Origin: a bacterium | GTDB lineage: Bacteria; Joyebacterota; Joyebacteria; Joyebacterales; Joyebacteraceae | Assembly: GCA_025774935.1 (NCBI GenBank) | Contig: JALGZK010000010.1 | Span: 3,640 to 67,639, forward strand | DNA length: 64,000 nucleotides | Direction: 5' to 3' | In this document: positions 1-64,000 of the stretch, one piece after another | Numbering within the stretch: position 1 is the first letter of the stretch | Layout of the letters: every line of letters begins with the position of its first letter | Position numbers and translations under genes: made by a program | The notes under the pieces: model-generated | Databases searched by the model: none | The model's input: the letters and a program-made list of their open reading frames with translations, nothing else | Told to the model about the DNA's origin: nothing

Positions 1-661
1 CGCTCGTCCTCGCCCCGCGGAGTCCGACCTCCTCCTGCACGGTCCCGACCCCGTAGAGCGTGTTGGGATGGGTCTTCCCTACCTTGTTCAGGACGTCGAT
101 GACCGCGGCGCACCCGATGCGATCGTCCCACGCCTTCGCGAGGTAGGCCTTCGGGTTCCCGAGGATCGTGAAGTCGGAGATCGGAACGATCGGATCTCCG
201 AGGCGCACGCCGAGCTTCTTCTGGATGTCGAACTTGCCGGCGGCTCCGACATCGATGTACATGTCCTTGAGGTCCATGACCTTCTTGCGCTCTTCGGGCG
301 TGATGATGTGCGGCGCCTTCGCCCCGGTCACGCCGACGATGTCGCCCTTGCGCGTCCGGACGAGCACGCGCTGCGCGAGCGCGGTGTGTCCCCACCAGCC
401 GCCGAGAGGCAGGAACCGGATGAACCCGTCCTTCGTGATCGACTTCACCATGAAGCCGACCTCGTCCATGTGCCCCGCGATCATGATCTTGGGAGCGTCG
501 GCCTTCCCCTGCTTCCTGGCGACCATGCTGCCGAGGCGGTCGTAGGAGATGTCGGCGACGCCCTCGAGGTGCCCCGCCATGATGTCGGCCACCTCGTCCT
601 CGAACCCGGGGACGCCGTTGGCTTCGGTCAGCTCCTTCAACAGCAGTTCCGTCTGGTCCAC
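1..661 (-). CDS. M42 family metallopeptidase (FrvX/YsdC-like aminopeptidase), C-terminus beyond window start
   Basis: Reverse-strand translation from GTG at 659-661 gives VDQTELLLKELTEANGVPGFEDEV...IMIAGHMDEVGFMV...WDDRIGCAAV, typical of M42 peptidases; AAGGAG Shine-Dalgarno just upstream on the minus strand. Absent from the ORF track because the stop lies outside the window. Confidence 0.8.
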   Translation of the reverse strand, partial: MDQTELLLKELTEANGVPGFEDEVADIMAGHLEGVADISYDRLGSMVARKQGKADAPKIMIAGHMDEVGFMVKSITKDGFIRFLPLGGWWGHTALAQRVLVRTRKGDIVGVTGAKAPHIITPEERKKVMDLKDMYIDVGAAGKFDIQKKLGVRLGDPIVPISDFTILGNPKAYLAKAWDDRIGCAAVIDVLNKVGKTHPNTLYGVGTVQEEVGLRGARTS

Positions 662-1195
662 TCGAGTCTCTCCTTGATGAGCGCGCCCGACTGCGCTTCT
701 CGCGACCCGTCCGTGAGAGGGCCCCCGAAGCCGCCGCCCGACGGCCGCGGACCTCCTGGAGCCCCGGACCGGGAAGCCCGGCGGGGCCCGCCGTGTTGTG
801 TTTCTGGCGAATTGGAGCGAGTTTAGCGGGCGGGGACCCCGGAGTCAAGGACGCGGCGGGTGAACGAGGGGCGGGAGGGTCGGGAGGGCGCGCTGGTGCG
901 CGCCGGAGTGGCCCGCAGGGGCCCGCAGGGCGTCTCGCCCCGCCTCCCCGACACGAGATCCCGGCATCCGCCCCCGGAAGTCCGGGGACCGAGCCGGGCG
1001 GGGCCTCTGGCCCGAGGCGCTGGTACGCTCCTTGCAAAACGATAATGCTTGCGGTCGGCGCGGGGAGGGGGTACAGTTAAGTGAAAGTTTACAGAATGGC
1101 CAGCGATTCCACAGAACCTGGGGTGACATCGAGTGCTTCCTATTGCGAATACTGGAGCGCCCTCGCAAGCGCGAGAGCTTGTCGGGAGCAGCGGA

Positions 1196-2212
1196 GTGGA
1201 TAGGGTCGTCAAACTCGGGCTGATAGGGGCCGGCGCCTGGGGGAAGAACCTCCTCCGGACCTTCGCGACCGCTGAGCGCGGCAGGCTCCTCGCATGCTGC
1301 GACTCCAACTGCGGCTTCCTCGAGACGCAGCTCAAGGGCTATGACGGCATCGAGGCGATGGAAGACCCTGAGGGCATCTTCTCCTCCCGTGAGATCGAGG
1401 CGGTCGTCATCGCGACGCCGGCCGTGTCCCACTTCGAGCTCGCCCGCCGCGCGCTCCTCTCGGGCAAGGACGTCTTCGTCGAGAAGCCGATGACGCTCTC
1501 GCTCGACGACGCGAAGGAGCTGGTGGCGCTGGCGGAGGCCGAGAAGCGCATCATCATGGTCGGTCACCTGCTCGTATACCACCCCGGCGTCGTCATGATG
1601 AAGGACCTCCTCGACCGGGGCGAGCTGGGCGATCCGTACTACCTCTACTCCGAGCGCGTCAACCTCGGCAAGATCCGCGAGGACGAGAACGCACTCTGGA
1701 GTTTCGCACCCCACGACATTTCGATTATCCTCTACCTCTTGGACGAGGAGCCGCTCGAGGTCGCCGCGTACGGCGCGGCGTACATCCGGGAGAAGATCGA
1801 GGACGTCGCGTTCCTCTGGATGCGGTTCGCGGGCAACAGGATGGCCCAGGTACACGTCTCCTGGCTCGACCCCCACAAGATCCGCCGCACGACGCTCGTC
1901 GGGAGCAAGAAGATGGTCGTCTTCGACGACATGGCGCCGTCGGAGAAGATCCGGATCTACGACAAGGGAGTCGAGCCGAACGGGCGAACCGTCGGCTACG
2001 CGGAGTCGTTCACGTTGAGGTTCGGCGAGGTGACGGTGCCGGCCCTCAAGATGAGCGAGCCGCTCAGACTGGAGTGCGACCACTTCATCGAGTGCGTGCT
2101 GACCCGCGAGAACCCTCGGTCCGACGGACACGACGGGCTCAGGGTGGTGAAGGTGCTCGACGCCGCCCAGAAGTCCCTCGAGTCGGGCGGCACCCCCGTA
2201 GCGCTGCGCTAG
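1196..2212 (+). CDS. Gfo/Idh/MocA family NAD-dependent sugar oxidoreductase (WbpB-like UDP-sugar 3-dehydrogenase)
   Basis: ORF 1133..2212; N-terminal Rossmann motif KLGLIGAGAWG and the EKPMTLSLDDAKEL motif of the Gfo/Idh/MocA family. Start placed at GTG 1196 (GGGAG upstream); ATG 1133 is the alternative. Confidence 0.8.
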   Translation: MDRVVKLGLIGAGAWGKNLLRTFATAERGRLLACCDSNCGFLETQLKGYDGIEAMEDPEGIFSSREIEAVVIATPAVSHFELARRALLSGKDVFVEKPMTLSLDDAKELVALAEAEKRIIMVGHLLVYHPGVVMMKDLLDRGELGDPYYLYSERVNLGKIREDENALWSFAPHDISIILYLLDEEPLEVAAYGAAYIREKIEDVAFLWMRFAGNRMAQVHVSWLDPHKIRRTTLVGSKKMVVFDDMAPSEKIRIYDKGVEPNGRTVGYAESFTLRFGEVTVPALKMSEPLRLECDHFIECVLTRENPRSDGHDGLRVVKVLDAAQKSLESGGTPVALR

Positions 2213-2283
2213 CTTCCACGACGAACGACTTGCACGAGACGCGCGGGGCCGCGAGGCCCCGCGAACGGAAAGGACGACCTTCG

Positions 2284-3039
2284 ATGGAGAGGTACATCGA
2301 CCCCACGGCGACCGTAGGTGACGGGACGAGCCTGGGCTACTTCACGGTGGTCGGCGCCGACGCGCGGATCGGAGAGGGCTGCACGATCGGGCACAACGTC
2401 GTGATCCACGCGGGGACGGTGATCGGGAAGAACGTCCGGATCGACGACAACTCGGTCGTCGGGAAACTCCCGATGAAGGCCGCGCTCTCCGCGACGACCG
2501 ACGGGTCGGAGGTGGCGGGCGCGCTCATCGGCGACGGCTGTCTCATCGGCGCGTGCGTCGTCGTCTACGCGGGCTGCGTTCTCGGCGACAGGGTCCTCGT
2601 GGCCGACCTCGCGTCGGTCCGCGAGAACGTCACGATCGGCGAGTTCACGATCGTGGGGAGGGGCGTGACGGTCGAGAACCACTGCACCATCGGGCGGCGC
2701 GTGAAGCTCGAGAGCGAAGCCTACATCACCGCGTACTCGACGGTCGGCGACCGCGTCTTCGTGGCGCCGGGCGTCCTCACCTCGAACGACAACTTCATCG
2801 GGCGCACGGAGGAGCGATTCAAGCACTTCAAGGGGGTCACGGTCGAGAAGGGCGGCAGGCTCGGCGTCGGGGCGGTCATCCTGCCCGGCAAGACGGTCGG
2901 GGCGGACGCCGTCGTGGCTGCGGGGTCGGTCCTCACGTCGGACGCCCCCGCCCGGAAGATCGTCGTGGGCTCCCCGGCCAGACCGCTCAGGGACGTGCCC
3001 GACGAGCAGCTTCTCGAGAACCAGGGCTGGGACGACTAG
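2284..3039 (+). CDS. Left-handed beta-helix (hexapeptide-repeat) sugar N-acetyltransferase (WbpD-like)
   Basis: ORF 2074..3039; repeated hexapeptide units (IGEGCTIGHNVVIHAGTVIGKNVRIDDNSVVG...). Start at internal ATG 2284 (MERYIDPTATVGD) preceded by AAAGGA; the upstream 70 codons are Arg-rich and judged spurious. Confidence 0.8.
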   Translation: MERYIDPTATVGDGTSLGYFTVVGADARIGEGCTIGHNVVIHAGTVIGKNVRIDDNSVVGKLPMKAALSATTDGSEVAGALIGDGCLIGACVVVYAGCVLGDRVLVADLASVRENVTIGEFTIVGRGVTVENHCTIGRRVKLESEAYITAYSTVGDRVFVAPGVLTSNDNFIGRTEERFKHFKGVTVEKGGRLGVGAVILPGKTVGADAVVAAGSVLTSDAPARKIVVGSPARPLRDVPDEQLLENQGWDD

Positions 3040-3097
3040 AGCGCGGGACGGGGCCCAGGGGTCCGGGTCGCGCGAGCACACGTCCGCAAGAAGCGAA

Positions 3098-3132
3098 GGA
3101 GCAGGGGCGCGCCGCCCCTGCTCCTCTGTTTT
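3098..3132. terminator. Bidirectional intrinsic terminator between the convergent acetyltransferase and PEP-CTERM genes
   Basis: Perfect 12-bp stem GGAGCAGGGGCG / CGCCCCTGCTCC with a 3-nt loop, followed by TCTGTTTT on the plus strand and by TTCGCTTCTT on the minus strand. Confidence 0.7.
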
Positions 3133-3153
3133 CCACCGGATCCTGCCCCGTCT

Positions 3154-3933
3154 CTACTTCCTGCGCCTCCTCACCACGCCGACCATGCCGACGATGCCGC
3201 TCCCCAGGAGGATGAGCGTTCCGGGCTCCGGAACGACTCCAGCGCCGTCGATGCCATCGAACGTGCCGTTGAGACTGACGAGGTCGTTGCGGCACCCGAG
3301 CGTCCACTCGAGGCCAATCCCCTCGCCGATCCCGGGGTTCATGAGCAGGCTCTTCGAGATCGTCACTTCGAACACGTACGTTCCGAAGCCGTTCTCCATG
3401 AGGCCGTAGTCGTAGTAGTCGACAGTGGCCGTGCCGAGATCGACGCCGCCCGCGAAGTTCGACGGCCCGGTCTCAGCCACGAAGTGCGTGTTCGCCTGGA
3501 ACCAGTCGGTCTCTTCCGTATCGGCCACCTGTCCGGTCCCACCGTCGATGTCGACACCGAGGTCGTAGGTTCCCCCCCCCAGATCGATGGCCAGGTCACC
3601 CGGGACTACCTGCTCCCCGAGGAACTGGACTCCGTCGGGAATCGGCAGGGACGTCACGACCGCGATGTAGGCGTTGGTTGCGTCGTCATCGAAGTACATA
3701 GCCTCGATGTCGAACTGCTCACCGCCGTACGGACGTCTGCCCAGGTGTGTGCTCCAGTTGTCGTCGGCGAAGTACTCGGCCGTCTCCGATGTCGGCGTCC
3801 AGTCGTGGGTGAAGTCGCCGAATCTGTCGACGGCCAGCTCCACTCCGAACCAATCGGAGAGGAGCGCCGCCCCGGCGGGAACCGCCGAGAGCAGCAAGAG
3901 CACGCCGACGCCGAGGATCAGAAGTCGTCTCAT
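3154..3933 (-). CDS. PEP-CTERM sorting-domain protein (putative exosortase substrate)
   Basis: ORF 3154..4032; start at internal ATG (MRRLLILGVGVLLLLSAVPAGAA signal peptide) with AGGAGG about 7 nt upstream. C-terminus VPEPGTLILLGSGIVGMVGVVRRRRK is VPEP + hydrophobic helix + Arg/Lys tail; Gly/Asp/Thr-rich body. Confidence 0.85.
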   Translation of the reverse strand: MRRLLILGVGVLLLLSAVPAGAALLSDWFGVELAVDRFGDFTHDWTPTSETAEYFADDNWSTHLGRRPYGGEQFDIEAMYFDDDATNAYIAVVTSLPIPDGVQFLGEQVVPGDLAIDLGGGTYDLGVDIDGGTGQVADTEETDWFQANTHFVAETGPSNFAGGVDLGTATVDYYDYGLMENGFGTYVFEVTISKSLLMNPGIGEGIGLEWTLGCRNDLVSLNGTFDGIDGAGVVPEPGTLILLGSGIVGMVGVVRRRRK

Positions 3934-4332
3934 GGCATGCCTCCTGTGAGGAAGGACAATGGAATCATGATCATGAACGCAAAGAACACCAACGCCGCTA
4001 CTGCCACTGCTATGCCCGCTCTCATGCGTCACCTCTGGTTGCCAGCTCTTGGTGTCGGTGCACGAGGTGTTTTCCTTGACAACTTCAATAGTATCACAAG
4101 TAGCCAGCCCTTGACAAGTGCTTTTGTTGGTGCATTTGTCATTTGATGGCTAACTTGTTATCTCATGGTCTTTTACGGGGTCGTTCGGTCGTGAGGGGCT
4201 CAAGGGGCGGGGCTGGGAACCCTCAGCGGGCGGCCCCTGGGGCCCCATTCACGGTCCCCCCGGGCCCCTAACGACGTCGCCCGCGGCCGGAGGGGCGGCC
4301 GCGGGCGGGTAGCGTAGGGGTGGCTGTGCCGG

Positions 4333-6357
4333 CTACCTCAGCACCGTGATCTTCCTGGTTGCGACGGCCTCGGGCGTACGGAGCTCCGCGAGGTAGACCC
4401 CGGCGGACACCCGGTGCCCCGACTCGTCACATGCGTCCCAGGCGACCGTGTGATCGCCCGGCTGCAGGCGTCCGTAGGCCAGCTCGCGGACGACCCGCCC
4501 CGAGGTCGCGAGGATCCTGATCGCCACCCGGTCTACGCCCCCCGGCAGCGAGAACGCGAGGGTGGCCGGTCCCGGCGCCGGATTCGGGTAAGCGCTCAGG
4601 GCGAGCGTCGGCGCCGTGGCGCTCGCCATGACGATCTCCATGCTGTCGGACGGCCCGCTCTCGTTCCCGGCCGCGTCCGCGGCGGTGACCCAGTACCTGT
4701 AGGAGTACCCCTCCTCGACGCTCTCGTCGAGGAAGCTGGGTCCCGAAACCGGAGGGTCGGTGAGACAGACCGTCCGGCAAGGCGTGTCGTCCTGGGCCCG
4801 TGAACTCCTGTAGACGTAGTACCCGACCAGATCGTCCTCCTGGTTCGGCTCCCACGTGATCCGGATCCCGTTCCCCTCCTCCCACGCCAGAAGGCCCGAG
4901 GGAGCGGACGGCGGGACCAGATCGGGCCCCAGAAGCGTTACGAACTCCTGGTCCCCACCGATGTTGAGACCTCCCACCCGGTCCCAGGCGAGGACCCGGT
5001 AGTGGTACGTCGTCCCGGGCATCAGGTCCACGAGGTCCGCGCCGAACACGCAGTCGCCGGCACCGGCAGGAACGCCCGTCCGTGAAGAGCCGTACGTGGT
5101 GGTGAGCCCGTACTCGATCCAGGTCGTGCAGGGACGAGACGTGACCCAGTTCAGCCGCGCAGTCTCCTCTCCGACGGCACCGACGCCCGCTCGGATGATC
5201 CCGGGGGGATGCGTGTACGTCATCTGTCCCGTCGGAGCGATCGTCCTGAACGCGCCGACGTCTCCGCAGGTGGTGTCGCTCCCGCAGGCCGACAGGGTCA
5301 TGAACGAGTACTCCGCGTACGGGGCGACTGGCGCCACCACGACCGCGTGGTTCGTGACGAGCGTCGTGTCGATATCGGTCGAGCAGTCGAGCACCCCACC
5401 CGTGCCGTACCGGACGAGCGACGACGCCGCGCGGTCGGTGCTCCACGTGATGAGAACCGACGTTGCCGAGAGCTCTTCCACGTCGACCCCCCACATCATC
5501 GGCGGTCCGGTCGGACCCAGCTCGAGCGTCTCGAACGTCGCGTCCACGGAGCCCGCCTGCGAACCGTACGCGTCCTCAGACAGGACGCGGAAGTGGTAGA
5601 GCTCACCGTCCACGAGCCCGCTCAACGTGACCGAGTGCTCCGACACGAGCTCCTCGTCGACGGGCGTCTCCAGGCCGTACGCGCTCGTCAGGCCGTAGAG
5701 CACCTGGGAGGTGGCGGGGCGGGACGTCCGCCATGCGACCGCGGCCGTCGTCGGCGTGATGTCGGTCACCTGGACGTCAGTGATCTCGAGGGGCGCGAGC
5801 AACGTCTGGAACTCGTGGTCGCCGGACTGCGCGCTCCCGCCCTCCGCGTCCTCGGAGACGACGCGGAAGTGGTAAACGCTGCCGGACGTGAGGCCGGTCA
5901 GCTCGACGGCGTGGTCGGTCACGAGAGGCGTCCCGTGGGGAGACCAGAGCCCGTAGGACTCGGTGGGCCCGTACTCGACGCGGGAGTCGGCGGGGTGGTT
6001 CGTCTGCCACGTGACGAGGACCGAGGTCCCCGTGATCTCGGAGACCGCGACGTCGTGGATCACGAGCGAGCCGTCGAGGGTGAAGCAGATGGAGAGATCG
6101 CCGGGCGGGTAACCGGAGTCGTCGACCACGAAGCTCATGATCCCGGACTCGTCAGAGACGACCGGGCTCCCGTTGAACTCGTCGCCGTCGACCGTCACCT
6201 CGAACCCTGAGGAGGGCGCGACGCCGATCACGATCTGCGCGAGTTCCGCCCTGGAGCCGGGCTCCGCCTGGGCGGCTCCGGCCAGGAGCCCCCAGACGAG
6301 AAGGGCCGTGACCGCCGCACATGTGCCGGTCTTTTCCGCAGTAGCAGTTAGCGTCAT
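4333..6357 (-). CDS. Secreted multi-FN3-repeat protein with T9SS-type (Por/FlgD-Ig-like) C-terminal sorting domain
   Basis: 674 aa; N-terminal signal peptide ending AQA; repeated ~90-aa units containing WxT...R(V/L)xYG...Y(H/Y)FRV(L/V)SxD (purple-acid-phosphatase-N/FN3-like); last ~85 aa LSAYPNPAPGPATLAFSLP...VAIRILATSGRVVREL...GDHTVAWDACDESGHRVSAGVYLAEL...RKITVLR resembles the Por secretion tail (TIGR04183-like). Confidence 0.8.
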   Translation of the reverse strand: MTLTATAEKTGTCAAVTALLVWGLLAGAAQAEPGSRAELAQIVIGVAPSSGFEVTVDGDEFNGSPVVSDESGIMSFVVDDSGYPPGDLSICFTLDGSLVIHDVAVSEITGTSVLVTWQTNHPADSRVEYGPTESYGLWSPHGTPLVTDHAVELTGLTSGSVYHFRVVSEDAEGGSAQSGDHEFQTLLAPLEITDVQVTDITPTTAAVAWRTSRPATSQVLYGLTSAYGLETPVDEELVSEHSVTLSGLVDGELYHFRVLSEDAYGSQAGSVDATFETLELGPTGPPMMWGVDVEELSATSVLITWSTDRAASSLVRYGTGGVLDCSTDIDTTLVTNHAVVVAPVAPYAEYSFMTLSACGSDTTCGDVGAFRTIAPTGQMTYTHPPGIIRAGVGAVGEETARLNWVTSRPCTTWIEYGLTTTYGSSRTGVPAGAGDCVFGADLVDLMPGTTYHYRVLAWDRVGGLNIGGDQEFVTLLGPDLVPPSAPSGLLAWEEGNGIRITWEPNQEDDLVGYYVYRSSRAQDDTPCRTVCLTDPPVSGPSFLDESVEEGYSYRYWVTAADAAGNESGPSDSMEIVMASATAPTLALSAYPNPAPGPATLAFSLPGGVDRVAIRILATSGRVVRELAYGRLQPGDHTVAWDACDESGHRVSAGVYLAELRTPEAVATRKITVLR

Positions 6358-6751
6358 CCGATTGGGTCCCCGCCGCCGTTGGGAGTTTCACCTTCACGTC
6401 GAGATCCGCGGGGCCGGAGGCGGGTGCATAGGGGGTTGCCTGTTCGGTGGAAAACCCGGGGGCCGGCTTCGTGGGGGGGTACGTTACCGGCCCGGCGCGA
6501 CCGAGGCTTCTCGAGTGCCTCACGGTCCCCGCAGGATCTCGGCGAATCCGTAATCGCTCCTCATGTTGCACGGGATTCGCTCCCACACACCCACGACAGA
6601 TTGCACAATCTATGCCAGTTAGGAAGTAACAATGCAGGCAGGGTACCGAAAAGGGCAGGGAATGAGTGCTCCGAGGGGGCCTTGCGGGCTCGCCGGCCGA
6701 GAGGGCCGGCCCTCTCATTAATAGAGGAGCCTCGCCTGGGCACGCGCGGGG

Positions 6752-6787
6752 GCAAAGAGCGAGGGGCCCACAGCGTTCGGGCCCCTC
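6752..6787 (-). terminator. Putative intrinsic terminator downstream of the FN3 lipoprotein gene
   Basis: 9-bp stem GAGGGGCCC / GGGCCCCTC with a 9-nt loop; on the minus strand it is followed by GCTCTTTGCC, about 70 nt after the stop codon of the 6860..8473 gene. Confidence 0.45.
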
Positions 6788-6859
6788 GAATTCCTCATTC
6801 CGCCTGTCGCCTCCCCCGCTACCCGGGGGAGCTTCGTCCCGCGTGTCGGCGGCGTACCT

Positions 6860-8473
6860 CTACGGCGCCGCCGGGCGCGGCGAGCCCGAGACGGTGTTCG
6901 AGACCGCCGTCCCTCCGAACGAGTCGACGACAGCAACCTCGTACCAGTAGACGAACGAATCGACCAGGCTCTCGTGCGTGAAGAAGGTCTCCGTCCGGTC
7001 GGTCAGGCGTGCGATCACACGCTTGGTGCCCAGGTCCGGCGGGTTCGGGGGATCCTGGTCCCAGCAGAAGAGCTCGTACGCGAGGAAGTCGTCGTCCGTG
7101 TTCACCGACCATGAGAGCTCGAGGCTCGCCGAGTCAGGCGCCCACGGCTCCGCGAGCTCCACCGGCGTGGGGAGCTCGTTCTCCATCGTCGTCCCGACGA
7201 CCTCGTTGCTGATGGCCGAGAGGCCGATGTCGTCGAAGACGTAGACCGCGTAGTAGTACGTCGAGTCGGGCTCGAGACCGGTGTCCGTGAAATCGGTCAG
7301 CGTCTGGTTCGTGATGTCCGCGATGAGCTCGCGCTCGGACGACGTGTCGACCCCCGGGATGTACGACCGGTAGAGCCTGTAGCTGTCGAAGTCGCTGTCG
7401 TTGTTCCTCGTCCACGACAGCCCGATCCGCCGCTCGGAGATCGGCACAGGCGGGTTCAGGGTCACGGACGTCGGCGGGTCGAGGATCGTGACGAGTGTCT
7501 GCGCCACGACCGGCTCCGCCTGGTTTCCGACGTCGTCCGTGAAGAAGCCGCTGACCGTTCCGTCGAGAATCTCCACTCCGATCTCGATGACGTAGTCGCG
7601 CTCGTAGACTCCGTCGTTCGGAACCGTGTCCCCTCCTACGCCGTCGTCGTAGAGGGCGATGGCAATCACGACGTTCCCGATGTCGACCTCCGCCTGACCG
7701 TACAGCTCCTGCGCGTCGAGCGTGAAGTGGATCGTCTCCCCCGCGACCATGGACGCGCCCTGAGTGTCTTCCGTCACCGACTCGATCACGGCCCGGGTGT
7801 CGAGGATGATGCCGTCGCTCGCGATCGTGGAGTCGTTGTCCTCGCCGTCGCGGAATCGGGCGTAGACGTTCTTCACCCCGTCGCCTCCCTCAAGCTCCCA
7901 CGCGGACGTCGTGCGGAACGGCTGCCACTGGGCGCCGACGAGATTCTCGTTGTTCGAGAGCTGCATCAGCTGCGTGCCGGCGGCGGCGGACATCGTGAGC
8001 GTTACGTTTCGGCTGGGCGTCTTCATCTGGCCGTTGTCGATCGTCACGCCGTAGATCGCGGGCGTCGCCGTGATGGTCGACGACAGCAGGCCCTCGAGCC
8101 CGTGCGTGTTCACGGCCGAGACCGCGTATGCGTACTCCGTGCCGTTCCTCACTTCTTCGTCCGCGTAGTACGAGGTCGTCGCCGTGTTCAGGAGCTCGAG
8201 GTCCTCGGTCTCGTCCTCGATCACCTCCCACCGGTACACCATGTACTCCTCGATGTCGGTCGTGTCGCTCATCGACCAGTTCAGAGCGACGACGCGGTCC
8301 GCGATGATCGCGCCGAGATTCGAGGGCTTCCCCGGCTCCTCGGAGCCCGTGTTCGGGTTCTCGGGGTCGGCCGAGTTGTCGCGCGTTGGCGACGTGAGTT
8401 CGCCGCCGCAGCCGGCGAGGCCCACGACGAGGATGAGGGCCAGTCCGGCAGTAAGGAACCCGTGTAGTTTCAT
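6860..8473 (-). CDS. FN3-repeat lipoprotein (cell-surface protein)
   Basis: 537 aa; lipoprotein signal MKLHGFLTAGLALILVVGLAGC (lipobox LAGC); several FN3-like segments (YxYRWE, YRLYRS, YxYAV motifs); GGAGGTGA Shine-Dalgarno upstream. Confidence 0.8.
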   Translation of the reverse strand: MKLHGFLTAGLALILVVGLAGCGGELTSPTRDNSADPENPNTGSEEPGKPSNLGAIIADRVVALNWSMSDTTDIEEYMVYRWEVIEDETEDLELLNTATTSYYADEEVRNGTEYAYAVSAVNTHGLEGLLSSTITATPAIYGVTIDNGQMKTPSRNVTLTMSAAAGTQLMQLSNNENLVGAQWQPFRTTSAWELEGGDGVKNVYARFRDGEDNDSTIASDGIILDTRAVIESVTEDTQGASMVAGETIHFTLDAQELYGQAEVDIGNVVIAIALYDDGVGGDTVPNDGVYERDYVIEIGVEILDGTVSGFFTDDVGNQAEPVVAQTLVTILDPPTSVTLNPPVPISERRIGLSWTRNNDSDFDSYRLYRSYIPGVDTSSERELIADITNQTLTDFTDTGLEPDSTYYYAVYVFDDIGLSAISNEVVGTTMENELPTPVELAEPWAPDSASLELSWSVNTDDDFLAYELFCWDQDPPNPPDLGTKRVIARLTDRTETFFTHESLVDSFVYWYEVAVVDSFGGTAVSNTVSGSPRPAAP

Positions 8474-8518
8474 GCGTCACCTCCGGGCGGTTCCAGCCGC
8501 CCACGTCCAGCTCAGCGG

Positions 8519-9283
8519 CTAGAACTTGATGGCGAACCCGACCGTTGATCCGTCCGGCGTGAGTGCGGCGTAGAACCCGGACGGCTCAGCGCCGAGCTGG
8601 CTCACCGTGGGAGCCTCGCTGGTCGGCGGCGAGATCATGAAGGCGTCGACCACGTTGATCGCCCAGATTCCGATGGCCGCATACATCCAGACGTCGCGCT
8701 TCTGCTGCCAGTCCTCGGCGTCGCTGTATGTCGATTCCACCTCTTCCCACGCGAGCTCGATCTCCTCGATCTGGGTCGCGTCCAGGTAGTCGTCGTACGC
8801 CTCTTCGTACGTGTCCTTCGCGTCCACGTAGTTCGACTGCGTCCAGACGAGCCCGCCGAGCGCCACCGCCTCCGCGATGAAGAAGAAGGCTCCCTTCGCT
8901 GCCTGGTCGGCGTAGACCTGTCCCCATCCAGGGATGATGACCGAGCGGAATCCGGCCCCGGACGCGGTCTTCCGCGTGAGACGGATCTCGATCTCCTCCA
9001 CCGTGGTCGCCGACAGCACAGTGACCCCCGTCCACTCCTCGTACCCGGTCATGCGTGCTCGGATCTCGTACGTCCCGGAGAGACCGCGCTCGAGCCGCCA
9101 GGGAGTCACGCCCCGAAGGGCATGGTCTCCGAGGAGCTCGACCACGGCTCCCGAGGGAACCGAGGTGATGACTACGCCTCCCCCGGTCGCGTTCGCGGCC
9201 GGCTGCGCCGTGGAGTCCCCGACGAGGGGAAGCGCGAGCAGGAGGATCGCGAGGACTGGGAGACCCAGTGGTCTGAGAGACAT
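8519..9283 (-). CDS. PEGA-domain protein with DUF5683-like C-terminal region
   Basis: ORF 8519..9502; start at internal ATG (MSLRPLGLPVLAILLLALPLVG signal peptide) with AAGGAG about 6 nt upstream; PEGA-like VVITSVPSGAVVELLGDHALRGVTPW...GTYEIRARMTGYEEW, then IIPGWGQVYADQAAKGAFFF. Confidence 0.7.
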   Translation of the reverse strand: MSLRPLGLPVLAILLLALPLVGDSTAQPAANATGGGVVITSVPSGAVVELLGDHALRGVTPWRLERGLSGTYEIRARMTGYEEWTGVTVLSATTVEEIEIRLTRKTASGAGFRSVIIPGWGQVYADQAAKGAFFFIAEAVALGGLVWTQSNYVDAKDTYEEAYDDYLDATQIEEIELAWEEVESTYSDAEDWQQKRDVWMYAAIGIWAINVVDAFMISPPTSEAPTVSQLGAEPSGFYAALTPDGSTVGFAIKF

Positions 9284-9371
9284 GTGCGACTCCTTCTGGT
9301 CTGTCTGTCGGCCTCGTCCGCCGCTCTCGACCGGGACAACCGGCCAAAGGCGGGCCGCGGCGATTCTATGG

Positions 9372-10853
9372 TCACCCTTCGGTGCTGTCAAGGTCACCCG
9401 GACCGCGAGCGGCGCGCGGGCGGCTGTCGCTCGGGTCGAATCCCTCGGAACGCCCCGCTTCCCGCGGTTTTCTTCTTGCGAGTGACTTGAATCCTGTGAC
9501 ATCGATTTCGTATTTTCGAATGAGATCGTAGACGGTCGACCGGCTCACGCCGATCGAACGGGCCGCACGAGAGACGTTGCCGGCGGCCCGCCTGAGCGCG
9601 TCGACGACGATCTCGTGTTCCAGTGCGTCCTTCGCTTCACCGAGTGTCTGCGCGCGCCGTTCAGTCTCGGAGTCGAGCCCGAGGTCGGCCGCCGTGAGCC
9701 TGTGACCGGATGACATGACGACCGCGCGCTTGACCCGGTTCTCCAGCTCGGGGATGTTCCCGGGCCACTCGTGCGCCATCATCGCCCGCACCGCCGACCG
9801 GGTGAACCCCGACAACCTCCGCCCGTGCTCGGAGGCGCAGCGCTCGAGGAGGTCCTCCGCGAGAAGGGCGATGTCCTCGCCCCGCTCTCTGAGCGGGGGC
9901 AGCGTGACCGTCACCACGCTCAACTGATAGTAGAGGTCCTCCCGGAACCCGCCTTCCGCGACGACCTCTTCCAGATCGTCATCGGCGGCAGCTATGATCC
10001 TGACGTCCGCCTTGATCGGATCGTGCGGGCCTTTCCGCTCGATCTCTCCCGACTGAAGGAACGCGGAGAGCCGAGCCTGAAGATGCTGCGACAGCTCGTC
10101 GACTCCTACGACGAACAGCGTCCCGCCGTCGGCCTGTTCGATTCGGCCCGGCATCTTCTCCGCGCCGTTGAACGTCCCGTTCCCGTTGCCGTTTCCGAAG
10201 ACCTCGGCCTCGAGGTACTCGGACGGCGTCGCGCGCAGGTCGACAGCGACGAAGGGCCCTCGCGAGCGGCGACTCAGGTGGTGGATTCCTCGGGCGATGA
10301 GCTCCCTTCCGGTTCCTCGTTCGCCCACGAGAAGCACGCCGACTTCGGTCGCGGCGACCTTCCTGGCGGAGGAGAACACGTCCTGCATGGCCTCACAGGT
10401 CCCCGCCAGGCTGTCGAGGCGCTCGACGCCCGAGAGACGGTCCGGAACGGCGTCCGCGGCCGCCTCCAGCTCCTGGATCCTGAGCGCGCGCTTCACGAGG
10501 ACCCCGAACTCGTCGATGTCGAAGGGCTTCACGCAACAGTCGCACGCTCCGAGCTCGATGGCGCGGACGGCGAGGTCGCGGTCCCCGCTCGGGGCGACCA
10601 CGATGATCTTGAGCCTGAGCCTGGCCTTCCGCGCCAGCCGGAGGAGCTCGAGCTCCTCGCCGGAGCCCTCTTCGCCGCGCTCCAGCGTGCCGTCGAGCGT
10701 CATCACGTCCGGGCGGAACCGGCGGACGGCCTCGATGGCACCGGCGATCGTGTCGGAGGCGCACACGTCGTAGTCGCGCGCGAGACCTTCCCGGAGCAGC
10801 CTCCGGGTGACCTCGTCGCCTTCCACGATCAGGACTCTCTTGCGCTCGGACAC
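9372..10853 (-). CDS. prsR: Sigma-54-dependent response regulator (NtrC/AtoC family; PrsR-like PEP-CTERM-box regulator)
   Basis: 493 aa, GTG start with GGAGG upstream; receiver domain (VLIVEGDE...DVMTLDG), AAA+ sigma-54 interaction domain (LLVGERGTGRELIARGIH, GAFxGA-like FNGAEKMPG, EWPGNIPELEN), C-terminal Fis-type HTH (GNVSRAARSIGVSRSTVYDLIRK). Confidence 0.85.
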   Translation of the reverse strand: MSERKRVLIVEGDEVTRRLLREGLARDYDVCASDTIAGAIEAVRRFRPDVMTLDGTLERGEEGSGEELELLRLARKARLRLKIIVVAPSGDRDLAVRAIELGACDCCVKPFDIDEFGVLVKRALRIQELEAAADAVPDRLSGVERLDSLAGTCEAMQDVFSSARKVAATEVGVLLVGERGTGRELIARGIHHLSRRSRGPFVAVDLRATPSEYLEAEVFGNGNGNGTFNGAEKMPGRIEQADGGTLFVVGVDELSQHLQARLSAFLQSGEIERKGPHDPIKADVRIIAAADDDLEEVVAEGGFREDLYYQLSVVTVTLPPLRERGEDIALLAEDLLERCASEHGRRLSGFTRSAVRAMMAHEWPGNIPELENRVKRAVVMSSGHRLTAADLGLDSETERRAQTLGEAKDALEHEIVVDALRRAAGNVSRAARSIGVSRSTVYDLIRKYEIDVTGFKSLARRKPREAGRSEGFDPSDSRPRAARGPGDLDSTEG

Positions 10854-10956
10854 GATCCTCGGTTCCTCCAGCTACGGACCGGGCGTCGGGCGGGTCTTCC
10901 GCCCCGCGGCGCCCACACGACCCCTCCGGCTTCCCTGCGGTGCCCTGCCGGTGCTC

Positions 10957-12486
10957 CTACTCGGGCAGGGCCTCCAGCTGCCGGGCCGCCTCTTCCGCCC
11001 ACGGCTCTCCGGCGTACGTGCTCGCGATGTCCTCGAGCACCTCGCGCGCACTGGCGAAGTCCTCGAGCTGCCTCGTGTACAGATCGGCGGCCTGCAGCTT
11101 CATGATCGGCGCGTCCTCCGAGTCGGGCAGAAGCTCCGACGTCTCTAGGAGGATCCGCGCCGCCGCCTCCCACTTCTCCTGTCGGATCCGCGCGTCGACG
11201 AGGTACCCGCGGGCGGCAATCTCGGCCGACGTCCCGGCGTACTCCCTGATCACGCGCGTGTACTGCTCCACGGCCCGCTCGAGCGTGCTGGCCCCGACCT
11301 CCTCGTCACCGCTCTGGACGTACCGGTCGGACACGTGGATGAGTGCGCGGAGGCCGTACAGCGTGGTCGGGTACTCGCGCGCGAGAACGCTGTACTGCGC
11401 CGCCGCGCGATCCCAGTTCCCGGTCGCCTCGAAGCTCATCGCCAGGTACTGCATCGCCGTGGCGCTCACGACCTGCTCGGTCGTAAACTCGTCGATGACT
11501 CGTGAGAGGCGCCGCCGCGCGTCGTCGTGGCGCCCCGCGGCGAGGTCCTGTCTCGCGAGCGAGACGGCCGCCGTCGCGCCCGACACGTCGTCCCCGTACT
11601 CGCTCTCGACCCTCTCGTAGTACTCGCGCGCGAGACCGTTGCGCCCGAGTCTCGTCTCGTAGATCTCGGCCAGTCCGAGCCAGAGGGGCGCGCGGTTCTC
11701 GGGCGTTCCGAAGTCGCGGTCGAGCTCCTCGTACACCCTGGCCGCTTCCTCCCAGCGGTCCTCGAGCCCGTAGCTCTCCGCCGTGAGCGACGTCGCGAGC
11801 TCCGCGGTGGGCGATTCCGGCCACTCCGCGATCCAACGGGCGTAGTACTCCCTGGCACGGTCGGACCACGCCGCCGCCTCGGCCGCATCTCCCCGAGCGC
11901 GGTAGACCGCCGCGACCGACAGGGGCGCGCGGAGGATCCGCGTGTCGGGACTCGACTCCGGGTCGCGGGCGGGCTGCCAGTCCTCAATGAGCCCCGCGTA
12001 GACCGCCACGGCCTCGGGCCACCTGTCCTCGCGCCGCTCGACGGCGCCGAGCGCGAGCGTCGCATCGATCGCAAGGCCCCTCTCGAGCGCGTAGCTGTCT
12101 CGCACGGACGAGTAGAGGCGCCGCGCCTCGTCGAAGTCCCCGCGGTCCATCGCGAGCTGCCCGAGCGCGAGCCTGCTGTGCCCGGAGATGCGGGCGATCT
12201 GCCTGGCGACCTCGGAGACGCCCTCCGAATCCCCCTCGGGTGGCGGGAACGCCCGCGTGATGTTCCGGTACTCGTCCTCGACGCGGGCGCGCATCTCGTC
12301 GGTGTTCATACCGGGGTTGACGCTCACCGCGCGCATGAGGCTGCTCGCGCGCCAGGCCATTCTCTCGGCCTCGTACCTGTCCCTGATCTCCCTCGATGAT
12401 TCGCATCCGACGCACACGGCCACGACCACGATCAGGAGGACCGCCGCGAGCCGCCTTGCTGCGCGAGTGTCTCTCAGTGTCATCAT
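10957..12486 (-). CDS. TPR-repeat lipoprotein (PrsT-like)
   Basis: ORF 10957..13209; start at ATGATG 12481-12486 (MMTLRDTRAARRLAAVLLIVVVAVCVGC, lipobox) with GGAGGG upstream; TPR-like helical repeats throughout. The longer N-terminal extension in the track is Arg-rich and rejected. Confidence 0.75.
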   Translation of the reverse strand: MMTLRDTRAARRLAAVLLIVVVAVCVGCESSREIRDRYEAERMAWRASSLMRAVSVNPGMNTDEMRARVEDEYRNITRAFPPPEGDSEGVSEVARQIARISGHSRLALGQLAMDRGDFDEARRLYSSVRDSYALERGLAIDATLALGAVERREDRWPEAVAVYAGLIEDWQPARDPESSPDTRILRAPLSVAAVYRARGDAAEAAAWSDRAREYYARWIAEWPESPTAELATSLTAESYGLEDRWEEAARVYEELDRDFGTPENRAPLWLGLAEIYETRLGRNGLAREYYERVESEYGDDVSGATAAVSLARQDLAAGRHDDARRRLSRVIDEFTTEQVVSATAMQYLAMSFEATGNWDRAAAQYSVLAREYPTTLYGLRALIHVSDRYVQSGDEEVGASTLERAVEQYTRVIREYAGTSAEIAARGYLVDARIRQEKWEAAARILLETSELLPDSEDAPIMKLQAADLYTRQLEDFASAREVLEDIASTYAGEPWAEEAARQLEALPE

Positions 12487-13367
12487 GGCCGTCCCTCCCC
12501 TCCGGCGCCGGGAACGGCTGCGCCCGGCGCTTCGTCCTGCGTCAGGTGGAGGAAGAGCCGCGTGATGCCGCCGAGCGTCACGTAGGTCGCGAAGAAGAGG
12601 ACGACGACCCAGATCACCATGAGGAGCGGCACGAGCACCGGGGAGAACGTGTGCGCGATCGTGGCGCTCTGCCTCCACAGCCAGAGCGGCAGGATCTCGA
12701 GCGCGGCCGGCATGGCCACGAGCAGGAACGTGGCGACCGGGGTCCTCCCGAAGAGCACCAGGCTGCCTCCGACCGCCGCGCGCACGCTCCTTCCCGCGAG
12801 CACGATGTAGGGTGCCGTGTAGACGAGGACGGCCTGGACGAAGAGGACGACGAGGATCGTCGATCCCCTCACCACCCGGAACGTCCTCGGGCTCTCCTCC
12901 GCGAGATACCCGAAGAACGCGTAGGACGTCCTCGTCACGATCTGAGCGAGACCGACGGCGATCACCGCCGCGACCACGAGCGACCAGTACCTCGACGACG
13001 CCCGGCTCCACGCCTCCCCGAACCCCACCCGCCTCCGCTGATAGAAGGTGCCGAAGAGCACGATCCCCGTCGCCGCGGTCACCGCTCCCAGGAAGACGGC
13101 CAGGAACGGGTCGAGCTCGCCCAGCCCGGCCCTGAGCACGAGGAAGTTGTTCGGGTAGTGCAGCACGGACTCCCCGAACCGCCACCTCAGGAGCGGCACC
13201 ATGAACCACGAGACGACCGGGTACGCGAACCCGCCGATCGCGGCCAGGATCGCGGCCTGCCCCGCGGCGTAGATGGCGAACGGGAGGAGCGCCACGCGCC
13301 GCGAAAACGCCCTGAACGTCTCCACCCAGCCCCAGATGAGAGCATTGATCTGATCGATGAGGCCCAT
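12483..13367 (-). CDS. Uncharacterised polytopic membrane protein embedded in the exosortase operon
   Basis: 294 aa with about 7-8 hydrophobic helices; stop TGA overlaps the TPR-lipoprotein ATG (ATGA); no recognisable family motif. Confidence 0.65.
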   Translation of the reverse strand: MGLIDQINALIWGWVETFRAFSRRVALLPFAIYAAGQAAILAAIGGFAYPVVSWFMVPLLRWRFGESVLHYPNNFLVLRAGLGELDPFLAVFLGAVTAATGIVLFGTFYQRRRVGFGEAWSRASSRYWSLVVAAVIAVGLAQIVTRTSYAFFGYLAEESPRTFRVVRGSTILVVLFVQAVLVYTAPYIVLAGRSVRAAVGGSLVLFGRTPVATFLLVAMPAALEILPLWLWRQSATIAHTFSPVLVPLLMVIWVVVLFFATYVTLGGITRLFLHLTQDEAPGAAVPGAGGEGRP

Positions 13368-13463
13368 CAGAGTCCTTTCGAGAATCCCCTACGACGCGGC
13401 CCGCCCGGCGTCACGCCGCAGGCGGTCCCGCCGGTTCCCGGCGGTTCACGGCGCCCGGCCCCG

Positions 13464-14108
13464 TCAGCCCTCCCCGGCGAACACGAAGAGCTCCGGAAGG
13501 CGCACGAGCGCGGCCTCCGAGAAGTCCTTCAGCACCTCCATGGCGCCGTCGAAGTCACCGTCCCTCACGACGGTCGACACTCTAACGAACGCTCCGTAGG
13601 TCACGTTCGACACGATCCCCGACGCTGCCATCCGCGTCATGAACTTGTCGCGGTCGGCCGTCGCCAGATCCCCCGCCGTGTACCACCAGTAGACCGCGAG
13701 CCGGCGGACGCCCTGCTGCTCGACGAGCACCCAGTTGGCGTCGAAGCCGCCGTCTTTCCTCCAGAGGGGCTCGAGCCCCGAGTCGACGTCCGTCCATCCC
13801 TGGGACCGGTAGCATACGAGCGGCTCGTGCGCGCCGTACCGGTCGTTCTGATGGAAGATGATGACGAACCATATCCAGTCGCCCACGTCGTTCGTGTACC
13901 GCCGCGCCAGCGTGTCCGTCGCCTCGAGTTCCTCGTAGACGACGTCTTCGAACGACAGATCGACGCTGCGCCATCCTCCGAGCTGCGCCGGGAACGCTCC
14001 GAGCGAGCCCGCCTCGAGCTCCATCCTGTCGGGCGGGTTCAGGTGCACGTAGAAGGCGCCCGCCCCGAGGAGCGCGACCACGACGATCGTTCCGAATGAG
14101 GTCCTCAC
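13464..14108 (-). CDS. epsI: EpsI-family exosortase-associated protein
   Basis: 214 aa; N-terminal membrane anchor (IVVVALLGAGAFYV) then periplasmic domain; immediately downstream of exosortase with ATGA start/stop overlap at 14105-14108. Confidence 0.7.
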   Translation of the reverse strand: MRTSFGTIVVVALLGAGAFYVHLNPPDRMELEAGSLGAFPAQLGGWRSVDLSFEDVVYEELEATDTLARRYTNDVGDWIWFVIIFHQNDRYGAHEPLVCYRSQGWTDVDSGLEPLWRKDGGFDANWVLVEQQGVRRLAVYWWYTAGDLATADRDKFMTRMAASGIVSNVTYGAFVRVSTVVRDGDFDGAMEVLKDFSEAALVRLPELFVFAGEG

Positions 14109-15043
14109 GCGCCCCTCCCCTCAGGGGCGGTCTCTTCCCCCTCGCACGTCTCACATCTCAGGAGCTTCCGCACCACCACGAGTCCGACGAACGCGAACAT
14201 GAACAGCAGGAACCCTGAGAAGTCGTGGAAGAACCCGAGCGCGGCGTCGATGCCCCAGACGTGGGCGACGAGACAGAGCGCGGTGATCCTGAGCATGTTC
14301 CCGGCGATCGCGAGCGGCACGCTGACCGCGACGATGACGAGCCGCTTCCACGCGGCGCCCGCCGTCAGATACGCGAAGAGCGTTCCGAGGGCCACGAGCG
14401 CGATGAGCGACCTGAGCCCGCTGCAGGGGTCCGCGATCCGAAGCGACCCGGCCGGGACGTGGATCGTCATGCCCGAGCGGACGAGTGGCACGCCGAGCTT
14501 CGCGGCGAGTGCACTCCCTGAGCGCGCCGCGAAGACCTTGAGGTTGAAACTCAGCACGTTCATGAGGAACGGCGGCCACGGCAGCATGAACACGAGGAAC
14601 GCGAGCGGGAACCAGATCACCCTCGTCGCCCGACCCCCGAAGAAGAAGAGCGACAGGCCGAAGAGCATGAGGACGAACGAGTAGCCCTGCGTCATGAAGA
14701 TGCCCGCACGGATCGACACCACGTTCCCTACGAGCGCGAGAGCGATGATCGCGATGCCCCAAGCCGTCCCCGCCCTCACCGCATCCACGAACCTCTTCCG
14801 CTCGCGCCACAGGAGGAAGAGGACGATCGGCGGGATCAGGAACCCGTGCGAGTAGTTCGGCGAGGACATCCAGGTCCGCCAGAGCGTCGGGAAGACCGGG
14901 TAGTACACGATCGCAACGAGGACGGCCGCCACCGCGAAGCGCGCGAGCTGCCGCGCGGCGAGCGTCCCCCGAGGGGTCGCGCCCCCGCTACCGGTCGCGT
15001 TCCGGAGCTCCGCCCCGTCTCGTCTGTCGTTCCCGGTCGTCAA
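14105..15043 (-). CDS. xrtA: Exosortase (XrtA/EpsH family)
   Basis: ORF 14105..15388; polytopic membrane protein with exosortase-like motifs (ADPCSGLRSL, GNMLRITALCLV). Start assigned to TTG 15041-15043 with GGAGG about 5 nt upstream, overlapping the upstream TGA (TTGA); the Arg-rich 115 codons before it are rejected. Confidence 0.8.
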   Translation of the reverse strand: MTTGNDRRDGAELRNATGSGGATPRGTLAARQLARFAVAAVLVAIVYYPVFPTLWRTWMSSPNYSHGFLIPPIVLFLLWRERKRFVDAVRAGTAWGIAIIALALVGNVVSIRAGIFMTQGYSFVLMLFGLSLFFFGGRATRVIWFPLAFLVFMLPWPPFLMNVLSFNLKVFAARSGSALAAKLGVPLVRSGMTIHVPAGSLRIADPCSGLRSLIALVALGTLFAYLTAGAAWKRLVIVAVSVPLAIAGNMLRITALCLVAHVWGIDAALGFFHDFSGFLLFMFAFVGLVVVRKLLRCETCEGEETAPEGRGA

Positions 15044-16896
15044 CGCTGCTCCTCCGTGCTCAGGCGGGGCCCGCTCTCCTCCCCTCGGGACCTCCTGAGG
15101 GCTCCGAACGTCCCCAGGAGGATCCTGAGATCGAGGAGGAGCGAGCAGTTCTCGACGTAGAACCTGTCGAGCCTGACCTTCTCCTCGAGGTCGATCTCGT
15201 CCCTCCCATTGATCTGCGCCCAGCCGGTGAGGCCGGGCCGGACCAGGTCGACCCCGACCTGGCGCCTGAGTTCGATCAGCTCGTACTGGTTGTAGAGGGC
15301 GGGCCGCGGCCCGACCACGCTCATCTCGCCGCGGAGCACGTTCACGAGGTTCGGGTACTCGTCGGCGCTCGTCCTCCTCAGGAACCACCCGAACTTCGTC
15401 ACGCAGCCGTCCTTCATCTGGCTGTGGTTCATCAGGTCTGTCGCGAGATCCGGCGTCTCGCGGTGCATCGTTCGGAGCTTCAGGATCGTGAACTCCTGTG
15501 AGTAGACGCCGATCCGCCTCTGCGTGAAGTGCGCGTGCCCCGGCGAGTCGAGCCTGACGGCGATCGCCAGGAGCGCGTGGAGGGGCGCTCCCACGATCAG
15601 GATGCCGAATGCCGTGAGGACGTCTAGCAAGTACTTGACCCCGAGGTAGTAGCGGAACTTGAGGTGGCTTCCGCAGAGCGCGCGCTCTGATGCGAGGATC
15701 TCCTCGAGAAGCTCCTCGAGCTTGCCGGCGAGGGCGGTCCTCGAGTACGCGTCCTCGACGAAGACCCGACCGCTCCTCCCGAGCGTGTGGCGCATCTCGG
15801 CGTCACCAAGGAGCGTCTTCACGGCCTCGGCGAGGCCTCGCCCGTCACCCGGCTTCGTCACGATGCCGCTGCCGGCACGTTCGACGATCTCCCGCGCGTC
15901 GCCCTCCACCGCGGCGACTACTGGCTTCCCGCACGCCATGTAGTCGAAGAGCTTCACCGGGATCGTGCTCGCCGAGAACTCCCCGCTCCTCGTCGTCGCG
16001 AGGCAGAGAGCTGAGCGGTGCACGAGCTCGCTGAGCTCGTCCGGCTGCTTGCTCGGAAGGAACTCGACGTTCCTGAGACCCCGCCCGTCGACCTGGCGGA
16101 CGAGGTCCTGCTTCGCGACGCCGTCGCCCACCAGGACGAACCTCGCGTCGCTCTCGTCCCTCAGGATCTCGGCGGCTTCGAGGATCACGTCCATCCCGTG
16201 AACGAGCCCGTGCGTCCCCGAGTAGATGACCGTCCGGCCGTCTCCGCCGTTGCCAGCGGGTCCTCCGGCGGCCGGAGCGAAAAGCTCCGTGTCCGCCCCG
16301 TTCGTGATGAGCGAGATCCTGTGCCGCGGGATGCCACGCTCGAGCATCAGTCGCTCCATACCGGGCGTGACGGCCACGAGCCTCGCTGCCCGGCGGTAGA
16401 GGAACTGCTCGAGGCTCTCCGCGGCGCGGATGGCCCGCCGGCTCCTCAGCTCGCCGAGCTCGACGGCCGCGTGTGGCCAGTAGTCCCTGAGATCGAGCAC
16501 GAACGGGACGCCACGGACGAGTCCGAGGAACCACGCCGTCAGTCCGAGGAAGAGCGGCGGAGAACTCACGAGGACCAGATCGCACTTCCCCGCGGCGCAC
16601 CCGCCGACCGCGGCGGTGATCATGAACGAGAGCTGGTTCGCAACGCGGGTGAAGAACGTCTTCCTGGGCGTCGCGAAGAGGTAGCACCTCAGGATGCGGA
16701 CGCCGTCTACCTCCTCGCGGCAAGCGAGCTTCCTCCGGTAGCGGGGCTGCTTCACGCCGCTCGGGTGGTTGGGCATGCCCGTCACGACCGTCACGGCGTG
16801 GCCCCGCTTCGCGAGATTCGTCGCGAAGTGATAGGCCCGAAGCGGCGCCGCGCCGGTCTCCGGCGGGTAGTACTGTGTCAGGAAGAGGATCCTCAT
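15040..16896 (-). CDS. Bifunctional GT4 glycosyltransferase / PglC-like phosphoglycosyltransferase (Bac_transf) fusion
   Basis: 618 aa; N-terminal GT4 ([35 protein letters not shown]...), C-terminal ~190 aa sugar-transferase domain (KYLLDVLTAFGILIVGAPL...SVVGPRPALYNQYELI...RPGLTGWAQINGR). Confidence 0.85.
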   Translation of the reverse strand: MRILFLTQYYPPETGAAPLRAYHFATNLAKRGHAVTVVTGMPNHPSGVKQPRYRRKLACREEVDGVRILRCYLFATPRKTFFTRVANQLSFMITAAVGGCAAGKCDLVLVSSPPLFLGLTAWFLGLVRGVPFVLDLRDYWPHAAVELGELRSRRAIRAAESLEQFLYRRAARLVAVTPGMERLMLERGIPRHRISLITNGADTELFAPAAGGPAGNGGDGRTVIYSGTHGLVHGMDVILEAAEILRDESDARFVLVGDGVAKQDLVRQVDGRGLRNVEFLPSKQPDELSELVHRSALCLATTRSGEFSASTIPVKLFDYMACGKPVVAAVEGDAREIVERAGSGIVTKPGDGRGLAEAVKTLLGDAEMRHTLGRSGRVFVEDAYSRTALAGKLEELLEEILASERALCGSHLKFRYYLGVKYLLDVLTAFGILIVGAPLHALLAIAVRLDSPGHAHFTQRRIGVYSQEFTILKLRTMHRETPDLATDLMNHSQMKDGCVTKFGWFLRRTSADEYPNLVNVLRGEMSVVGPRPALYNQYELIELRRQVGVDLVRPGLTGWAQINGRDEIDLEEKVRLDRFYVENCSLLLDLRILLGTFGALRRSRGEESGPRLSTEEQR

Positions 16897-18155
16897 GGCT
16901 TCCTTCCGGCCTCTCCTGCCTGCCCAAGCCTCAGTTCCGATGACGTCCGATCCGCGCCCGTGCGGGATCCGCCCGCCGCGCGCAGGAGCGCCGCGAACGT
17001 GTCCTCGACCTTAGTCACGACTGCGGCGATGTCGTGACTCTCGCGCGCGAGCGTCCGGCCGCGCTCACCCATAGAGCACGCGCGCGCGGGGTCGCTCAGG
17101 ATCTCGAGGAGCGCCCTGCCCATCGCGGGACCGTCGCCCGCCGGGACCAGGAGGCCCGACGAGCCGCGCTCGACCACCTCGGGCACCCCGCCGACGTCCG
17201 TCGCCACGACCGGAAGGCCCGCGGCCATCGCCTCCATCAGGACGTTCGGCGTGCCCTCGGAGGTCGACGAGAGCGCGAAGGCGTCCATGAGCCCGAGCAC
17301 CCGGGGCACGTCCTCCCGGACGCCCGCGAAGATCACGGCGTCCGCGATCCCGAGCTCGTCGGCAACGCGGCCGAGTTCCTGTCTCCTCGCGCCGTCGCCG
17401 ACTATGAGGAAGCGCGCGTCCGGCAACGACCTCGCGACCACCGCCGCCGCCGCGAGGAAGTGCTCGTGTCCCTTTACGTCCGAGAGTTTGCCGACGATCC
17501 CGACCACGGGGTGCCCGTCCGTGCCCAGCTCCCGCGCGAGGTTCCCGTCCCGGAGGACGTGCCGGCTTCCGGCTCCGCCCTCCGTGTCGCCGGGTGCATC
17601 CACCGCCGCTCCCCTGACCGCGCTCCCGACCGAGTAGGGCGTCAGGTCTATGCCGACGCCCACGTTGACGATCTTCCGTTCCGGGACGCGGAACCGCTCG
17701 ACGAGCTCCCTGGCCGCCGCCGCGCTGTTCACGAGGACCGCGTCGACGACCCGACGGTTCGCGTACCCGTAGACCTTCTCCTTCGTTCCGCCCGTGAGCC
17801 AGTACGAGAGGTTCCTCTGGTTGTTCACGACGACCGGCACCCGAGCGGCGCGTCCGACGAACGGCCCGACGATGGTCGTGAGGCCGAGCATGCATGAGAG
17901 AATCTCCACCCGCTCGCGCCTCAGGAACGACGCCGCCCGCGGAAGACCGCGGACGGTCCCCGCCGAGAGAGCGCTCGCCCCGGTCCCGAACTCGTGGACC
18001 GGGACTCCCAAGGACTCGATCACCGGGAGCAGCTCGCCGCGCTTCGCCGTCGACATGACGACCGGGTCGAAGCGCTCCCGGTCGATTCTCGAGAGGAGCT
18101 CGACGAGGAAGCGCTGCGTGCCGGCCCGCTCGAACGACCCGGCCCAGAACGCCAC
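16893..18155 (-). CDS. GT4 family glycosyltransferase
   Basis: 420 aa, GTG start; GT4 C-terminal motifs ([36 protein letters not shown]); stop overlaps the downstream ATG (ATGA). Confidence 0.85.
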
Positions 18156-18224
18156 CTTGATGGGTCCGCCCCTCGCTTCTCTGACGGTCCTTCCCAGAAT
18201 CGACCTCCGCGTGCTCGGCGTCCG

Positions 18225-19499
18225 TCACGACGCCGCCTCCTGACGTTCGCCCGTCGGCCCCGCGACGTCACGGCCGCCGCCGCGCGTCGGCCGCGATCGG
18301 GACGATGCGGTCACCTCCCGGAGCGACGAGTGGTTCGGGCGCGAGAGCCGCGCGTACTGGATGTCCGCCGCGAGCCATCGGACGTCCGCGTCGTGCGGGA
18401 CGATCCCGAGCCGGGGCAGGCAGTGCACGGGGTACCGCCTTGAGACGGGCCCGGCGATCGAGGTCACGCCGGATCTGAACCCGGCGTCGGCGACGACCGC
18501 GGCCGTCGTCGCGTCGAAGTGACGGTTCGTCCTTCCGTTCGGGTAGGCGAAGTGCTCGACCTCGCACCCTAGGAGCTCCTCGAGGGCGCGCTTCGACTCC
18601 CCCACCTCGCCGACGAGCGCGTCGGTCGAGACGCTCGGGAGGTTGTAGTGCGTCACCGAGTGCGCGCCGATCGTCATCCCGCCCTCGTGCATCTCCCGGA
18701 TCTCGTCCGGGTTCATCATGATCCTCGAGTCGTACGTGTCCCGCGAGTTCCCGCATGCCTCCCGGACCTCGTTCACGATCTCGAGGGCCTCGCGTTCGCC
18801 CGATCGCTTCACGACCGCGGTAATGAACGCGATCGCCTTCTCCTTCGCGCGCGGGGTCGAGAGGTCTATCGAGCAGGCGCCGAAGGTCCCGCACTTGAGC
18901 CCTTGAGACTCGGTCCTGCGGATCGCGTGGCGAAGGGCGACGGTCCAGAGGATCGATTCGTCCGAGATCGCTCCCGTCGTCACGTAGAACGTCGCGGTCG
19001 CCCCGTGCTTCCTGAGAATCGGGAACGCACAGCGGTAGTTGTCCTCGTACCCGTCGTCGAACGTGATCGCGACGGTTCTCGGGTCGACCCGTCTGCCCGA
19101 AGCGATGGCGTCCGCAAGTTCGGGCACGCCGACGACGCGGTGCCGCTCCACGAGGTAGGCAACCTGCCTGTCGAAGACGTCCGTCGAGACGACCAGGCTC
19201 CGCTGGACGTAGTCTCCCGCCCAGCCGGGGTCGTCGTTGACCGAATGGTAGCGGAGGATCGTCGCACCGCCCCACGGTAGGAGGCTCATGGCCCTCACGA
19301 GAGGCGCGCAGTTCCGGAACGCGCGGCCGAACCCCCACAGGCCGTCGACGGAGATGGCGCCGTTCTCGTCGATGTACGGGACGTCGCCACGCCCCGGGCC
19401 GAGTCCGGCCCTGTCCGCGTCGCCCCACAGGCAGCGGCTCTCCTCGCCGGTGAGACCACGGCCCCTCCCGCGCTCCCTCATGTCGGGGTCCTTCCTCAT
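18225..19499 (-). CDS. Polysaccharide deacetylase (NodB-homology, PEP-CTERM-locus type)
   Basis: ORF 18225..19538; NodB motifs ILRYHSV and VAITFDDGYEDNY. Start placed at ATG 19497-19499, which overlaps the stop of the upstream tandem GT4 gene (ATGA) with GAGGGAG about 11 nt upstream; ATG 19289 is an alternative. Confidence 0.75.
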   Translation of the reverse strand: MRKDPDMRERGRGRGLTGEESRCLWGDADRAGLGPGRGDVPYIDENGAISVDGLWGFGRAFRNCAPLVRAMSLLPWGGATILRYHSVNDDPGWAGDYVQRSLVVSTDVFDRQVAYLVERHRVVGVPELADAIASGRRVDPRTVAITFDDGYEDNYRCAFPILRKHGATATFYVTTGAISDESILWTVALRHAIRRTESQGLKCGTFGACSIDLSTPRAKEKAIAFITAVVKRSGEREALEIVNEVREACGNSRDTYDSRIMMNPDEIREMHEGGMTIGAHSVTHYNLPSVSTDALVGEVGESKRALEELLGCEVEHFAYPNGRTNRHFDATTAAVVADAGFRSGVTSIAGPVSRRYPVHCLPRLGIVPHDADVRWLAADIQYARLSRPNHSSLREVTASSRSRPTRGGGRDVAGPTGERQEAAS

Positions 19500-21832
19500 A
19501 CCGTGTCGAACTCCCTCGCGCGCAGCGCGTCGACCCAACCCACGAGCCCGGACACCCGCTCGTCGAGCAGTTCCAGGTAGTAGTCGATCGTGTCCTCGAC
19601 CATGTGCTCCGTCGAGAACCTGGCGAGGACGCGTTCCCTCCCGGCCCTCCCCATGCGGCGCCGCAGCTCCTCGTCGCCGAGAAGCTCGAGCACGCGACGG
19701 GCGACCCCTTCGGCGTCGCCCGCGGGAAGCAGGAAGCCGGTCTCTCCCTCCTCGATCAGCTCGGGGTTTCCTCCGACGGCGGTCGCCACGACGGGCCTCC
19801 CGGCCGCCATCGCCTCGAGGACCACGTTCGAGCAGCCCTCCTTGATCGAGGTGAGCACGGACACGTCCGTGCTCGCGAGGACGGCGCCGATCCGGTCGGT
19901 CATGCCGGCGAACGTCACTGCCTCCCCGAGCCCGAGCTTCCGCGCGTGCTCGGTGAGCTCCGCCCTGAGCTGTCCGTCTCCGACAATGAGGAACCGCGCG
20001 TCGGGTCTCTCCCTCGCGATCAGAGCGGCGGCCTCGAGGAACGTCGCGTGGTCTTTCTTCGGGGTCAGGCTCGCGATGACGGTGATCGTGGGGCCGCTGC
20101 CCGCGCCGCTCCCGGGGAACGGCTCCGGAGGAGGCGAGCCGGTCCTCGACGGGACGTTTCCGTCGGCGGGCGCCGCGTCGACGTGGCCGCTGACCCGGCG
20201 GACCGAGATCCCGTTGTAGATCACGCGGATCTTCTCCGGGTCGACCCAGTGCATCTCCGCCACGTAGTCCTTGACCGCGCCGGCGTTCACGATCACGCGG
20301 TCCGTGATGCCAGAGAGGATCCTCTCGATGGCGTTTCCGCGAAACCTCGTGTGAACGTCGACGTTCCGCACCGACGTGAGGACGATCGGGACGCGAAGGA
20401 ACCGTCCGACGATGAGCCCCCTCCAGTTCGCCGACGACAGGAACGCGTGCAGGATCACCGGCCGCTCCGTCCTCACCAGACGCGCGAGCTTGCGGGACGC
20501 GCCGGAGAAGTTACCGAGGCGCTTCGCGAGCACGACCAGACGGACCCCGGCCTCCTCGATCTCGCGGCCGAGCGGCCCCAGCTGGCCGAGGCAGCAGACG
20601 ATCGGCTCGAACCGGTCCCTCGGGAGCCGGGTCGCGAGCTCCATGAGCTGGCGCTCGGCCCCACCGCGTTCGAGCTGTCCGATCACGTAGAGGACCTTGA
20701 TCTTCCCGGCCGGGGCGCGGTCCGCGTGCCCCGAGAGCGCAAGGTCGTAGAGCGCCTCCGTCTGCCCGACCATGTGCTTAGCGGTGAAGGCCTTCTCGTA
20801 GGACCGGCGGGCCGCGGCCGCAAGACGCGACCTCCGCCCGGCGTCCCTCGAAAGGAGAGCTATCTTGTCCGCGAGCGCTTCGTGGTCCCGCGGCGGAACC
20901 ACGTACCCGTTCACGCCGTCCCTGATCACCTCTGGGACGCCCCCGACGGCCGTCGAGACGCACGGGACCCCGGCCGCCATCGCCTCGAGCACCGTGATCG
21001 GCAGCCCCTCCCACGCCGAGGAGAGGACGAAGAGGTCCGATCCCCTGAGGAGCCTCGGCACGTCGTCGCGCGACCCGAGGAACGACACGCGATCGCCGAC
21101 GCCGAGCTCGGCCGCGTGGTCGCTCAGGTGCTGGAGGATCGGGCCGCCGCCGGCGACGGCGAAGTACACGGGCGGGACCAGGTCGGAGACTGCCGCGGCC
21201 GCCCGGATGAGGTTCTCGTGGTCCTTCTGTGGACTGAGGTTGCCGACGGTCAGGCAGAGGACGGCGTCGTCGGGCACGCCCAGCTCGCGTCGCACCTCTG
21301 CGCGGTCGCCGGCGACCGGGCGAAGTGTGTCGTCGATGCCGTTCCGGATGGTCACGAGGCGCGCCGGGGAGAACCTCCCCTCGGCGAGCCGGGACCGGGC
21401 GACGGCCTCCGACACGGCGATCTGCGCGTTCTCGCGCATGCTCGCGAGCCTGCTCAACGCGAGCCTGAATGGGAAGCGAGCCGCGGCGACGTTGTGCTCG
21501 GTGCGGAGCACGGCGGTGGCCCCGCCGAGGATGGCGGCGGGGATTCCGACGGTCATCGCAGTGAAGTTGTGGTCGTGGACGACATCGACGCCGCGTCGCC
21601 TGATTAGACCGGCGAGTCTGAGGACGGCGCGGAAGTCGAGACGCGACCTTCGTTCCAGGGCGTGGACGGGGACGCCGCGTTCGTCGAGGACGGCAGCCAG
21701 GGGACCCGCGTCCCCCACGCAGCACACCTCGGGCTCGTAGCGCGAGCGGTCGTGGGAGGTCGCGTACTCGACCACCACGCGCTCGGCCCCACCGAGCCCC
21801 AACGAACCAACGACGTGGAAGACCTTCTTCAT
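19496..21832 (-). CDS. Tandem GT4-GT4 glycosyltransferase (two complete GT4 modules in one polypeptide)
   Basis: Start at ATG 21832 (MKKVFHVVGSLGLGGAERVV); first module ends ...EALYDLALSGH, second begins KIKVLYVIGQLERGGAERQ; each has an EGxP...EAMAAG C-terminal signature. The 525 codons upstream in the same track ORF are Arg-rich and overlap the CoA-ligase-like gene, so they are rejected. Confidence 0.8.
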   Translation of the reverse strand: MKKVFHVVGSLGLGGAERVVVEYATSHDRSRYEPEVCCVGDAGPLAAVLDERGVPVHALERRSRLDFRAVLRLAGLIRRRGVDVVHDHNFTAMTVGIPAAILGGATAVLRTEHNVAAARFPFRLALSRLASMRENAQIAVSEAVARSRLAEGRFSPARLVTIRNGIDDTLRPVAGDRAEVRRELGVPDDAVLCLTVGNLSPQKDHENLIRAAAAVSDLVPPVYFAVAGGGPILQHLSDHAAELGVGDRVSFLGSRDDVPRLLRGSDLFVLSSAWEGLPITVLEAMAAGVPCVSTAVGGVPEVIRDGVNGYVVPPRDHEALADKIALLSRDAGRRSRLAAAARRSYEKAFTAKHMVGQTEALYDLALSGHADRAPAGKIKVLYVIGQLERGGAERQLMELATRLPRDRFEPIVCCLGQLGPLGREIEEAGVRLVVLAKRLGNFSGASRKLARLVRTERPVILHAFLSSANWRGLIVGRFLRVPIVLTSVRNVDVHTRFRGNAIERILSGITDRVIVNAGAVKDYVAEMHWVDPEKIRVIYNGISVRRVSGHVDAAPADGNVPSRTGSPPPEPFPGSGAGSGPTITVIASLTPKKDHATFLEAAALIARERPDARFLIVGDGQLRAELTEHARKLGLGEAVTFAGMTDRIGAVLASTDVSVLTSIKEGCSNVVLEAMAAGRPVVATAVGGNPELIEEGETGFLLPAGDAEGVARRVLELLGDEELRRRMGRAGRERVLARFSTEHMVEDTIDYYLELLDERVSGLVGWVDALRAREFDTV

Positions 21833-21930
21833 CTCGACAACCCCGTGCACCCTTCCCGGCACTCGAGACGCCGGGTCCTTCGTTTCGCCTCGCTGTCTGC
21901 GCCGAGTCTCGCCCTTCGCGTCGCCCGCCC

Positions 21931-23439
21931 CTACGACGAGGCGCGGGAGGCGCCGGCGCGTTCCTCCTCTGACTCCTCCGTGCTCTCCACCCCGACCTCT
22001 CCCCCGCCTCCCTCCTGGTAGAGGTTCGCCGTGGTCGTCTTCCCCCACACGAGCGGCACCGTGGAGATGACCCGGCGGTACTTGCCTCGGCCGACGAGGG
22101 GAATGTCGTCGACGTACTCGATGGCGACCCGGACGTCGGGACCGAGCCTCTCGGCGATGTTCCTCCTGAGATCGTCCTCGTCGTGCGCCGCGAGCGGCTG
22201 CTTCACCACGAGCCGTGTGGTGATTTCCGCGGGGTCGTGCTGGACGATCTGCGACCTGACGATGCCCGGAAGAAGCTTGAACGCGCGCGCGACCATGAGA
22301 GGCGGCACGAGCCGGCCGTCCGGCGTCACCAGGATGTCCTCCGCCCGCATCGCCACGTCCCTCATGAGCGGCAGCTTCCTGCCGCAAGGGCAGTCGGTCC
22401 CCGCCATGGAGGCGGTGTCGCCGACCTCGTAGCGGATGAGCGGCATCCCGAAGTTGTGCAGGCCGGTCGCGACGACTCGTCCGACCGTACCGTCCGGAAC
22501 GGGGTCTCCGTCGTCGTCGAGGAGCTCCGTGATGCCGAACTCCATGTAGAGGTGGTGCCCCGTGTGCCGGTCGCACTCGCTCGAGTACATCACGCGCTCG
22601 GACTGACTGTAGCCGTCGAAGACCCGGCACTGGAACCGCTCCTCTATCACCTCGCGCTCGACGTCGAGGAGGGGCTCGGACGTCGTGAAGACGCACCTGA
22701 GCGGCAGGTACTCGTCGCGCTCCTCCATGAACCGGGCCAGGACGTACGCCGCGGTCGGGTGCGCGTCGAGCGCCACGACGCCGACCTCCCGCATCGCCTC
22801 GATGTAGAGCGGAGCGGACTCGTCGGTCATGTGGAGCGGAGACAGCATGAGGTAGTTCCACGGCCGGTTGTGGCGCCAGTAGGGAGGTCCCTTCTGGTCG
22901 AGAGGAACGACCGGGCGTCCGAGACACGTGGCGATCGGCTCGCCGAACTCGACCCCGGCCCAGTTCCGCTCGCGCCAGAGGCACGCGTTGTTCATGTAGC
23001 CGATCTCCCGGTCCCAGTACATGTAGAGGGACGAACCTGTCGTTCCGGCGCTGTGCGTCTTCTTGAGTGACTTCCTCGGGGCGGCGTCGGACACCAGCTG
23101 CTCGATGCTCCGGTCGACGTCCGCGCGCGTGAGCACGGGCAGCTTCGGCAGGTCGGAGAGACGAGTGATGTCGCCGGGGACGAGCTTGAGGCCGCTCATG
23201 AGGTCGCGGTAGTAGGGCACCGTCTCGTACGCGTGCCTCACGACCAGGCGGAGTCGCTCCTCCTGGTACGCCTCGAGCTCCTCGAGCGACAGCCACTGTG
23301 ACCGGTCGAGCAGCTCGCTCGCGCGGTCGAAACCCTGCCCGAAGCGCTCGCGGCGCAGCTTCCAGCCGTAGGCCGACATGATCACATTCTGGATCGGCAC
23401 GGGGCACCGGCTGTAGAGTCTCTCTCCGACGTACTCCAT
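21931..23439 (-). CDS. Adenylate-forming enzyme, phenylacetate-CoA ligase (PaaK)/CapK-like
   Basis: ORF 21931..23484; start at ATG 23439 (MEYVGERLY) with GAGGT upstream; motifs SAGTTGSS (P-loop-like A3), YRDL, FKLLPGIVRSQIV; acidic low-complexity C-terminal tail (ESTEESEEE). Confidence 0.7.
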   Translation of the reverse strand: MEYVGERLYSRCPVPIQNVIMSAYGWKLRRERFGQGFDRASELLDRSQWLSLEELEAYQEERLRLVVRHAYETVPYYRDLMSGLKLVPGDITRLSDLPKLPVLTRADVDRSIEQLVSDAAPRKSLKKTHSAGTTGSSLYMYWDREIGYMNNACLWRERNWAGVEFGEPIATCLGRPVVPLDQKGPPYWRHNRPWNYLMLSPLHMTDESAPLYIEAMREVGVVALDAHPTAAYVLARFMEERDEYLPLRCVFTTSEPLLDVEREVIEERFQCRVFDGYSQSERVMYSSECDRHTGHHLYMEFGITELLDDDGDPVPDGTVGRVVATGLHNFGMPLIRYEVGDTASMAGTDCPCGRKLPLMRDVAMRAEDILVTPDGRLVPPLMVARAFKLLPGIVRSQIVQHDPAEITTRLVVKQPLAAHDEDDLRRNIAERLGPDVRVAIEYVDDIPLVGRGKYRRVISTVPLVWGKTTTANLYQEGGGGEVGVESTEESEEERAGASRASS

Positions 23440-23446
23440 CCTCACC

Positions 23447-24550
23447 TCACGAGCGGCGGACCGACCGCGCCGCGCTCGACTCAACGAGCTTCAGGTAGGC
23501 CGTCTCGATCGTCCTCATGTTCTTCGAGAGGTCGCCCCTCTCCTCCACGATCGCCCTGTTGATCTCCGAGGCGCGCGCCCTCAGCTCGCGATCCGAGAGG
23601 GCGGCGGTAATCGCCTCTGCGTACGCCTCCGGGCCTTTGTCTGCGACCAGGAAGCCGTTTCGTCCGTGCTCTATCCAGTGGCGGTTCGCTGCGTTGTCCC
23701 AGACGATCGGGAAGCAGCCGCGCGCCATCGCTTCAAGGAGCGAGGCCGACACGCCGTCGACCCTGACGGCAGCCACGTAGACGCTCGAACTCCCGAGGAG
23801 CTTCGGGAGCTCGTCGTACGCCACTCCCCCCGCGAACCACACGCGGTCGTCAATCCCGAGGTCGCGCGTGAGCCCCTCGAGCTCCGCCGCGCAGTTCCCG
23901 GTCCCGGCGACCGCGCCCGTGATGGCGGGGACGTCCTTCCTGGCGAGCGCGAGCGCCTGGAGCACGACGTCGAGCCTGTAGTGGCGCTGGAGCGACCTCG
24001 TCGTGATCACCGAGTACTCTTCGTCGGCCCCGTCGTCCCGGGGCGCGAACCGCGCGAGGTCGATCCCGCGGGGGCACTCGAAGATCTTCTCCCGGTCCGC
24101 TCCGAGTTCGACCAGGCGATCCGACATGTGGGGCGCCCACGAGTGGATGAGGTCGGCCCGCCGGAGCGTCATCCGTACGGGTATCCTCTTCTGGGCGCGG
24201 AACGGCAGACCGACGATGATCTGGCTCTGCGCGACCACGACCAGCGGGTGGAACCCGGACATCGCGGCCACGAAGCCGTAGCTCGGGACCCGGTACCCGA
24301 CCACGAGGTCGGGCTCTATCTCGGCGATGATCTTCCTCACGCGCGGGATCTTCCCCAGATTCGCTACCCTTCCCGCGAAGCCCGGCTCGCCCTCCACGAC
24401 CGACAGGTCCCGCACGTCGATCGACGGGTCGAGCTCGGCCGGGGGACTCATGGACAGCACGTGCACGTCGTGGCCGAGCACCTTCGAGAAGTGCTCGACC
24501 CAGCTTCGCGTGTTCACGCTGCTGCCGTCTGCGAGAAAGCAGACCCGCAC
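23447..24550 (-). CDS. GT4 family glycosyltransferase
   Basis: ORF 23447..24607; start at GTG 24550 (VRVCFLADGSSVNT) with AGGAGG about 6 nt upstream; C-terminal SLLEAMARGCFPIV...GRNGFLV GT4 motif. Confidence 0.8.
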   Translation of the reverse strand: MRVCFLADGSSVNTRSWVEHFSKVLGHDVHVLSMSPPAELDPSIDVRDLSVVEGEPGFAGRVANLGKIPRVRKIIAEIEPDLVVGYRVPSYGFVAAMSGFHPLVVVAQSQIIVGLPFRAQKRIPVRMTLRRADLIHSWAPHMSDRLVELGADREKIFECPRGIDLARFAPRDDGADEEYSVITTRSLQRHYRLDVVLQALALARKDVPAITGAVAGTGNCAAELEGLTRDLGIDDRVWFAGGVAYDELPKLLGSSSVYVAAVRVDGVSASLLEAMARGCFPIVWDNAANRHWIEHGRNGFLVADKGPEAYAEAITAALSDRELRARASEINRAIVEERGDLSKNMRTIETAYLKLVESSAARSVRRS

Positions 24551-24575
24551 GCCTTGCCTCCTGTGAAACCGTCTC

Positions 24576-26600
24576 CTAGCCGCCGGACACCCAGCAGGCG
24601 TCCTCACCCGGCTGCCCGCTCTTCGTGAACAGGACCGTCTGTCCCGCCACGTTCGCCCCGATGAAGTCCCCCGTGTCGATGAACGTCACGTTCGGCATCG
24701 ACGAGACGCCCGACGAGGTCGCGTAGAGGACGTGCAGGAACATGTGCTCGTTTGCCGCGGTCGACGGTGACACCTCCACGCGCCACGACCCGCTCTCCGA
24801 CCCTCCGCCTCCGGCGGGCGGGTAGTTGACACCGTTCACCTCGAACTGCCGGCCGCTTCCGCCGACCGGCGTGATCTGGTGCTGCGTCGGGAGGAGCGTC
24901 TTCACGAACAGCCTCGAGTCTCCCTGCGTGACCGAGAACGTGTCGCCGGACACCTGGGGCTGGTTGATCGAGTGGAGGAGCCACTTCTTGGTGAACGACG
25001 GGGACGTGGCAGTGACCCTGTCCAGCACGACGAAGAAGTCCGGCTTGAGCCACACGAACTCCCTGGTGAAGTTCGAGAGCTTGTGCGACGAGTAGGCCTT
25101 CGTGGCGTCGCCCTTGACGTAGGTGAACGTCTCGGTGTCCCTGTACGGCGTGACGATGCTCCCGCGGTCGAACTCCGGGCCCGACATGTCGCCGCAGACG
25201 ACGGCGTCCGGATAGCTCCAGACCGGGATCTGACCTCCGTCGTTCGCGTACGGATAGAACGTCGACTCGCCGGGGTCGTAGACCGTGATCGTGTTGTGGG
25301 CGATGGTGCGGCAAAAGTAGTTCTGATGATGGGAGCTGATCGACGAGTCGTAGTCGCCCGAGTCGATCGCCAGGAGGTCGTTCCCCCTCGCAATCAGGAA
25401 GTGACCCTGATGGGAGTGGGTGTGGTACGACGGGACGGCCTCGCAGCGGAAGACGGCGTAGATGTCCGTGCTGTTCACGGAGAGGTCCCAGCCGGACCTC
25501 ATGTACACCATGCCCACGTCGTTGAAGAGGGCGGCGCTGTTGTCGCCGTAGACGGCGGACGGGTGGACGGGCGTGACCGACGGGTCCCGCCACACGATCT
25601 GCTTCCAGCGGTCGAACGAGTTGATGTACCCGGATCCCTGCTCGAGGACCTCGTCCGCCACCCACTGGGCCACCCCGTCGTTGTAGACGGCGGCCAGGTT
25701 GTAGAGCGCCATTCGGACGGCCCCCGACCCGCCGCTGTGCCAGTGGGAGTCGCCCTGCTTCGAACCGAGCGACGTCCCGCTCCCCTTCGCGGCGCCCGTG
25801 TCGTAGACGAGGTAGCGGGCCATGTTCTGGTAGTTGGTCGACCACGAGAACGGGTCGTCGGTGGTTCCGACGTCGTAGGCCGTCATGCCCATCCTGTTAC
25901 CCGTGCAGAGGATCGACATGTTGTAGTCGCCCTCGAAGTAGCCTCCGTCGCTCGCGATCTCGTCGAGACAGCAGAGGATGGTCGAGGAGCCGAACTGGTG
26001 GGCCGAGTACGTGTCGAGGCACGCGGTCGCGACCTGGTTGTTGATGCCCTCTCCGTACAGCGCGATGCCCGGGTACGACAGGAGCGCGATCCTCCCGAGC
26101 TTGGAGTGGTAGTTGTTCAGGCTGCTCCACTGCGTCCCGATGCCGCTGCCGCTCTGATACCAGTCGGCACCGTCTGCGAGCGCGCTGCCGTAGGTGCTGC
26201 GCTCGGACGCGGTGAGCCCGTCGTAGCACCAGTCGAAGAACACGCTCCCCCCGAAGATCCAGTCGGTCGAGTGGGTCTGGTTGTGGCTGATCACGTACGA
26301 CGCGACCGCCTTGGCCCGGTTGAGGTAGCTGGTGTCCTGGCTGACGAGGTAGACGAAGCTGTACGACGAGAGCGCCCAGCTCACGTTCACCGGCAGCGGG
26401 TCGTTGATGTGGCTGTCGCACCAGGTCTTGATCTTGTTGTAGTCCGCGGAGTAGGAACCCAGGGCTCTCGAGCGGATGCCGGAGACCTGGCTCGCCGTGA
26501 AGAAGAGCCGCGGGTGTCCCTGGATGACCTGGTACCCCTCCGCCGGGACCACCATGGCCACGACGACGAGAAAGAGCACAGCTAGGGTAGTGAGTCTCAT
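24576..26600 (-). CDS. Secreted heparinase II/III-like polysaccharide lyase family protein
   Basis: ORF 24576..26657; start at ATG 26600 (MRLTTLAVLFLVVVAMVVPAEG signal peptide) with GAGGAG upstream; large Trp/Tyr/His-rich carbohydrate-active fold; start overlaps the upstream stop (ATGA). Confidence 0.65.
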   Translation of the reverse strand: MRLTTLAVLFLVVVAMVVPAEGYQVIQGHPRLFFTASQVSGIRSRALGSYSADYNKIKTWCDSHINDPLPVNVSWALSSYSFVYLVSQDTSYLNRAKAVASYVISHNQTHSTDWIFGGSVFFDWCYDGLTASERSTYGSALADGADWYQSGSGIGTQWSSLNNYHSKLGRIALLSYPGIALYGEGINNQVATACLDTYSAHQFGSSTILCCLDEIASDGGYFEGDYNMSILCTGNRMGMTAYDVGTTDDPFSWSTNYQNMARYLVYDTGAAKGSGTSLGSKQGDSHWHSGGSGAVRMALYNLAAVYNDGVAQWVADEVLEQGSGYINSFDRWKQIVWRDPSVTPVHPSAVYGDNSAALFNDVGMVYMRSGWDLSVNSTDIYAVFRCEAVPSYHTHSHQGHFLIARGNDLLAIDSGDYDSSISSHHQNYFCRTIAHNTITVYDPGESTFYPYANDGGQIPVWSYPDAVVCGDMSGPEFDRGSIVTPYRDTETFTYVKGDATKAYSSHKLSNFTREFVWLKPDFFVVLDRVTATSPSFTKKWLLHSINQPQVSGDTFSVTQGDSRLFVKTLLPTQHQITPVGGSGRQFEVNGVNYPPAGGGGSESGSWRVEVSPSTAANEHMFLHVLYATSSGVSSMPNVTFIDTGDFIGANVAGQTVLFTKSGQPGEDACWVSGG

Positions 26601-28141
26601 GATGTCATCTCCTCTGCTGTCCGGGGAGCTTTGTCGGTTGCTGCGAAACGGACGCATCTATCTACAAGACCGGCGAGGAAGAAATAGGTCCCCGCGATCG
26701 ACATGTTCAGGAATCTCTCTCCGAAGACGTTCGCCGCAAGGAGCGCCGCGGTGGCGCTCAGGAAGCCGAGGGCGATGCCTCTGTCCAGCCTGCGGGATGC
26801 TGCGCGCAGGAGCTCTATGCCGCTCTTCACGCACGACACGAGGAGCCACGCGAGCGCGACTATTCCGATGAGACCCGCCTCTCCGAAGATCGCGACGTAG
26901 AGGTTGTGGGACGAGAACGACCGGCCGATCTCCTTGTAGGTCAGGAACGGGATGGTCGAGTACCCCATCCCCCAGATTGGCGAGCTGCGCATCGTCTCGC
27001 GGAAGACGATCCCCCAGATCTTGAGCCTCACCCCGGCGGACGGGTCGAGTTTGTCCGTCGGGTCTCCCATGAGCTCGGCCTCGACCGTGTCGACCCGAGT
27101 CTCCGCCACTCGGTCCTTCACGAAGTCGGGAGCCCAGATCGGGCTCAGCGCCAGCACGATCAGGAAGAGCACGAAGACGCGCTTGCTCACGCTCAGCGTC
27201 AGGAGCCCGAGCCCGCACGCGAATCCCACCAACGCCCCTCGGGAGTTCGGGAGGAAGACGCCGATCGCGGCGAATGCGGACGACACCCAGATCGTGAGTC
27301 GCTTCATCATCGGGAAGATCCTCGATGACACGAGGACGATCCCGATGATCATCGTGGCGCACATCGCGAAGTACGCGCCGAGGTCGTTCACGTCGCCGAG
27401 CGCACCTGAGACGCGCTGGTGCGAGGCGAGCCCGCCGTACTGGTCGAGCGCGATGAGGGCGCCGACCGTCAGACCGACGCCGAAGGTCACGAGGAGGTTC
27501 TTCATCTGCTCGCGGTTCTCGACCGTGTTCACGACGACGAAGTAGACCGCGATCCCGAGGACGCTGTTCCAGAGGTTCTTGACGAGCACCATCGCCGGGT
27601 AGCTCCCCGTCGACGGTGGGAAGACAACGACCTTGAGGAGCGACATGAAGAGCACGCCGATGAACAGGGCGATCGGCACGGTGAGCCTCGCCCTCACGAA
27701 GATCTGCTGTCTCGCGAAGATCCTGGGGACGATCCAGCTCACCAGGAGGATGATGAAGATGAGGTTGGGCGCGTTGATCCCGGGAATGCCCGTCGCGGGG
27801 AGGTACTCGCCGAGCGGGAGAGCGAGGAGCCAGGCGTGCAGCGCGACGTGGGGCCGGAAGAACGCGACTGTGAAGATGGTCACGCCCACGAGGATCTTGA
27901 TGATCCGGTGCGGAGCCTGCCCGTACGCGTAGTGGAGCTGGAAGATCGCGTAGGCCATGCCGAGAGCGACGACCGCGGCCACGACGTACAGCAGCCAGGC
28001 GTAGCTGTACTGCGGCACCTGGCTCGGCAGCGGGGGCGGCGCCGGGGTCTGTCTCGGCGTTCCGGGATCAGCCACCGCTCTCCTCCTCCGCGTGCTCCGT
28101 CGCGTCCGTCGTCCCGGCGTCCATGACCTCCGCCGCGTCAC
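26597..28141 (-). CDS. O-antigen ligase / Wzy-like polymerase family membrane protein
   Basis: About 12 TM helices; Wzy_C-like motifs RGALVGFACGLGLL and SSHNLYVAIFGEAGLIGIVAL. Start uncertain: ATG 28141 overlaps the upstream gene by 74 nt and gives an Arg-rich N-terminus; GTG near 28018 (VPQYSYAWLLYVV) is the alternative. Confidence 0.75.
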   Translation of the reverse strand: MTRRRSWTPGRRTRRSTRRRRAVADPGTPRQTPAPPPLPSQVPQYSYAWLLYVVAAVVALGMAYAIFQLHYAYGQAPHRIIKILVGVTIFTVAFFRPHVALHAWLLALPLGEYLPATGIPGINAPNLIFIILLVSWIVPRIFARQQIFVRARLTVPIALFIGVLFMSLLKVVVFPPSTGSYPAMVLVKNLWNSVLGIAVYFVVVNTVENREQMKNLLVTFGVGLTVGALIALDQYGGLASHQRVSGALGDVNDLGAYFAMCATMIIGIVLVSSRIFPMMKRLTIWVSSAFAAIGVFLPNSRGALVGFACGLGLLTLSVSKRVFVLFLIVLALSPIWAPDFVKDRVAETRVDTVEAELMGDPTDKLDPSAGVRLKIWGIVFRETMRSSPIWGMGYSTIPFLTYKEIGRSFSSHNLYVAIFGEAGLIGIVALAWLLVSCVKSGIELLRAASRRLDRGIALGFLSATAALLAANVFGERFLNMSIAGTYFFLAGLVDRCVRFAATDKAPRTAEEMTS

Positions 28142-29957
28142 CGAGCGTGAGTTCGTAGATCTCGACCACCGGGTTGTGGAACGAACGGCCGGGCCCGCGA
28201 TCGATCGACGGCATCGGGAACGTCTCGGCGAACCGCGCGACGCGGACGCCGTTCTCCCCGATCCAGTCGAGGAGCGTGCTCGGGCTGGGCGTGCCGGGCG
28301 GCTCCGCGCCCTCCATGGGCCGCCTCTGGTCCGCCTTGCTGGTGATCACGAGGTAGTCGGGGCGGATCTCCTCGATCGCCGCGATCATCGCGGCCTGGTC
28401 GTCGCCGGCCTCGGGGATCCGGAAGAGCTCCTGCCCCCAGCCGGAGCCGAAGATCCGGTACTGCGGGTGCCTCGCCCGACCGATGTCGAGCTCGAGCTCG
28501 TTGATGCGCCGCTTCGACGCGCTCCACGAGGAGACGCCCGTTTTGTCGGCTTCGATCGCGTGCTCGAGCTGCGCTGTCGCGCGGTTGAGCTCCGGCCCGT
28601 AGGACTCGACCACCACCGTGCTCCCCGCCTCGATGTTCTCCTCCACCCACTGCTTCGCCTGCGTGCGCGTGTCGGTCGCGTCGAGCGCGCGGACGAATCG
28701 GAGCGATGGCCACGCGGCGAACGCCAGCACGACGATCGCGACGGTCGTTGCCGCGGCCACCGCCGACGGGGCGCGCGACGTACCGCGTCCGCCGGGTGTC
28801 CGATCGAACGTCCCGAGCCCGAGCAGGAGGACGATCCCCGCGCCCGCCATGGCGGCGATCGCCGGGATCGCCGGCGTCACGTACGTCGAGCGCTTCACGG
28901 TGATCGCGATCAGGAACAGGAGGACGCAGACGACGTAGACGAGCGAGATGAGCGCGCCCGCGAGCCTGAGCTCGGGATGACCCGGTTCGAGCTTGTCGCC
29001 GGCCCTGCCGCGGCGCGCCCCCCGACCCTCGGCCACGCCGCGGCTGAGAGCGAGCACGAACCCGAGGACCGCGAGCAGGAGCACGGGGTAACCGACGCCC
29101 CGGCCGAGGCTCTTCCCGAACACTTCCCCGAGGCCTCGCCAGATCGAGCTCGCCTCCTGGGCGACGCCCGACTCGGACACCATCGTGAACTGCATGAGGA
29201 CGTCTCTCGAGAACTCGCCCGCGCTCACGACCGAGTACGGGGTTCCGATCACGAATCCGACGACGCACGCGACGATCGCGGCCGGGAGCACCCACGCCGC
29301 GATCGCCCGTCTCGAGACGAGGAAGACGAACGCCGTGAGGGTCCCCGCGAAGACGATCACTCCGGGGTACTTGGTGGACGCGGCCAGTCCGGCCAGGAGA
29401 CCCGAGAGAACGAGCTGGCTCGCCCGCCCGGAACGGACCGCGTAGAGAGCGAACAGGAGCGAGACCGACGCGAGGAAGGTCGTCGCCACGTCCGGAGTCG
29501 CGTAGTGCGAGTCGCGGACGTGAAGGAAGCCCACCGCGACCAGGGCCGCCGCGATGAGCCCGGCCGCCCTCCCGAAGGCCGTTCGGCCGAAGAGATACGT
29601 CGTCCAGACGGTGGCGACCCCGGCCGCCACCGAGACGTATCGTCCGATGAGCCAGAACGGCGTTAGGTCGGTGAGGTACGCGCGCGCGAGGTCGAGCGGC
29701 CCGCCGAACGTGCCGGCCGCCTTCCCGATGAGGTAGAAGACGGCGTAGAGGCCGAACACGAAGTACATCATCAGGGACGGCCACCTGAACCAGTGAGGGT
29801 TCATGTCGCCGGTGCCGAATCCGAGCGAGTGGATGAGGATCGAGCCCTCGTCGGGATGGTATGCGTGCGGGAGCCCCCACCCGATCCCCCAGATGCGGAT
29901 CCAGAGGGCGACCCCGATGATGACGATGAGGATGATCGTAGCGTTGCGTCGGCTCAT
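28068..29957 (-). CDS. GT39/ArnT-like (GT-C fold) membrane glycosyltransferase
   Basis: 629 aa; N-terminal polytopic domain with the HPDEG motif (AYHPDEGSILIH) typical of ArnT/PMT-type undecaprenyl/dolichyl-phosphate-sugar-dependent transferases; C-terminal soluble domain. Confidence 0.8.
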   Translation of the reverse strand: MSRRNATIILIVIIGVALWIRIWGIGWGLPHAYHPDEGSILIHSLGFGTGDMNPHWFRWPSLMMYFVFGLYAVFYLIGKAAGTFGGPLDLARAYLTDLTPFWLIGRYVSVAAGVATVWTTYLFGRTAFGRAAGLIAAALVAVGFLHVRDSHYATPDVATTFLASVSLLFALYAVRSGRASQLVLSGLLAGLAASTKYPGVIVFAGTLTAFVFLVSRRAIAAWVLPAAIVACVVGFVIGTPYSVVSAGEFSRDVLMQFTMVSESGVAQEASSIWRGLGEVFGKSLGRGVGYPVLLLAVLGFVLALSRGVAEGRGARRGRAGDKLEPGHPELRLAGALISLVYVVCVLLFLIAITVKRSTYVTPAIPAIAAMAGAGIVLLLGLGTFDRTPGGRGTSRAPSAVAAATTVAIVVLAFAAWPSLRFVRALDATDTRTQAKQWVEENIEAGSTVVVESYGPELNRATAQLEHAIEADKTGVSSWSASKRRINELELDIGRARHPQYRIFGSGWGQELFRIPEAGDDQAAMIAAIEEIRPDYLVITSKADQRRPMEGAEPPGTPSPSTLLDWIGENGVRVARFAETFPMPSIDRGPGRSFHNPVVEIYELTLGDAAEVMDAGTTDATEHAEEESGG

Positions 29958-30011
29958 GCGCTCCTCTCCGGACGCGGTCCCGCGGCTCTGCGCCGCGCGG
30001 CCCGGCGCCCG

Positions 30012-30371
30012 CTAGCTCCGCGAGATGACGAACACGCCGAGACAGATGATGACGAGACCTATGGTCCTCACGGCCGTGATGTGCTCCCCCAGAAAGAGCC
30101 AGGACGCCACGAAGACGAGCACGTACGCGAGGCTCACCATCGGGTACGCGAGGCTCAGGTCCACGTTTGACACCACCGCGATCCACAGGACGGCGGAGAG
30201 CCCGTAGCAGACGAAGCCGATCGCCACCTGCGGGACCTTGAGGATCGGGACGAGCTGACCCCACACGCTTCCTGCCGACACCTCGCCGTAGATCATCATC
30301 CCCTTCTTCATGATGACCTGGCCGGTGGCTCCCAGCAGGACCGCCGCGAGGATGAGCGGGATTCCCTTCAT
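30012..30371 (-). CDS. Small 4-TM DMT/SMR-like membrane protein (ArnE/ArnF- or GtrA-like flippase subunit)
   Basis: 119 aa, four hydrophobic helices, MKGIPLILAAVLLGATGQVIMKKG N-terminus typical of EamA/SMR-like Und-P-sugar flippase subunits; sits between the GT2 and GT39 genes. Confidence 0.65.
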   Translation of the reverse strand: MKGIPLILAAVLLGATGQVIMKKGMMIYGEVSAGSVWGQLVPILKVPQVAIGFVCYGLSAVLWIAVVSNVDLSLAYPMVSLAYVLVFVASWLFLGEHITAVRTIGLVIICLGVFVISRS

Positions 30372-30426
30372 CGAGCGCCTCCTCCACGAACCCGGACCGG
30401 CCGCGCGCCGCGGCCCCGGGCACGGA

Positions 30427-31179
30427 CTACGATGGTCTCCTGATGGCCTGACGTCCTGCGGCGACCATCACGAGGTATCGCCTGATGGTGTCCAGGATGT
30501 TCATCTTGCTCGCGCCGCCCTTCCTGTCGTACCTGAGGACGAGCGGCACCTCTGTCACGCGCGACGGGAGCTGCGCGAGCTTGAGAAGCACCTCGGCGGA
30601 CGAGACGAACCCGGACTCCGTGATGAGGTCGTCTCCGAAGACCCGGAATCCCGCCGCGAGGGTCGAACCCCTGTAGGCCCTGTATCCGCACGAGTAGTCC
30701 CGCACCCCGGGCACTCGCAGGAACGTCCTCAGGAGCATGCTCGCACCCTTGCTCAGGAAGCTCCTGAGAGGCGACAGCCCGACCTCCCTTCCGCCCTTCG
30801 CGTACCTGGAGGCGATGACGATGTCGTAGCCGTCATCGATCCGCTCGAGCATGTCCGGTATGATCGACGGATCGTGCGTGTCGTCGGTGTCCATGCCTAC
30901 GAGCACGCCGTCCTCGCCCGCGATGTCCTTGCCGCGAGCGAACCCGGTCCTGAGCGCCTCCCCGAGGCCGCGGTTGGTCTCGTGCGTCTCGACCGTCAGC
31001 TCGAGCCCGAGCTCCCGGGCGCGCTCCCTGGCCTTCTCCGCGGTCCCGTCTGAGCTCCCGTCGTCGACGAGGAGCACGCCCGCGGGACGGTCGACCCGGC
31101 CGAAGACGGCCGCGATCTTCTCCAGCAGGGGCCCGATCGCTCCGGACTCGTTGTATGCCGGCAGCATCACTACGAGCAT
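30427..31179 (-). CDS. GT2 polyprenyl-phosphate glycosyltransferase (ArnC/GtrB/DPM1-like)
   Basis: 250 aa; MLVVMLPAYNE start, VLLVDDGSSDGT (DxD-type), VGMDTDDTHDP; GAGGA Shine-Dalgarno upstream. Confidence 0.85.
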   Translation of the reverse strand: MLVVMLPAYNESGAIGPLLEKIAAVFGRVDRPAGVLLVDDGSSDGTAEKARERARELGLELTVETHETNRGLGEALRTGFARGKDIAGEDGVLVGMDTDDTHDPSIIPDMLERIDDGYDIVIASRYAKGGREVGLSPLRSFLSKGASMLLRTFLRVPGVRDYSCGYRAYRGSTLAAGFRVFGDDLITESGFVSSAEVLLKLAQLPSRVTEVPLVLRYDRKGGASKMNILDTIRRYLVMVAAGRQAIRRPS

Positions 31180-32333
31180 CGGTTCACGTTCCTCACTTTC
31201 GGCACGAAGTCCGCGGGGCGCGACGTCTTGCCGACGCCGAACGCGTGTTCGATGCCGTCGACGATCCTGACGGCAGCCCGCCCGTCGCCGTAGGGGTTCA
31301 CGGCGTTCGCCATCTCCGAATAGAGCCCGTCGTCGGTCAGGAGCGCGGAGATCCCCTCGGCGACAGACCTCTCGTCCGTCCCGACGATCCGCACGGTTCC
31401 GGCCTCGACCGCCTCCGGCCGCTCCGTCTCGTTCCTGAGCACGAGCACCGGCTTCCCGAGGGCCGGGGCCTCCTCCTGGAGGCCGCCCGAATCGGTCACG
31501 ACGATCGCGGCCTTCTTCATGAGGTCGACGAACGGCGCGTAGGGCATCGGATCGACGAGGTGGATCCGCGCGTGGCCCGAGAGGACCGCGCGCGCCGTCT
31601 CCTGAACGCGGGGGTTCAGGTGGACGGGATAGACGACCTCGATGTCACTCAGGTCGTCGGCCACGGTCCGGAGAGCGCGACAGATGTTCTCGAGCGGCTC
31701 CCCGAAGTTCTCCCGCCGGTGCGCCGTCACGAGGACGAAGCGTCCGCCCACCGGGACGCCGTGGGGCGGCGCCTTCGGGTCGCCGGCGACCTCGAGGAGG
31801 GCGTCTATGACCGTGTTGCCCGTGACGTAGATCGAGTCCGCGGATACGCCTTCGTCCAGGAGGTTCCGCCTGGCCTGCGCGGTCGGGGCGAAGTGGTAGA
31901 CCGACAGCGAGTCTGCGACCCTGCGGTTCATCTCCTCAGGAAACGGCGTGTAGAAGGAGTGCGTACGGAGTCCGGCCTCCACGTGTCCGACCGGGATCCG
32001 TCTGTAGAAGGCGGAGAGGGACGCCGCCATCGTGGTGGTCGTGTCCCCGTGCACCAGCACGAGGTCGGGGCTCTCGGAGGCGATGACCTCGTCCATGCCC
32101 TCGAGCACCGCTGAAGCCACGCGCCACGGGGGCTGGTTGTCGGTCATCACGCGCAGGTCGACGTCGGGAGCGATCGCGAAGAGATCGAGCACCTGGTCGA
32201 GCATCTCGCGGTGCTGGCCCGTCACGCAGATGCGCGACTCGACGCGCCCCTCGCGGGAGGCCAGCTCCTCGATGACGGGTGCCATCTTGATGGCTTCGGG
32301 ACGGGTCCCGAAAACCGAGAGCACTCGGACCAT
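31170..32333 (-). CDS. wecB: UDP-N-acetylglucosamine 2-epimerase (non-hydrolysing)
   Basis: ORF 31170..32693; start at ATG 32333 (MVRVLSVFGTRPEAIKMAPV) with GAGGAG upstream; conserved VTGQHREMLDQVL and HVEAGLRT motifs; the upstream 120 codons are Arg-rich and rejected. Confidence 0.9.
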   Translation of the reverse strand: MVRVLSVFGTRPEAIKMAPVIEELASREGRVESRICVTGQHREMLDQVLDLFAIAPDVDLRVMTDNQPPWRVASAVLEGMDEVIASESPDLVLVHGDTTTTMAASLSAFYRRIPVGHVEAGLRTHSFYTPFPEEMNRRVADSLSVYHFAPTAQARRNLLDEGVSADSIYVTGNTVIDALLEVAGDPKAPPHGVPVGGRFVLVTAHRRENFGEPLENICRALRTVADDLSDIEVVYPVHLNPRVQETARAVLSGHARIHLVDPMPYAPFVDLMKKAAIVVTDSGGLQEEAPALGKPVLVLRNETERPEAVEAGTVRIVGTDERSVAEGISALLTDDGLYSEMANAVNPYGDGRAAVRIVDGIEHAFGVGKTSRPADFVPKVRNVNRCS

Positions 32334-32338
32334 GCGTG

Positions 32339-34591
32339 CTACTCCTCTTCCTCCTCGAGCTCGCTGCTGTCGGACGTGTAGCCGTAGTAGCGGTAGTCGT
32401 AGTAGTACGGCAGCACGCGCTCGAGGTTGTTGACGACCACACCGAGCACGTTCTCCTTCTCGTCCCGCTGCAACTGAACGCCGCGTGTGACGACCTCTCT
32501 TGGAGTCACGCCGGCTCTGAGAACGATCACGACGCCGTCCACCTCGCCGCCCAGGATCATCGCGTCGGGCACGGGCAGGTTGGGCGCAGTGTCGAGGATC
32601 ACGGTGTCGAAGCTCGCGAGGAGCTCCGCCATGACGCGCGACCCGGGCATCGACTCGAGCAACCACGTCGGCTGATCTCGCCGGGTCCCGCACGGCAGGA
32701 CGAAGAGGTTCGGCAGCTTCGTCGGCTTGATGTCCGTGCCGAGGAGGTTTCCCCTCTCGAGAGCGTCGGAGAGCCCGGGCTTGGACGCCACGGCCATGAG
32801 GCGGTGCGCGCGGGGCTTCCTGAGGTCGCAGTCGACGAGGACGGTCCTGTGCCCGTAGTGCTTCGCGAGCGTGATGGCGAGCGAGGCCGCCGCGGTCGAC
32901 TTCCCCTCCCCCCTGTTCGCGCTCGTGACCAGGATCGACTTGGGGATGTCGCGCCCCACGCCGCGCGCGATCCTCCTCGCCATCCTCCTGAACTCGAAGC
33001 TGACCGCGGTCTCCCGCACCATGTGCCGGAGGAGCTCCGAGTCCCCGTTGGATGGCCCCGCACCCTTCTTCCTTACCTTCTTCGCGGCCTTCTTCTCCCT
33101 CGCCGAGATGCCTCGCAGAACGTCGCTGCTCGGGATGGTCGCCAGCACGGGAACGCCTACCGCGGCCTCGATCTCGTCGATGTTCTTGAAGGACGTGTCT
33201 CCCTGCTCCGAGACGAGGATGGCGGCGAGTCCGACGACGGCGCCTCCGAAGACCGACATCACGAGGATCATCAGCTTGTCGGGAGCGACGGGCGAGGTCG
33301 GGCGGACCGGGGGCTCGATGATCTCGAACCGCCCGCCGGCTCGCGCGGCCTCGAGAGCCTCCGTGATCTGGCCGGCTGCGGTCTGCTGTAGAAACGCCTC
33401 GTAAAGGGCCCGCGTCGACTCGACCTCCTGCTCGAGCCTCGTGATCTCGAGCTGGCTTCCCGCGGCCGACGCGCGGCCGCGCGTGTAGTCCCGCATGAAC
33501 CTGCCGAGCACCGACGCCCGCTCCGAGATCATCTGCTCCTCCACCTGAGCGATTCGGTACTGAGCGAACGCCTCCAGGATGTCCGGCGCGGCTCCCGGCA
33601 CGGCCGCCGCGGCCAGTCTCCTCGCCTCCTGGCGGTACTGGTCCTTCTTCTCGGCCTCGCTGACGTAGAGCGTCGTGATCTCGGGACCCTCCTGCGCCGA
33701 GAGTACGAGCACGGAGGCGACCTCCCGCTCGAGCTCGACGAGCTGCTCGGAGTACGACGTGAGGAGGTCGGACTCGAGCACCGAGAGCCTGTTGTACGAG
33801 TTCCCGGCGAGGCCCATCAGGTCATTTCGCTTCTCGTTGACCCGCTCGCCGGCGCGGTCGCGCTCGACGGTCGCCTGACTTATGAGGATGTCGACGCGCC
33901 CGACGTTCGTCGAGTTGACGGGGTTGGCCATCGAGTAGCCGACCGCCTGGCTCTCGCGGTAGTCCTTCAGGCGCAGTTCGGCGTCGTCGAGCTTCTGCCG
34001 GTAGATGACGAGCTGCTCGATGCTGAAGTCGTAGACCGCCCTGATCTCCTCGAGCTGCTCGCGGTTCGACGCACTCACGAAGGCGTTGGTGATGTGCTGC
34101 GCGAGGAGGGTCGCCCGGTCGGGATCGGTGTCCCGTATCACGACCTGGAACCCGTCGGTCGACGAACGGTGGACGCTGATCCGTCGACGGAGCCCCTCCA
34201 CGGCCGCCCCCTCCGCCAGATCCTGGACCGGGATCGCCGGATCCTCCGCGTACGTCTCCTCAGCCCACGCCTTGATCCCCGGATCCTCCGCGAGGTCGAG
34301 CGAGCGGACGAGTTCGACGAGGAACGCCCTGCTCTTCAGCTTCTCCTGAACTCGCGAGAGTTGCTCCTCCGCCGGCGACCGTCCGATGATCTGCGCGAGC
34401 CCCTCCGAGAACCTCTCCTGCACCTTGACGACTATCGTGCTCCTGGCCTCGTAGACCGGCGCGAGCGTCTGCGCGACCCCGAAGCCTGCGCCCCCGGCCA
34501 CGACGATCGGGACGATGAGTAGCCACTTCCGCCTCCACACGGCCCTCAGGAGCGCCATAACGTCGATAGTCTGTACCGGCTGGTCAGGCAT
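32339..34591 (-). CDS. Polysaccharide co-polymerase / tyrosine autokinase (Wzc/EpsG-like, chain-length determinant fused to BY-kinase)
   Basis: 750 aa; N-terminal TM (WLLIVPIVVAGGAGFGV), long coiled-coil periplasmic region, second TM, Walker A (SANRGEGKST), DTAP motif, C-terminal Tyr cluster YYYDYRYYGY. Confidence 0.85.
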   Translation of the reverse strand: MPDQPVQTIDVMALLRAVWRRKWLLIVPIVVAGGAGFGVAQTLAPVYEARSTIVVKVQERFSEGLAQIIGRSPAEEQLSRVQEKLKSRAFLVELVRSLDLAEDPGIKAWAEETYAEDPAIPVQDLAEGAAVEGLRRRISVHRSSTDGFQVVIRDTDPDRATLLAQHITNAFVSASNREQLEEIRAVYDFSIEQLVIYRQKLDDAELRLKDYRESQAVGYSMANPVNSTNVGRVDILISQATVERDRAGERVNEKRNDLMGLAGNSYNRLSVLESDLLTSYSEQLVELEREVASVLVLSAQEGPEITTLYVSEAEKKDQYRQEARRLAAAAVPGAAPDILEAFAQYRIAQVEEQMISERASVLGRFMRDYTRGRASAAGSQLEITRLEQEVESTRALYEAFLQQTAAGQITEALEAARAGGRFEIIEPPVRPTSPVAPDKLMILVMSVFGGAVVGLAAILVSEQGDTSFKNIDEIEAAVGVPVLATIPSSDVLRGISAREKKAAKKVRKKGAGPSNGDSELLRHMVRETAVSFEFRRMARRIARGVGRDIPKSILVTSANRGEGKSTAAASLAITLAKHYGHRTVLVDCDLRKPRAHRLMAVASKPGLSDALERGNLLGTDIKPTKLPNLFVLPCGTRRDQPTWLLESMPGSRVMAELLASFDTVILDTAPNLPVPDAMILGGEVDGVVIVLRAGVTPREVVTRGVQLQRDEKENVLGVVVNNLERVLPYYYDYRYYGYTSDSSELEEEEE

Positions 34592-34657
34592 GTACCCCCC
34601 GTGAGTTCGGATGTGCTCGTGGCATCGATGCCGTCCCGCTCGCTGCTCGAGAGCCGC

Positions 34658-35695
34658 CTACGGTGTCGTTGTGGTTGTCTGCTGCTGCTGCGCCGTCGCG
34701 ATCGCCGCGTTCCTGAACCTGCGGTCGTCGATCTCCCGCTCGATGCTGAGGTAGAGGAGGTAGGCGGTGAGCACCTGGGTCGTCGCGGTGAGAAGCGCGC
34801 CCGCGGCGTTCCAGAACTGGCCGCCGAACGTGTCCTGCGTCGATCCGATGACCACCCTGTCTCCCGCCCTCAGGAAGAACGGCTTCGGCGTGCCGCGTGT
34901 GAGCACGCTCTTGAGGTCCACCTTCGCGACGGCGTGCCCCTCGCCCGCGTCCATCACCACCGAGACCTCGTCCAGTCGCGCGTCGACCGTCGTGCCTCCC
35001 GCGATCGCGATGAGCTGGAAGAGGTCGATCCTGTCCGACGTCGCGTACGCCCCGGGCGTGTTCACCTCGCCGAAGATGTAGACCATGCCCGGGCCCGCGA
35101 GGCCTCCCCCGCCAATGATCGACGGGATCTCGATCGTGTCGCCGGGCATGAGCGCGGGGAGCGGCTGCGCCGTCTCGCCTCTCATGTACGCGCCGAGATC
35201 GACGTTGATGAGCTCGGGTCCGCCGATCGAGGGTCTCAGGATCGAGACGTTGGAGAGGTCGGCGCTCGGGAGCGCCCCTCCGGCGGAACTGAGGAGCTGC
35301 AGGATGTCGGGGATGGCCTCGAAGCTGTAGCGCCCGGGCGCGGTGACCTGTCCGGTCAGATAGACGGCTCTGCTGTTGAACTGCTCGACCGACACCGTTA
35401 CCTGGGTGGTCTCCCTCGTGTAGTCTCTCAGGCGCTGGACGATCTCCCTCGAAAGCTCGGACGGAGTGAGTCCGGCCGCCGTGAGCTCGCCGATCGGGGG
35501 GAGCGTGATCGTCCCGTTCGATTTGACGGTGACGTCCTGGTTCAGGTCGGAGTGACGCCAGACCGCGACCCTGAGCACATCGCCCGGGCCGATGACGTAC
35601 TCGATTCCCTGCTGCTGCGCCGGCGCCTCGACCGCAACGAGCGGCAGGATCATGGTAACGAGCAGGATCGATGACACGAGCTTTCTGCTGGACAT
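34658..35695 (-). CDS. Polysaccharide export protein (Wza/EpsE-like, Poly_export + SLBB domains)
   Basis: ORF 34658..35845; start at internal ATG (MSSRKLVSSILLVTMILPLVAVEAPAQ signal peptide); motif YVIGPGDVLRVAVW typical of Wza-like proteins; C-terminal helix AGALLTATTQVLTAYLLYL. Confidence 0.85.
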   Translation of the reverse strand: MSSRKLVSSILLVTMILPLVAVEAPAQQQGIEYVIGPGDVLRVAVWRHSDLNQDVTVKSNGTITLPPIGELTAAGLTPSELSREIVQRLRDYTRETTQVTVSVEQFNSRAVYLTGQVTAPGRYSFEAIPDILQLLSSAGGALPSADLSNVSILRPSIGGPELINVDLGAYMRGETAQPLPALMPGDTIEIPSIIGGGGLAGPGMVYIFGEVNTPGAYATSDRIDLFQLIAIAGGTTVDARLDEVSVVMDAGEGHAVAKVDLKSVLTRGTPKPFFLRAGDRVVIGSTQDTFGGQFWNAAGALLTATTQVLTAYLLYLSIEREIDDRRFRNAAIATAQQQQTTTTTP

Positions 35696-36079
35696 CGTTC
35701 GTCCCCCCGAGTCAGAACTGCGTGGAAGTCGCCGGTCGTGCCGGCGGCGTCCCGTCTGTTCCACGTTCTCGCTGAGTTCCCAGAGTTGTGCGGCACACGA
35801 CGGGCGGCCCGGGACGCGAGTCCCGCAGTCGCCCGGCGCACACATGGTTACCGGCTACGGACACAGCGGTCAACAGGAAACAGTCAGAACTGTTGCCTTT
35901 TCCGACACCCCCACTCCAGCCACTCGCACGGGTCATCTCTAATACCTTGCGGTTCAACAAGTTACGGATATCCACAAGGGGGGCTCCGCGTGCCGGGAGC
36001 GAACGCAGGGACCCCCCGGAAAGCACACAATGAAGCAGTTCCGGGGGGTCCTTTTGCATCACCTGTGCCAGAGAGAACC

Positions 36080-37132
36080 CTATTTGAGGGCCATTCTGAC
36101 GATTCTGTCCACCAACTCGCCAAATCCGATCCCCGCCGCGGCGGCCGCCATCGGGACAAGACTCACGTCCGTCATGCCGGGGACCGTGTTGATCTCGAGG
36201 CAGAAGACGCCGTTGTTGGGAGCGACGCGGTAGTCGGCGCGCGCGTACCCGCGGCAGCCGAGCGCGCGGAACGCGTGGAGCGCCGTCGCCTCGAGGACGT
36301 CAGCGAGCCGCTTCGGAACGTCCGCCGGGCACGTGTACTCGCTCATGCCCTTCGTGTACTTGCTCTCGTAGTCGTAGAGCCCGCCCTTCGGCGCGATCTC
36401 CACCACGGGGAGCGCTTCCCCGCCGAGGATCGCGACCGTCATCTCGCGCCCCGGGATGTATGTCTCGAGCAGCACGTGGCGCGAGTACTCGGCCGCCGAC
36501 CTGATCGCCCCGACGAGCTCCTCCTCGCCCTCGACGACGGTGAGTCCGACCGTCGATCCCTGGTCGTTCGGCTTGACGACGAGCGGGTAGCCGCCGACAC
36601 GCTCCGCCGCCTCGAGAGAGTCCGAGACGGAGAGGTCGTCGGGCAGCCACGGCGAGCCGCCCCGCTCGTCCGCCGCGAAGCTGCCCTCGAGCGAGACCAC
36701 GGCCCACGCCGGTGTCGGCACCCGCGATTCCCTGAAGATGATCTTGGACGCCCGCTTGTCCATCGCGAGCGCGCACGCGAGTACGCCCGAACCCGTGTAC
36801 CGTTTCCCGGCGAGCTCGAGAAGCCCCTGGACCGTGCCGTCCTCGCCCGACCCGCCGTGGAGCGCGACGAAGACGACGTCGGCGCCCTGCACGGCTTCGC
36901 CCGTGACCGCGCGGAGCGCCGCCCCGGCCTCCTTGAGGATCGGCGGCGGCGCGGCGCCGATCTCGGCGGCGGCCGCGGCCTCCCTCGCCCCCACTGCGGA
37001 GTCGCCGACGGCCGGATCGATCAGGAGCACGTCGTGTCCCGCGTCCGCGAGCGCCAGCCCGACGGCCCGGCCCGTGACGAGGGAGATCTCGCGCTCCGCG
37101 GACGTTCCACCGTAGAGAACTGCGATCCTCAC
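36080..37132 (-). CDS. ddl: D-alanine--D-alanine ligase
   Basis: 350 aa; MRIAVLYGGTSAEREISLVTG...ALHGGSGEDGTVQGLLE...ATP-grasp motifs. Confidence 0.9.
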   Translation of the reverse strand: MRIAVLYGGTSAEREISLVTGRAVGLALADAGHDVLLIDPAVGDSAVGAREAAAAAEIGAAPPPILKEAGAALRAVTGEAVQGADVVFVALHGGSGEDGTVQGLLELAGKRYTGSGVLACALAMDKRASKIIFRESRVPTPAWAVVSLEGSFAADERGGSPWLPDDLSVSDSLEAAERVGGYPLVVKPNDQGSTVGLTVVEGEEELVGAIRSAAEYSRHVLLETYIPGREMTVAILGGEALPVVEIAPKGGLYDYESKYTKGMSEYTCPADVPKRLADVLEATALHAFRALGCRGYARADYRVAPNNGVFCLEINTVPGMTDVSLVPMAAAAAGIGFGELVDRIVRMALK

Positions 37133-38580
37133 CGCCGGGCCTCCTTCCCCGCCGCGCTCGAGAGGCGGGCGAGCGCAAGCTCCCGCCCGAGTGTCGCCGC
37201 GACGTCGCCGAGCGCCGGGCCGTGCGTCCGTCCCGTCAGAGCGGCGCGCGCCGGCATGAAGAGGTCCTTCCCCTTGACGCCGAGTTCCTTCCCGACGCCC
37301 TTCAGAATCGACTTGAAGGTCTCGGGAGCGAGCGCGGCCGTCTCGCGCTCCACCGCGGAGTGGAGCGCCTGGACCACGCGGGCCCCGACCTCACCTTCGA
37401 CCCAGTCCCGCGCCTCGGTCTCGAACTCCAGTCCGTCTTCGAAGAAGATCGCGATCTCGTCGGGAATGTCGCTCAGGCGCTCGATGCCGTCTCGCACCAG
37501 GTCGACCATCTGCGCGAACCGCGCCGCATCGGCCTCGACGAACCCCGCTCCCTCCGCGAACGGACGCGCGAGATCGGCGACGCGCTCGAGAGGCTCCTCC
37601 CGGATGTGGTGGGCGTTGACCCACGAGAGCTTGTCCTCGTCGAACGCGGCCGGCGACGGGGAGACCCGGTCGAGCTCGAACGCCCCGACGAGTTGCTCGC
37701 GCGTCAGGATCTCCGCGGCCTCGGGGTGGGACCAGCCGAGGAGCGCCAGGTAGTTCACGATGCCCCCGGGAAGGAAGCCCTGCTCCCTGAACTCCGCGAC
37801 CGACGTCGCGCCGCGCCGCTTCGAGAGCTTGCTCCTGTCCTTGTCGACGATGAGCGAGACGTGCACGAAGGTCGGCGGCTCGAACCCGAGCGCCCGGTAG
37901 ACGAGGATCTGGCGCATGGTGTTCGAGAGGTGCTCCTCCGCGCGGATGACGTGCGAGATGTCCATGAGAGCGTCGTCCACGACGACCGCGAAGTTGTAGG
38001 TCGGCCTTCCGTCGCTCCTCATGATGACGAAGTCCCCGAGCATGTCCTTCCCGAACTCCACGGCTCCCCTAACGAGGTCCTCGAACGCGATGTCTTCCGT
38101 CGGTCCGTAGAGTCGGACGACCGGAGGCCTGCCTTCACTTCGCAGCCTCTCCTCGTCTTCCGGGGAGATGCCCCGGCAGGTGCCGTCATACTGCGGTACG
38201 AGCCCCCTCGCGAGCGCGTCCTTTCGCTTCGCCTCGAGCTCCCCGTCCGTGCAGTAGCAGCGGAACGCCTTCCCCTCCTCGAGGAGCCTCTCGGCCTGCT
38301 CCCGGTAGATCTCGCGCCTCTCCGATTGGCGGTAGGGTCCCCTGTCGCCACCCGCCCCGGGACCCTCGTCCCAGGAGAGCCCCAGCCACTCGAGGTCTTG
38401 GAGCACGGCCTTCTCGGATTCGGCGGTCGACCTCGCCGTGTCCGTGTCCTCGATCCGGAGGATGAACGTGCCGCCCGTGTGCCTGGCGAACAGCCAGTTG
38501 AAGAGCGCCGTCCTGGCGCCGCCTATGTGAAGGTGTCCCGTCGGGCTGGGCGCGAACCTCACTCGTGTGGAACCGGTCAT
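37129..38580 (-). CDS. gltX: Glutamate--tRNA ligase
   Basis: 483 aa; class I aaRS HIGH motif (PSPTGHLHIGGARTA) and KMSKS-like KLSKR; stop overlaps ddl start. Confidence 0.9.
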   Translation of the reverse strand: MTGSTRVRFAPSPTGHLHIGGARTALFNWLFARHTGGTFILRIEDTDTARSTAESEKAVLQDLEWLGLSWDEGPGAGGDRGPYRQSERREIYREQAERLLEEGKAFRCYCTDGELEAKRKDALARGLVPQYDGTCRGISPEDEERLRSEGRPPVVRLYGPTEDIAFEDLVRGAVEFGKDMLGDFVIMRSDGRPTYNFAVVVDDALMDISHVIRAEEHLSNTMRQILVYRALGFEPPTFVHVSLIVDKDRSKLSKRRGATSVAEFREQGFLPGGIVNYLALLGWSHPEAAEILTREQLVGAFELDRVSPSPAAFDEDKLSWVNAHHIREEPLERVADLARPFAEGAGFVEADAARFAQMVDLVRDGIERLSDIPDEIAIFFEDGLEFETEARDWVEGEVGARVVQALHSAVERETAALAPETFKSILKGVGKELGVKGKDLFMPARAALTGRTHGPALGDVAATLGRELALARLSSAAGKEARR

Positions 38581-38682
38581 GATCTCTCCGTTCGGGCTTC
38601 CAGTGATCCCGTCGTGGCCGGGCCGGCGTTGCGCCGGTGCTCCCGCCCCTCCAGCCGGCCGTGCGCCGACCCTACACCACGC

Positions 38683-39429
38683 TCATCTCCGGCGCGACAG
38701 GCGCATCACCTTCTGGCGCGCGGGGACCCGCGGCGGCCGCCCGATGGCCATGAGGAAGATGAGCACCACGCCGGCCGCGAAGCCGCCGATGTGCGCCATG
38801 TAGGCGACGCCCGTCGACGCGCCGAGCCCGACGGTCACCTGCGAGATGAGCTGGAGCACGATCCAGAACCCGAGGACGACGAACGCCGGCATGACCACGA
38901 TCGCCCGCACGACGAGCACTCGCACCGGGTTCCGGGGGTACTTGACGAGATACGCTCCTAGGACGCCGGCGATTGCGCCCGAGGCGCCGAGTGAAGGGAT
39001 GACCGAGTTCGAGGCAAACGCGACGTGCGCCAGACTCGCCCCGATCCCGCAGAGGAGGTAGAAGAGGATGAAGCGCCCGTGTCCGAGGATGTCCTCGATC
39101 TGGTCGCCGAAGATGGCGAGGTAGAGCATGTTCCCGATGATGTGCATCCAGGACCCGTGCATGAACATCGCGGTCAGGAGCGTGATGTGGATGGGAACCG
39201 GGCCCGGAGCCTGCGGGATCTCGAGCGTCTGCCCCGCGAACTCGACCATCTGCGCGTGGACGAGGTCGACGTTCCTGGTGATCTCGAACGGGATCGCGGC
39301 CCAGCCGTAGGTGAACGACTCGCCGATCCCGAGCTGCGCGAGCCAGAAGAGTACGTTGACCCCGATTAGCGTCCAGACCACGTACGGGGTCGTCTCCCTC
39401 TGTGAGTTGTCGTCGCCGAGCGGGAACAT
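38683..39429 (-). CDS. Rhomboid family intramembrane serine protease
   Basis: 248 aa; 6 TM; catalytic GASGAIAGVLGAY (GxSG) and downstream AHIGGFAAGV (His) motifs. Confidence 0.85.
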   Translation of the reverse strand: MFPLGDDNSQRETTPYVVWTLIGVNVLFWLAQLGIGESFTYGWAAIPFEITRNVDLVHAQMVEFAGQTLEIPQAPGPVPIHITLLTAMFMHGSWMHIIGNMLYLAIFGDQIEDILGHGRFILFYLLCGIGASLAHVAFASNSVIPSLGASGAIAGVLGAYLVKYPRNPVRVLVVRAIVVMPAFVVLGFWIVLQLISQVTVGLGASTGVAYMAHIGGFAAGVVLIFLMAIGRPPRVPARQKVMRLSRRR

Positions 39430-39524
39430 CGTTCACTCCGGTGTGCCGGCGGGCGTCGCCGGCCTGAGCTGGATCGGGGCCCCCGCCACCCACGTCGGTG
39501 AGGGCGCGTCGACCCCTCCGCCGC

Positions 39525-39926
39525 CTAGTCACCCGTTCCCGACGCGGCCTTCTGCTCCACTCCGAGCCAGTCCTCGGCCTCCCTCATCTCCCTGAAGACG
39601 CTCAGCTCGATCGACACGTCCCCGAGGTGCGCCTGGAGCATCCGGATGAGCCCGAAGCTCGCATCCGTCGGAGCCACAACTGCCACCTTGAGTGGCCCGA
39701 TCTCCTCGACGTGGCTCTTGACGTACGCCGCCACCCTGGCGACGTCGGCCTTGTGCGCGGTCGTGGTGACGCCACGCATGTCCGTGAGCATGTGCATCCC
39801 TGGACGGTAGTCGGGATCGCGGAGCGCCTCGTCAAAGCTCTCGAGGAGCTCGTCGGTCGTCACGACGCCGGTCAGGGTGCGGTAGAGGATCCCCGCTTCC
39901 TTGTCGATGACATAGATGGTAGGCAT
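39525..39926 (-). CDS. Hypothetical protein (small soluble, possible STAS-like fold)
   Basis: 133-aa ORF with plausible composition; no confident family assignment. Confidence 0.45.
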   Translation of the reverse strand: MPTIYVIDKEAGILYRTLTGVVTTDELLESFDEALRDPDYRPGMHMLTDMRGVTTTAHKADVARVAAYVKSHVEEIGPLKVAVVAPTDASFGLIRMLQAHLGDVSIELSVFREMREAEDWLGVEQKAASGTGD

Positions 39927-39977
39927 GCACTCACCCCTTCGAGTTGCGGTCGACGCTTGCCGGACGTCGCCCCGCCG

Positions 39978-40517
39978 CTACTCCACCAGGAGGATGGCGT
40001 AGCGGTTCATGGTCTGGTCGCGGCTCGTCAGGACCTCGATGGGGTAGCCGCACGCGCGCACCGTCGAGAACACGTCGACTCCGAGACCCTCGGCGCTCGG
40101 TCTCGCAGACTCGGGGTGCAGGCAGGTCTCGGGCGTTCCCGGACACTCGTCGCAGATATGGCAGGAGCTCGTGCCCATGACGAAGGCCTTCTCGGACCCC
40201 GCCAGGAACGCTCCTCGTTCGATCTCCAGGAGCGTCGCATTCAGCTCGGCCGTCCAGACGTGACGCTTCTCGGGGTCGTCGAGCCGCTTCTCAAATCGGA
40301 AGACGACGGCGGACGTGTATTCGCCAATGAACTCCCTGCACTCGTCCACCGGCGGGTTGTGCGGAGGACACGCGGCGGTCCGGCCGTAGTCCTCGCATCC
40401 GAACCGGCACTTCATCCGGACCCACTGGGCCACCACGATGCTTGCCGCGTCGATCCACCTGTAATCCTCGCAGCCCTTCTCCCGAAAGAGCGCCTCCAGC
40501 GCTGCTCGATCTGCCAT
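39978..40517 (-). CDS. DUF2284-like Cys-rich predicted metal-binding protein
   Basis: ORF 39978..41021; start at internal ATG (MADRAALEALFREKGCEDYRW); multiple Cys clusters (KCRFGCEDYG, CHICDECPGTPETC); the upstream ORF portion is Arg-rich. Confidence 0.6.
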   Translation of the reverse strand: MADRAALEALFREKGCEDYRWIDAASIVVAQWVRMKCRFGCEDYGRTAACPPHNPPVDECREFIGEYTSAVVFRFEKRLDDPEKRHVWTAELNATLLEIERGAFLAGSEKAFVMGTSSCHICDECPGTPETCLHPESARPSAEGLGVDVFSTVRACGYPIEVLTSRDQTMNRYAILLVE

Positions 40518-40540
40518 CTTCACCCCGCTTGTACGTCGGT

Positions 40541-40861
40541 TCAGAGATCGACTGGCTCGAAGTTCGCGAACCGCTCGGCCGACTCCGGTAGCTCGGACAG
40601 GCTCGGGAACTCGGCGCACTCGATGAGCCGCTCCCACAGCTCCCGCACCGCCTCGTGCTCGTGTGCCTTCGTCTTCGCCTCGGGCGACGCCCACTCGATG
40701 ACCTCGACGATGGTGCCGTCGCGCGAGCGCATGACGACCCGCGGCCGGTCGGTCACGAAACCGTGCGCGCGCAGTGTGGGGTCGTGCTGTCTGACCGTGT
40801 CGAGCAGATCGACGTCTCTGCCCGGCTTCGGACGATAACACGCTACGGCGATTCCCGCCAT
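40541..40861 (-). CDS. Small ABM (antibiotic-biosynthesis-monooxygenase)-like / Dabb-fold protein
   Basis: ORF 40541..41272; start at internal ATG (MAGIAVACYRPKPGRD) with GGAGA upstream; ~106 aa, composition typical of ferredoxin-like ABM proteins; assignment tentative. Confidence 0.45.
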   Translation of the reverse strand: MAGIAVACYRPKPGRDVDLLDTVRQHDPTLRAHGFVTDRPRVVMRSRDGTIVEVIEWASPEAKTKAHEHEAVRELWERLIECAEFPSLSELPESAERFANFEPVDL

Positions 40862-40911
40862 GCTCTCGTTCTCCTGTGATGGCCCGCGAGGAAACGTCCC
40901 ATGCCCGAGGG

Positions 40912-42261
40912 TCACTCGACCGCGGGGTCGATCCGCACGTACGCGCGCTCGCCCGACTTCTCGACGGTCGCGCCCTCGATGTCGAGCTTGAACGCGGGCA
41001 GCTCCAGCGCCACGTGCCCACCCGAGACCTCGAGCGCCGGCTCGCCGGCGAGCCCGGTAAGGACCACCCGGGTGACGCCGTTGTAGAGCGGATGCGGACC
41101 GGGACCTTCGGTGAGCACGGTGTCTCCCATGACGTCGATCGTGCCGGCGTCGTTCCCCAGAGACAGGTAGCGCCTGTGGATGAGTCCCCCCTCGATCCGG
41201 TCCACGTTCATGGGATCGAACCCTCTGAGCCAGAGCCTCTGGCTCAGGGGCGCCTCCACGATGAGGCGCCACCCCGGGGCCGACTCGAACTCCTGCTTGC
41301 GCCGGTCGCGCTCGGCCATGAGCGCTTCGACGTCCTCGCCCGCGATGCGCGCGAACTCGTCCTTCTCCTCGGCAGTAAACGCCCGGCGCACGGTCTCCGG
41401 GATCTCCGGGAGCGCCCGCGCCAGATCGACGTCGGGGAATCGTTCCTCGTCGTCACCGAACCCGTCGCGCCACCCTGGGTCGTAGCGATCCAGGAGGAAC
41501 GCGAACGCGACGCCCGTCTGGTAGGAACGGGCACGGACGTTCGTCGCATCGAACCCGCCCTCGGGGAGCTCCGGGTCGGTCCGTCCGGTGGCGCGGTACT
41601 CGACGTACGTCGGCGTCCCTTCGCCCACCTCGGTCCCCCGTTCGTAGGCCGGGAACTCGGCCTCCATCTGCCCGAACCGATCGCCCCTCACGTCGAGCGC
41701 GAGGCGCGCCCAACCGGCGACCTCGTCGTCCTCGTCCGCGAGAAACGCGCGCCGGAGCGCCTCGGTCTCCATGCGTCGGAGCGCGAGGAGGTCTGCGCGC
41801 TCGACCGGGAACAGGAAGAGCGACGCCTCGTTCGCGCCCCACCTCCGGTCCGTGTCCCGCTGAAACACGTGGAAGGCCTCGTGGACCGCCACGCCGGCCA
41901 TGCCCGTCACGTCGTGCCTCTCCCGCATGGACTCGATCATGAGCGTCGCCGTCGCGACCTCCCCGATCATCGCCGACGAGTTCGCGACGATGGCCGGGTG
42001 GCGCCCGGCGAACACCTGCGCCCCGTTCCGCTCGACGAACCCCTCGGGCGGGGCGGGGTGCCGGAAAAGCCACGTGTCGGTGCCGTCGTAGACGGCGAGC
42101 GGTATGGCGAGGGGGTCGTAGTCCGGCCAGAGCGTACCGGCGGACGCGATCCGCGCCATCTCCGCTTCGATCTCCAGGGCGGAGATCGGTTCCTCCTCCC
42201 GAGCGCATCCGGCGAGAGCGAGGCATCCGATGAGGAAGAGCGTCAACACCTTCGAGCGCAT
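40912..42261 (-). CDS. Lipoprotein with HExxH zinc-metallopeptidase motif (uncharacterised family)
   Basis: 449 aa; lipoprotein signal MRSKVLTLFLIGCLALAGC; HEAFH motif (AVHEAFHVF). Confidence 0.65.
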   Translation of the reverse strand: MRSKVLTLFLIGCLALAGCAREEEPISALEIEAEMARIASAGTLWPDYDPLAIPLAVYDGTDTWLFRHPAPPEGFVERNGAQVFAGRHPAIVANSSAMIGEVATATLMIESMRERHDVTGMAGVAVHEAFHVFQRDTDRRWGANEASLFLFPVERADLLALRRMETEALRRAFLADEDDEVAGWARLALDVRGDRFGQMEAEFPAYERGTEVGEGTPTYVEYRATGRTDPELPEGGFDATNVRARSYQTGVAFAFLLDRYDPGWRDGFGDDEERFPDVDLARALPEIPETVRRAFTAEEKDEFARIAGEDVEALMAERDRRKQEFESAPGWRLIVEAPLSQRLWLRGFDPMNVDRIEGGLIHRRYLSLGNDAGTIDVMGDTVLTEGPGPHPLYNGVTRVVLTGLAGEPALEVSGGHVALELPAFKLDIEGATVEKSGERAYVRIDPAVE

Positions 42262-42360
42262 GGGAACCTCCGGGATGGAGACGGATCCTGTCGCCTCGGA
42301 GCCGCCCGCTCACGCGTCGGCGACATCGGCTGTTCGCCGCTCGCGATCGCGTCGCGGGCC

Positions 42361-43800
42361 TTACCGCGTGCGTTCTGTCGAGTCGATGGCCAGCAGCGTG
42401 AACTGCGGGTTCCGGTGCGCCACCTCGAGCCTGTCCTCCGATCTATCGATGAACGCACGGTAGTCGTCCGTGTCTTCCGGCCCCGACACGAGGTAGTCCG
42501 CCCCGATCCGCTCGAGGTACGCCCACAGGTCGGCGTCCGATGCTCGATGGTAGACGGACGCGGCGCGGTCCGTGTAGAGGCTGAGCACACGGGGGCGCCT
42601 CGCCACGAACACGTCGGTCTCGTCGGTCGCCTCCCGGACGAACCGGAAGAGGTCCTCCGCGTGTGCGGTCCTGCCGGGGCTCCCGAGCGGTCCGAACTCC
42701 AGAGATGTGTACCGCGCTCCGTACGCGGCCAGGACGACGCACAGGAGGACGGCAAGCGCGCGTCCCCTCGTGCGCTGCGGGAGCGAGGAGGTCACCCTCT
42801 CGAAGGCGAGCATGGTGTGGAACACGTACAGCGGGATCAGTGGGAAGAGGTAGCGCGCCGCGCTCCAGGGCGAGACGAGCAGGACGGCGGCGTAGGCAAG
42901 GGTGAAAGTCTCCACGATCGTCGCCCGTCTGCGGACTCTCCTCGTGAAGCTCCAGACCGCGGCGGCCCCGGTCAGTCCGAAGAGCGCGAGGCGCAGCGGG
43001 GGGAAGTACCCGTTGCTCCAGACGGCGGTCGCGGCCCTCGTGAGCTTGGCGGTGTTGTACCACACGGCCGCCGGGTCCACGGGCCAGAGCCCCGCGACGC
43101 TGCTCCCCGAACCCGGGAACAGCACTCCCTGAAGGAGCACGAGCGCTCCCGTGGCGACCGTGACGAGGACGGCGAACCCCGAGATCTTCCGGTGTCTGAG
43201 AATGTCGAGCAGGATGAGCGCCGGGACGACCGCGAGCCCGACCGCTCTCACGGCCGCGGCGAACCACACGACCACCGAGACCACGAGGGCGTAGAGCGGC
43301 CACGGGAGACGGCGCGCCTCGCCGCGGTAGTACCGCTCGATCAGAAGAAGGCCCGCGAAGAGGAACGGCAGGAACGCGAAGTCGGAACTGATGTGCTCCT
43401 TGTGCAGCCAGAAGACGGGACAGAGACCCGTGATGAGGAGCGCGGCGACCGCGGACGGGCGGGAGAGCTCCTTCGAGACCAGGGTGAAGTAGAGCGGCAG
43501 GAACACCAGGAACAGGAGGATCGTCAGGACCTGCATCACCTCGAGATCCATCCCCCGAAGGCGATAGACCGGGGCGAGAAGGAGTGGGTATCCGGGAGGG
43601 TACGACTGCGGCCCGAGCACCGGGTACTGCGGGTTCACTATGTACCCCGTCTCGGCGTAAGGGACGCCGGTGGCGAGGTTCTTCGCGTGGTGGATGTACA
43701 TCGCGTAGTCGCCGCCGCCTCCGGAACCGTCGCGGACGGTCCCGAAGTAGAAGAACGCGATGACGACGATGATGGCCGCTACGCCGAGGTTCCTCGTCAA
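42361..43800 (-). CDS. Polytopic membrane protein, possible GT-C-type glycosyltransferase (uncharacterised)
   Basis: 479 aa with more than 10 hydrophobic helices and a soluble C-terminal domain; no definitive motif. Confidence 0.55.
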   Translation of the reverse strand: MTRNLGVAAIIVVIAFFYFGTVRDGSGGGGDYAMYIHHAKNLATGVPYAETGYIVNPQYPVLGPQSYPPGYPLLLAPVYRLRGMDLEVMQVLTILLFLVFLPLYFTLVSKELSRPSAVAALLITGLCPVFWLHKEHISSDFAFLPFLFAGLLLIERYYRGEARRLPWPLYALVVSVVVWFAAAVRAVGLAVVPALILLDILRHRKISGFAVLVTVATGALVLLQGVLFPGSGSSVAGLWPVDPAAVWYNTAKLTRAATAVWSNGYFPPLRLALFGLTGAAAVWSFTRRVRRRATIVETFTLAYAAVLLVSPWSAARYLFPLIPLYVFHTMLAFERVTSSLPQRTRGRALAVLLCVVLAAYGARYTSLEFGPLGSPGRTAHAEDLFRFVREATDETDVFVARRPRVLSLYTDRAASVYHRASDADLWAYLERIGADYLVSGPEDTDDYRAFIDRSEDRLEVAHRNPQFTLLAIDSTERTR

Positions 43801-43836
43801 GCTCCCGTCTCCCTCTGGTGCCTCCCGGGCCGAAGG

Positions 43837-45081
43837 TCAGGGCCGTGCGCGGACGACCGCCACGGCGTAGGCCGAGATCGCGAGCCCCTCGCCTTCCGGC
43901 CCGGTCCCCTCGGTCGTCGTGGCCTTGACGGAGACCGCCGCCTCGTCGACACCGAGCGCGCCCGCGAGCGCCCGTCTCATGTCCGGGACGTGAGGCGCGA
44001 GCTTCGGCGCCTCGGCGACGATGGTCACGTCGACGCTCGCGGGATCATGGCCCCGTTCGCGAACGATCGCGACCACCCGCTCCAGGAGGCCGAGACTCGA
44101 GACGTCCCTGAACGCGGGATCGCCCGGAGGGAAGTACCCGCCGATGTCGCCGGCCGCGACGGCGCCCAGGAGCGCGTCCATGACGGCGTGCGCGGCGACG
44201 TCTGCGTCCGACCACCCGTCGAGCCCCTTCCCGAACGGGATGTCGACTCCCGCGAGGACGAGCTTCCGTCCCTCGACCAGGCGGTGGGTGTCGCTCCCCG
44301 TTCCCACGCGCGCTCCCGCCTCGAGGCCCAGCTCGCGGCCCACTCGTGCGACGGCGGTCTCCAGATCGAGCGCCGTCGTCACCTTGACGTTCCCCGCGTC
44401 GCCTTCCACCACGGTCACGCGCCGTCCCACCATCTCGACCGCCTGGGCGTCGTCGGTCACGGCGGCGTCCCCGAGCACGCGGTACGCTTCGTCCAGCACC
44501 GCGCGCCTGAATCCCTGAGGCGTCTGCGAAAGGCCGAGGACCGCGCGGTCGAGCGTCGCGACGACGTCCCTCCCTTCCACGCGCTTCACGGTGTCCGGGA
44601 CCGGCGCGACCGGAACCGCCGCGCCGCACGCGACGGCCGCGTCCACGACCCGGTCGACGAGCTCGCGCGACACGAAGGGCCTCGCTGCGTCGTGGACGAG
44701 GACGACCTCGACCTCTTCGGAGAGCGCGGCGAGACCGCGGACCACCGAGTCCTGCCGGCGCTCCCCCCCCTCGACGACCGCGACACGCGTCCCCTCGAAC
44801 CTGTCCCCGCCAGGCCAACCGGCCTCGCGAAGGAGTCCCTCCGCGGTCGAGACACGGTCCGCCGCGGCGACGATGATCACCTCGGCCGACACCTCGAGCA
44901 GGGGCCGGAGCGCGCGGACGAACATCGGTTCGAGACCGAGAAGGCAGAACTGCTTCGGGGTCGGGTCGCCGACCCTCCTCGACGCGCCGGCCGCGACGAG
45001 GACGGTGCCGATCCGTGGGCCGTTCGTGTCGTCGTTCACTGGGGTCATCTCCTCGGAACGCGTGGAGAACTTAGTCGGCAC
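43837..45081 (-). CDS. ispDF: Bifunctional 2-C-methyl-D-erythritol 4-phosphate cytidylyltransferase / 2-C-methyl-D-erythritol 2,4-cyclodiphosphate synthase
   Basis: IspD N-terminal region (IGTVLVAAGASRRVG...) fused to IspF (GSDTHRLVEGRKLVLAGVDIPFGKGLDGWSDADVAAHAVMDALLGA). Start ambiguous: GTG 45081 or ATG 45048. Confidence 0.9.
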   Translation of the reverse strand: MPTKFSTRSEEMTPVNDDTNGPRIGTVLVAAGASRRVGDPTPKQFCLLGLEPMFVRALRPLLEVSAEVIIVAAADRVSTAEGLLREAGWPGGDRFEGTRVAVVEGGERRQDSVVRGLAALSEEVEVVLVHDAARPFVSRELVDRVVDAAVACGAAVPVAPVPDTVKRVEGRDVVATLDRAVLGLSQTPQGFRRAVLDEAYRVLGDAAVTDDAQAVEMVGRRVTVVEGDAGNVKVTTALDLETAVARVGRELGLEAGARVGTGSDTHRLVEGRKLVLAGVDIPFGKGLDGWSDADVAAHAVMDALLGAVAAGDIGGYFPPGDPAFRDVSSLGLLERVVAIVRERGHDPASVDVTIVAEAPKLAPHVPDMRRALAGALGVDEAAVSVKATTTEGTGPEGEGLAISAYAVAVVRARP

Positions 45082-46024
45082 CCGCCGCGCTCGCGCGTTC
45101 CTCGAACCACGATGCGAGAGGGTCCGCCGCTGCGAGACCGTTCAGGGACCCGGGGAACCGGAACGTCCCCTCGTAGACCGGGCAGACGAGCTCGTCGAGC
45201 GCCGCCGCCCTTCGGTCCTCGGGCACGCGGTCGTGGAAGTGGAGCGGGTAGCTGTACTCGGGCGGAAGCTCTCGCAGGCGGTCCGCGGCGAGAGTGTCGG
45301 TGAGGAGCGCGCTCAGGATCGCCTGGTGCAGGAAGATCCGGTGCTCCTCGTCGGCGTACGGCCCCGACATGAACTCCTCGTCGGAGACAGCGATCTTCCA
45401 GAACTCGAGCCACCGCCGGAGCAGTCCCCTTGACGGGTTCACGGAGAACAGGTGCGTGTTGAAGTAGGGACGAATGGCCTCGCGGTCGACGAACGACTCG
45501 AGCGCTCTCTCGGGCGCGACGACGCCGGCCAGCTGGTAGACTCTCTCCCAGAACCCGTCGACGGGCGAGCCCGCCGGGGAGCCGACGTTCCTCACGTGCA
45601 CCACCCGGAACGCAGCGTCGAGCGACGGCTCGAGGTCGAGAAGGACCGGCGGACCCGTGACGAGACACCCCGGATTCATCCAGACGAGCGTTCCGGCGTC
45701 GTCCCAGGCCATCGTCTCGGCCTCGGACGCCGCGTACACCTTCGCAGCGAAGTGGTGTTCGCGCCACGGCGGCGGGACCAGGAGGGGGATGCCGTAGACG
45801 TTGTCGAGGTCCGCGTGGACCCGGAGGGGAGCGCCGGGATCGGACTGGAAGACGAGCACGGTGGAATCCGCGAGCGTTCCACCGAAGGCCCTCAGGCTCT
45901 CGATCAGTAGCCGGACGCCGCTCTCGTCCTCGGCGGAGCGGGTCAGCGTGAAGACGACGGCGCGCGCGGAGACGGGCGACTCGGCCATGCCGTCGATGCG
46001 AGCGTCTTCAATGGGTTCGGCCAC
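45071..46024 (-). CDS. Hypothetical protein
   Basis: 317-aa ORF with non-repetitive, protein-like composition in the gap between radA and ispDF; no recognised motif. Confidence 0.5.
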   Translation of the reverse strand: MAEPIEDARIDGMAESPVSARAVVFTLTRSAEDESGVRLLIESLRAFGGTLADSTVLVFQSDPGAPLRVHADLDNVYGIPLLVPPPWREHHFAAKVYAASEAETMAWDDAGTLVWMNPGCLVTGPPVLLDLEPSLDAAFRVVHVRNVGSPAGSPVDGFWERVYQLAGVVAPERALESFVDREAIRPYFNTHLFSVNPSRGLLRRWLEFWKIAVSDEEFMSGPYADEEHRIFLHQAILSALLTDTLAADRLRELPPEYSYPLHFHDRVPEDRRAAALDELVCPVYEGTFRFPGSLNGLAAADPLASWFEERASAAGAD

Positions 46025-46060
46025 GGTGCGCCGACTCCTTCGCGTGGGGGACGTTCTCTC

Positions 46061-47488
46061 TCAGATCTCGGGGACCTGGGCGGTGGAGGTCTCCTTCTTC
46101 CTGCCGCCCGGCCGCTCACCCCCAATCAGGGCGCCGATCGCTTCCCGCACCGTGCCCACTTCCACGATCCTGATGTCCTTCGGACGCTCCTCTCGCGGAA
46201 TCGCTCCCTTCGGCACGACGAGCCGCGTGTACCCGAGACGTTCGGCTTCCTGCGCGCGCTTCGCGGCGAGCGTCACGCGGCGCACCTCGCCGCCGAGCCC
46301 GATCTCGCCGAAGACGGCGGTGCGCTCGTCGATCTCCGCGTCCCAGTAACTCGACGCGACGGCGAGCGCGATGCCGAGGTCCGCGGCCGGCTCCTCGACG
46401 CGCACGCCCCCGGCGACACTCACGAAGACGTCGCGGTTCCCGAGCGAGAGACCTCCCCGCCGCTCTAGGACCGCGAGAAGGAGCGGCAGCCTCCGGCGAT
46501 CGATGCCGGTGCTCGAGCGCTGCGGCGTCGCGTAGTTCGTGAGACCCGTCAGCGCCTGGATCTCGACCATGAGCGCGCGCGTTCCCTCGATGGTCCCGAT
46601 CACCGCGGACCCGGACGTCGGGCCGCGCTCGCGGGAGACGAAGAGACCCGACGGGTCGTCGACCTCGACGAGCCCCCTGCCGGTCATCTCGAAGACCCCG
46701 ATCTCGTCGGTCGAGCCGTAGCGGTTCTTGACCGCCCGGAGGATCCGGTACGAGAGATGCTTGTCCCCCTCGAAGTAGAGGACCGTGTCGACCATGTGCT
46801 CGAGGATGCGCGGGCCCGCGATCGCGCCCTGCTTCGTGACGTGACCGATGAGGAAAACGGGCGTGCCGGTCTCCTTCGCCAGACGGACGAGCGCTGCCGC
46901 CGACTCGCGCACCTGGGAGACGCTGCCGGGGGATCCTGCGATCTCGGGAACAAAGACGGTCTGAATGGAGTCGAGGATGACCGCGCCCGGAGAGAGCGAA
47001 CCGGCTACCTCGATCACGCGCGAGACGTCGGTCTCGGTGAGGACCTGGATCGTGCTCGACTCGACCCCGAGCCTCCTGGCCCTCATGCGGAGCTGCGAGC
47101 GGGACTCCTCGCCGGACACGTAGAGCACGGCCTCGCCCGTCCGGGCGAGCGCGTCGCTCACCTGCAGGAGGAGCGTCGACTTGCCGATGCCGGGGTCTCC
47201 GCCCACGAGCACCACGCCGCCGGGAACGACTCCCCCGCCGAGCGCCCGGTCGAGCTCGCCGATCCCGGTCACGAGACGCTCGGTCTCGTCGGCCCTTATC
47301 TCCGTGAGCGGCACCGGGTCCTGACGCACGCCGGCGCCCCGCGACCCTCGCGACCCGCCCGCCGGCGCCCGCGACACCTCCTGCTCGACGAAGGTGTTCC
47401 ACTCTCCGCAGGCCGGGCAGCGCCCGAGCCACTTCGGCGACTCGTGCCCGCAGTCCTTGCAGAAGAAGATGCTGCGCTTCTTCGCCAC
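46061..47488 (-). CDS. radA: DNA repair protein RadA (Sms)
   Basis: ORF 46061..47548; start at GTG (VAKKRSIFFCKDCGHESPKWLGRCPACGEWNTF zinc ribbon) with AGGAGG 5 nt upstream; Walker A GDPGIGKST; KNRYG motif; Lon-like C-terminal domain. Confidence 0.9.
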   Translation of the reverse strand: MAKKRSIFFCKDCGHESPKWLGRCPACGEWNTFVEQEVSRAPAGGSRGSRGAGVRQDPVPLTEIRADETERLVTGIGELDRALGGGVVPGGVVLVGGDPGIGKSTLLLQVSDALARTGEAVLYVSGEESRSQLRMRARRLGVESSTIQVLTETDVSRVIEVAGSLSPGAVILDSIQTVFVPEIAGSPGSVSQVRESAAALVRLAKETGTPVFLIGHVTKQGAIAGPRILEHMVDTVLYFEGDKHLSYRILRAVKNRYGSTDEIGVFEMTGRGLVEVDDPSGLFVSRERGPTSGSAVIGTIEGTRALMVEIQALTGLTNYATPQRSSTGIDRRRLPLLLAVLERRGGLSLGNRDVFVSVAGGVRVEEPAADLGIALAVASSYWDAEIDERTAVFGEIGLGGEVRRVTLAAKRAQEAERLGYTRLVVPKGAIPREERPKDIRIVEVGTVREAIGALIGGERPGGRKKETSTAQVPEI

Positions 47489-47572
47489 GCCCCCTCCTTC
47501 ACGTCCCCTCGGCACCGTCCGGGCCACTCTCGGGACGACGCCCGTCACCGTCCACCGCCCGACGTCGGACCG

Positions 47573-48946
47573 CTACGCGTCCTCTTCCAGCCATCGCTCG
47601 GCGTAGTCGGGCTCGAGCCGCACGAGATCGAAGAGCGTCGCGATCAGCTCACCCTCTTTCCCCGCGCGCTGCGGGTTTATGAACTCCCAGACGATCTCGC
47701 CGTCGGGCGCCGCCTCGAACGCCCTGCCGCTCCCGGACTCGACGATGAGCGTGTTGCCGTTCGGGAGCCTCTGGCACGAGCCGGCCTTCCGCGAGTAGAA
47801 CGGGATCTCGTCGCTTCCCCGGTACGACCAGAGCTTCCGCTGCGTCAGAGGGTCGAACTCGAGCACCTCGGACACCTGGAAGTCCGCGACGTTGTTGAAG
47901 ACGAGCACGCTCCCTTCCGGAAGGAGCACCGGCTCGTGCTGCTGGATCCACCGTCCGGACATCGCCCAGACGAACAGCTCCTTCTCGAGGTCGAGCACGG
48001 CTATCGTGTCGAGGTTCCGGAGCGACGTCAGGATATTCCCCTCCGCGAACGCCGGAACCACGTCGGCGAACTTGCCGTCGAGCACCTGGATCGTGTTCCC
48101 GTGCATGATGTCGCCGGACTCCCGCCCTCCCCGGAAGAGCGGCGCGAACTCGGAGCGCAAGAGGGCGTCGAGCATCGAGACCCTCCTCCGCTCCGCGCCG
48201 TCGGTGTCGAGGATCACGATGAAGTTCTCGAAGACCTGGTCCCTCTCGTTCAGCTCGGGGACTAGCCTCGTCTCGTTCTCGAGGACGTAGACCATCCCGT
48301 CGTCGGTGACCCAGAGGTCGTTGAAGCAGCTCCCGGGGTAGGCCCACAGCAGGTTCGAGTCCCGGTCGAGCTTGACGAGACCGTGCCACTGGAAGATCGC
48401 GTAGATGTTGCCGTCCGCATCGACGTGCGCGCGCCGCCAGCACTTGGTGTTCGGATCGTCGTCGGGAAGATCGTTGTCGGGCCAGACGGTGTCGTACTCG
48501 ATCGACCACCGGTGGAGCACCTGACCGTCCATGTCCATCAGAGTGGCCTCGGGCGCGTGGCCGGAGACAACGAGGTTGAATCCCGCGTTCGCTCTCGCCG
48601 GGTCGTGAGCCGTGACGCCCGCGTACACGCCCGCAAGCTTCGAGCCCTGGAGATACGGGAGCGACATGAGCTGGTCGATCTCCGCCTTCTGCTCCTCGGT
48701 GAGCCTGAGCTCTCCCCACGGCGTCCTGCTCTGACCCGAGCTCGTGTCCGCCGCGTTGCACGCGCGCTGCACCGCGACGTGACGGACCGACCTGTAGGCC
48801 CGCCTCACCAGTTCGTACGGGAAGACCTGATACGTCGCGGCCGCAAATCCCCAGACGAATGCGCCACCCACGAGCACGACGGTGACGATCAGGCGGAGCG
48901 CGTTCACACGCTTCCCGCCCCTCGCGTTGATACCCTCACGTACCAT
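47573..48946 (-). CDS. Arylsulfotransferase (ASST)-like beta-propeller protein, signal-anchored
   Basis: 457 aa; N-terminal TM (LRLIVTVVLVGGAFVWGFAAA); body resembles ASST-family propeller proteins; family assignment tentative. Confidence 0.5.
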   Translation of the reverse strand: MVREGINARGGKRVNALRLIVTVVLVGGAFVWGFAAATYQVFPYELVRRAYRSVRHVAVQRACNAADTSSGQSRTPWGELRLTEEQKAEIDQLMSLPYLQGSKLAGVYAGVTAHDPARANAGFNLVVSGHAPEATLMDMDGQVLHRWSIEYDTVWPDNDLPDDDPNTKCWRRAHVDADGNIYAIFQWHGLVKLDRDSNLLWAYPGSCFNDLWVTDDGMVYVLENETRLVPELNERDQVFENFIVILDTDGAERRRVSMLDALLRSEFAPLFRGGRESGDIMHGNTIQVLDGKFADVVPAFAEGNILTSLRNLDTIAVLDLEKELFVWAMSGRWIQQHEPVLLPEGSVLVFNNVADFQVSEVLEFDPLTQRKLWSYRGSDEIPFYSRKAGSCQRLPNGNTLIVESGSGRAFEAAPDGEIVWEFINPQRAGKEGELIATLFDLVRLEPDYAERWLEEDA

Positions 48947-48997
48947 GGCAGCCTCCGTAAGCCGGCTGATGCAAGCGCAAGCTGTCGGACTACCCGG

Positions 48998-49861
48998 CTA
49001 CCATATGGAGAAACGGATGAAGTTCTTCGGGTTCGCGCGGATCTCCGCCACGAGGTCCCTGACCTCCTTGACGGCCGCCGTGAACTCGTTGTACGCAGTG
49101 TCGTCCGTGACGACCTTGCCCAGCGTTCCCTCCCCCGCCTCGATGCGGGTCACCAGTGAATCGAGCGTCGCCGAGATCGTTGCGAGTTCGGCGGAGACCT
49201 CCGCGAATCTCTCCGAGGCCTCCCCGACCGAGTCGATCGCGTCGCCCGCGTCGTCTGTCTTCGCCTCGACGAACGCACGGAGGTCGGCGGCCATCGCCCT
49301 GATGTCGGCGACCGCTACCTTGAGGTCGATCGTGGCGTCCCGCGCGTTCGTGATGGTCTCCTTGATCTGATCGCGCCCCTCCATGTCGGAGAGGACCTCG
49401 TCCGCCGCCCTCATGACGCCGCGGATCTCCGTGAGAGCCTCGCCCATCTCGCTCACGACGTCGCCGAGCGCCTTTTCGTACTCGCCGTCCACCCTCGAGC
49501 CCGCCTCGATGTAGGCGTCACTCGTGCCTGGCCTGACGGCGATGATCTTCGCCCCGATGAGGCCGTAGCTCGCCACGCTGATTCGGGAGTCGTCGGGGAT
49601 CCTGATGTCCGGGTCGATCTCCACCGCGACGACGACCTCGTTGCCCTCCAGGTCGAGCGAGATGACCTCGCCCGCGGCGAGTCCCGCCACCGTGACCTTG
49701 TCGCCCGGAACGAGCCCGGCGACCTCGGGAAAGACGATGCTCAGCTCGTACCGCTCGTCCCCGAACTGGACATCGCTCAGCCAGAGGATGCCGAAGACGA
49801 GCGCCGCACCCGCGATGGTGAGTGTGATCCCGACCCTCAGCTCGCTCCCGTGCTCGGTCAT
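48998..49861 (-). CDS. mlaD: MCE-family protein MlaD (ABC transporter periplasmic component)
   Basis: 287 aa; N-terminal TM then MCE domain (YELSIVFPEVAGLVPGDKVTVAGLAAGEV). Confidence 0.8.
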   Translation of the reverse strand: MTEHGSELRVGITLTIAGAALVFGILWLSDVQFGDERYELSIVFPEVAGLVPGDKVTVAGLAAGEVISLDLEGNEVVVAVEIDPDIRIPDDSRISVASYGLIGAKIIAVRPGTSDAYIEAGSRVDGEYEKALGDVVSEMGEALTEIRGVMRAADEVLSDMEGRDQIKETITNARDATIDLKVAVADIRAMAADLRAFVEAKTDDAGDAIDSVGEASERFAEVSAELATISATLDSLVTRIEAGEGTLGKVVTDDTAYNEFTAAVKEVRDLVAEIRANPKNFIRFSIW

Positions 49862-49915
49862 CGCGTTCTCCCTTTCGTCGTCGTGTCAGGCGCGGACGGG
49901 CAGGCCGTCCTCGTG

Positions 49916-50713
49916 CTAGAAGAGCCCGTACCGGTCGCAGCTCGGATCCGCTTCACGTTCTCCGGGAAGCGGCCGTCGTCCTCTCGCGATGAACGTCCTC
50001 ACTGCCTCGTTCTCGGTCTTCGTGAGCTCGTCGGTCGTCCCCTCGAATGCGATCCTGCCTTCGTCCATGAGCGCGACCCTGTCGCCCGTGAAGCAGGCGC
50101 TGTGGAGGTCGTGAGTCACCACGATCGAGGTCGCGTTGAGCTTCCCCTGAGTGCTCCGGATGAGCTCGTTGATCTGCTCGGCCATGACGGGATCGAGCCC
50201 CGTCGTCGGCTCGTCGTAGAGGATGACATCCGGGTCGAGCGCGATCGCACGGGCCAGCGCGACCCGCTTCTTCATGCCGCCCGAGAGCTCAGACGGCCAG
50301 AGGTGCGCGGTCCCGGCGAGGCCGACCATCTCGAGCTTCTCCTCCACGAGCCGGTCGAGCTCGGAGCCACCGGTGCGGTGGTGCTCCACGAGCGGTAGGC
50401 CGACGTTCGCGCCGACCGTCATCGAGTCGAAGAGCGCGGCGCCCTGGAAGACCATCCCGAAGCGCATCCGGAGCTCGTTGAGCTCGCCGCGATCGAGGCC
50501 CGTGACCTCTCTGCCCTCGACGACGATCGAGCCGCCGTCCGGCTTCATCAGCCCGATGATGTGCTTGAGGAGCACGCTCTTCCCGCATCCGGAAGGCCCG
50601 AGGACGACCATCGTCTCGCCGTCCCTGACCGCGAGGTCGACCCCGCGGAGGACCTCGTTGTCCCCGAACGCCTTGAAGAGCCCCCTTATGTCGATGATCG
50701 CTCTGCCGGTCAC
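49916..50713 (-). CDS. mlaF: ABC transporter ATP-binding protein MlaF
   Basis: Walker A GPSGCGKS, signature LSGGMKKRVALARA, Walker B ILYDEPTTGLD. Confidence 0.85.
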   Translation of the reverse strand: MTGRAIIDIRGLFKAFGDNEVLRGVDLAVRDGETMVVLGPSGCGKSVLLKHIIGLMKPDGGSIVVEGREVTGLDRGELNELRMRFGMVFQGAALFDSMTVGANVGLPLVEHHRTGGSELDRLVEEKLEMVGLAGTAHLWPSELSGGMKKRVALARAIALDPDVILYDEPTTGLDPVMAEQINELIRSTQGKLNATSIVVTHDLHSACFTGDRVALMDEGRIAFEGTTDELTKTENEAVRTFIARGRRPLPGEREADPSCDRYGLF

Positions 50714-50770
50714 TCGGTCTTCCTTCCCGGGAGCGCGTCCCCGGGCCGCGGACCGAAGGCCCGCGCGTGC

Positions 50771-51607
50771 TCACGCCTCTCCGAAGATCACCTTGAAGAG
50801 GAGGGTCGCGAGCACGTAGTCGCCTATGAGAATGAGGACGCAGCTCGCAACTACGGCCCGCGTCGCTGCGCGGCCGACGCCGACGGCGCCTCCGTGCGTC
50901 CTGAGCCCCGCCGTGCATCCCATGATCGCGATGATCCCGCCGAACACGAACGCCTTGAACAGGCCGCCGAGGACGTCGTGGGGGAAGAAGAAGAGCTTCA
51001 TCCCCTCGACGAACGTCTTCGCCGACACGTCGAGCGAGAGGTTCGAGACGATGAACCCGCCGCTGATGGCGAGCACGTCCGCGAAAATCGTGAGGACCGG
51101 GAGCATGATGAGCGCCGCCACGACCCTCGGCATCACCAGGTAGCGGACCGGATCGATCGCCATCGCGTCCATCGCGTCGATTTGCTCGGTGACCCTCATC
51201 GTCCCGAGCTCCGCCGCGATCGACGCGCTGACCCTGCCACCGACGACGAGCGCCGTCAGTACCGGACCGAGCTCGATCGAGACCGACTTGTAGATCGCGA
51301 CCCCGAGGTAGATCTTCGGAACGAACTCCTTGAGCTGGTACGCCGCCTGGACGGCCGTGACCGCGCCGGTGAAGATCGACGTGATCATCACCAGGGGCAG
51401 CGACTCGACACCGATCCGCCGCATCTGCACTACGATCAGATGGAACGATCGGCCGAGCTTCCGGAGCGACAGGAAGGCACGCCACAGGAGGAGTCCGGCA
51501 GCTCCGACCTCGGTCACCAGATCGAGCGCGCCTCCTCCGAAGGTGCGGAGCAGACCGCTCCCGAACCCGCCCTGGTTCCGTCGCGAGGTGACGCTAGAGC
51601 TCGTCAA
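50771..51607 (-). CDS. mlaE: ABC transporter permease MlaE
   Basis: 278 aa polytopic permease with MlaE-type conserved region (SLPLVMITSIFTGAVTAVQAAYQL). Confidence 0.85.
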   Translation of the reverse strand: MTSSSVTSRRNQGGFGSGLLRTFGGGALDLVTEVGAAGLLLWRAFLSLRKLGRSFHLIVVQMRRIGVESLPLVMITSIFTGAVTAVQAAYQLKEFVPKIYLGVAIYKSVSIELGPVLTALVVGGRVSASIAAELGTMRVTEQIDAMDAMAIDPVRYLVMPRVVAALIMLPVLTIFADVLAISGGFIVSNLSLDVSAKTFVEGMKLFFFPHDVLGGLFKAFVFGGIIAIMGCTAGLRTHGGAVGVGRAATRAVVASCVLILIGDYVLATLLFKVIFGEA

Positions 51608-52988
51608 CGAAACTCTCCTCGGGCCTGTGAGAGAGGTTCTCGAACCTCGTGCACTCCGAGAGGAACGCGAGCTTCACCGTTCCCGTGGGACCGTTCCGCT
51701 GCTTCCCGACGATGACCTCCGCGAGTCCCATGTTCTCCGGCGAGCGTTCGTAGACCTCCTGACGATAGATGAACGCGACGACGTCGGCGTCCTGCTCGAT
51801 AGCGCCCGACTCACGGAGGTCTGAGAGGATCGGACGCCTGTCTCCGCCGCGCGACTCGACGGCCCGCGAGAGCTGTGAGAGCGCCATGACCGGAACCTCG
51901 AGCTCCTTCGCCAGGGCCTTGAGCGAACGCGAGATCTCCGAGATCTCCTGCTGCCGGTTCTCCTGTCGCCCCAGTCCGTGCATGAGCTGGAGATAGTCGA
52001 CGATGACGAGCCCGATGTCCGACTCGGCCTTGAGCCTCCGGGCCTTCGAGCGCATCTCCAGGACGGTCATGGCGGGCGTGTCGTCGATGTAGATCGAGGA
52101 CTCCGAGAGGAGCCCGGCCGCCGTCGTCAGGCTCGACCAGTGCTTGTCCGCGAGATACCCGGTCCTCAGCTTGTGCGCGTCGACGCGCGCCTCCGAACAG
52201 AGCATCCTCTGGACGAGCTGCTCCTTCCCCATCTCGAGGCTGAAGATCGCGACCGGCAGCCCCGCCTTGATCGACGCGTGCGACGCGACATTCAGCGCGA
52301 AGGCCGTCTTCCCCATCGAGGGCCGGCCGGCAATGATGACGAGGTCCGACTTCTGGAACCCGGACGTCATCTGGTCTAGCTCGTTGAACCCGGTCGGTAC
52401 GCCGGTGATGTGCTGCTTCTTGTCGTAGAGCTCCTGGATGACCTCGAAGCTGTGCTTGAGGATCTCGCGCATCGGGACGAAGTCGCGTCTGACCCTCGAC
52501 TGCGCGATCTCGAAGATCATGTGCTCCGCGCGGTCCAGGATGTCGCTCGCCTCGCCGCCGGCGTCGAAGGCCTCCTGCACGACCTCGGTCGCGACGTTGA
52601 TGAGTCTCCTGAGCACGGACTTCTCAAGGACGATCTTCGCATGGTGGCGGACGTTCGCGGTCGTCGCCACGCTCCCGAGAACCTGCGAGAGGTAGGCCGC
52701 CCCGCCGACGTCGTCGAGCTCCTTCCGCTTCTTGAGCTCCTGCGTCACGGTGACCAGATCGACCGCCTCGTCCCGCGCGAAGAGCGTCATGATCGCGCTG
52801 AAGATCTTCCGGTGCGCGCCCCTGTAGAACGAGCTCTCGTCGAGGACCTCCGTCACCACCCCGCACGCGCCCTTGTCGAGGAGCATCGCCCCGAGCACCG
52901 CGACCTCCGCGTCGACCGCCTGCGGCGGAACGCGGTCGACGGCGGTCGCCGTCCTCTCCGTCGTTGCTGTCTTCTCCAGTGTTGCCAT
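51594..52988 (-). CDS. dnaB: Replicative DNA helicase DnaB
   Basis: ORF 51594..53024; start at ATG 52988 (MATLEKT) with GGAGG upstream; DnaB N-terminal domain (PQAVDAEVAVLGAMLL), Walker A GRPSMGKTAF, Walker B VIVDYLQLM. Confidence 0.9.
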   Translation of the reverse strand: MATLEKTATTERTATAVDRVPPQAVDAEVAVLGAMLLDKGACGVVTEVLDESSFYRGAHRKIFSAIMTLFARDEAVDLVTVTQELKKRKELDDVGGAAYLSQVLGSVATTANVRHHAKIVLEKSVLRRLINVATEVVQEAFDAGGEASDILDRAEHMIFEIAQSRVRRDFVPMREILKHSFEVIQELYDKKQHITGVPTGFNELDQMTSGFQKSDLVIIAGRPSMGKTAFALNVASHASIKAGLPVAIFSLEMGKEQLVQRMLCSEARVDAHKLRTGYLADKHWSSLTTAAGLLSESSIYIDDTPAMTVLEMRSKARRLKAESDIGLVIVDYLQLMHGLGRQENRQQEISEISRSLKALAKELEVPVMALSQLSRAVESRGGDRRPILSDLRESGAIEQDADVVAFIYRQEVYERSPENMGLAEVIVGKQRNGPTGTVKLAFLSECTRFENLSHRPEESFVDEL

Positions 52989-53049
52989 TCTGTCCTCCAC
53001 GTCGCACACCTCCCCGCCCCTCACCGATGTAATGGCGTCTCAGACGCCG

Positions 53050-53277
53050 CTAGCCCCCGTCGTCCGATCCCCGATCGTCCGTTCCTTCTTCCTCTCTGCG
53101 CTTCCTCTTCGACCCCTCGAAGGCCGCGCCGAGGCACAGGCCCACTCCGATCCCGATGGCGAGCCACGCGGGGTTGTCGGTCGCGGCCATGAGCGATATC
53201 CCAACGGCCGGGCCGAAGATGAGCCCGAACGCGATCCCGTTGACCTCCCGCTTCCTCTTGTCGCCGGATGCAGACAT
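53050..53277 (-). CDS. Small membrane protein (hypothetical)
   Basis: ORF 53050..53304; internal ATG with GGAGAGG upstream; two hydrophobic helices flanked by Lys/Arg-rich ends. Confidence 0.4.
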   Translation of the reverse strand: MSASGDKRKREVNGIAFGLIFGPAVGISLMAATDNPAWLAIGIGVGLCLGAAFEGSKRKRREEEGTDDRGSDDGG

Positions 53278-53356
53278 GCGATCCCTCTCCGTCGCGGCCG
53301 TCACTCATGTCGCCGTGCGCGCCCGCCACGAGCCCGGCACGGATCGCCCTTGCCGC

Positions 53357-53824
53357 CTACGCCATCGTCGCGAGATCGTCGAGGAGCATCTTCTTCGAGT
53401 CCGCGTCGTCGACGGACTCCGCCGCCTTCCTCGCTTCCTCGAGGTACTCCTGCTTCTTCTCCGCGTTCCCGGCGATCCACTCAGCGCGCGCCAGCGCCTC
53501 GTATGCGTAGCCGACGAAGAACGGGCCGACGTCGTCGGCATCGCTCGCTTCCAGGCAGAGCCTCCCGTAGTGCCGGGCGGGGTCGGCGAGTCCGAGCGCC
53601 GCGTAGACGCGCGAGACCTGCCAGTACCCGACCGACATCTGCTGTGCGCCGCAGTCGTCGCGCTGCGTCCAGTGCCACATCGACGCCAGCGCGGTCCGGA
53701 TCATGTCCTGATCCTCCTCGGGCGTCCGGTCGGCCTTGTCGAGAAGCTCCCACGTCTTGTTGAAGCACTGCGCCGAGAAGTACTTGTGAGCTGCACTGAG
53801 GTCGAACTCAGGTCCCTGTGCCAT
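53357..53824 (-). CDS. Hypothetical protein
   Basis: 155-aa ORF with balanced, protein-like composition; no recognised motif. Confidence 0.5.
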   Translation of the reverse strand: MAQGPEFDLSAAHKYFSAQCFNKTWELLDKADRTPEEDQDMIRTALASMWHWTQRDDCGAQQMSVGYWQVSRVYAALGLADPARHYGRLCLEASDADDVGPFFVGYAYEALARAEWIAGNAEKKQEYLEEARKAAESVDDADSKKMLLDDLATMA

Positions 53825-53869
53825 CGTGCTGTCCTCCGCGCGCCGGCGCGGGGTCGTCCAGGTGTCTGC

Positions 53870-54943
53870 CTACTTCCGCTCGTACTCCCTCTTGATGAGG
53901 AGGAAGTCGTCCCATATCGGCCGCTTGTACTTCGGGTCGCGGAGCGCGGCCGCAGGGTGGTATGTGGGGATCACCCTGAGGTCTCGCGACCGGTAGAGCT
54001 TGCCGCGCATGCTTCCCATCGACCCGCGGATGCCGAGGAGCGTCTGAGTCGCCGGAAGACCGAGCGTACAGATGATCCTCGGCTTGATGAACCCGACCTG
54101 CTTCGCGAGGTACGGGATGCACGCTTCGATCTCGCTGGTCAGGGGCGTCCGGTTGTTCGGTGGCCTGCACTTGATGATGTTCGCGATGTAGACGTCGTCC
54201 CGCCCGATGCCTGCCGCGTCGAGGATCTTGTTGAGGAGCTGCCCGGCCCTGCCTACGAACGGAATGCCCTGGATGTCCTCGTCGCGCCCTGGCGCCTCGC
54301 CGATGAACATGAGCTTCGCCGAGACGTCCCCGACGCCGAAGACGACGCTGTTGCGGCCGGCCGCGAGCTCGCAGTTCTCGCACTTCGACGCGACCTTCTC
54401 GACGTCGTCCAGGCTCGCGCACGTCTCGAGAGGCGACGCTCCCTTGAACATGTCGGGCGCCCCGCCCGCCGTGGTGAACGCGAGCGTCACGTCGACGATC
54501 TCCGGCGCTGGCACGTCGTCCGCGGGCGGCTGCTTCGCGGTCTTGCGCGCGGCCGTCTGGGTGGCGGTCGCACCGGCCGCGGTCTTCCGGGGCCCCGCGT
54601 TCCCGGCCCCGGTGCTGCGGGGTCCCGCGTTTCGGGGCGCGGCCTTTCGGGGCTCGGCCGCACGCGGCTTCCCGGAACCGCCCGGCCGATCGGGGCTCAC
54701 TGCGCGGAGCCCTTCCTTGAGGGCCGCTCCGCGTTCACGCCGTGACGGCACCCCTGCGGGCGGTGAGACCGCTTCGGCCCCCGCTTCCGCGGCGACGCCG
54801 TCGTCTGCGGCGCCGAGTCCGTCTCGCAGCGCGCGGGCGGCCTCCTCGGAGACGTAAATCTCCCGCTCGCCTCTCTCGGCGAGCTGCCCGAGGTAGCGCG
54901 CCAGGAGGAGGCGCGCTCTGTCCCTGGCGTCACTCCGTCCCAT
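53870..54943 (-). CDS. Uracil-DNA glycosylase, family 4 (with low-complexity N-terminal extension)
   Basis: C-terminal ~200 aa carry family-4 UDG motifs (LMFIGEAPGRDEDIQGIPFVGRAGQLL, IANIIKCRPPNNRTP, HPAAALR); possible Fe-S Cys (CENCELAAGR). Confidence 0.8.
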   Translation of the reverse strand: MGRSDARDRARLLLARYLGQLAERGEREIYVSEEAARALRDGLGAADDGVAAEAGAEAVSPPAGVPSRRERGAALKEGLRAVSPDRPGGSGKPRAAEPRKAAPRNAGPRSTGAGNAGPRKTAAGATATQTAARKTAKQPPADDVPAPEIVDVTLAFTTAGGAPDMFKGASPLETCASLDDVEKVASKCENCELAAGRNSVVFGVGDVSAKLMFIGEAPGRDEDIQGIPFVGRAGQLLNKILDAAGIGRDDVYIANIIKCRPPNNRTPLTSEIEACIPYLAKQVGFIKPRIICTLGLPATQTLLGIRGSMGSMRGKLYRSRDLRVIPTYHPAAALRDPKYKRPIWDDFLLIKREYERK

Positions 54944-56195
54944 CGCCGCCCCACTCGAGCTCGGCGATGGTCCTCGTGAGGACGAGGTCCGCGAGCTCTC
55001 TCTTCGGGACTTTCCCGACGCTCTCCTCGAACCCCGAGCGCCCGATGATCGTCGCCACGTTCGTGTCCGACTCGAACGCGGCGCCGTCGACCGTCGGGTC
55101 GTTCGCCACGATGAGGTCCAGTTCCTTCTTCGCGAGCTTGTCCTTCGCGTTCGCGATGAGGTCCTCGGTCTCGACGGCGAACCCGACGACCCCCTGACCC
55201 TCGCGCCTGTGCTCCTTGACGCCCATCAGGATGTCGTCGGTGCGAACGAGCTCGATCGTCAGCCGGTCCCACGACTTCTTGATCTTCTTGTCGGCGACCT
55301 CAGCAGGTCGGTAGTCCGCGGGGGCGGCGGCCATGACGAGGAGGTCGAGCTCCGGGAGCTCGGCCATGACCGCGTCCTTCATCTCTTCGGTCGTCACCAC
55401 TGGAACGAGTCGTACGCCCGCGGGCGCCTCGAGGGACGTCCGTCCCGAGACCAGCACGACGTCGGCCCCCCGTCTCGCAGCTCGCTCGGCGACGGCGTAC
55501 CCCATCTTCCCGCTCGACCGGTTCCCGATGTGCCGGATCGGGTCGAGCGGCTCCTCCGTCGGACCCGCAGTCACGACGACGCGCCTTCCGGCGAGGTCCT
55601 GCGAAGGGAGGAGAAGCCTCTTCACCTCTTCCACGATCTGGTCGGGGTCGGCCAGCCTGCCGCGGCCAACCGCGCCGCTCGCCAGGCGCCCGACCTCCGG
55701 CTCGATGACGATGACGCCCCGGGTCTTGAGCTTCTCGACGTTCTCGCCGACGGCGTCGGACTCCATCATGTTGACGTTCATCGCGGGCGCGACGATGACG
55801 GGACACGTCATCGCCATGAGCTCGGTCGACAGGAAGTCGTCCGCGATCCCTCCCGCCATCTTCCCGATCACGTTCGCGGTCGCGGGAGCGACGAGCGCCA
55901 GGTCGGCCGCCTCGGCGAGGTGGACGTGCTGGAGGTGATCGTCCCGGGCGAGCGCCTCCTCGGGGCTCGAGACGCCCTCCTTGCCCTCCGACCACATGTC
56001 GACAATGACCTCGGTGCCCGTCAGCGTCTCGAATGTGAGCGGCGTGACGAAACGCGTCGCGTTCTCGGTCATGACAACGACGACGTCGGCGCCCATCGCA
56101 ACGAGGCGCGTCACGATCGACGGCGCCTTGAACGCTGCGATGCTGCCGGTCACGCCCAGCACGATCTTCCTGTCAGCGAGCGGCCTCGACATCAC
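54930..56195 (-). CDS. coaBC: Bifunctional phosphopantothenoylcysteine decarboxylase / phosphopantothenate--cysteine ligase
   Basis: 421 aa; flavoprotein N-terminal domain (KIVLGVTGSIAAFKA) and CoaB C-terminal domain (VVVTAGPTEEPLDPIRHIGNRSSGKMG). Confidence 0.9.
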   Translation of the reverse strand: MMSRPLADRKIVLGVTGSIAAFKAPSIVTRLVAMGADVVVVMTENATRFVTPLTFETLTGTEVIVDMWSEGKEGVSSPEEALARDDHLQHVHLAEAADLALVAPATANVIGKMAGGIADDFLSTELMAMTCPVIVAPAMNVNMMESDAVGENVEKLKTRGVIVIEPEVGRLASGAVGRGRLADPDQIVEEVKRLLLPSQDLAGRRVVVTAGPTEEPLDPIRHIGNRSSGKMGYAVAERAARRGADVVLVSGRTSLEAPAGVRLVPVVTTEEMKDAVMAELPELDLLVMAAAPADYRPAEVADKKIKKSWDRLTIELVRTDDILMGVKEHRREGQGVVGFAVETEDLIANAKDKLAKKELDLIVANDPTVDGAAFESDTNVATIIGRSGFEESVGKVPKRELADLVLTRTIAELEWGGDGTE

Positions 56196-56226
56196 TCCCG
56201 TCCTGCTCCCGCCGGTCCGTTCCCTG

Positions 56227-56457
56227 CTACTCCTCCGCCGCTTCCTCTTCCTCTTCTTCCTCGACTTCCTCGATCTCGTAGTCGACCTTGCCCTGCGTGA
56301 TGAGCTTGAGGGCGAGCGAGGTCACCTTCGCCTTCGGGTCCTCGCGGTCGACCGGCTCCATGCTGTGGAGCCGTCGGGCGACCTTCGCAGCGAGCATCGC
56401 CCCGAGGTACTCGTTCTTTGCGTGCTTCAGGAGCTTCCTCTTCTCCAGCTGTTCCAT
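56227..56457 (-). CDS. rpoZ: DNA-directed RNA polymerase subunit omega
   Basis: ORF 56227..56481; internal ATG (MEQLEKRKLLKHAKNEYLGAMLAAKVARRL) with GGAG upstream; acidic C-terminal tail; conserved position between gmk and coaBC. Confidence 0.75.
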   Translation of the reverse strand: MEQLEKRKLLKHAKNEYLGAMLAAKVARRLHSMEPVDREDPKAKVTSLALKLITQGKVDYEIEEVEEEEEEEAAEE

Positions 56458-56496
56458 GGATTCACTCCGTCCTGGGTTCACCGCTTCGGATGCTGA

Positions 56497-57084
56497 CTAG
56501 TCGAGCCTGACTCGTGACGTCCGCAGCCGCTCGGCGACTACGATCGCCTTCGCCTCGCGCACCGCCTCGTCGAGGACGTCGTTCACCACAACGTAGTCGT
56601 AGCGCTGCGCCCACTTCAGTTCGTCGAGGCTGTTCGTGAGCCTCGTCTGAATCGCCTCCTCGTCGTCGGTGGCCCTCCGGCGCAGCCGCTCTTCGAGCGC
56701 CGCGGGCGACGGTGGGAGCACGAAGATCAGGACGCTCTCAGGGTAGAGCTCCTTGATCGACATCCCTCCCTGGACGTCGACGTCCATCACGACGTCGCGT
56801 CCGCCGGCCACCGTCTCCTGAATGAACTTCTTCCTCGTTCCGTACCTGTGGCCGTGGACGACTGCCCATTCGGCGAGCTCGTTCATCATGACGAGCGCGT
56901 CGAACGTCACATCCTGCACGAACTCGTAGTCCCTCCGATCCTCCTCCCCCGGACGCACCGGCCTCGTCGTCACGGAGACGGAGTAGGCCGTCTCAGGGTC
57001 CTCGGCGAGGAGTCCCTGGCAGATCGACGTCTTCCCGACACCGGACGGCCCCGATATGACTATGGGGAATGCGGAACGCTCCAC
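56497..57084 (-). CDS. gmk: Guanylate kinase
   Basis: P-loop ISGPSGVGKTS; YSVSVTTRPVRPGEEDRRDYEFV matches the GMP-binding region. Confidence 0.9.
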   Translation of the reverse strand: MERSAFPIVISGPSGVGKTSICQGLLAEDPETAYSVSVTTRPVRPGEEDRRDYEFVQDVTFDALVMMNELAEWAVVHGHRYGTRKKFIQETVAGGRDVVMDVDVQGGMSIKELYPESVLIFVLPPSPAALEERLRRRATDDEEAIQTRLTNSLDELKWAQRYDYVVVNDVLDEAVREAKAIVVAERLRTSRVRLD

Positions 57085-57121
57085 GTTCTACTCCCGCGGC
57101 GCGGGTCCGAGTGCCGGCGCG

Positions 57122-57382
57122 CTAGGCGTCGGCGTGCTCGTCCCTGCCCTCGAGCCTCTGCGTGATGGTCTCGGCGGCGACGGCCGACAGGATCACGTGA
57201 TCGCTGTCGGTCACGATGACGGCGCGCGTCCGCCGCCCCTGCGTCGCGTCGACCAGCTTGCCGGCCTCTTTGGCGTTGTCCTTCAGGCGCTTGACGGGCG
57301 CCGATCCGGGCGTGACGATCGCGACGACGCGATGCGACGCGACGACGTTCCCGAATCCTATGTTGAGAAGGACGCCGTTCAT
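57122..57382 (-). CDS. DUF370 / RemA-like small regulatory protein
   Basis: 86 aa; [29 protein letters not shown]...[25 protein letters not shown] closely matches the RemA/YlzA (DUF370) family; conserved position between yicC and gmk. Confidence 0.75.
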
Positions 57383-57430
57383 CCCGGACCTCCCGTTTCG
57401 GACGCCGCGCCCTCGGGCGCGTGTCCGCGA

Positions 57431-58315
57431 TCACTCCACGTTCTGGACCTGCTCGCGGAGTTTCTCGACCTCTTCCTTGAGCGACACGACCGTGTTCGAC
57501 ACGCCGATGTCGACGCTCTTCGACCCGATCGTGTTCGCCTCCCTGTGCATCTCCTGAACGAGGAAGTTCAACCGCTTCCCGACGGGCCCGCCTTCCTCGA
57601 TAACCTCGTGCGCGTGCGAGAGGTGCGCACCGAGCCGCACGAGCTCCTCGGTGAAGTCGGACCGCTCCGCGGCCATCACGATCTCCTGCGCGATGCGCGT
57701 CTCGTCCACCGGGGGCGTGTCGTCCATGAGCGCCGTAAGCCTCTCGCGGAGACGCTGCTTCGAGGCCTCGAGCGCCTCGGGCGCCGACCGCTCGAGCCCG
57801 GTCACGATGGACTTGATCGCGACGATCCTCTCCATCAGATCGTCGCGGAGCTTCGCTCCCTCCGTCTCGCGCATCGCCACGAGTCCGGCGAGGGCCTCGG
57901 TGAACGCGGGCTCGAAGAGCTGCCACACCTCGTCGGCCGCCGGGGTCTCGCCGTTCGTCTCGAAGACCTGAGGGAACTGGGACAGAACGGAGAGATCGAT
58001 CTCACCAGGGAGCGCGAGCGTCTCCTTGATCTCGCGGAGTTCCCTCACGAGGCTCCACGCGACGTCGCGGTTGAGGACGGCTCCTCCCGCTCCCGATTCG
58101 TCGCGCCACTCGACGTAGACCGTCATGCGGCCGCGATTGAGGGACGACTCGATGGCCTTTCGGATCTTGTCCTCGACCTGAAGGAGCAGTCGCGGGGCCT
58201 TGATCTGAACGTCGAGGAATCGCTGGTTGACCGACTTGAGCTCGACCCGGATGCGTCGCCCGCCGTCGGCCCGCTCCGAGCTACCGTAACCGGTCATGCT
58301 CCTGAGCACGGGCAC
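57431..58315 (-). CDS. yicC: YicC family stress-induced protein
   Basis: 294 aa; RSMTGYG N-terminus, YicC-type C-terminal motifs (EEGGPVGKRLNFLVQEMHREANTIGSKS). Confidence 0.85.
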   Translation of the reverse strand: MPVLRSMTGYGSSERADGGRRIRVELKSVNQRFLDVQIKAPRLLLQVEDKIRKAIESSLNRGRMTVYVEWRDESGAGGAVLNRDVAWSLVRELREIKETLALPGEIDLSVLSQFPQVFETNGETPAADEVWQLFEPAFTEALAGLVAMRETEGAKLRDDLMERIVAIKSIVTGLERSAPEALEASKQRLRERLTALMDDTPPVDETRIAQEIVMAAERSDFTEELVRLGAHLSHAHEVIEEGGPVGKRLNFLVQEMHREANTIGSKSVDIGVSNTVVSLKEEVEKLREQVQNVE

Positions 58316-58473
58316 CCCCTTCCGGATTTGACGTGAACAGATACTATACTCCGCCCCTGACCGGGAGTCAACGAAATGCTGAGCTTTTCGCCGGATTCGG
58401 GCGTTCTACGGGCCTTATTGACGAGCGCTCCGGGACACGGCTATACTGCCGCCGACATGCAGTTCGGTCCCCG

Positions 58474-59964
58474 ATGCAGAGGGAGGTCCCGCTGGACACG
58501 ACGGTCATCAGGAAGCTCGCGGACGAGATCTCCCCTCGAATCGAGGGGGCGAAGATCGCGGGCTCGACGCTCGCCGCCAGAGACTGCCTCGTCCTCGAGC
58601 TCCTCGCGGGCGACCGGCTGTTCCTGGTCGCGAGCACCATGCGCGCGATGCCCCTCGTCTTCCTGACGGATTCCCCGGACGACGTCCCCCCTTCCCGCGC
58701 GGAGCTCGACCCTGGACCCGAGCGCGAGCTCCGGAACTCCCGCGTTTCGTCGCTCCGGTTAGCGGGGACGGGCGACGTGCTCGAACTCCCCGTCGCGCGC
58801 ACCGACACGGCCGGGCGAACGGTGGAGCGCGTGCTCGCCGTAGACCTCGGGAGGAAGCCGGGCATCTCCGTCCGCGACGTCGCGCGACCCAGGACGCCAC
58901 CCGAGTCCGACGGACCGGCGGACGGCTCGGACGGCGCCGGCGCCGATGCCGCAACCGGCTCCGGCGCCACCGTCGCGTGGAGACACGACCGGTCGGGGCG
59001 CCTTCACGTCAGGCTCCGGACGGACGACGAAAGGGCAGATGCCGACGACGCCGGCCGGTTCGAAGGCAGGAACGCGTTCGAGAGCGCGAACGAGGCCGCC
59101 CGTTTCGCGTTCGCCCGTTTCTGGGACGAGCTCGACCACGAGCGGCGCCGCGGGGACGTCCGCCGCGCGATCGCCGCCGCCGTCCGCAGGAAGCGCCGCG
59201 CTGTCGGCAAGGTCCAGCGAGAGGTCGACGACGCGCGCAAGGCCGAGGAGTACCGCGCGAAGGGGCAGCTCATTCTCGCGAGGAAGGACTCGATCCCGCG
59301 CGGGCGGACGCCGATCGAGGTCCTCGACTTCGACAACGAGACGAAGATCACCATCGACGTCGACCCCGCGCTCGACCCCCAGAGGAACGCGGAGACCCTC
59401 TTCCGCCGAGCGAAGAAGGCCGAGCGCCGGGGCGAGCGCGCCCCGGCGAGGCTCGACGAGATCGAGACGGAGATGCGGGAGCTCGAGGAGCTCGAGGCGT
59501 CGGTCGCCGAGGCGTCCGACGAGGAACTCGCGGCCCTCGAGGAGCGCTTCCTGCGCCCCGCGATCGGGCGCGCGCGAGTGAAGACGCAGGCCGCGCGAGC
59601 GCGGTACCGGACCTACACGGTGTCGGGCGGCTGGCAGGTCCTCGTGGGGAAGTCGAACCGCGACAACGACGTCCTCTCGCACCGCATCGCGCGTCCGGAC
59701 GACCTTTGGTTCCACGCGCATCAGTCGGCGGGATCCCACGTCGTCCTCAGACGCGCCGGACGGAAGGAACAGCCGGACAAGAGAGCGATCCTGGAGGCCG
59801 CGGCGATCGCGGCGTACCACAGCAAGGCGGGGAAGTCCTCGAAGGTCTCCGTCTGCTACACGGAGAAGCGCCACGTAAGAAAACCGCGAGGCGCCAGACC
59901 GGGCCTCGCGGTCGTGAGTCGTGAGAAGGTCGTCATGGTAGAGCCGAAGCTCCCCGAGACATAG
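58474..59964 (+). CDS. NFACT-family RNA-binding protein (RqcH/FbpA-like; DUF814)
   Basis: ORF 58333..59964; start taken at internal ATG (MQREVPLDTTVIRKLADEISPRIEG); C-terminal DUF814 motif (VLVGKSNRDNDVLSHRIARPDDLWFHAHQSAGSHVVL); central coiled coil. Confidence 0.7.
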   Translation: MQREVPLDTTVIRKLADEISPRIEGAKIAGSTLAARDCLVLELLAGDRLFLVASTMRAMPLVFLTDSPDDVPPSRAELDPGPERELRNSRVSSLRLAGTGDVLELPVARTDTAGRTVERVLAVDLGRKPGISVRDVARPRTPPESDGPADGSDGAGADAATGSGATVAWRHDRSGRLHVRLRTDDERADADDAGRFEGRNAFESANEAARFAFARFWDELDHERRRGDVRRAIAAAVRRKRRAVGKVQREVDDARKAEEYRAKGQLILARKDSIPRGRTPIEVLDFDNETKITIDVDPALDPQRNAETLFRRAKKAERRGERAPARLDEIETEMRELEELEASVAEASDEELAALEERFLRPAIGRARVKTQAARARYRTYTVSGGWQVLVGKSNRDNDVLSHRIARPDDLWFHAHQSAGSHVVLRRAGRKEQPDKRAILEAAAIAAYHSKAGKSSKVSVCYTEKRHVRKPRGARPGLAVVSREKVVMVEPKLPET

Positions 59965-60002
59965 TGCCGGGGGCGCGATCTACGGCGCCCCTCCGGTCCC
60001 TC

Positions 60003-60410
60003 CTAGGCGCACTCCTCGTCCGGAACGAACCCGAGCGCGACCGAGTTGATGCAGTAGCGGAGACCCGTCGGCTCCGGGCCGTCGTCGAACACGTGCCCCA
60101 GATGCCCGCCGCAGCGCGCGCAGAGGACCTCCGTCTTCATCTCCCCGTCGGAGTCGTCCGGCGCGGTCTCGAGCGCATCGTTCCGGACGACCTCCCAGAA
60201 GCTAGGCCATCCCGTTCCCGACTCGTACTTCTTGTCGGAACGGAAGAGCTCGCTCCCGCATCCCGCGCAGACGTAGACGCCCTTGTCGGTCAGGAGGTAG
60301 TACTCCCCCGACCCGGCCAGCTCGGTCCCCTTCTCACGGAGAACCTGATACTGCTCCGGCGTGAGGGTCTTCCTCCACTCCTCCTCCGTCTTCACGATCT
60401 TCTCGGACAT
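60003..60410 (-). CDS. msrB: Peptide-methionine (R)-S-oxide reductase
   Basis: ORF 60003..60539; start at internal ATG ([14 protein letters not shown]) with GGGGGAG upstream; two CxxC pairs ([25 protein letters not shown]) and RYCINS active-site motif. Confidence 0.9.
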
Positions 60411-60801
60411 CGTCTCCCCCCTGGACGAGCTCGTATTCGATGCCGAGGTCGGTGACGTCGTCGCGAGCCATGCCCGCGCTCCCCGCACCCTCCGCGTCCG
60501 TGCTCGCGTATGCGCTCTCGTCGTCCTCGCCGCCGTCAAGCAGACCTGCCGGTACCGGGCAGGAATACGGTCCTCAGCAGCCGGCGAGGAAGAAGCTCAC
60601 AATGAGCATCGAGAACAGCAGCAACTTGACAGCCATGGCCAACTCCTCTCACGGCAACCCCCGTCGCCTGAGAGCCTCGGCTGTATCTCGATGCACCAAT
60701 CGTGCCATTTGTCAATATGTTGCGGCTGAGTCCCCGTTCCGGCCATCTGGAGGCCGTATTCTGCCCCCGGGAACTCCTGAGTCACCACTCAGTATCCTAG
60801 T

Positions 60802-61563
60802 CTATGCGCTTCGGCTCGGAGTTTCAAGGGCCTCGTCGCCGTCCGTTCGCGGGGGGTCGGGCCTCCTCCCCACCCTGCGGTCGGCCTCCGCCGTCCACTC
60901 ATCGATGGCGCGGTCGAGCTCCTCGACGGTGAGCGTCCCCTCAGCCGACCCTGGAATCGGCGCCCCCCGGCCCACGAAGCAGCGCGTGAACGGGAGCGCG
61001 ATGAGGTACCTGTCCCACGTGCCGGGGGTCACGAACGCGCGCCGCGCGCTCGTCGCGACGGGCACGATCGGGTACCCGAGCTTCTTCGCGAGAAGGAGAA
61101 CGCCCGGCTTCGACCTTCGCTCGGGACCGCGCGGCCCGTCGAGCGCGAACGCGGGAGGGTGTCCGTCTTCCACCACTCGCTTCATGTTCGAAAGCACCCG
61201 GGCCGCGTTCCGCTTCGTGGACCCGCGGACCGTCAGGAACCCGAGACGTTCGACGGCGCGCGACTGCACCTCCCCCGCCCAGCTCAGCTCCAGAAGGACG
61301 ACGATGCCCCAGTCCCGGTAGTTGGGCATCATCAGGTAGTAGCGCCCGTGCCAGAACGCGTAGATCACGCGGTTCCGGTCGAGCGGTTCGGTGTCCGGGT
61401 GGGTGTAGCTGGTGACTCGGAGCGTCTTCCAGTGAAGAACGATGAATGCCTGGATCACTCGCGCCAGGAAGTCGATGAACGCTTCCGACCGGGTGACCCG
61501 GCGTCTCGTCGACTTGAGTCGCGAGCGGAGACTCTCGCGGGGTGCGTCGCCGGGATTCGCCAT
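60802..61563 (-). CDS. DUF374 / lysophospholipid-acyltransferase-like family protein
   Basis: 253 aa; VIYAFWHGRYYLM and FALDGPRGP motifs resemble DUF374 acyltransferase-like proteins; assignment moderately confident. Confidence 0.6.
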   Translation of the reverse strand: MANPGDAPRESLRSRLKSTRRRVTRSEAFIDFLARVIQAFIVLHWKTLRVTSYTHPDTEPLDRNRVIYAFWHGRYYLMMPNYRDWGIVVLLELSWAGEVQSRAVERLGFLTVRGSTKRNAARVLSNMKRVVEDGHPPAFALDGPRGPERRSKPGVLLLAKKLGYPIVPVATSARRAFVTPGTWDRYLIALPFTRCFVGRGAPIPGSAEGTLTVEELDRAIDEWTAEADRRVGRRPDPPRTDGDEALETPSRSA

Positions 61564-61566
61564 CGA

Positions 61567-63126
61567 CTACTCCGTCGTCTCCTTGATCCAGTCGACCACC
61601 ATTCCGAGAACGAGCGGCGACATGGTCTCGTCGATGGACGCGTACTCGGTGGGAAGCCCGGTTATCGCCGTCTGGAACAGGTGGTTCAGTCCCTCGAGCT
61701 TCCGAACGGTGTAATCCTCGGCGCACCCGTCGTCGAGCGCGTCCTCGATCGCGTCGAGGTTCTCCTCGGCGGGGACCTGCAGGTCCTTCTCCCCGATCAG
61801 CGCGAGCACTGGACAACACACCTCGCGGAGCGTCGGTTCCGGATCGTACGTCAGGAAGAACATGAACCACGGAGCGAGGACGCGATCGATCTGCTCCTCG
61901 ATCTGTTCGTCGGTCGCGGTGGCTATCGCTATCTGCTGCGCCTCCGTCGCCTCTTCCGGGAGCTCCCTCAGGACGGAGCGGAGCCTCTCCCGCCTGGCAT
62001 CTTCGTCGCCCTCTTCTTTCAGGACCTCGAAGACACGCTCCTGGATGGCGCGGCTGCCGGCAACGTCCGCCTCCGTCGCGCCCGCCGCCCGCGAGATGAG
62101 CTCGGCCTGCGAGTAGAGGACCTCCTCCCCCGGCAGGCCCGGCGCTGCGAGCAGGACGAGGAACGCGACGTCGTCGTTACCCGCCGCGACCATCGGTCCG
62201 ATGATGCCGCCCTCGCTGTGCCCGATGAGACCGACCTTCGCGGGGTCGATCTCGTCGCGCGCCATGAGGTAGCGGAACCCGGCCTCGACGTCTCCCGCGA
62301 GATCCTCGGACGTCGACTGTGCCACGCTTCCCGTCGACCCGCCGATGCCGCGGTCGTCGACGCGGAGCACGGCGATCCCGCGCCGCGTGAGGTAGTCGGC
62401 CATCACCAGGAACGGTCGGTGCCCGAAGACCGCCTCGTCGCGGTCCTGCGCGCCCGAACCCGAGATGAGGATCGCCGCGGGAACGCGTTCCTCCGAATGC
62501 GGGATCGTGATCGACCCCGTGAGCGTGACGCCGTCCTTCTCGTTCGCGTACGTGACCTCCTCGGAGGCGTACGGGTACGGCTCCCTCGGCTCCTGGGCCC
62601 TCCGGACCTCCGGGAACTCCTCCAGGCGCGTGAGCGTGAGCGGCATCTCGATCGCCGCCTGACGCCACGTCCCGTCCATCGCGGTCGCGTCGTCGGCCAT
62701 CACGCCTTCGAAGTAGGCACCCGCGAACGACATCTCGAACCGCACGGTGTCTCCCCTGACGACGATCCTGTCGACTGGGAGGTCGGCGGCGCCCTGGTCC
62801 GGGCTGTCCATGAGCGACGAGAGGGTCCCGTCGTCCTCACGCCACACGCGGAAGATGATCCGGAAGTCCGAACCGTTCGGGAGCGTCAGGATGCCCTGCC
62901 AGAACCCCTCGGCTGCGCCGGACGCCGCTTCCTCGACGCGGCCGGAATCCGCGGCCGCCGCGCCCTCGGGGGTCCCGGACGCATCGTCGGGAGCGTCCTG
63001 TGCGAGAGCGGCGGAGGCGAACGCGATCGCGGCCAGGGCGATAAGGAGCACGAGGGTCCGGGCGATCGACCGGGCCGGCTTCCCCGGCACGGGCGCAGCC
63101 GGCGGTGACTTCGCGGGGGCTCTCAC
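61567..63126 (-). CDS. Secreted alpha/beta hydrolase (S9/dienelactone-hydrolase-like)
   Basis: 519 aa; signal peptide (LVLLIALAAIAFASAALA); nucleophile elbow GHSEGG; alpha/beta hydrolase fold C-terminal half. Confidence 0.7.
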   Translation of the reverse strand: MRAPAKSPPAAPVPGKPARSIARTLVLLIALAAIAFASAALAQDAPDDASGTPEGAAAADSGRVEEAASGAAEGFWQGILTLPNGSDFRIIFRVWREDDGTLSSLMDSPDQGAADLPVDRIVVRGDTVRFEMSFAGAYFEGVMADDATAMDGTWRQAAIEMPLTLTRLEEFPEVRRAQEPREPYPYASEEVTYANEKDGVTLTGSITIPHSEERVPAAILISGSGAQDRDEAVFGHRPFLVMADYLTRRGIAVLRVDDRGIGGSTGSVAQSTSEDLAGDVEAGFRYLMARDEIDPAKVGLIGHSEGGIIGPMVAAGNDDVAFLVLLAAPGLPGEEVLYSQAELISRAAGATEADVAGSRAIQERVFEVLKEEGDEDARRERLRSVLRELPEEATEAQQIAIATATDEQIEEQIDRVLAPWFMFFLTYDPEPTLREVCCPVLALIGEKDLQVPAEENLDAIEDALDDGCAEDYTVRKLEGLNHLFQTAITGLPTEYASIDETMSPLVLGMVVDWIKETTE

Positions 63127-63166
63127 GTTCGTTCCTCCTGTCCGTCGCGGCGCTCGGCCGCGCTCC

Positions 63167-64000
63167 TCACCGGATCTCGTAGGAGAGACACCAGTAGTAC
63201 CGGAAGAGCGTCACGACCGCGTCGTCGGTCGCCTCGGCGACCGCGGCGCGCAGCTCCTCCTCCGTCGGGAAGTTCTTCACGAGGAGGTACTCCGTCCCGT
63301 CCTCGAGGCGGCGCACCTGATACGTGTTGCCGTGCTCGTCCTCGTGCGAGAGCGGAGTGCTCTCGCCCTCGACGTACCGGTTGTCGAAGAAGACCACGTG
63401 CCCGCCGGACCCGAGCCGCTCGTGAAGGCTCTCGAGGAAGACCGGCAGGTCCTGCCGGGGGACGTGCGACCACCAGAACGCGCCGAGGGCCGCGGTGAAC
63501 GAGCCTTCGAGGTGATGCATCTCGTAGGCGTCGGCGACCGCGAACCTGACGCCGTCGGCCCCCTTCACCCTTAGCTCGGCGACCTCGGTCAGGGCCGGCG
63601 ACAGATCCGTCGCGACCACGGAGCTCGCGACCGCGGCGGCGACGTCGGTCCAGTAGCCGGTCCCGCAGGCGATCTCCAGGACGTCCTGGCCCGCGAGCTT
63701 CTCGCGCACCAGCCTCCGGAGCGCGGCCAGGTCCTTCTGGCGCTCCGGGCGCTCGTAGATGCGGTCGTACTCCGGAAGTCGGCGCTCGTAGTACTCGACG
63801 ATGTCGTCCGGACCGCGGTCCGCGTCGACGGCGGCAGCGGCGTCCGCCTGGATGACCTCGAGCACGAGGCCGTCGGGATCCCTGATGAAGACGCTCTCGT
63901 CTCCCGGTCTCCACCGCGACTCGAAGTCGACGTCGTGCTCCGCGAGATGCCTCACGGCCTCCGCGATGTTCTCGACGACGACGTCGAACGAGATCGAGGG
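63167..64000 (-). CDS. VOC (glyoxalase-like) domain fused to class I SAM-dependent methyltransferase; N-terminus beyond window end
   Basis: The reading frame stays open upstream of the track M at 63955 to the window edge (IAEAVRHLAEHDVDFE...); methyltransferase motif I VLEIACGTGYWT. Confidence 0.6.
   Translation of the reverse strand, partial: PSISFDVVVENIAEAVRHLAEHDVDFESRWRPGDESVFIRDPDGLVLEVIQADAAAAVDADRGPDDIVEYYERRLPEYDRIYERPERQKDLAALRRLVREKLAGQDVLEIACGTGYWTDVAAAVASSVVATDLSPALTEVAELRVKGADGVRFAVADAYEMHHLEGSFTAALGAFWWSHVPRQDLPVFLESLHERLGSGGHVVFFDNRYVEGESTPLSHEDEHGNTYQVRRLEDGTEYLLVKNFPTEEELRAAVAEATDDAVVTLFRYYWCLSYEIR

Follow-up and report, generated by a model that had tools for sequence, protein, structure and literature searches.

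The locus raises the question of why a secreted, predicted polysaccharide-cleaving enzyme would be encoded inside an operon that builds a polysaccharide. In the 64-kb window (the whole stretch of DNA that was analyzed), the enzyme is a 674-aa protein encoded on the minus strand at 24576..26600; its open reading frame spans 24576–26657 and the ATG at 26600 was chosen as the start from reading of the sequence. The GC3 values for this frame and its Wzy_C neighbor on the same strand (0.93 and 0.89 for the pair) lie well above the genome GC of ~0.66, so both have the composition of coding sequence.

The protein scored 49.1 bits against PF07940 (Hepar_II_III_C; cut-off 24) in Pfam, and a phmmer search with the single sequence matched heparinase II (HepII; PDB 2FUQ) at E=8e-42. 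A profile of its orthologues reached the same structure at E=1e-78, in two stretches that cover both the N- and C-terminal parts, and matched the PL15 protein Atu3025 at 6e-23. The AF2 model (pLDDT 92.8) consists of an N-terminal (alpha/alpha)-toroid domain followed by beta-sandwich domains, and its best Foldseek matches were the HepII structures 3E7J, 2FUT, and 2FUQ (TM 0.71–0.73, E ~1e-36, ~720 columns). Heparinase II is the founding member of CAZy family PL21; sequence and predicted structure leave no doubt that the 674-aa protein is related to it, though distantly. The score against the HepB equivalog model (NCBIfam NF045571) was 173.3 bits, compared to a cut-off of 600, so the protein is a relative rather than a HepB orthologue, and heparin specificity is not transferable to it. 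It shares with HepB of Pedobacter heparinus the three-part fold, the catalytic His/Tyr/His, and the Zn-site residues, at ~22% identity to HepII over the full length; against HepB-like proteins, identity is ~35% within the C-terminal ~45%. In contrast to HepII, it is ~100 residues shorter, Glu205 of HepII is not conserved, and its gene lies in a biosynthetic operon instead of a catabolic one.

The catalytic residues of HepII, His202, Tyr257, and His406, all have counterparts on the minus strand of the window. His165 (codon 26106..26108) aligned with His202 in the profile alignment to 2FUQ and is kept by 90% or more of the orthologues; Tyr226 (25923..25925), the equivalent of Tyr257, is invariant in alignments of 41 and 26 sequences; and His393 (25422..25424), equivalent to His406 in the phmmer alignment to 2FUQ, is also invariant. 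The latter alignment placed H395, D413, and H435 at the positions of the HepII Zn ligands H408, D425, and H451. Among orthologues, D413, H435, and a second tyrosine (Y417, equivalent to Y429 of HepII) vary little or not at all, while H395 is replaced by Asn in several. Retention of the catalytic residues and of Zn ligands D413 and H435 argues against a pseudoenzyme, and the protein is predicted to be catalytically competent. A single hydrophobic segment at the N terminus forms a predicted signal peptide (residues 1–22, MRLTTLAVLFLVVVAMVVPAEG followed by YQV; 26535..26600, minus strand). The Sec-type layout of an n-region with R/K, a hydrophobic core, and an AXA-like site was found in 25 of 26 orthologues, with a conserved Y-x-V-x-x-G-H-P-R directly after that site. 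The protein has the Sec signal only; it carries no lipobox Cys, no PEP-CTERM tail, and no outer-membrane or secretion tag. The first-pass annotation had proposed a secreted heparinase-like lyase and suggested a signal-peptide prediction; that prediction was run and, together with the HepII/PL21-like fold and the intact catalytic residues, bears the proposal out.

The gene immediately upstream encodes a Wzy_C/O-antigen-ligase-family membrane protein (26597..28075, minus strand; maximal open reading frame to 28141) with a Pfam score of 56.6 bits against PF04932 (cut-off 31.7). The protein is polytopic, with ~11 transmembrane (TM) segments and a large periplasmic loop, and in its periplasmic region Arg279 is invariant and His390 near-invariant. 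Its AF2 model (pLDDT 83) matched WaaL (7TPG) best in Foldseek (E=9e-8, TMt 0.67), followed by FtsW, and NCBIfam gave a weak match to TfpM (E=6.5e-5). The fold and motifs are common to polymerases, WaaL-type ligases, and PglL-type O-oligosaccharyltransferases. The GTG at 28075, which gives a protein of 492 aa, is the more likely start than 28141, based on orthologue lengths of 488–510 aa, the upstream GGAGGAGGAG, and the GTGGCTGA overlap between this GTG and the stop codon of the preceding PMT_2 gene. The protein has the same fold as WaaL but only 18% identity to it, and its operon also encodes Wzc and Wza, which favors a polymerase over a lipid-A-core ligase.

Translational coupling of the two genes through an ATGA at 26597..26600 had been claimed and is seen directly in the minus-strand sequence: the lyase ATG at 26600 overlaps the Wzy_C TGA (26599–26597), and a GAGGAG Shine-Dalgarno sequence for the lyase lies within the Wzy_C gene at 26609–26614. 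The same junction was compared in 29 related loci, where the 4-bp ATGA overlap was present in 19, a gap of 4–15 nt in nine, and a disruption in one; retention of the overlap in 19 of 29 argues that the arrangement is not due to chance. Gene order is kept across 26 related species, each a GTDB representative genome (Ca. Eisenbacteria/Effluviviacota), and wherever the flanks are present among 33 related loci from these species, the order is Wzy_C, lyase, and GT4. The coupling of Wzy_C and lyase is conserved across a phylum-level lineage. Both proteins belong to lineage-restricted families of similar size. Distant homologues of the lyase (29–36% identity) are found outside EPS operons, which suggests the biosynthetic association is specific to the Ca. 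Eisenbacteria/Effluviviacota clade.

The assignment of the pair to a biosynthesis operon also stands. All of its genes are on the minus strand and overlap or are separated by short gaps, and no terminator-like site was predicted on this strand of the operon. The order begins with a Wza-like outer-membrane polysaccharide export protein (34658..35845; Pfam Poly_export and SLBB) and a Wzc-like co-polymerase/tyrosine autokinase (32339..34591; Pfam Wzz, GNVR, and P-loop). These are followed by WecB, a non-hydrolyzing UDP-GlcNAc 2-epimerase (31170..32300, start approximate; TIGR00236, 458.6 bits, cut-off 210), and a GT2 polyprenyl-phosphate sugar synthase-like enzyme (30427..31179; PF00535, with NCBIfam matches below cut-off to dolichyl-P hexose transferase, PpgS, and ArnC). 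Next are an EamA or ArnE/ArnF-like four-helix transporter of 119 aa (30012..30371; Pfam EamA; ArnF at E=2.9e-16 and ArnE at E=1.6e-9, both below the NCBIfam cut-off) and a PMT_2 (ArnT-like GT-C) glycosyltransferase (28068..29957; PF13231, 47.7 bits; ~11 TM segments). The Wzy_C and lyase genes come after these, and directly downstream of the lyase is a GT4 glycosyltransferase (23447..24550; Pfam Glycos_transf_1), with a likely GTG start at 24550 after AGGAGG. The remainder comprises a CapK/PaaK-like adenylate-forming enzyme (21931..23484; NCBIfam matches below cut-off to PaaK- and DVU1553-type ligases, and orthologues with PF27533 CapK_C), a double GT4 (~19496–21901), and, identified by Pfam and NCBIfam, a CE4 polysaccharide deacetylase (18225–19538), another GT4 (16893–18155), and a fused GT4 and Bac_transf initiating phosphoglycosyltransferase (PGT; 15040–16896). 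The order ends with an exosortase (14105 to ~15040, in the block 12483..15388; PF09721, 226 bits; TIGR02602, 198.8 bits, cut-off 105.55) and EpsI (13464–14108; PF11984). On the same strand, at 12483–13367, is a conserved protein of no named family, with ~8 TM segments, that is also found in related loci L010 and L011. The operon therefore holds several parts of a Wzx/Wzy-type pathway, namely Bac_transf, Wzy_C, Wzz/GNVR/kinase (PCP-2a, Wzc), and Poly_export/SLBB (OPX, Wza).

The most reasonable reading of this arrangement is built-in trimming or remodeling by the lyase. On balance, we think it somewhat probable that the protein is an AlgL- or VexL-like periplasmic enzyme that processes the operon's own acidic (uronic-acid) polymer, a heteropolysaccharide; here we infer lyase rather than epimerase chemistry, the identity of the substrate as the operon's own product, and the physiological role. 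In the proposed pathway, the fused GT4-PGT and four other GT4 domains would assemble the repeat unit on undecaprenyl-PP, and a flippase encoded outside the locus would translocate it. The Wzy_C protein would polymerize it under the control of Wzc, and Wza would export the product; the WecB/GT2/EamA/PMT_2 module could optionally decorate it on the periplasmic side. The lyase, presumably produced at a constant ratio to the Wzy_C-family polymerase, could then cleave HexNAc-(1->4)-uronate bonds by beta-elimination, and might either clear polymer that has escaped into the periplasm or set chain length, as considered for AlgL with alginate and VexL with Vi antigen. Hints of an acidic substrate come from TviE/TuaC-like similarities among the GT4 proteins and from the CapK-type adenylating enzyme. 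No UDP-sugar dehydrogenase was found in the operon or elsewhere in the 64-kb window, so the presence of uronic acid in the product is one that we infer.

Precedents exist in other polysaccharide systems. AlgL is a periplasmic PL5 alginate lyase from the Pseudomonas alginate operon, with a proposed role in removing polymer from the periplasm or setting its size (PMC8829089). It resembles the lyase described here in possessing a signal peptide and in being encoded in the operon that makes its substrate (for the present lyase, the presumed substrate), but PL5 is an unrelated family, alginate is made by a synthase-dependent rather than a Wzy-type pathway, and AlgL is not translationally coupled to a polymerase. 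VexL from Burkholderiales Vi loci is a periplasmic endolyase specific for the HexNAcA polymer (Vi antigen) of its own locus (PMC6003464). It is also periplasmic and encoded in a polysaccharide biosynthesis locus, but it has a beta-helix pectate-lyase fold and serves an ABC-transporter-dependent pathway. An in-operon lyase is a familiar design principle; what is new here is the lineage, an uncultured sediment bacterium, and the enzyme family.

A different chemistry would preserve most of this scheme. The protein might be a polymer-level uronate C5-epimerase in the periplasm, a bacterial counterpart of dermatan-sulfate (DS) epimerase, converting (for example) D-HexNAcA/GlcA to the L-epimers while the polymer emerges from Wzy, much as AlgG does in alginate synthesis. 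We regard this as unlikely. Human DS-epimerase 1 (6HZN) acts on the polymer during biosynthesis, its catalytic residues are all shared with HepII and cannot separate lyase from epimerase, and "minute changes" reportedly switch lyase to epimerase (PMC8006597). Its overall fold superimposes on the lyase model with TM 0.70 in Foldseek, the catalytic and metal-site layouts are alike, and orthologues of the lyase match PF16332, now named DSE-like_N, in Pfam. The fold and the His/Tyr/Tyr catalytic set, both present here, occur in the lyases as well. Strict co-translation with a polymerase also fits biosynthetic tailoring at least as well as degradation. However, DS-epimerase 1 is a eukaryotic Golgi enzyme that epimerizes without net cleavage, and the sequence of the present protein is far closer to HepII (1e-78) than to DSE, for which the orthologue profile gave a marginal, local match (E=3e-7, 55 residues). 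Among the best 50 Foldseek matches, solved structures with this fold were all lyases except DSE, and no bacterial epimerase of the HepII/DSE fold was found in the literature searched.

The placement of a flippase outside the locus bears on a further proposal of the first-pass annotation, that the locus has no Wzx and that export may consequently be non-canonical. The first part is true of the 64-kb window and of all related loci. Pfam searches of every GC3-supported open reading frame of Wzx-sufficient size in the window gave no match to PF01943, PF13440, PF14667, or MurJ. In all six frames, those of at least 250 codons with at least six predicted TM segments were the 8-TM protein, the exosortase, Wzy_C, PMT_2, a weak PMT_2-like frame, and MlaE, leaving no spare 10–12-TM frame. 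No Wzx-like gene was present in any related locus, and gene order there leaves no gap for one. The step from this absence to non-canonical export is not supported, since a Wzx could be encoded outside the searched window, beyond which lie ~32 kb of the source contig and the remainder of the genome; such genes frequently sit apart from Wzy clusters. A pathway truly without a MOP-family Wzx, with the ArnE/F-like EamA protein or the 8-TM protein (12483–13367) flipping the Und-PP-linked repeat unit, seems quite improbable. In its favor, EamA, the only small transporter encoded in the operon, is better conserved than any other of its proteins (75–95% identity compared to 47–65% for the others), and two lineages without WecB, GT2, and PMT_2 through loss have retained it. 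These two losses (L001/L008 and L015) were independent, however, and it is in these module-less lineages that EamA diverges fastest: L015 is the sister of L010, yet their EamA proteins are 75% identical, compared to 92% between L010 and L013. This pattern would be expected if the constrained role of EamA were flipping the GT2 product for PMT_2, and EamA behaves, as far as sequence comparison can tell, like the flippase of an accessory GT2/PMT_2 decoration module instead of the core pathway. The broadest version, a phylum-wide Wzy pathway without a MOP Wzx that exports through EamA or the 8-TM protein, and in which the PL21-fold enzyme has no housekeeping lyase role but is indispensable for editing alongside the polymerase (as a C5-epimerase or chain-terminating cutter), is very unlikely.

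A catabolic or antagonistic enzyme that cuts foreign GAG-like polysaccharides or those of competitors, whether to feed or to invade biofilms, and is in the operon by chance or co-regulation, is highly improbable: HepII-family enzymes are classically catabolic and many PLs and GHs occur in Ca. Effluviviacota genomes (PMC11323493), but the gene has no adjacent transporters, sulfatases, or sugar-catabolic genes, all 26 species keep it between Wzy_C and GT4 in an arrangement with a start/stop overlap, and its only targeting signal is Sec-type.

The operon in which the lyase would act resembles the XrtA/PEP-CTERM EPS loci (Haft et al. 2006, PMC1569441) in its exosortase and EpsI, its Wza- and Wzc-type export proteins, its stp2-type GT4, a PrsR-like sigma-54 regulator, and nearby PEP-CTERM proteins. 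It differs from those loci as described there in containing a PL21-like enzyme and the WecB/GT2/EamA/PMT_2 module, both of which are unmentioned. Models specific to XrtA were the best or near-best matches but scored below their cut-offs (TIGR03109 XrtA, 195 vs. 208; TIGR02915 PrsR, 414 vs. 503), as did the XrtA-type models for the Wzc-like protein (TIGR03007, 154 vs. 279; TIGR03018, 122 vs. 231) and the Wza-like protein (TIGR03027, 123 vs. 180). From these scores, the operon appears to be an XrtA-like exosortase variant and not a canonical XrtA locus. The sole XrtA-type model passed was stp2 (TIGR03088, 421.7 vs. 409), which the double GT4 matches with its N-terminal half, and a PEP-CTERM protein (PF07589) is encoded within the window at 3154–4032.

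The window has a GC content of ~68%, and nearly all of its real genes lie on the minus strand. Two minus-strand ORFs (26597–28141 and 24576–26657) show a strong bias in third-position GC (0.89 and 0.93), and their products match the Pfam families Wzy_C (PF04932, 56.6 bits) and Hepar_II_III_C (PF07940, 49.1 bits) above the gathering thresholds. The ATG of the downstream gene at 26600 overlaps the preceding TGA as ATGA and has GAGGAG eight bases to its 5′ side; this start yields a 674-aa product with a signal-peptide-like N-terminus (MRLTTLAVLFLVVVAMVVPAEG). The Wzy_C gene most likely begins at GTG 28075, and the start at 28141 proposed in the first-pass annotation is probably 66 nt too far upstream, judging from orthologue lengths and the local sequence. 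The GTG is in frame and 3′ of GGAGGAGGAG, and gives a protein of 492 aa, compared with 488–510 aa in orthologues. It also overlaps the stop codon of the PMT_2 gene as GTGGCTGA (28073–28075 and 28068–28070, minus strand), so that Wzy_C is itself coupled to its upstream neighbor. Long plus-strand ORFs opposite real genes (24879–26585, 28092–29666, and 40876–45303; up to 1475 aa) failed the GC3 coding pattern and were set aside as high-GC antisense artefacts; a Pfam scan of plus-strand ORFs 39498–40838 and 40876–45303 gave no match.

The surrounding genes were annotated by scanning sizeable GC3-supported ORFs over the whole 64 kb with Pfam and NCBIfam. They form one co-directional minus-strand block that, from high to low coordinates, encodes a Wza-like exporter, a Wzc-like co-polymerase/kinase, WecB (TIGR00236, 458 bits), a GT2 resembling polyprenyl-phosphate sugar synthases, a 119-aa EamA/ArnE-F-like protein (30012–30371), a PMT_2 GT-C transferase, Wzy_C, the heparinase-like protein, a GT4, a CapK/PaaK-like adenylate-forming enzyme (21931–23484), a double GT4 whose N-terminal half passes the "stp2" PEP-CTERM/XrtA model (19496–21901), a CE4 deacetylase, a further GT4, a fused GT4 and Bac_transf initiating transferase (15040–16896), an exosortase, EpsI, a family-less protein with ~8 TM segments (12483–13367), a TPR protein, and a PrsR-like sigma-54 response regulator. 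No terminator-like site was found on the operon strand between 17000 and 36500. Together these genes make up a Wzy-type exopolysaccharide locus with an associated exosortase; because scores for most XrtA-specific models fall narrowly short of the cut-offs, it is described as XrtA-like rather than canonical. Both the GT4–Bac_transf phosphoglycosyltransferase fusion (618 aa) and the tandem double GT4 (~770–800 aa) are unusual, and both are kept across the lineage. The gene for the CapK/PaaK-like enzyme is absent from four related loci (L010, L011, L015, and L027), pointing to acyl or amide modification of the polymer as an optional step.

Related loci, 33 in all, were gathered by looking up exact proteins and by scanning a single genome for each GTDB species; the scan alone gave 27 loci from 26 MAGs labeled Ca. 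Eisenbacteria or Ca. Effluviviaceae. MAGs from seeps and hydrothermal sediments, of the kind described as Ca. Effluviviacota (PMC11323493), are the closest relatives. In tblastn searches with the window proteins, gene order was identical everywhere, from ddl through Wza to the exosortase, and the order Wzy_C, lyase, GT4 was invariant wherever flanks exist. The ATGA coupling at 26597–26600, already claimed in the first-pass annotation, can be read directly in the sequence, and the same 4-bp overlap joins the Wzy_C stop to the lyase start in 19 of 29 loci. Nine others have a gap of 4–15 nt, often as TGAcatcATGA, and one looks disrupted. Because the overlap or a short gap is kept across loci, the coupling is a selected feature and not a chance overlap. 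More distant lyase homologues (29–36% identity) lie in unrelated gene neighborhoods, so the biosynthetic association defines this clade. The nearest full-length match outside the orthologue group (P0056; 36% identity, JGI sample 3300075153, 15.8-kb contig) lacks a signal peptide, and its gene adjoins an Amidase_3 gene and a run of small ORFs in what may be a phage or mobile context. A phage origin, or a phage depolymerase relative, of the lyase was considered and rejected; one partial 34% match to a fragmentary phage record was all that was found, and IMG/VR gave no match.

The 674-aa protein is most similar to heparinase II (HepII, or HepB) of Pedobacter heparinus. A phmmer comparison with the heparinase II structures gave E=8e-42, and a profile of 26 orthologues matched HepII at 1e-78, the PL15 lyase Atu3025 at 6e-23, and human DS-epimerase 1 at 3e-7. 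Against the NCBIfam HepB model the protein reached 173 bits, well short of the equivalog cut-off (600). In a search of 5.8 billion proteins, the orthologues formed a compact group (~50 clusters, 47–81% identity, 667–680 aa) whose named members are Ca. Eisenbacteria, followed by a tail of relatives at 25–36% identity that includes genuine HepB proteins. By these sequence criteria, the protein is not an orthologue of HepB. An AlphaFold2 model built from a 41-sequence alignment (pLDDT 92.8) retrieved HepII entries as the top PDB matches in Foldseek (TM 0.71–0.73), then PL15, PL17, PL33, PL35, and PL12 lyases, with DS-epimerase 1 at rank 12 (TM 0.70). Alignments to HepII were used to map the active-site and metal-site residues. 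The counterparts of Tyr257, His406, and Tyr429 (Y226, H393, and Y417) are invariant, the last across 26 orthologues, and that of His202 (H165) is conserved in at least 90% of orthologues. Among the Zn ligands, D413 (Asp425) and H435 (His451) are invariant and H395 (His408) is variable, being Asn in some orthologues. Given the HepII-like family and predicted fold and the conservation of these residues, the protein is very probably an active HepII-type enzyme. In 25 of the 26 orthologues a signal peptide is present, and its cleavage-type site immediately precedes a conserved Y-x-V-x-x-G-H-P-R motif. Sorting tags such as a lipobox or a PEP-CTERM tail were not detected, so the periplasm is the default destination. 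The secreted heparinase II/III-like lyase of the first-pass annotation, for which a signal-peptide check had been advised, is upheld as to fold and export by the Pfam match, the top rank of HepII, and the predicted export.

The same fold could instead belong to a C5-epimerase of the polymer. DS-epimerase 1 has the fold and the catalytic and metal residues found here, the orthologues match a Pfam domain now named DSE-like_N, and a tailoring enzyme co-translated with the polymerase is an attractive idea. The authors of the DS-epimerase 1 study noted that minute changes turn a lyase into an epimerase (PMC8006597). This reading is nevertheless unlikely, as the E-value of the sequence match to HepII is ~70 orders of magnitude better than that for DSE, and the literature searched yielded no bacterial epimerase of the DSE/HepII fold. 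We know of no earlier bacterial enzyme of the DS-epimerase type, and an epimerase here would be the first.

Wzy_C has ~11 predicted TM segments, and its homologues form a lineage-restricted family about the size of the lyase family, beyond which a single match was obtained (E=5e-7). Its AlphaFold2 model (pLDDT 83) best matches the WaaL ligase 7TPG (E=9e-8, TMt 0.67), then FtsW. This fold and its motifs are common to polymerases, ligases, and O-oligosaccharyltransferases and do not separate them; a polymerase is favored by the co-occurrence of Wzc and Wza in this operon.

AlgL and VexL suggest by analogy how the enzyme most likely works: as a periplasmic lyase it would attack the polymer that the operon itself produces, either clearing chains that fail to enter Wza or trimming chain length, and translational coupling would keep its synthesis in step with that of the polymerase. 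The periplasmic alginate lyase AlgL removes misdirected polymer (PMC8829089), and the Vi loci of Burkholderiales encode VexL, a lyase that degrades Vi antigen in the periplasm (PMC6003464). AlgL belongs to a synthase-dependent system and VexL to an ABC-dependent one; the putative lyase described here belongs to a Wzy-type, exosortase-associated system. The built-in trimming or remodeling envisaged at first pass gains from the conserved operon position and coupling and from these precedents; its target, the operon's own polymer, is suggested by the analogy.

Lyase chemistry requires a uronic acid in the substrate. No UDP-sugar dehydrogenase is encoded in the window, so we infer the uronic acid step, at which several predicted genes hint indirectly. 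The operon GT4s resemble TviE, TuaC, and PglH-type HexNAc(A) transferases, and the operon includes a CapK-type adenylating enzyme, a class linked to amidation of uronate carboxyls. On the plus strand (1133–3039), a Gfo/Idh/MocA-family oxidoreductase, whose best NCBIfam match is UDP-GlcNAc 3-dehydrogenase (below cut-off), overlaps an adjoining hexapeptide-repeat acetyltransferase. This pair resembles the WbpB/WbpD steps of diacetamido-uronic acid synthesis and hints at synthesis of a 3-amino or diacetamido sugar.

The first-pass annotation had remarked on the lack of Wzx, and no Wzx-type gene was found within the 64 kb or in any related locus. Its further suggestion that repeat-unit export may be non-canonical takes that real absence as its basis and fares less well, because a Wzx encoded elsewhere is the simpler explanation. 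The EamA/ArnE-F-like protein was considered as the missing flippase; it is the best-conserved operon protein (75–95% identity versus 47–65% for the others) and is kept where GT2 and PMT_2 are lost. WecB, GT2, EamA, and PMT_2 (28068–32300) constitute an Arn/Gtr-like periplasmic decoration module in an EPS operon. All of the module except EamA is absent from L001, L002, and L008 and, independently, from L015. In these lineages EamA (8069–8428 in L001 and L008; 8067–8426 in L015) is retained at 72–79% identity but has evolved more quickly than in any other lineage: L015 and L010, which are sister loci, share 75% identity, whereas L010 and the distant L013 share 92%. Faster divergence exactly where the module was lost is the pattern expected if EamA is constrained by a role like that in Arn/Gtr-type systems, flipping what GT2 makes so that PMT_2 can use it, and its candidacy was downgraded. 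Three other proteins were rejected as a hidden Wzx: 40912–42261 has no TM segments, 42361–43800 is a weak PMT_2-like GT-C protein, and 12483–13367 has ~8 TM segments in 294 aa and no family match. An epimerase, or an obligatory partner of Wzy in a Wzx-less pathway, would be considerably more interesting; such an outcome is possible at rather low probability.

That a polysaccharide operon can include an enzyme that cleaves the polymer is already well established, with PslG, BcsZ, ExoK, and the sphingan lyases as further examples. New here are the enzyme family (PL21-like, and elsewhere associated with the breakdown of glycosaminoglycans), the Wzy-type and exosortase-associated pathway, the start/stop coupling to the polymerase conserved across the lineage, and the host lineage, an uncultured phylum-level group. 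A catabolic or antagonistic role is unlikely and was rejected on gene context, a conserved EPS operon. Literature searches found no paper describing this locus and nothing relevant that connects Wzx/Wzy or exosortase loci with heparinase II/III proteins. If the proposal is correct, the rule that such systems carry their own cutter would extend from synthase- and ABC-dependent systems to a Wzy-type system, an exosortase-associated locus, and a PL21-like family. The conserved coupling makes a Wzy–lyase functional pair a testable prediction, and Ca. Eisenbacteria/Effluviviacota, common inhabitants of sediments and seeps, have a matrix polymer for which the enzyme could be used as a specific depolymerase.

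Several neighboring genes deserve mention. Outside the operon, 42361–43800 (minus strand; 479 aa, at least 6 TM segments, weak PMT_2 match at E=0.019) probably encodes a second GT-C glycosyltransferase and adjoins genes for two proteins without a family match (40912–42261 and 45071–46024). The 294-aa protein, encoded directly after EpsI, has no Pfam or NCBIfam family, is found at 44–45% identity in L010 and L011, and is a possible uncharacterized membrane component of the exosortase system. Just downstream of the PrsR-like regulator, 3154–9502 (minus strand) encodes a PEP-CTERM protein (3154–4032), two large fn3-rich secreted proteins, one with a FlgD_ig C-terminal domain, and a PEGA/DUF5683 protein; these are likely exosortase cargo or matrix proteins.

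Follow-up and report, generated by a model that had tools for sequence, protein, structure and literature searches.

The stretch of DNA analysed here (the window, 64,000 nucleotides in length), from an uncultured bacterium of Eisenbacteria type, carries on its (-) strand an EPS/exosortase operon (12483..35845), recognised from the listing of open reading frames and from family profile matches. Its genes encode, in order, a Wza-like protein (34658-35845), a Wzc-like protein (32339-34591), a WecB-type epimerase, the three proteins considered in this work (the triad), a Wzy_C protein (26597-28141), a heparinase II/III-like protein (24576-26657), a GT4 protein, a CapK/PaaK-like ligase, a GT4-GT4 fusion, a deacetylase, a second GT4 protein, a GT4-phosphoglycosyltransferase fusion (15040-16896), the exosortase (14105-15388), EpsI (13464-14108) and a 294-aa membrane protein. 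The window also encodes a PEP-CTERM protein, FN3 proteins and a sigma-54-dependent PEP-CTERM-box response regulator (profile match, 9372-10853). In the gap preceding the first EPS gene lies a sigma-54-like -24/-12 element, TGGCACAGGTGATGC (36056..36070, (-) strand), with one mismatch to TGGCAC-N5-TTGC, which may tentatively be taken as a candidate promoter for the operon; matches of this kind are not enriched across the window (19 vs 29 expected).

The triad occupies positions 28068-31179 of the (-) strand and its genes are contiguous, as the first-pass annotation had described them, and the placement in an exosortase EPS operon that it had proposed agrees with the Wza, Wzc, WecB, Wzy_C, exosortase and EpsI neighbours. 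The gaps between the gene of the GT2 enzyme and that of the four-helix protein, and between the latter and the GT-C gene, are 55 and 54 nt, each with a GGAGG-like ribosome-binding site ahead of the downstream gene, and no terminator-like site was found in 23000-37000 (3.9 expected from shuffles). Separate transcription of the three genes, which had been named beforehand as an observation that would speak against a common function, thus finds no sign in these short gaps or in the terminator search.

The first gene of the triad (30427..31179, (-) strand) encodes a GT2 glycosyltransferase of GT-A fold, of 250 aa, that matches PF00535 (E 2.4e-21). Its best solved relative is the DPMS of P. furiosus (5mlz, E 7e-19, 72 bits), followed in the PDB sequence search by ArnC (E 1e-11) and, at a greater distance, by the GtrB-like sll0501 (E 5e-5, 26 bits). 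The top NCBIfam matches are Dol-P-hexose transferase, PpgS, ArnC, AglJ and PgfS, every one of them roughly 6- to 12-fold short of the equivalog cut-off (55.3 bits vs 529 for ArnC; 56.9 bits vs 370 for PpgS, the second-best match). Since the closest solved and curated relatives are all Pol-P-sugar synthases, the protein is grouped with these and not with ordinary repeat-unit GT2s, and it is predicted to be a DPM1/Ppm1/PpgS-type enzyme that makes polyprenyl-phosphate sugars; the earlier claim of a GT2 polyprenyl-phosphate glycosyltransferase therefore stands, by the PF00535 match and the kinship with DPMS, ArnC and PpgS. The DxD motif (Asp97-x-Asp99) and the THDP that follows it are invariant among 21 aligned orthologues, and a hydrophobicity scan of the protein found no hydrophobic or TM segment.

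The second gene (30012..30371, (-) strand) encodes a 119-aa membrane protein of four helices, whose match to PF00892 (EamA, E 5e-9) lies above the gathering score and whose similarity to the NCBIfam models of ArnF (E 2.9e-16, 60 bits) and ArnE (E 1.6e-9, 37.9 bits) falls below the equivalog cut-offs of 99 and 92. These profiles place it in the DMT/SMR group as a 4-TM protein resembling ArnE/F, and the EamA match and the ArnF/ArnE similarity uphold the previous description of a four-helix flippase-like protein. It is the most conserved of the operon's products, with 64% of positions invariant among 23 orthologues, and no second copy or paralogue is present in the window; it would probably act as a homodimer. 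The protein is predicted to be the flippase for the lipid-linked sugar and could possibly double as membrane partner of the TM-less GT2. Direct demonstration of flipping by ArnE/F- or GtrA-type proteins is rare (PMC11127046). A weak similarity to EmrE spans TM2-4, and the invariant Gly14 faces EmrE Glu14 in a global alignment (of the EmrE sequence used, residues 37-102 were confirmed against a database alignment). An EmrE-type SMR drug/proton antiporter was considered and rejected, Gly14 taking the place of the membrane-embedded Glu14 of TM1.

The third gene (28068..29957, (-) strand) encodes a 629-aa glycosyltransferase of GT-C fold, with a match to PF13231 (PMT_2, E 2.6e-12) above the gathering score and one to PF02366 (PMT) of 20.3 bits, just under the gathering score of 22.7. 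It has approximately 13 TM helices and, at residues ~430-605, a periplasmic alpha/beta C-terminal domain of ~180 aa. The HPDEG motif that had been noticed in this transferase is His34-Pro35-Asp36-Glu37-Gly38, and the Asp36-Glu37 loop follows TM1. Loss of a catalytic Asp/Glu loop on alignment had been foreseen as a reason to abandon the assignment; Asp36 and Glu37 are invariant in 47 sequences, at identities down to 22%, so that the first extracytoplasmic loop keeps the conserved acidic residues typical of the GT-Cs of three-component systems. A GT39 protein O-mannosyltransferase was rejected, given the sub-gathering PF02366 score and no match to MIR; the DE motif is present, and the resemblance is only that. 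The STT3/AglB/PglB type of oligosaccharyltransferase was rejected as well, as the protein does not match the STT3 profile at the required level and has no WWDYG motif.

In structural comparison the top match of the GT-C is ArnT, with 345 residues aligned, and the ArnT-specific NCBIfam model does not match it. As ArnT acts on lipid A, this match raises the question of whether the triad might be sited in an EPS operon merely by circumstance and modify lipid A or the LPS core in the manner of ArnT, LgmB or FlmK, the sugar (possibly a de-N-acetylated amino sugar) going to the lipid A phosphates or to the core. Such a role is quite unlikely: neither arnA/arnB nor lipid A genes occur among the annotated ORFs of the window, every Arn equivalog cut-off is missed, the position in the EPS operon is strictly kept in 22 loci, and nothing in the 345-residue match corresponds to the lineage-specific C-terminal domain of ~180 aa.

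The presence of STT3, AglB and PglB among the leading fold matches lends some support to another proposal, in which the GT-C would be an oligosaccharyltransferase, ligase or polymerase acting on an Und-PP-linked oligo- or polysaccharide and the GT2 an ordinary cytoplasmic repeat-unit enzyme. No Wzx-type flippase was found in profile searches of the operon's ORFs, and the GT-C weakly matches the archaeosortase-associated STT3 family TIGR04154 (E 4.5e-6), both of which would suit this proposal; the latter match, however, covers a generic core only (residues 106-219) and scores 25 bits where the cut-off is 450. In view of the missing WWDYG motif, of a polymerase/ligase slot already taken by a separate Wzy_C protein, of a GT2 whose nearest relatives are exclusively Pol-P-sugar synthases, and of the adjacency of its closest homologues from other phyla to GT-C genes (four of four loci), we consider it very unlikely.

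The order GT2, 4-TM protein, GT-C is kept in 22/22 Eisenbacteria loci at 47-94% identity, with wzc/wecB on one side and wzy_C/GT4 on the other in every orthologous locus, and the order of the operon is retained in L001 and L005-L026. Outside this phylum, the closest GT2 homologues (50-54% identity) adjoin GT-C genes in all four sampled loci. In one of these loci (L087) a 119-aa homologue, 54% identical without gaps, stands beside the GT2, and the GT-Cs there are of unrelated sequence; in L002/L024, a distant locus where the GT-C is 35% identical and a GT2 lies directly ahead of it, the place of the 4-TM gene is taken by PF03706 (LPG_synthase_TM), another candidate flippase family. The recurrence of the GT2 and the 119-aa protein beside unrelated GT-Cs suggests, by analogy with gtrAB/gtrC, a conserved donor-supply pair combined with an exchangeable transferase, and the component specific to the acceptor would be the GT-C, whose C-terminal domain is restricted to the lineage. 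The same loci bear on the notion that the genes of the triad are neighbours with no shared function, for instance a drug/metabolite exporter of 119 aa beside a GT-C of some other pathway. Although the function of the triad rests on homology and position and the small protein does resemble EmrE weakly, such a coincidence is extremely improbable when the order is the same in all 22 Eisenbacteria loci, unrelated lineages repeat the pairing of GT2 with GT-C and, in L087, the grouping of all three, and an invariant Gly replaces the equivalent of EmrE Glu14.

Taken together, the locus combines a Pol-P-sugar-synthase-type GT2 with DxD, a small multi-helix flippase candidate and a GT-C, encoded by co-located and co-inherited genes. 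The reading that we favour, with a probability of roughly 55%, is that the triad constitutes a three-component periplasmic glycosylation system that decorates, most likely, the operon's own polysaccharide. Going by its homology, the GT2, as a soluble or peripheral enzyme, would use a nucleotide sugar to load undecaprenyl (polyprenyl) phosphate with a single sugar at the cytoplasmic face; the 119-aa protein, acting as a homodimer, to judge from family and context, would carry the polyprenyl-P-sugar to the periplasmic leaflet, and may in addition anchor the TM-less GT2 at the membrane. The GT-C, whose fold and loop were assigned in silico, would then glycosylate a periplasmic acceptor from the lipid-linked monosaccharide, with Asp36/Glu37 of its first periplasmic loop as putative catalytic acid/base. 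The acceptor would be the polysaccharide of the same operon, as Und-PP-linked repeat unit or growing chain, and the product a side-branch sugar added post-export, as in the Gtr, Gml and rhamnan side-chain systems. The single-sugar nature of the donor, the identity of its sugar and the acceptor are all deduced indirectly, as the first-pass annotation had itself acknowledged for the acceptor, and the EPS is proposed as acceptor only because of the position of the genes; three-component side-chain systems encoded within the locus of their polysaccharide are well documented (PMC11127046, PMC8035078). The same chemistry could serve a protein acceptor, the GT-C O-glycosylating exported PEP-CTERM/FN3 proteins handled by the exosortase, on the model of the PMT/GT39 enzymes or of the streptococcal Pgf/GtrB-PgtC systems; the exosortase of the operon and the PEP-CTERM and FN3 proteins of the window are in keeping with this alternative, which we regard as unlikely.

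The favoured system would belong to a wider class, the "three-component" periplasmic glycosylation systems (Mann and Whitfield concept; Kelly et al., 2024, PMC11127046). O-antigen glucosylation by Gtr (GtrA/GtrB/GtrC) and Klebsiella Gml follow the same logic of a GT2 synthase, a small flippase candidate and a GT-C, with genes encoded together, action on the polysaccharide post-export, and a modular build of conserved synthase/flippase pair and variable GT-C. The triad differs from Gtr in its flippase candidate, which is of the EamA/ArnE-F and not the GtrA family (no PF04138 match in the profile search), and in its GT2, which is closer to DPMS than to the GtrB-like sll0501 and is devoid of the pair of TM helices found at the C-terminus of GtrB; a Gtr system sensu stricto was rejected, with PF04138 unmatched and the GT2 free of hydrophobic segments. 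From both Gtr and Gml it differs in its PMT_2-type GT-C with a lineage-specific C-terminal domain and in its host locus, a Wza/Wzc exosortase-type EPS operon of an uncultured phylum.

The Arn pathway (ArnC, ArnE/ArnF, ArnT) and its amino-sugar analogues Lgm (Bordetella) and Flm/NaxD (Francisella) were also compared. Arn has an ArnE/ArnF pair, TM helices in ArnC and a lipid A context, whereas the triad has a single candidate flippase gene, a TM-less GT2 and an EPS context, and no arnA, arnB or arnD was found among the window's annotated ORFs. An Arn orthologue set was rejected, as the cut-offs for ArnC/E/F are missed, the ArnT model has no match, there is one small-protein gene and arnA/B/D are lacking. 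The names "ArnC/ArnE/ArnT-like" and "GT39" of the first-pass annotation thus hold as to likeness and fail at the Arn equivalog cut-offs and the PF02366 gathering score; because of these shortfalls and the lack of arnA/B/D they are analogies only. The mycobacterial polyprenyl-P-GalNAc system PpgS (Rv3631)/Rv3632/Rv3779, which was compared together with Ppm1/PMT, likewise has a TM-less DPM1-like GT2 alongside a small membrane protein, and its GT-C decorates a polysaccharide of the cell envelope, but its small partner is of the GtrA family, and organism, polymer and GT-C family are different. The Gram-positive CsbB/GtcA/YfhO, GacI-L and Pgf systems share the three-step mechanism and target polysaccharide or protein (PMC8035078, PMC12041528), with GT-Cs of YfhO/GacL types and GtrA-type flippases; in contrast, the triad forms part of a Wza/Wzc export operon in what is presumably a diderm host.

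The nature of the sugar may be approached through the neighbouring genes. Upstream of the GT2 lies a WecB-type non-hydrolysing UDP-GlcNAc (or UDP-diNAc-uronate) 2-epimerase (31170..32333, (-) strand; TIGR00236, 474 bits, cut-off 210), with a 10-nt overlap between its stop codon and the start of the GT2 gene; judging by the sequence, the two genes are translationally coupled. WecB is immediately upstream of GT2 in 20/20 Eisenbacteria loci reaching that far. In the distant loci L002/L024 and L087 it is no more than 5 kb away from the GT2/GT-C pair, and L084-L086 have no WecB within 6 kb. It seems to belong to the module and is a possible supplier of nucleotide sugar to it; because of the coupling, the transferred sugar may, at a guess, derive from UDP-ManNAc. 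That polyprenyl-P-ManNAc is the donor is rather doubtful, and to our knowledge no such lipid-linked donor has been described. A NodB-type (PF01522-like) deacetylase of the operon (18225..19538, (-) strand; true start probably near 19289) matches the NCBIfam PgaB, PdaB and HfsH deacetylase domains and not the ArnD model; it has no signal peptide, and the N-termini compared lack a hydrophobic leader. In L002/L024 the gene that immediately follows the GT-C encodes a homologue 34-37% identical to it. Speculatively, it is a possible accessory enzyme acting on lipid-linked HexNAc. A very long shot is that UDP-ManNAc from WecB would be converted by GT2 to polyprenyl-P-ManNAc, de-N-acetylated by the leaderless NodB protein in the manner of ArnD/LgmC, flipped, and transferred by the GT-C, so that the exported polysaccharide would bear a ManNAc-derived amino sugar whose free amine is the nucleophile for the exosortase transpeptidating PEP-CTERM proteins. 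The nucleophile that accepts these proteins has long been sought, and such a route, if true, would tie protein sorting chemically to EPS.

Three-component systems have been described for O antigens, lipid A, teichoic acids and mycobacterial arabinogalactan, and the triad would be a new example of them, the module itself being conserved. Its practical consequence is limited, with the mechanism class established and with sugar and acceptor not readable from sequence. If confirmed, the triad would bring three-component post-export glycosylation into EPS operons of the exosortase type and into Eisenbacteria, an uncultured phylum, and would offer a clean example of modularity, a pair of TM-less GT2 and 119-aa protein working with interchangeable GT-Cs, which would aid the sequence-based prediction of side-chain decorations in environmental polysaccharides.

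Both the listing of open reading frames and a direct reading of the strand place three consecutive genes on the minus strand, just as the first-pass annotation had them: a GT2 glycosyltransferase (250 aa, 30427-31179), a 119-aa membrane protein (30012-30371) and a 629-aa membrane protein of the GT-C type (28068-29957). The gaps between them measure 55 and 54 nt, a GGAGG-like ribosome-binding site stands before every one of them, and the GT2 start overlaps the stop codon of the upstream wecB gene by 10 nt. In a consensus scan, positions 23000-37000 contain no terminator-like hairpin (0, against 3.9 expected in shuffled sequences), and a scan for sigma-70-like promoters returned none on the minus strand and one promoter-like site on the opposite strand. 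These results give no hint of separate transcription; co-transcription is compatible with the layout, if unproven.

The same annotation had described the triad as embedded in an exosortase exopolysaccharide (EPS) operon, and Pfam and NCBIfam scans agree, since they outline a single long minus-strand operon around it. A Wza-like exporter (34658-35845) comes first and is followed by a Wzc-like chain-length/tyrosine kinase protein (32339-34591), WecB (31170-32333), the triad and a Wzy_C protein (26597-28141). Then come a heparinase II/III-like protein, a GT4, a CapK/PaaK-like ligase, a GT4-GT4 fusion, a NodB-type deacetylase, a GT4, a GT4-phosphoglycosyltransferase fusion, the exosortase (14105-15388, minus strand; TIGR02602, 199 bits) and EpsI (13464-14108, minus strand). 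Near the operon are genes for a PEP-CTERM protein (3154-4032, minus strand), for FN3 proteins and for a sigma-54-dependent PEP-CTERM-box response regulator (9372-10853).

The GT2 matches PF00535 (E 2.4e-21), and all its best curated and solved relatives are polyprenyl-phosphate sugar synthases. The former (NCBIfam) are dolichyl-phosphate hexose transferase, PpgS, ArnC, AglJ and PgfS; the latter (PDB) are the dolichol-phosphate mannose synthase (DPMS) of P. furiosus (E 7e-19), three ArnC structures (approximately 1e-11) and the GtrB-like sll0501. The scores are all far under the NCBIfam equivalog cut-offs, so they support the type of family and do not identify the sugar; the dolichyl-phosphate hexose transferase, PpgS and ArnC models score the protein alike (55-60 bits) and do not discriminate between donor sugars. 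In alignments its DxD motif (Asp97-x-Asp99) falls on that of DPMS, and all of 21 orthologues keep it unchanged. No hydrophobic segment was found in the GT2; in lacking a transmembrane segment it differs from GtrB, ArnC and the P. furiosus enzyme and resembles the TM-less DPM1/Ppm1/PpgS type.

The 119-aa protein has four hydrophobic helices, scores above the gathering threshold for EamA and matches ArnF (60 bits) and ArnE (38 bits), each under its cut-off. It is weakly similar to EmrE over TM2-4, and a proton/drug antiporter was considered; the position of the essential Glu14 of EmrE is occupied in the orthologues by an invariant Gly, which argues against that function. Since the window holds no second copy, the protein is likely to work as a homodimer. 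It is also the most conserved gene of the operon, with 77-94% identity among orthologous loci and 64% of its positions invariant, where the GT2 has 38% and the GT-C 21%. This degree of conservation is uncommon in a presumed lipid flippase and hints at further constraints, such as the docking of the TM-less GT2.

The GT-C scores above the gathering threshold for PF13231 (PMT_2) and just under that for PF02366. A PDB search with the single sequence gave no match, whereas a family profile finds Pmt1 (8e-9) and ArnT (9e-7) by sequence, and in the profile alignment the invariant Asp156 and Lys196 fall on a conserved Asp and Lys of ArnT. All 47 aligned sequences, down to 22% identity, carry Asp36 and Glu37, the predicted catalytic residues in the HPDEG loop that follows TM1; the catalytic loop on which the first reading relied is thus present. 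Structurally, the best match is ArnT (18% identity; score 21.8), followed by ALG12 (20.7), Pmt4 (19.4), ALG9 and PglB (19.1 each) and AglB (17.9). The C-terminal domain is a generic GT-C periplasmic domain and not an oligosaccharyltransferase signature, the WWDYG motif is absent from the protein, and in sequence the domain is near-unique, with 8 relatives at E <= 1e-3 among 1.84 billion cluster representatives. That the GT-C uses an Und-PP-linked oligosaccharide, the GT2 being an ordinary glycosyltransferase, seems distinctly improbable.

Three-component periplasmic glycosylation systems have been defined (PMC11127046; PMC8035078), and we consider that the triad is one of them, as regards its general chemistry, with a probability of roughly 0.8. 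A polyprenyl-phosphate-linked monosaccharide would be made at the cytoplasmic face, flipped to the periplasmic leaflet and used there by the GT-C for sugar transfer. In silico, each part was placed in a family or fold, the catalytic motifs were found, and the genes proved to be tightly linked and to occur together repeatedly; for the lipid carrier, the nature of the donor as a single sugar, the flipping and the acceptor we rely on inference.

As to the acceptor, gene position and the many precedents within such loci make the operon's own polysaccharide a somewhat better than even candidate. A protein acceptor, modified in a PMT- or Pgf-like manner, would suit the exosortase context and the similarity of the GT-C to PMT; however, the PEP-CTERM and FN3 proteins of the window contain no Ser/Thr-rich linkers as candidate O-glycosylation sites and the GT-C has no PMT or oligosaccharyltransferase hallmarks, so this alternative is rather unlikely. 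Modification of lipid A or core, to which the rank of ArnT among the structural matches and the ArnF-like character of the flippase candidate could point, is improbable, given that arn and lipid A genes are absent from the window and that the EPS context is strictly conserved.

Several other features accompany the operon. In its extent (12483-35845), which encodes Wza, Wzc, Wzy_C and a phosphoglycosyltransferase, the Pfam and NCBIfam scans detected no Wzx/MurJ/MATE-type flippase by which the repeat unit could be exported; a 294-aa multi-helix protein without annotation (12483-13367, minus strand) is a candidate for some membrane role. The phosphoglycosyltransferase fusion (15040-16896, minus strand) joins a WcaI-like GT4 to a C-terminal WbaP-type domain, and the double GT4 of approximately 790 aa (about 19496-21870, minus strand) has a 795-aa double GT4 as its counterpart in L001, an Eisenbacteria-type locus. 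Between ddl and the first EPS gene lies a candidate sigma-54-like -24/-12 element, TGGCACAGGTGATGC (36056-36070, minus strand; one mismatch), whose position is suggestive and which fits the sigma-54-dependent PEP-CTERM-box regulator. Similar sites with two mismatches occur at 6603-6617 (minus strand), upstream of an FN3 gene, and such patterns are not enriched overall within the window. Two secreted proteins encoded just past that regulator, one of 674 aa (4333-6357, minus strand) that combines FN3/purple-acid-phosphatase-N domains in tandem with a FlgD_ig domain at its C-terminus, and a lipoprotein-like FN3 protein of 537 aa (6860-8473, minus strand) with a "choice-of-anchor X" match, are, like the PEP-CTERM protein, possible cargo of the exosortase or of another sorting system. 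Upstream of the operon, at 38683-39429, 40912-43800 and 47573-48946 (all minus strand), there are a rhomboid/rhombosortase-like protease (weak matches), two large open reading frames (449 and 479 aa) without a Pfam or NCBIfam family match, and an arylsulfotransferase-like protein that has a similar gene in the distant EPS locus L002.

The nature of the donor can be approached through the neighbouring genes. WecB is translationally coupled to the GT2, and three of the six sampled lineages have it linked to the GT2/GT-C pair; in two of these three a leaderless NodB deacetylase is co-inherited. These associations allow, without establishing it, a donor derived from ManNAc and possibly de-N-acetylated in an ArnD/LgmC-like step, as in the lgm system (PMC4993483). 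On the plus strand (1133-3039), two genes called with an overlap of approximately 140 nt, one for a GFO/IDH/MocA oxidoreductase and one for a hexapeptide acetyltransferase, are similar to WbpB and WbpD of the pathway to UDP-2,3-diacetamido-uronate; if they do act there, the WecB-like epimerase could instead be WbpI-like and serve the main chain. The window's NodB-type deacetylase (18225-19538, minus strand) has an insertion of approximately 100 residues between its catalytic motifs and no signal peptide; its long N-terminal extension is probably untranslated, with a likely start near 19289. It is very improbable that the module equips the EPS with an amino-sugar nucleophile to which the exosortase would attach PEP-CTERM proteins.

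A scan of genomes yielded 79 loci, and the homologues that carry source names belong to Candidatus Eisenbacteria. The order GT2, four-helix protein, GT-C is kept in all 22 Eisenbacteria-type loci, WecB stands directly upstream in the 20 that reach that far, and the genes on the downstream side are Wzy_C, heparinase-like, GT4 and CapK-like; that the three are unrelated neighbours is highly improbable. In the distant loci L002 and L024, whose identical proteins make them one independent lineage (GT-C 35% identical), a GT2 directly precedes the GT-C, a homologue of the NodB deacetylase directly follows it (11773-12816 in L002; 7710-8753 in L024), WecB lies 3 kb upstream, and the four-helix protein is replaced by a member of PF03706 (LPG_synthase_TM), a further family of candidate lipid flippases. 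No linked synthase was found near the distant GT-C homologues of L003, L004 and L066 (Hakubella). The nearest GT2 homologues outside Eisenbacteria (50-54% identical) adjoin GT-C genes of the PMT_2, PMT, GT87 or TMEM260_N types in all four loci examined. One locus, L087, has the order GT-C, GT2, GT-C, 119-aa EamA-like protein; this last protein gives a gap-free match of 54% identity along its entire length, WecB (54%) lies 3 kb away, and the GT-Cs are unrelated by sequence to that of the window (E 0.4). In the loci L084 and L086, arrays of five to seven membrane proteins of approximately 500 aa, several of them GT-Cs (PMT_2, PMT, GT87) and several without a Pfam match, surround one TM-less GT2, as if a single donor synthase supplied many GT-C transferases.

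Systems of the three-component kind are well known and have explicitly been described as widespread, and the module works in the manner of the Gtr, Gml, Arn, Lgm, PpgS-Rv3779 and Gram-positive CsbB/GtcA/YfhO-type systems. In the strict sense it falls outside the Arn, Gtr, GT39/PMT and STT3 families, because features that define them were sought and not found. A full-text search returned no literature on Eisenbacteria and exopolysaccharide, the PEP-CTERM literature retrieved makes no mention of a GT-C module, and we have not found described the combination of a TM-less DPMS-like GT2, a single ArnE/F-like four-helix protein and a GT-C of the PMT_2 type, whose C-terminal domain is restricted to the lineage, within a Wza/Wzc/exosortase EPS operon of an uncultured phylum. 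Taken together, the comparisons of loci suggest that the GT2 and the 119-aa protein act as a conserved pair for donor supply, with the GT-C as the exchangeable part that would be specific for the acceptor, the same modular logic as that of gtrAB and the serotype-specific gtrC.
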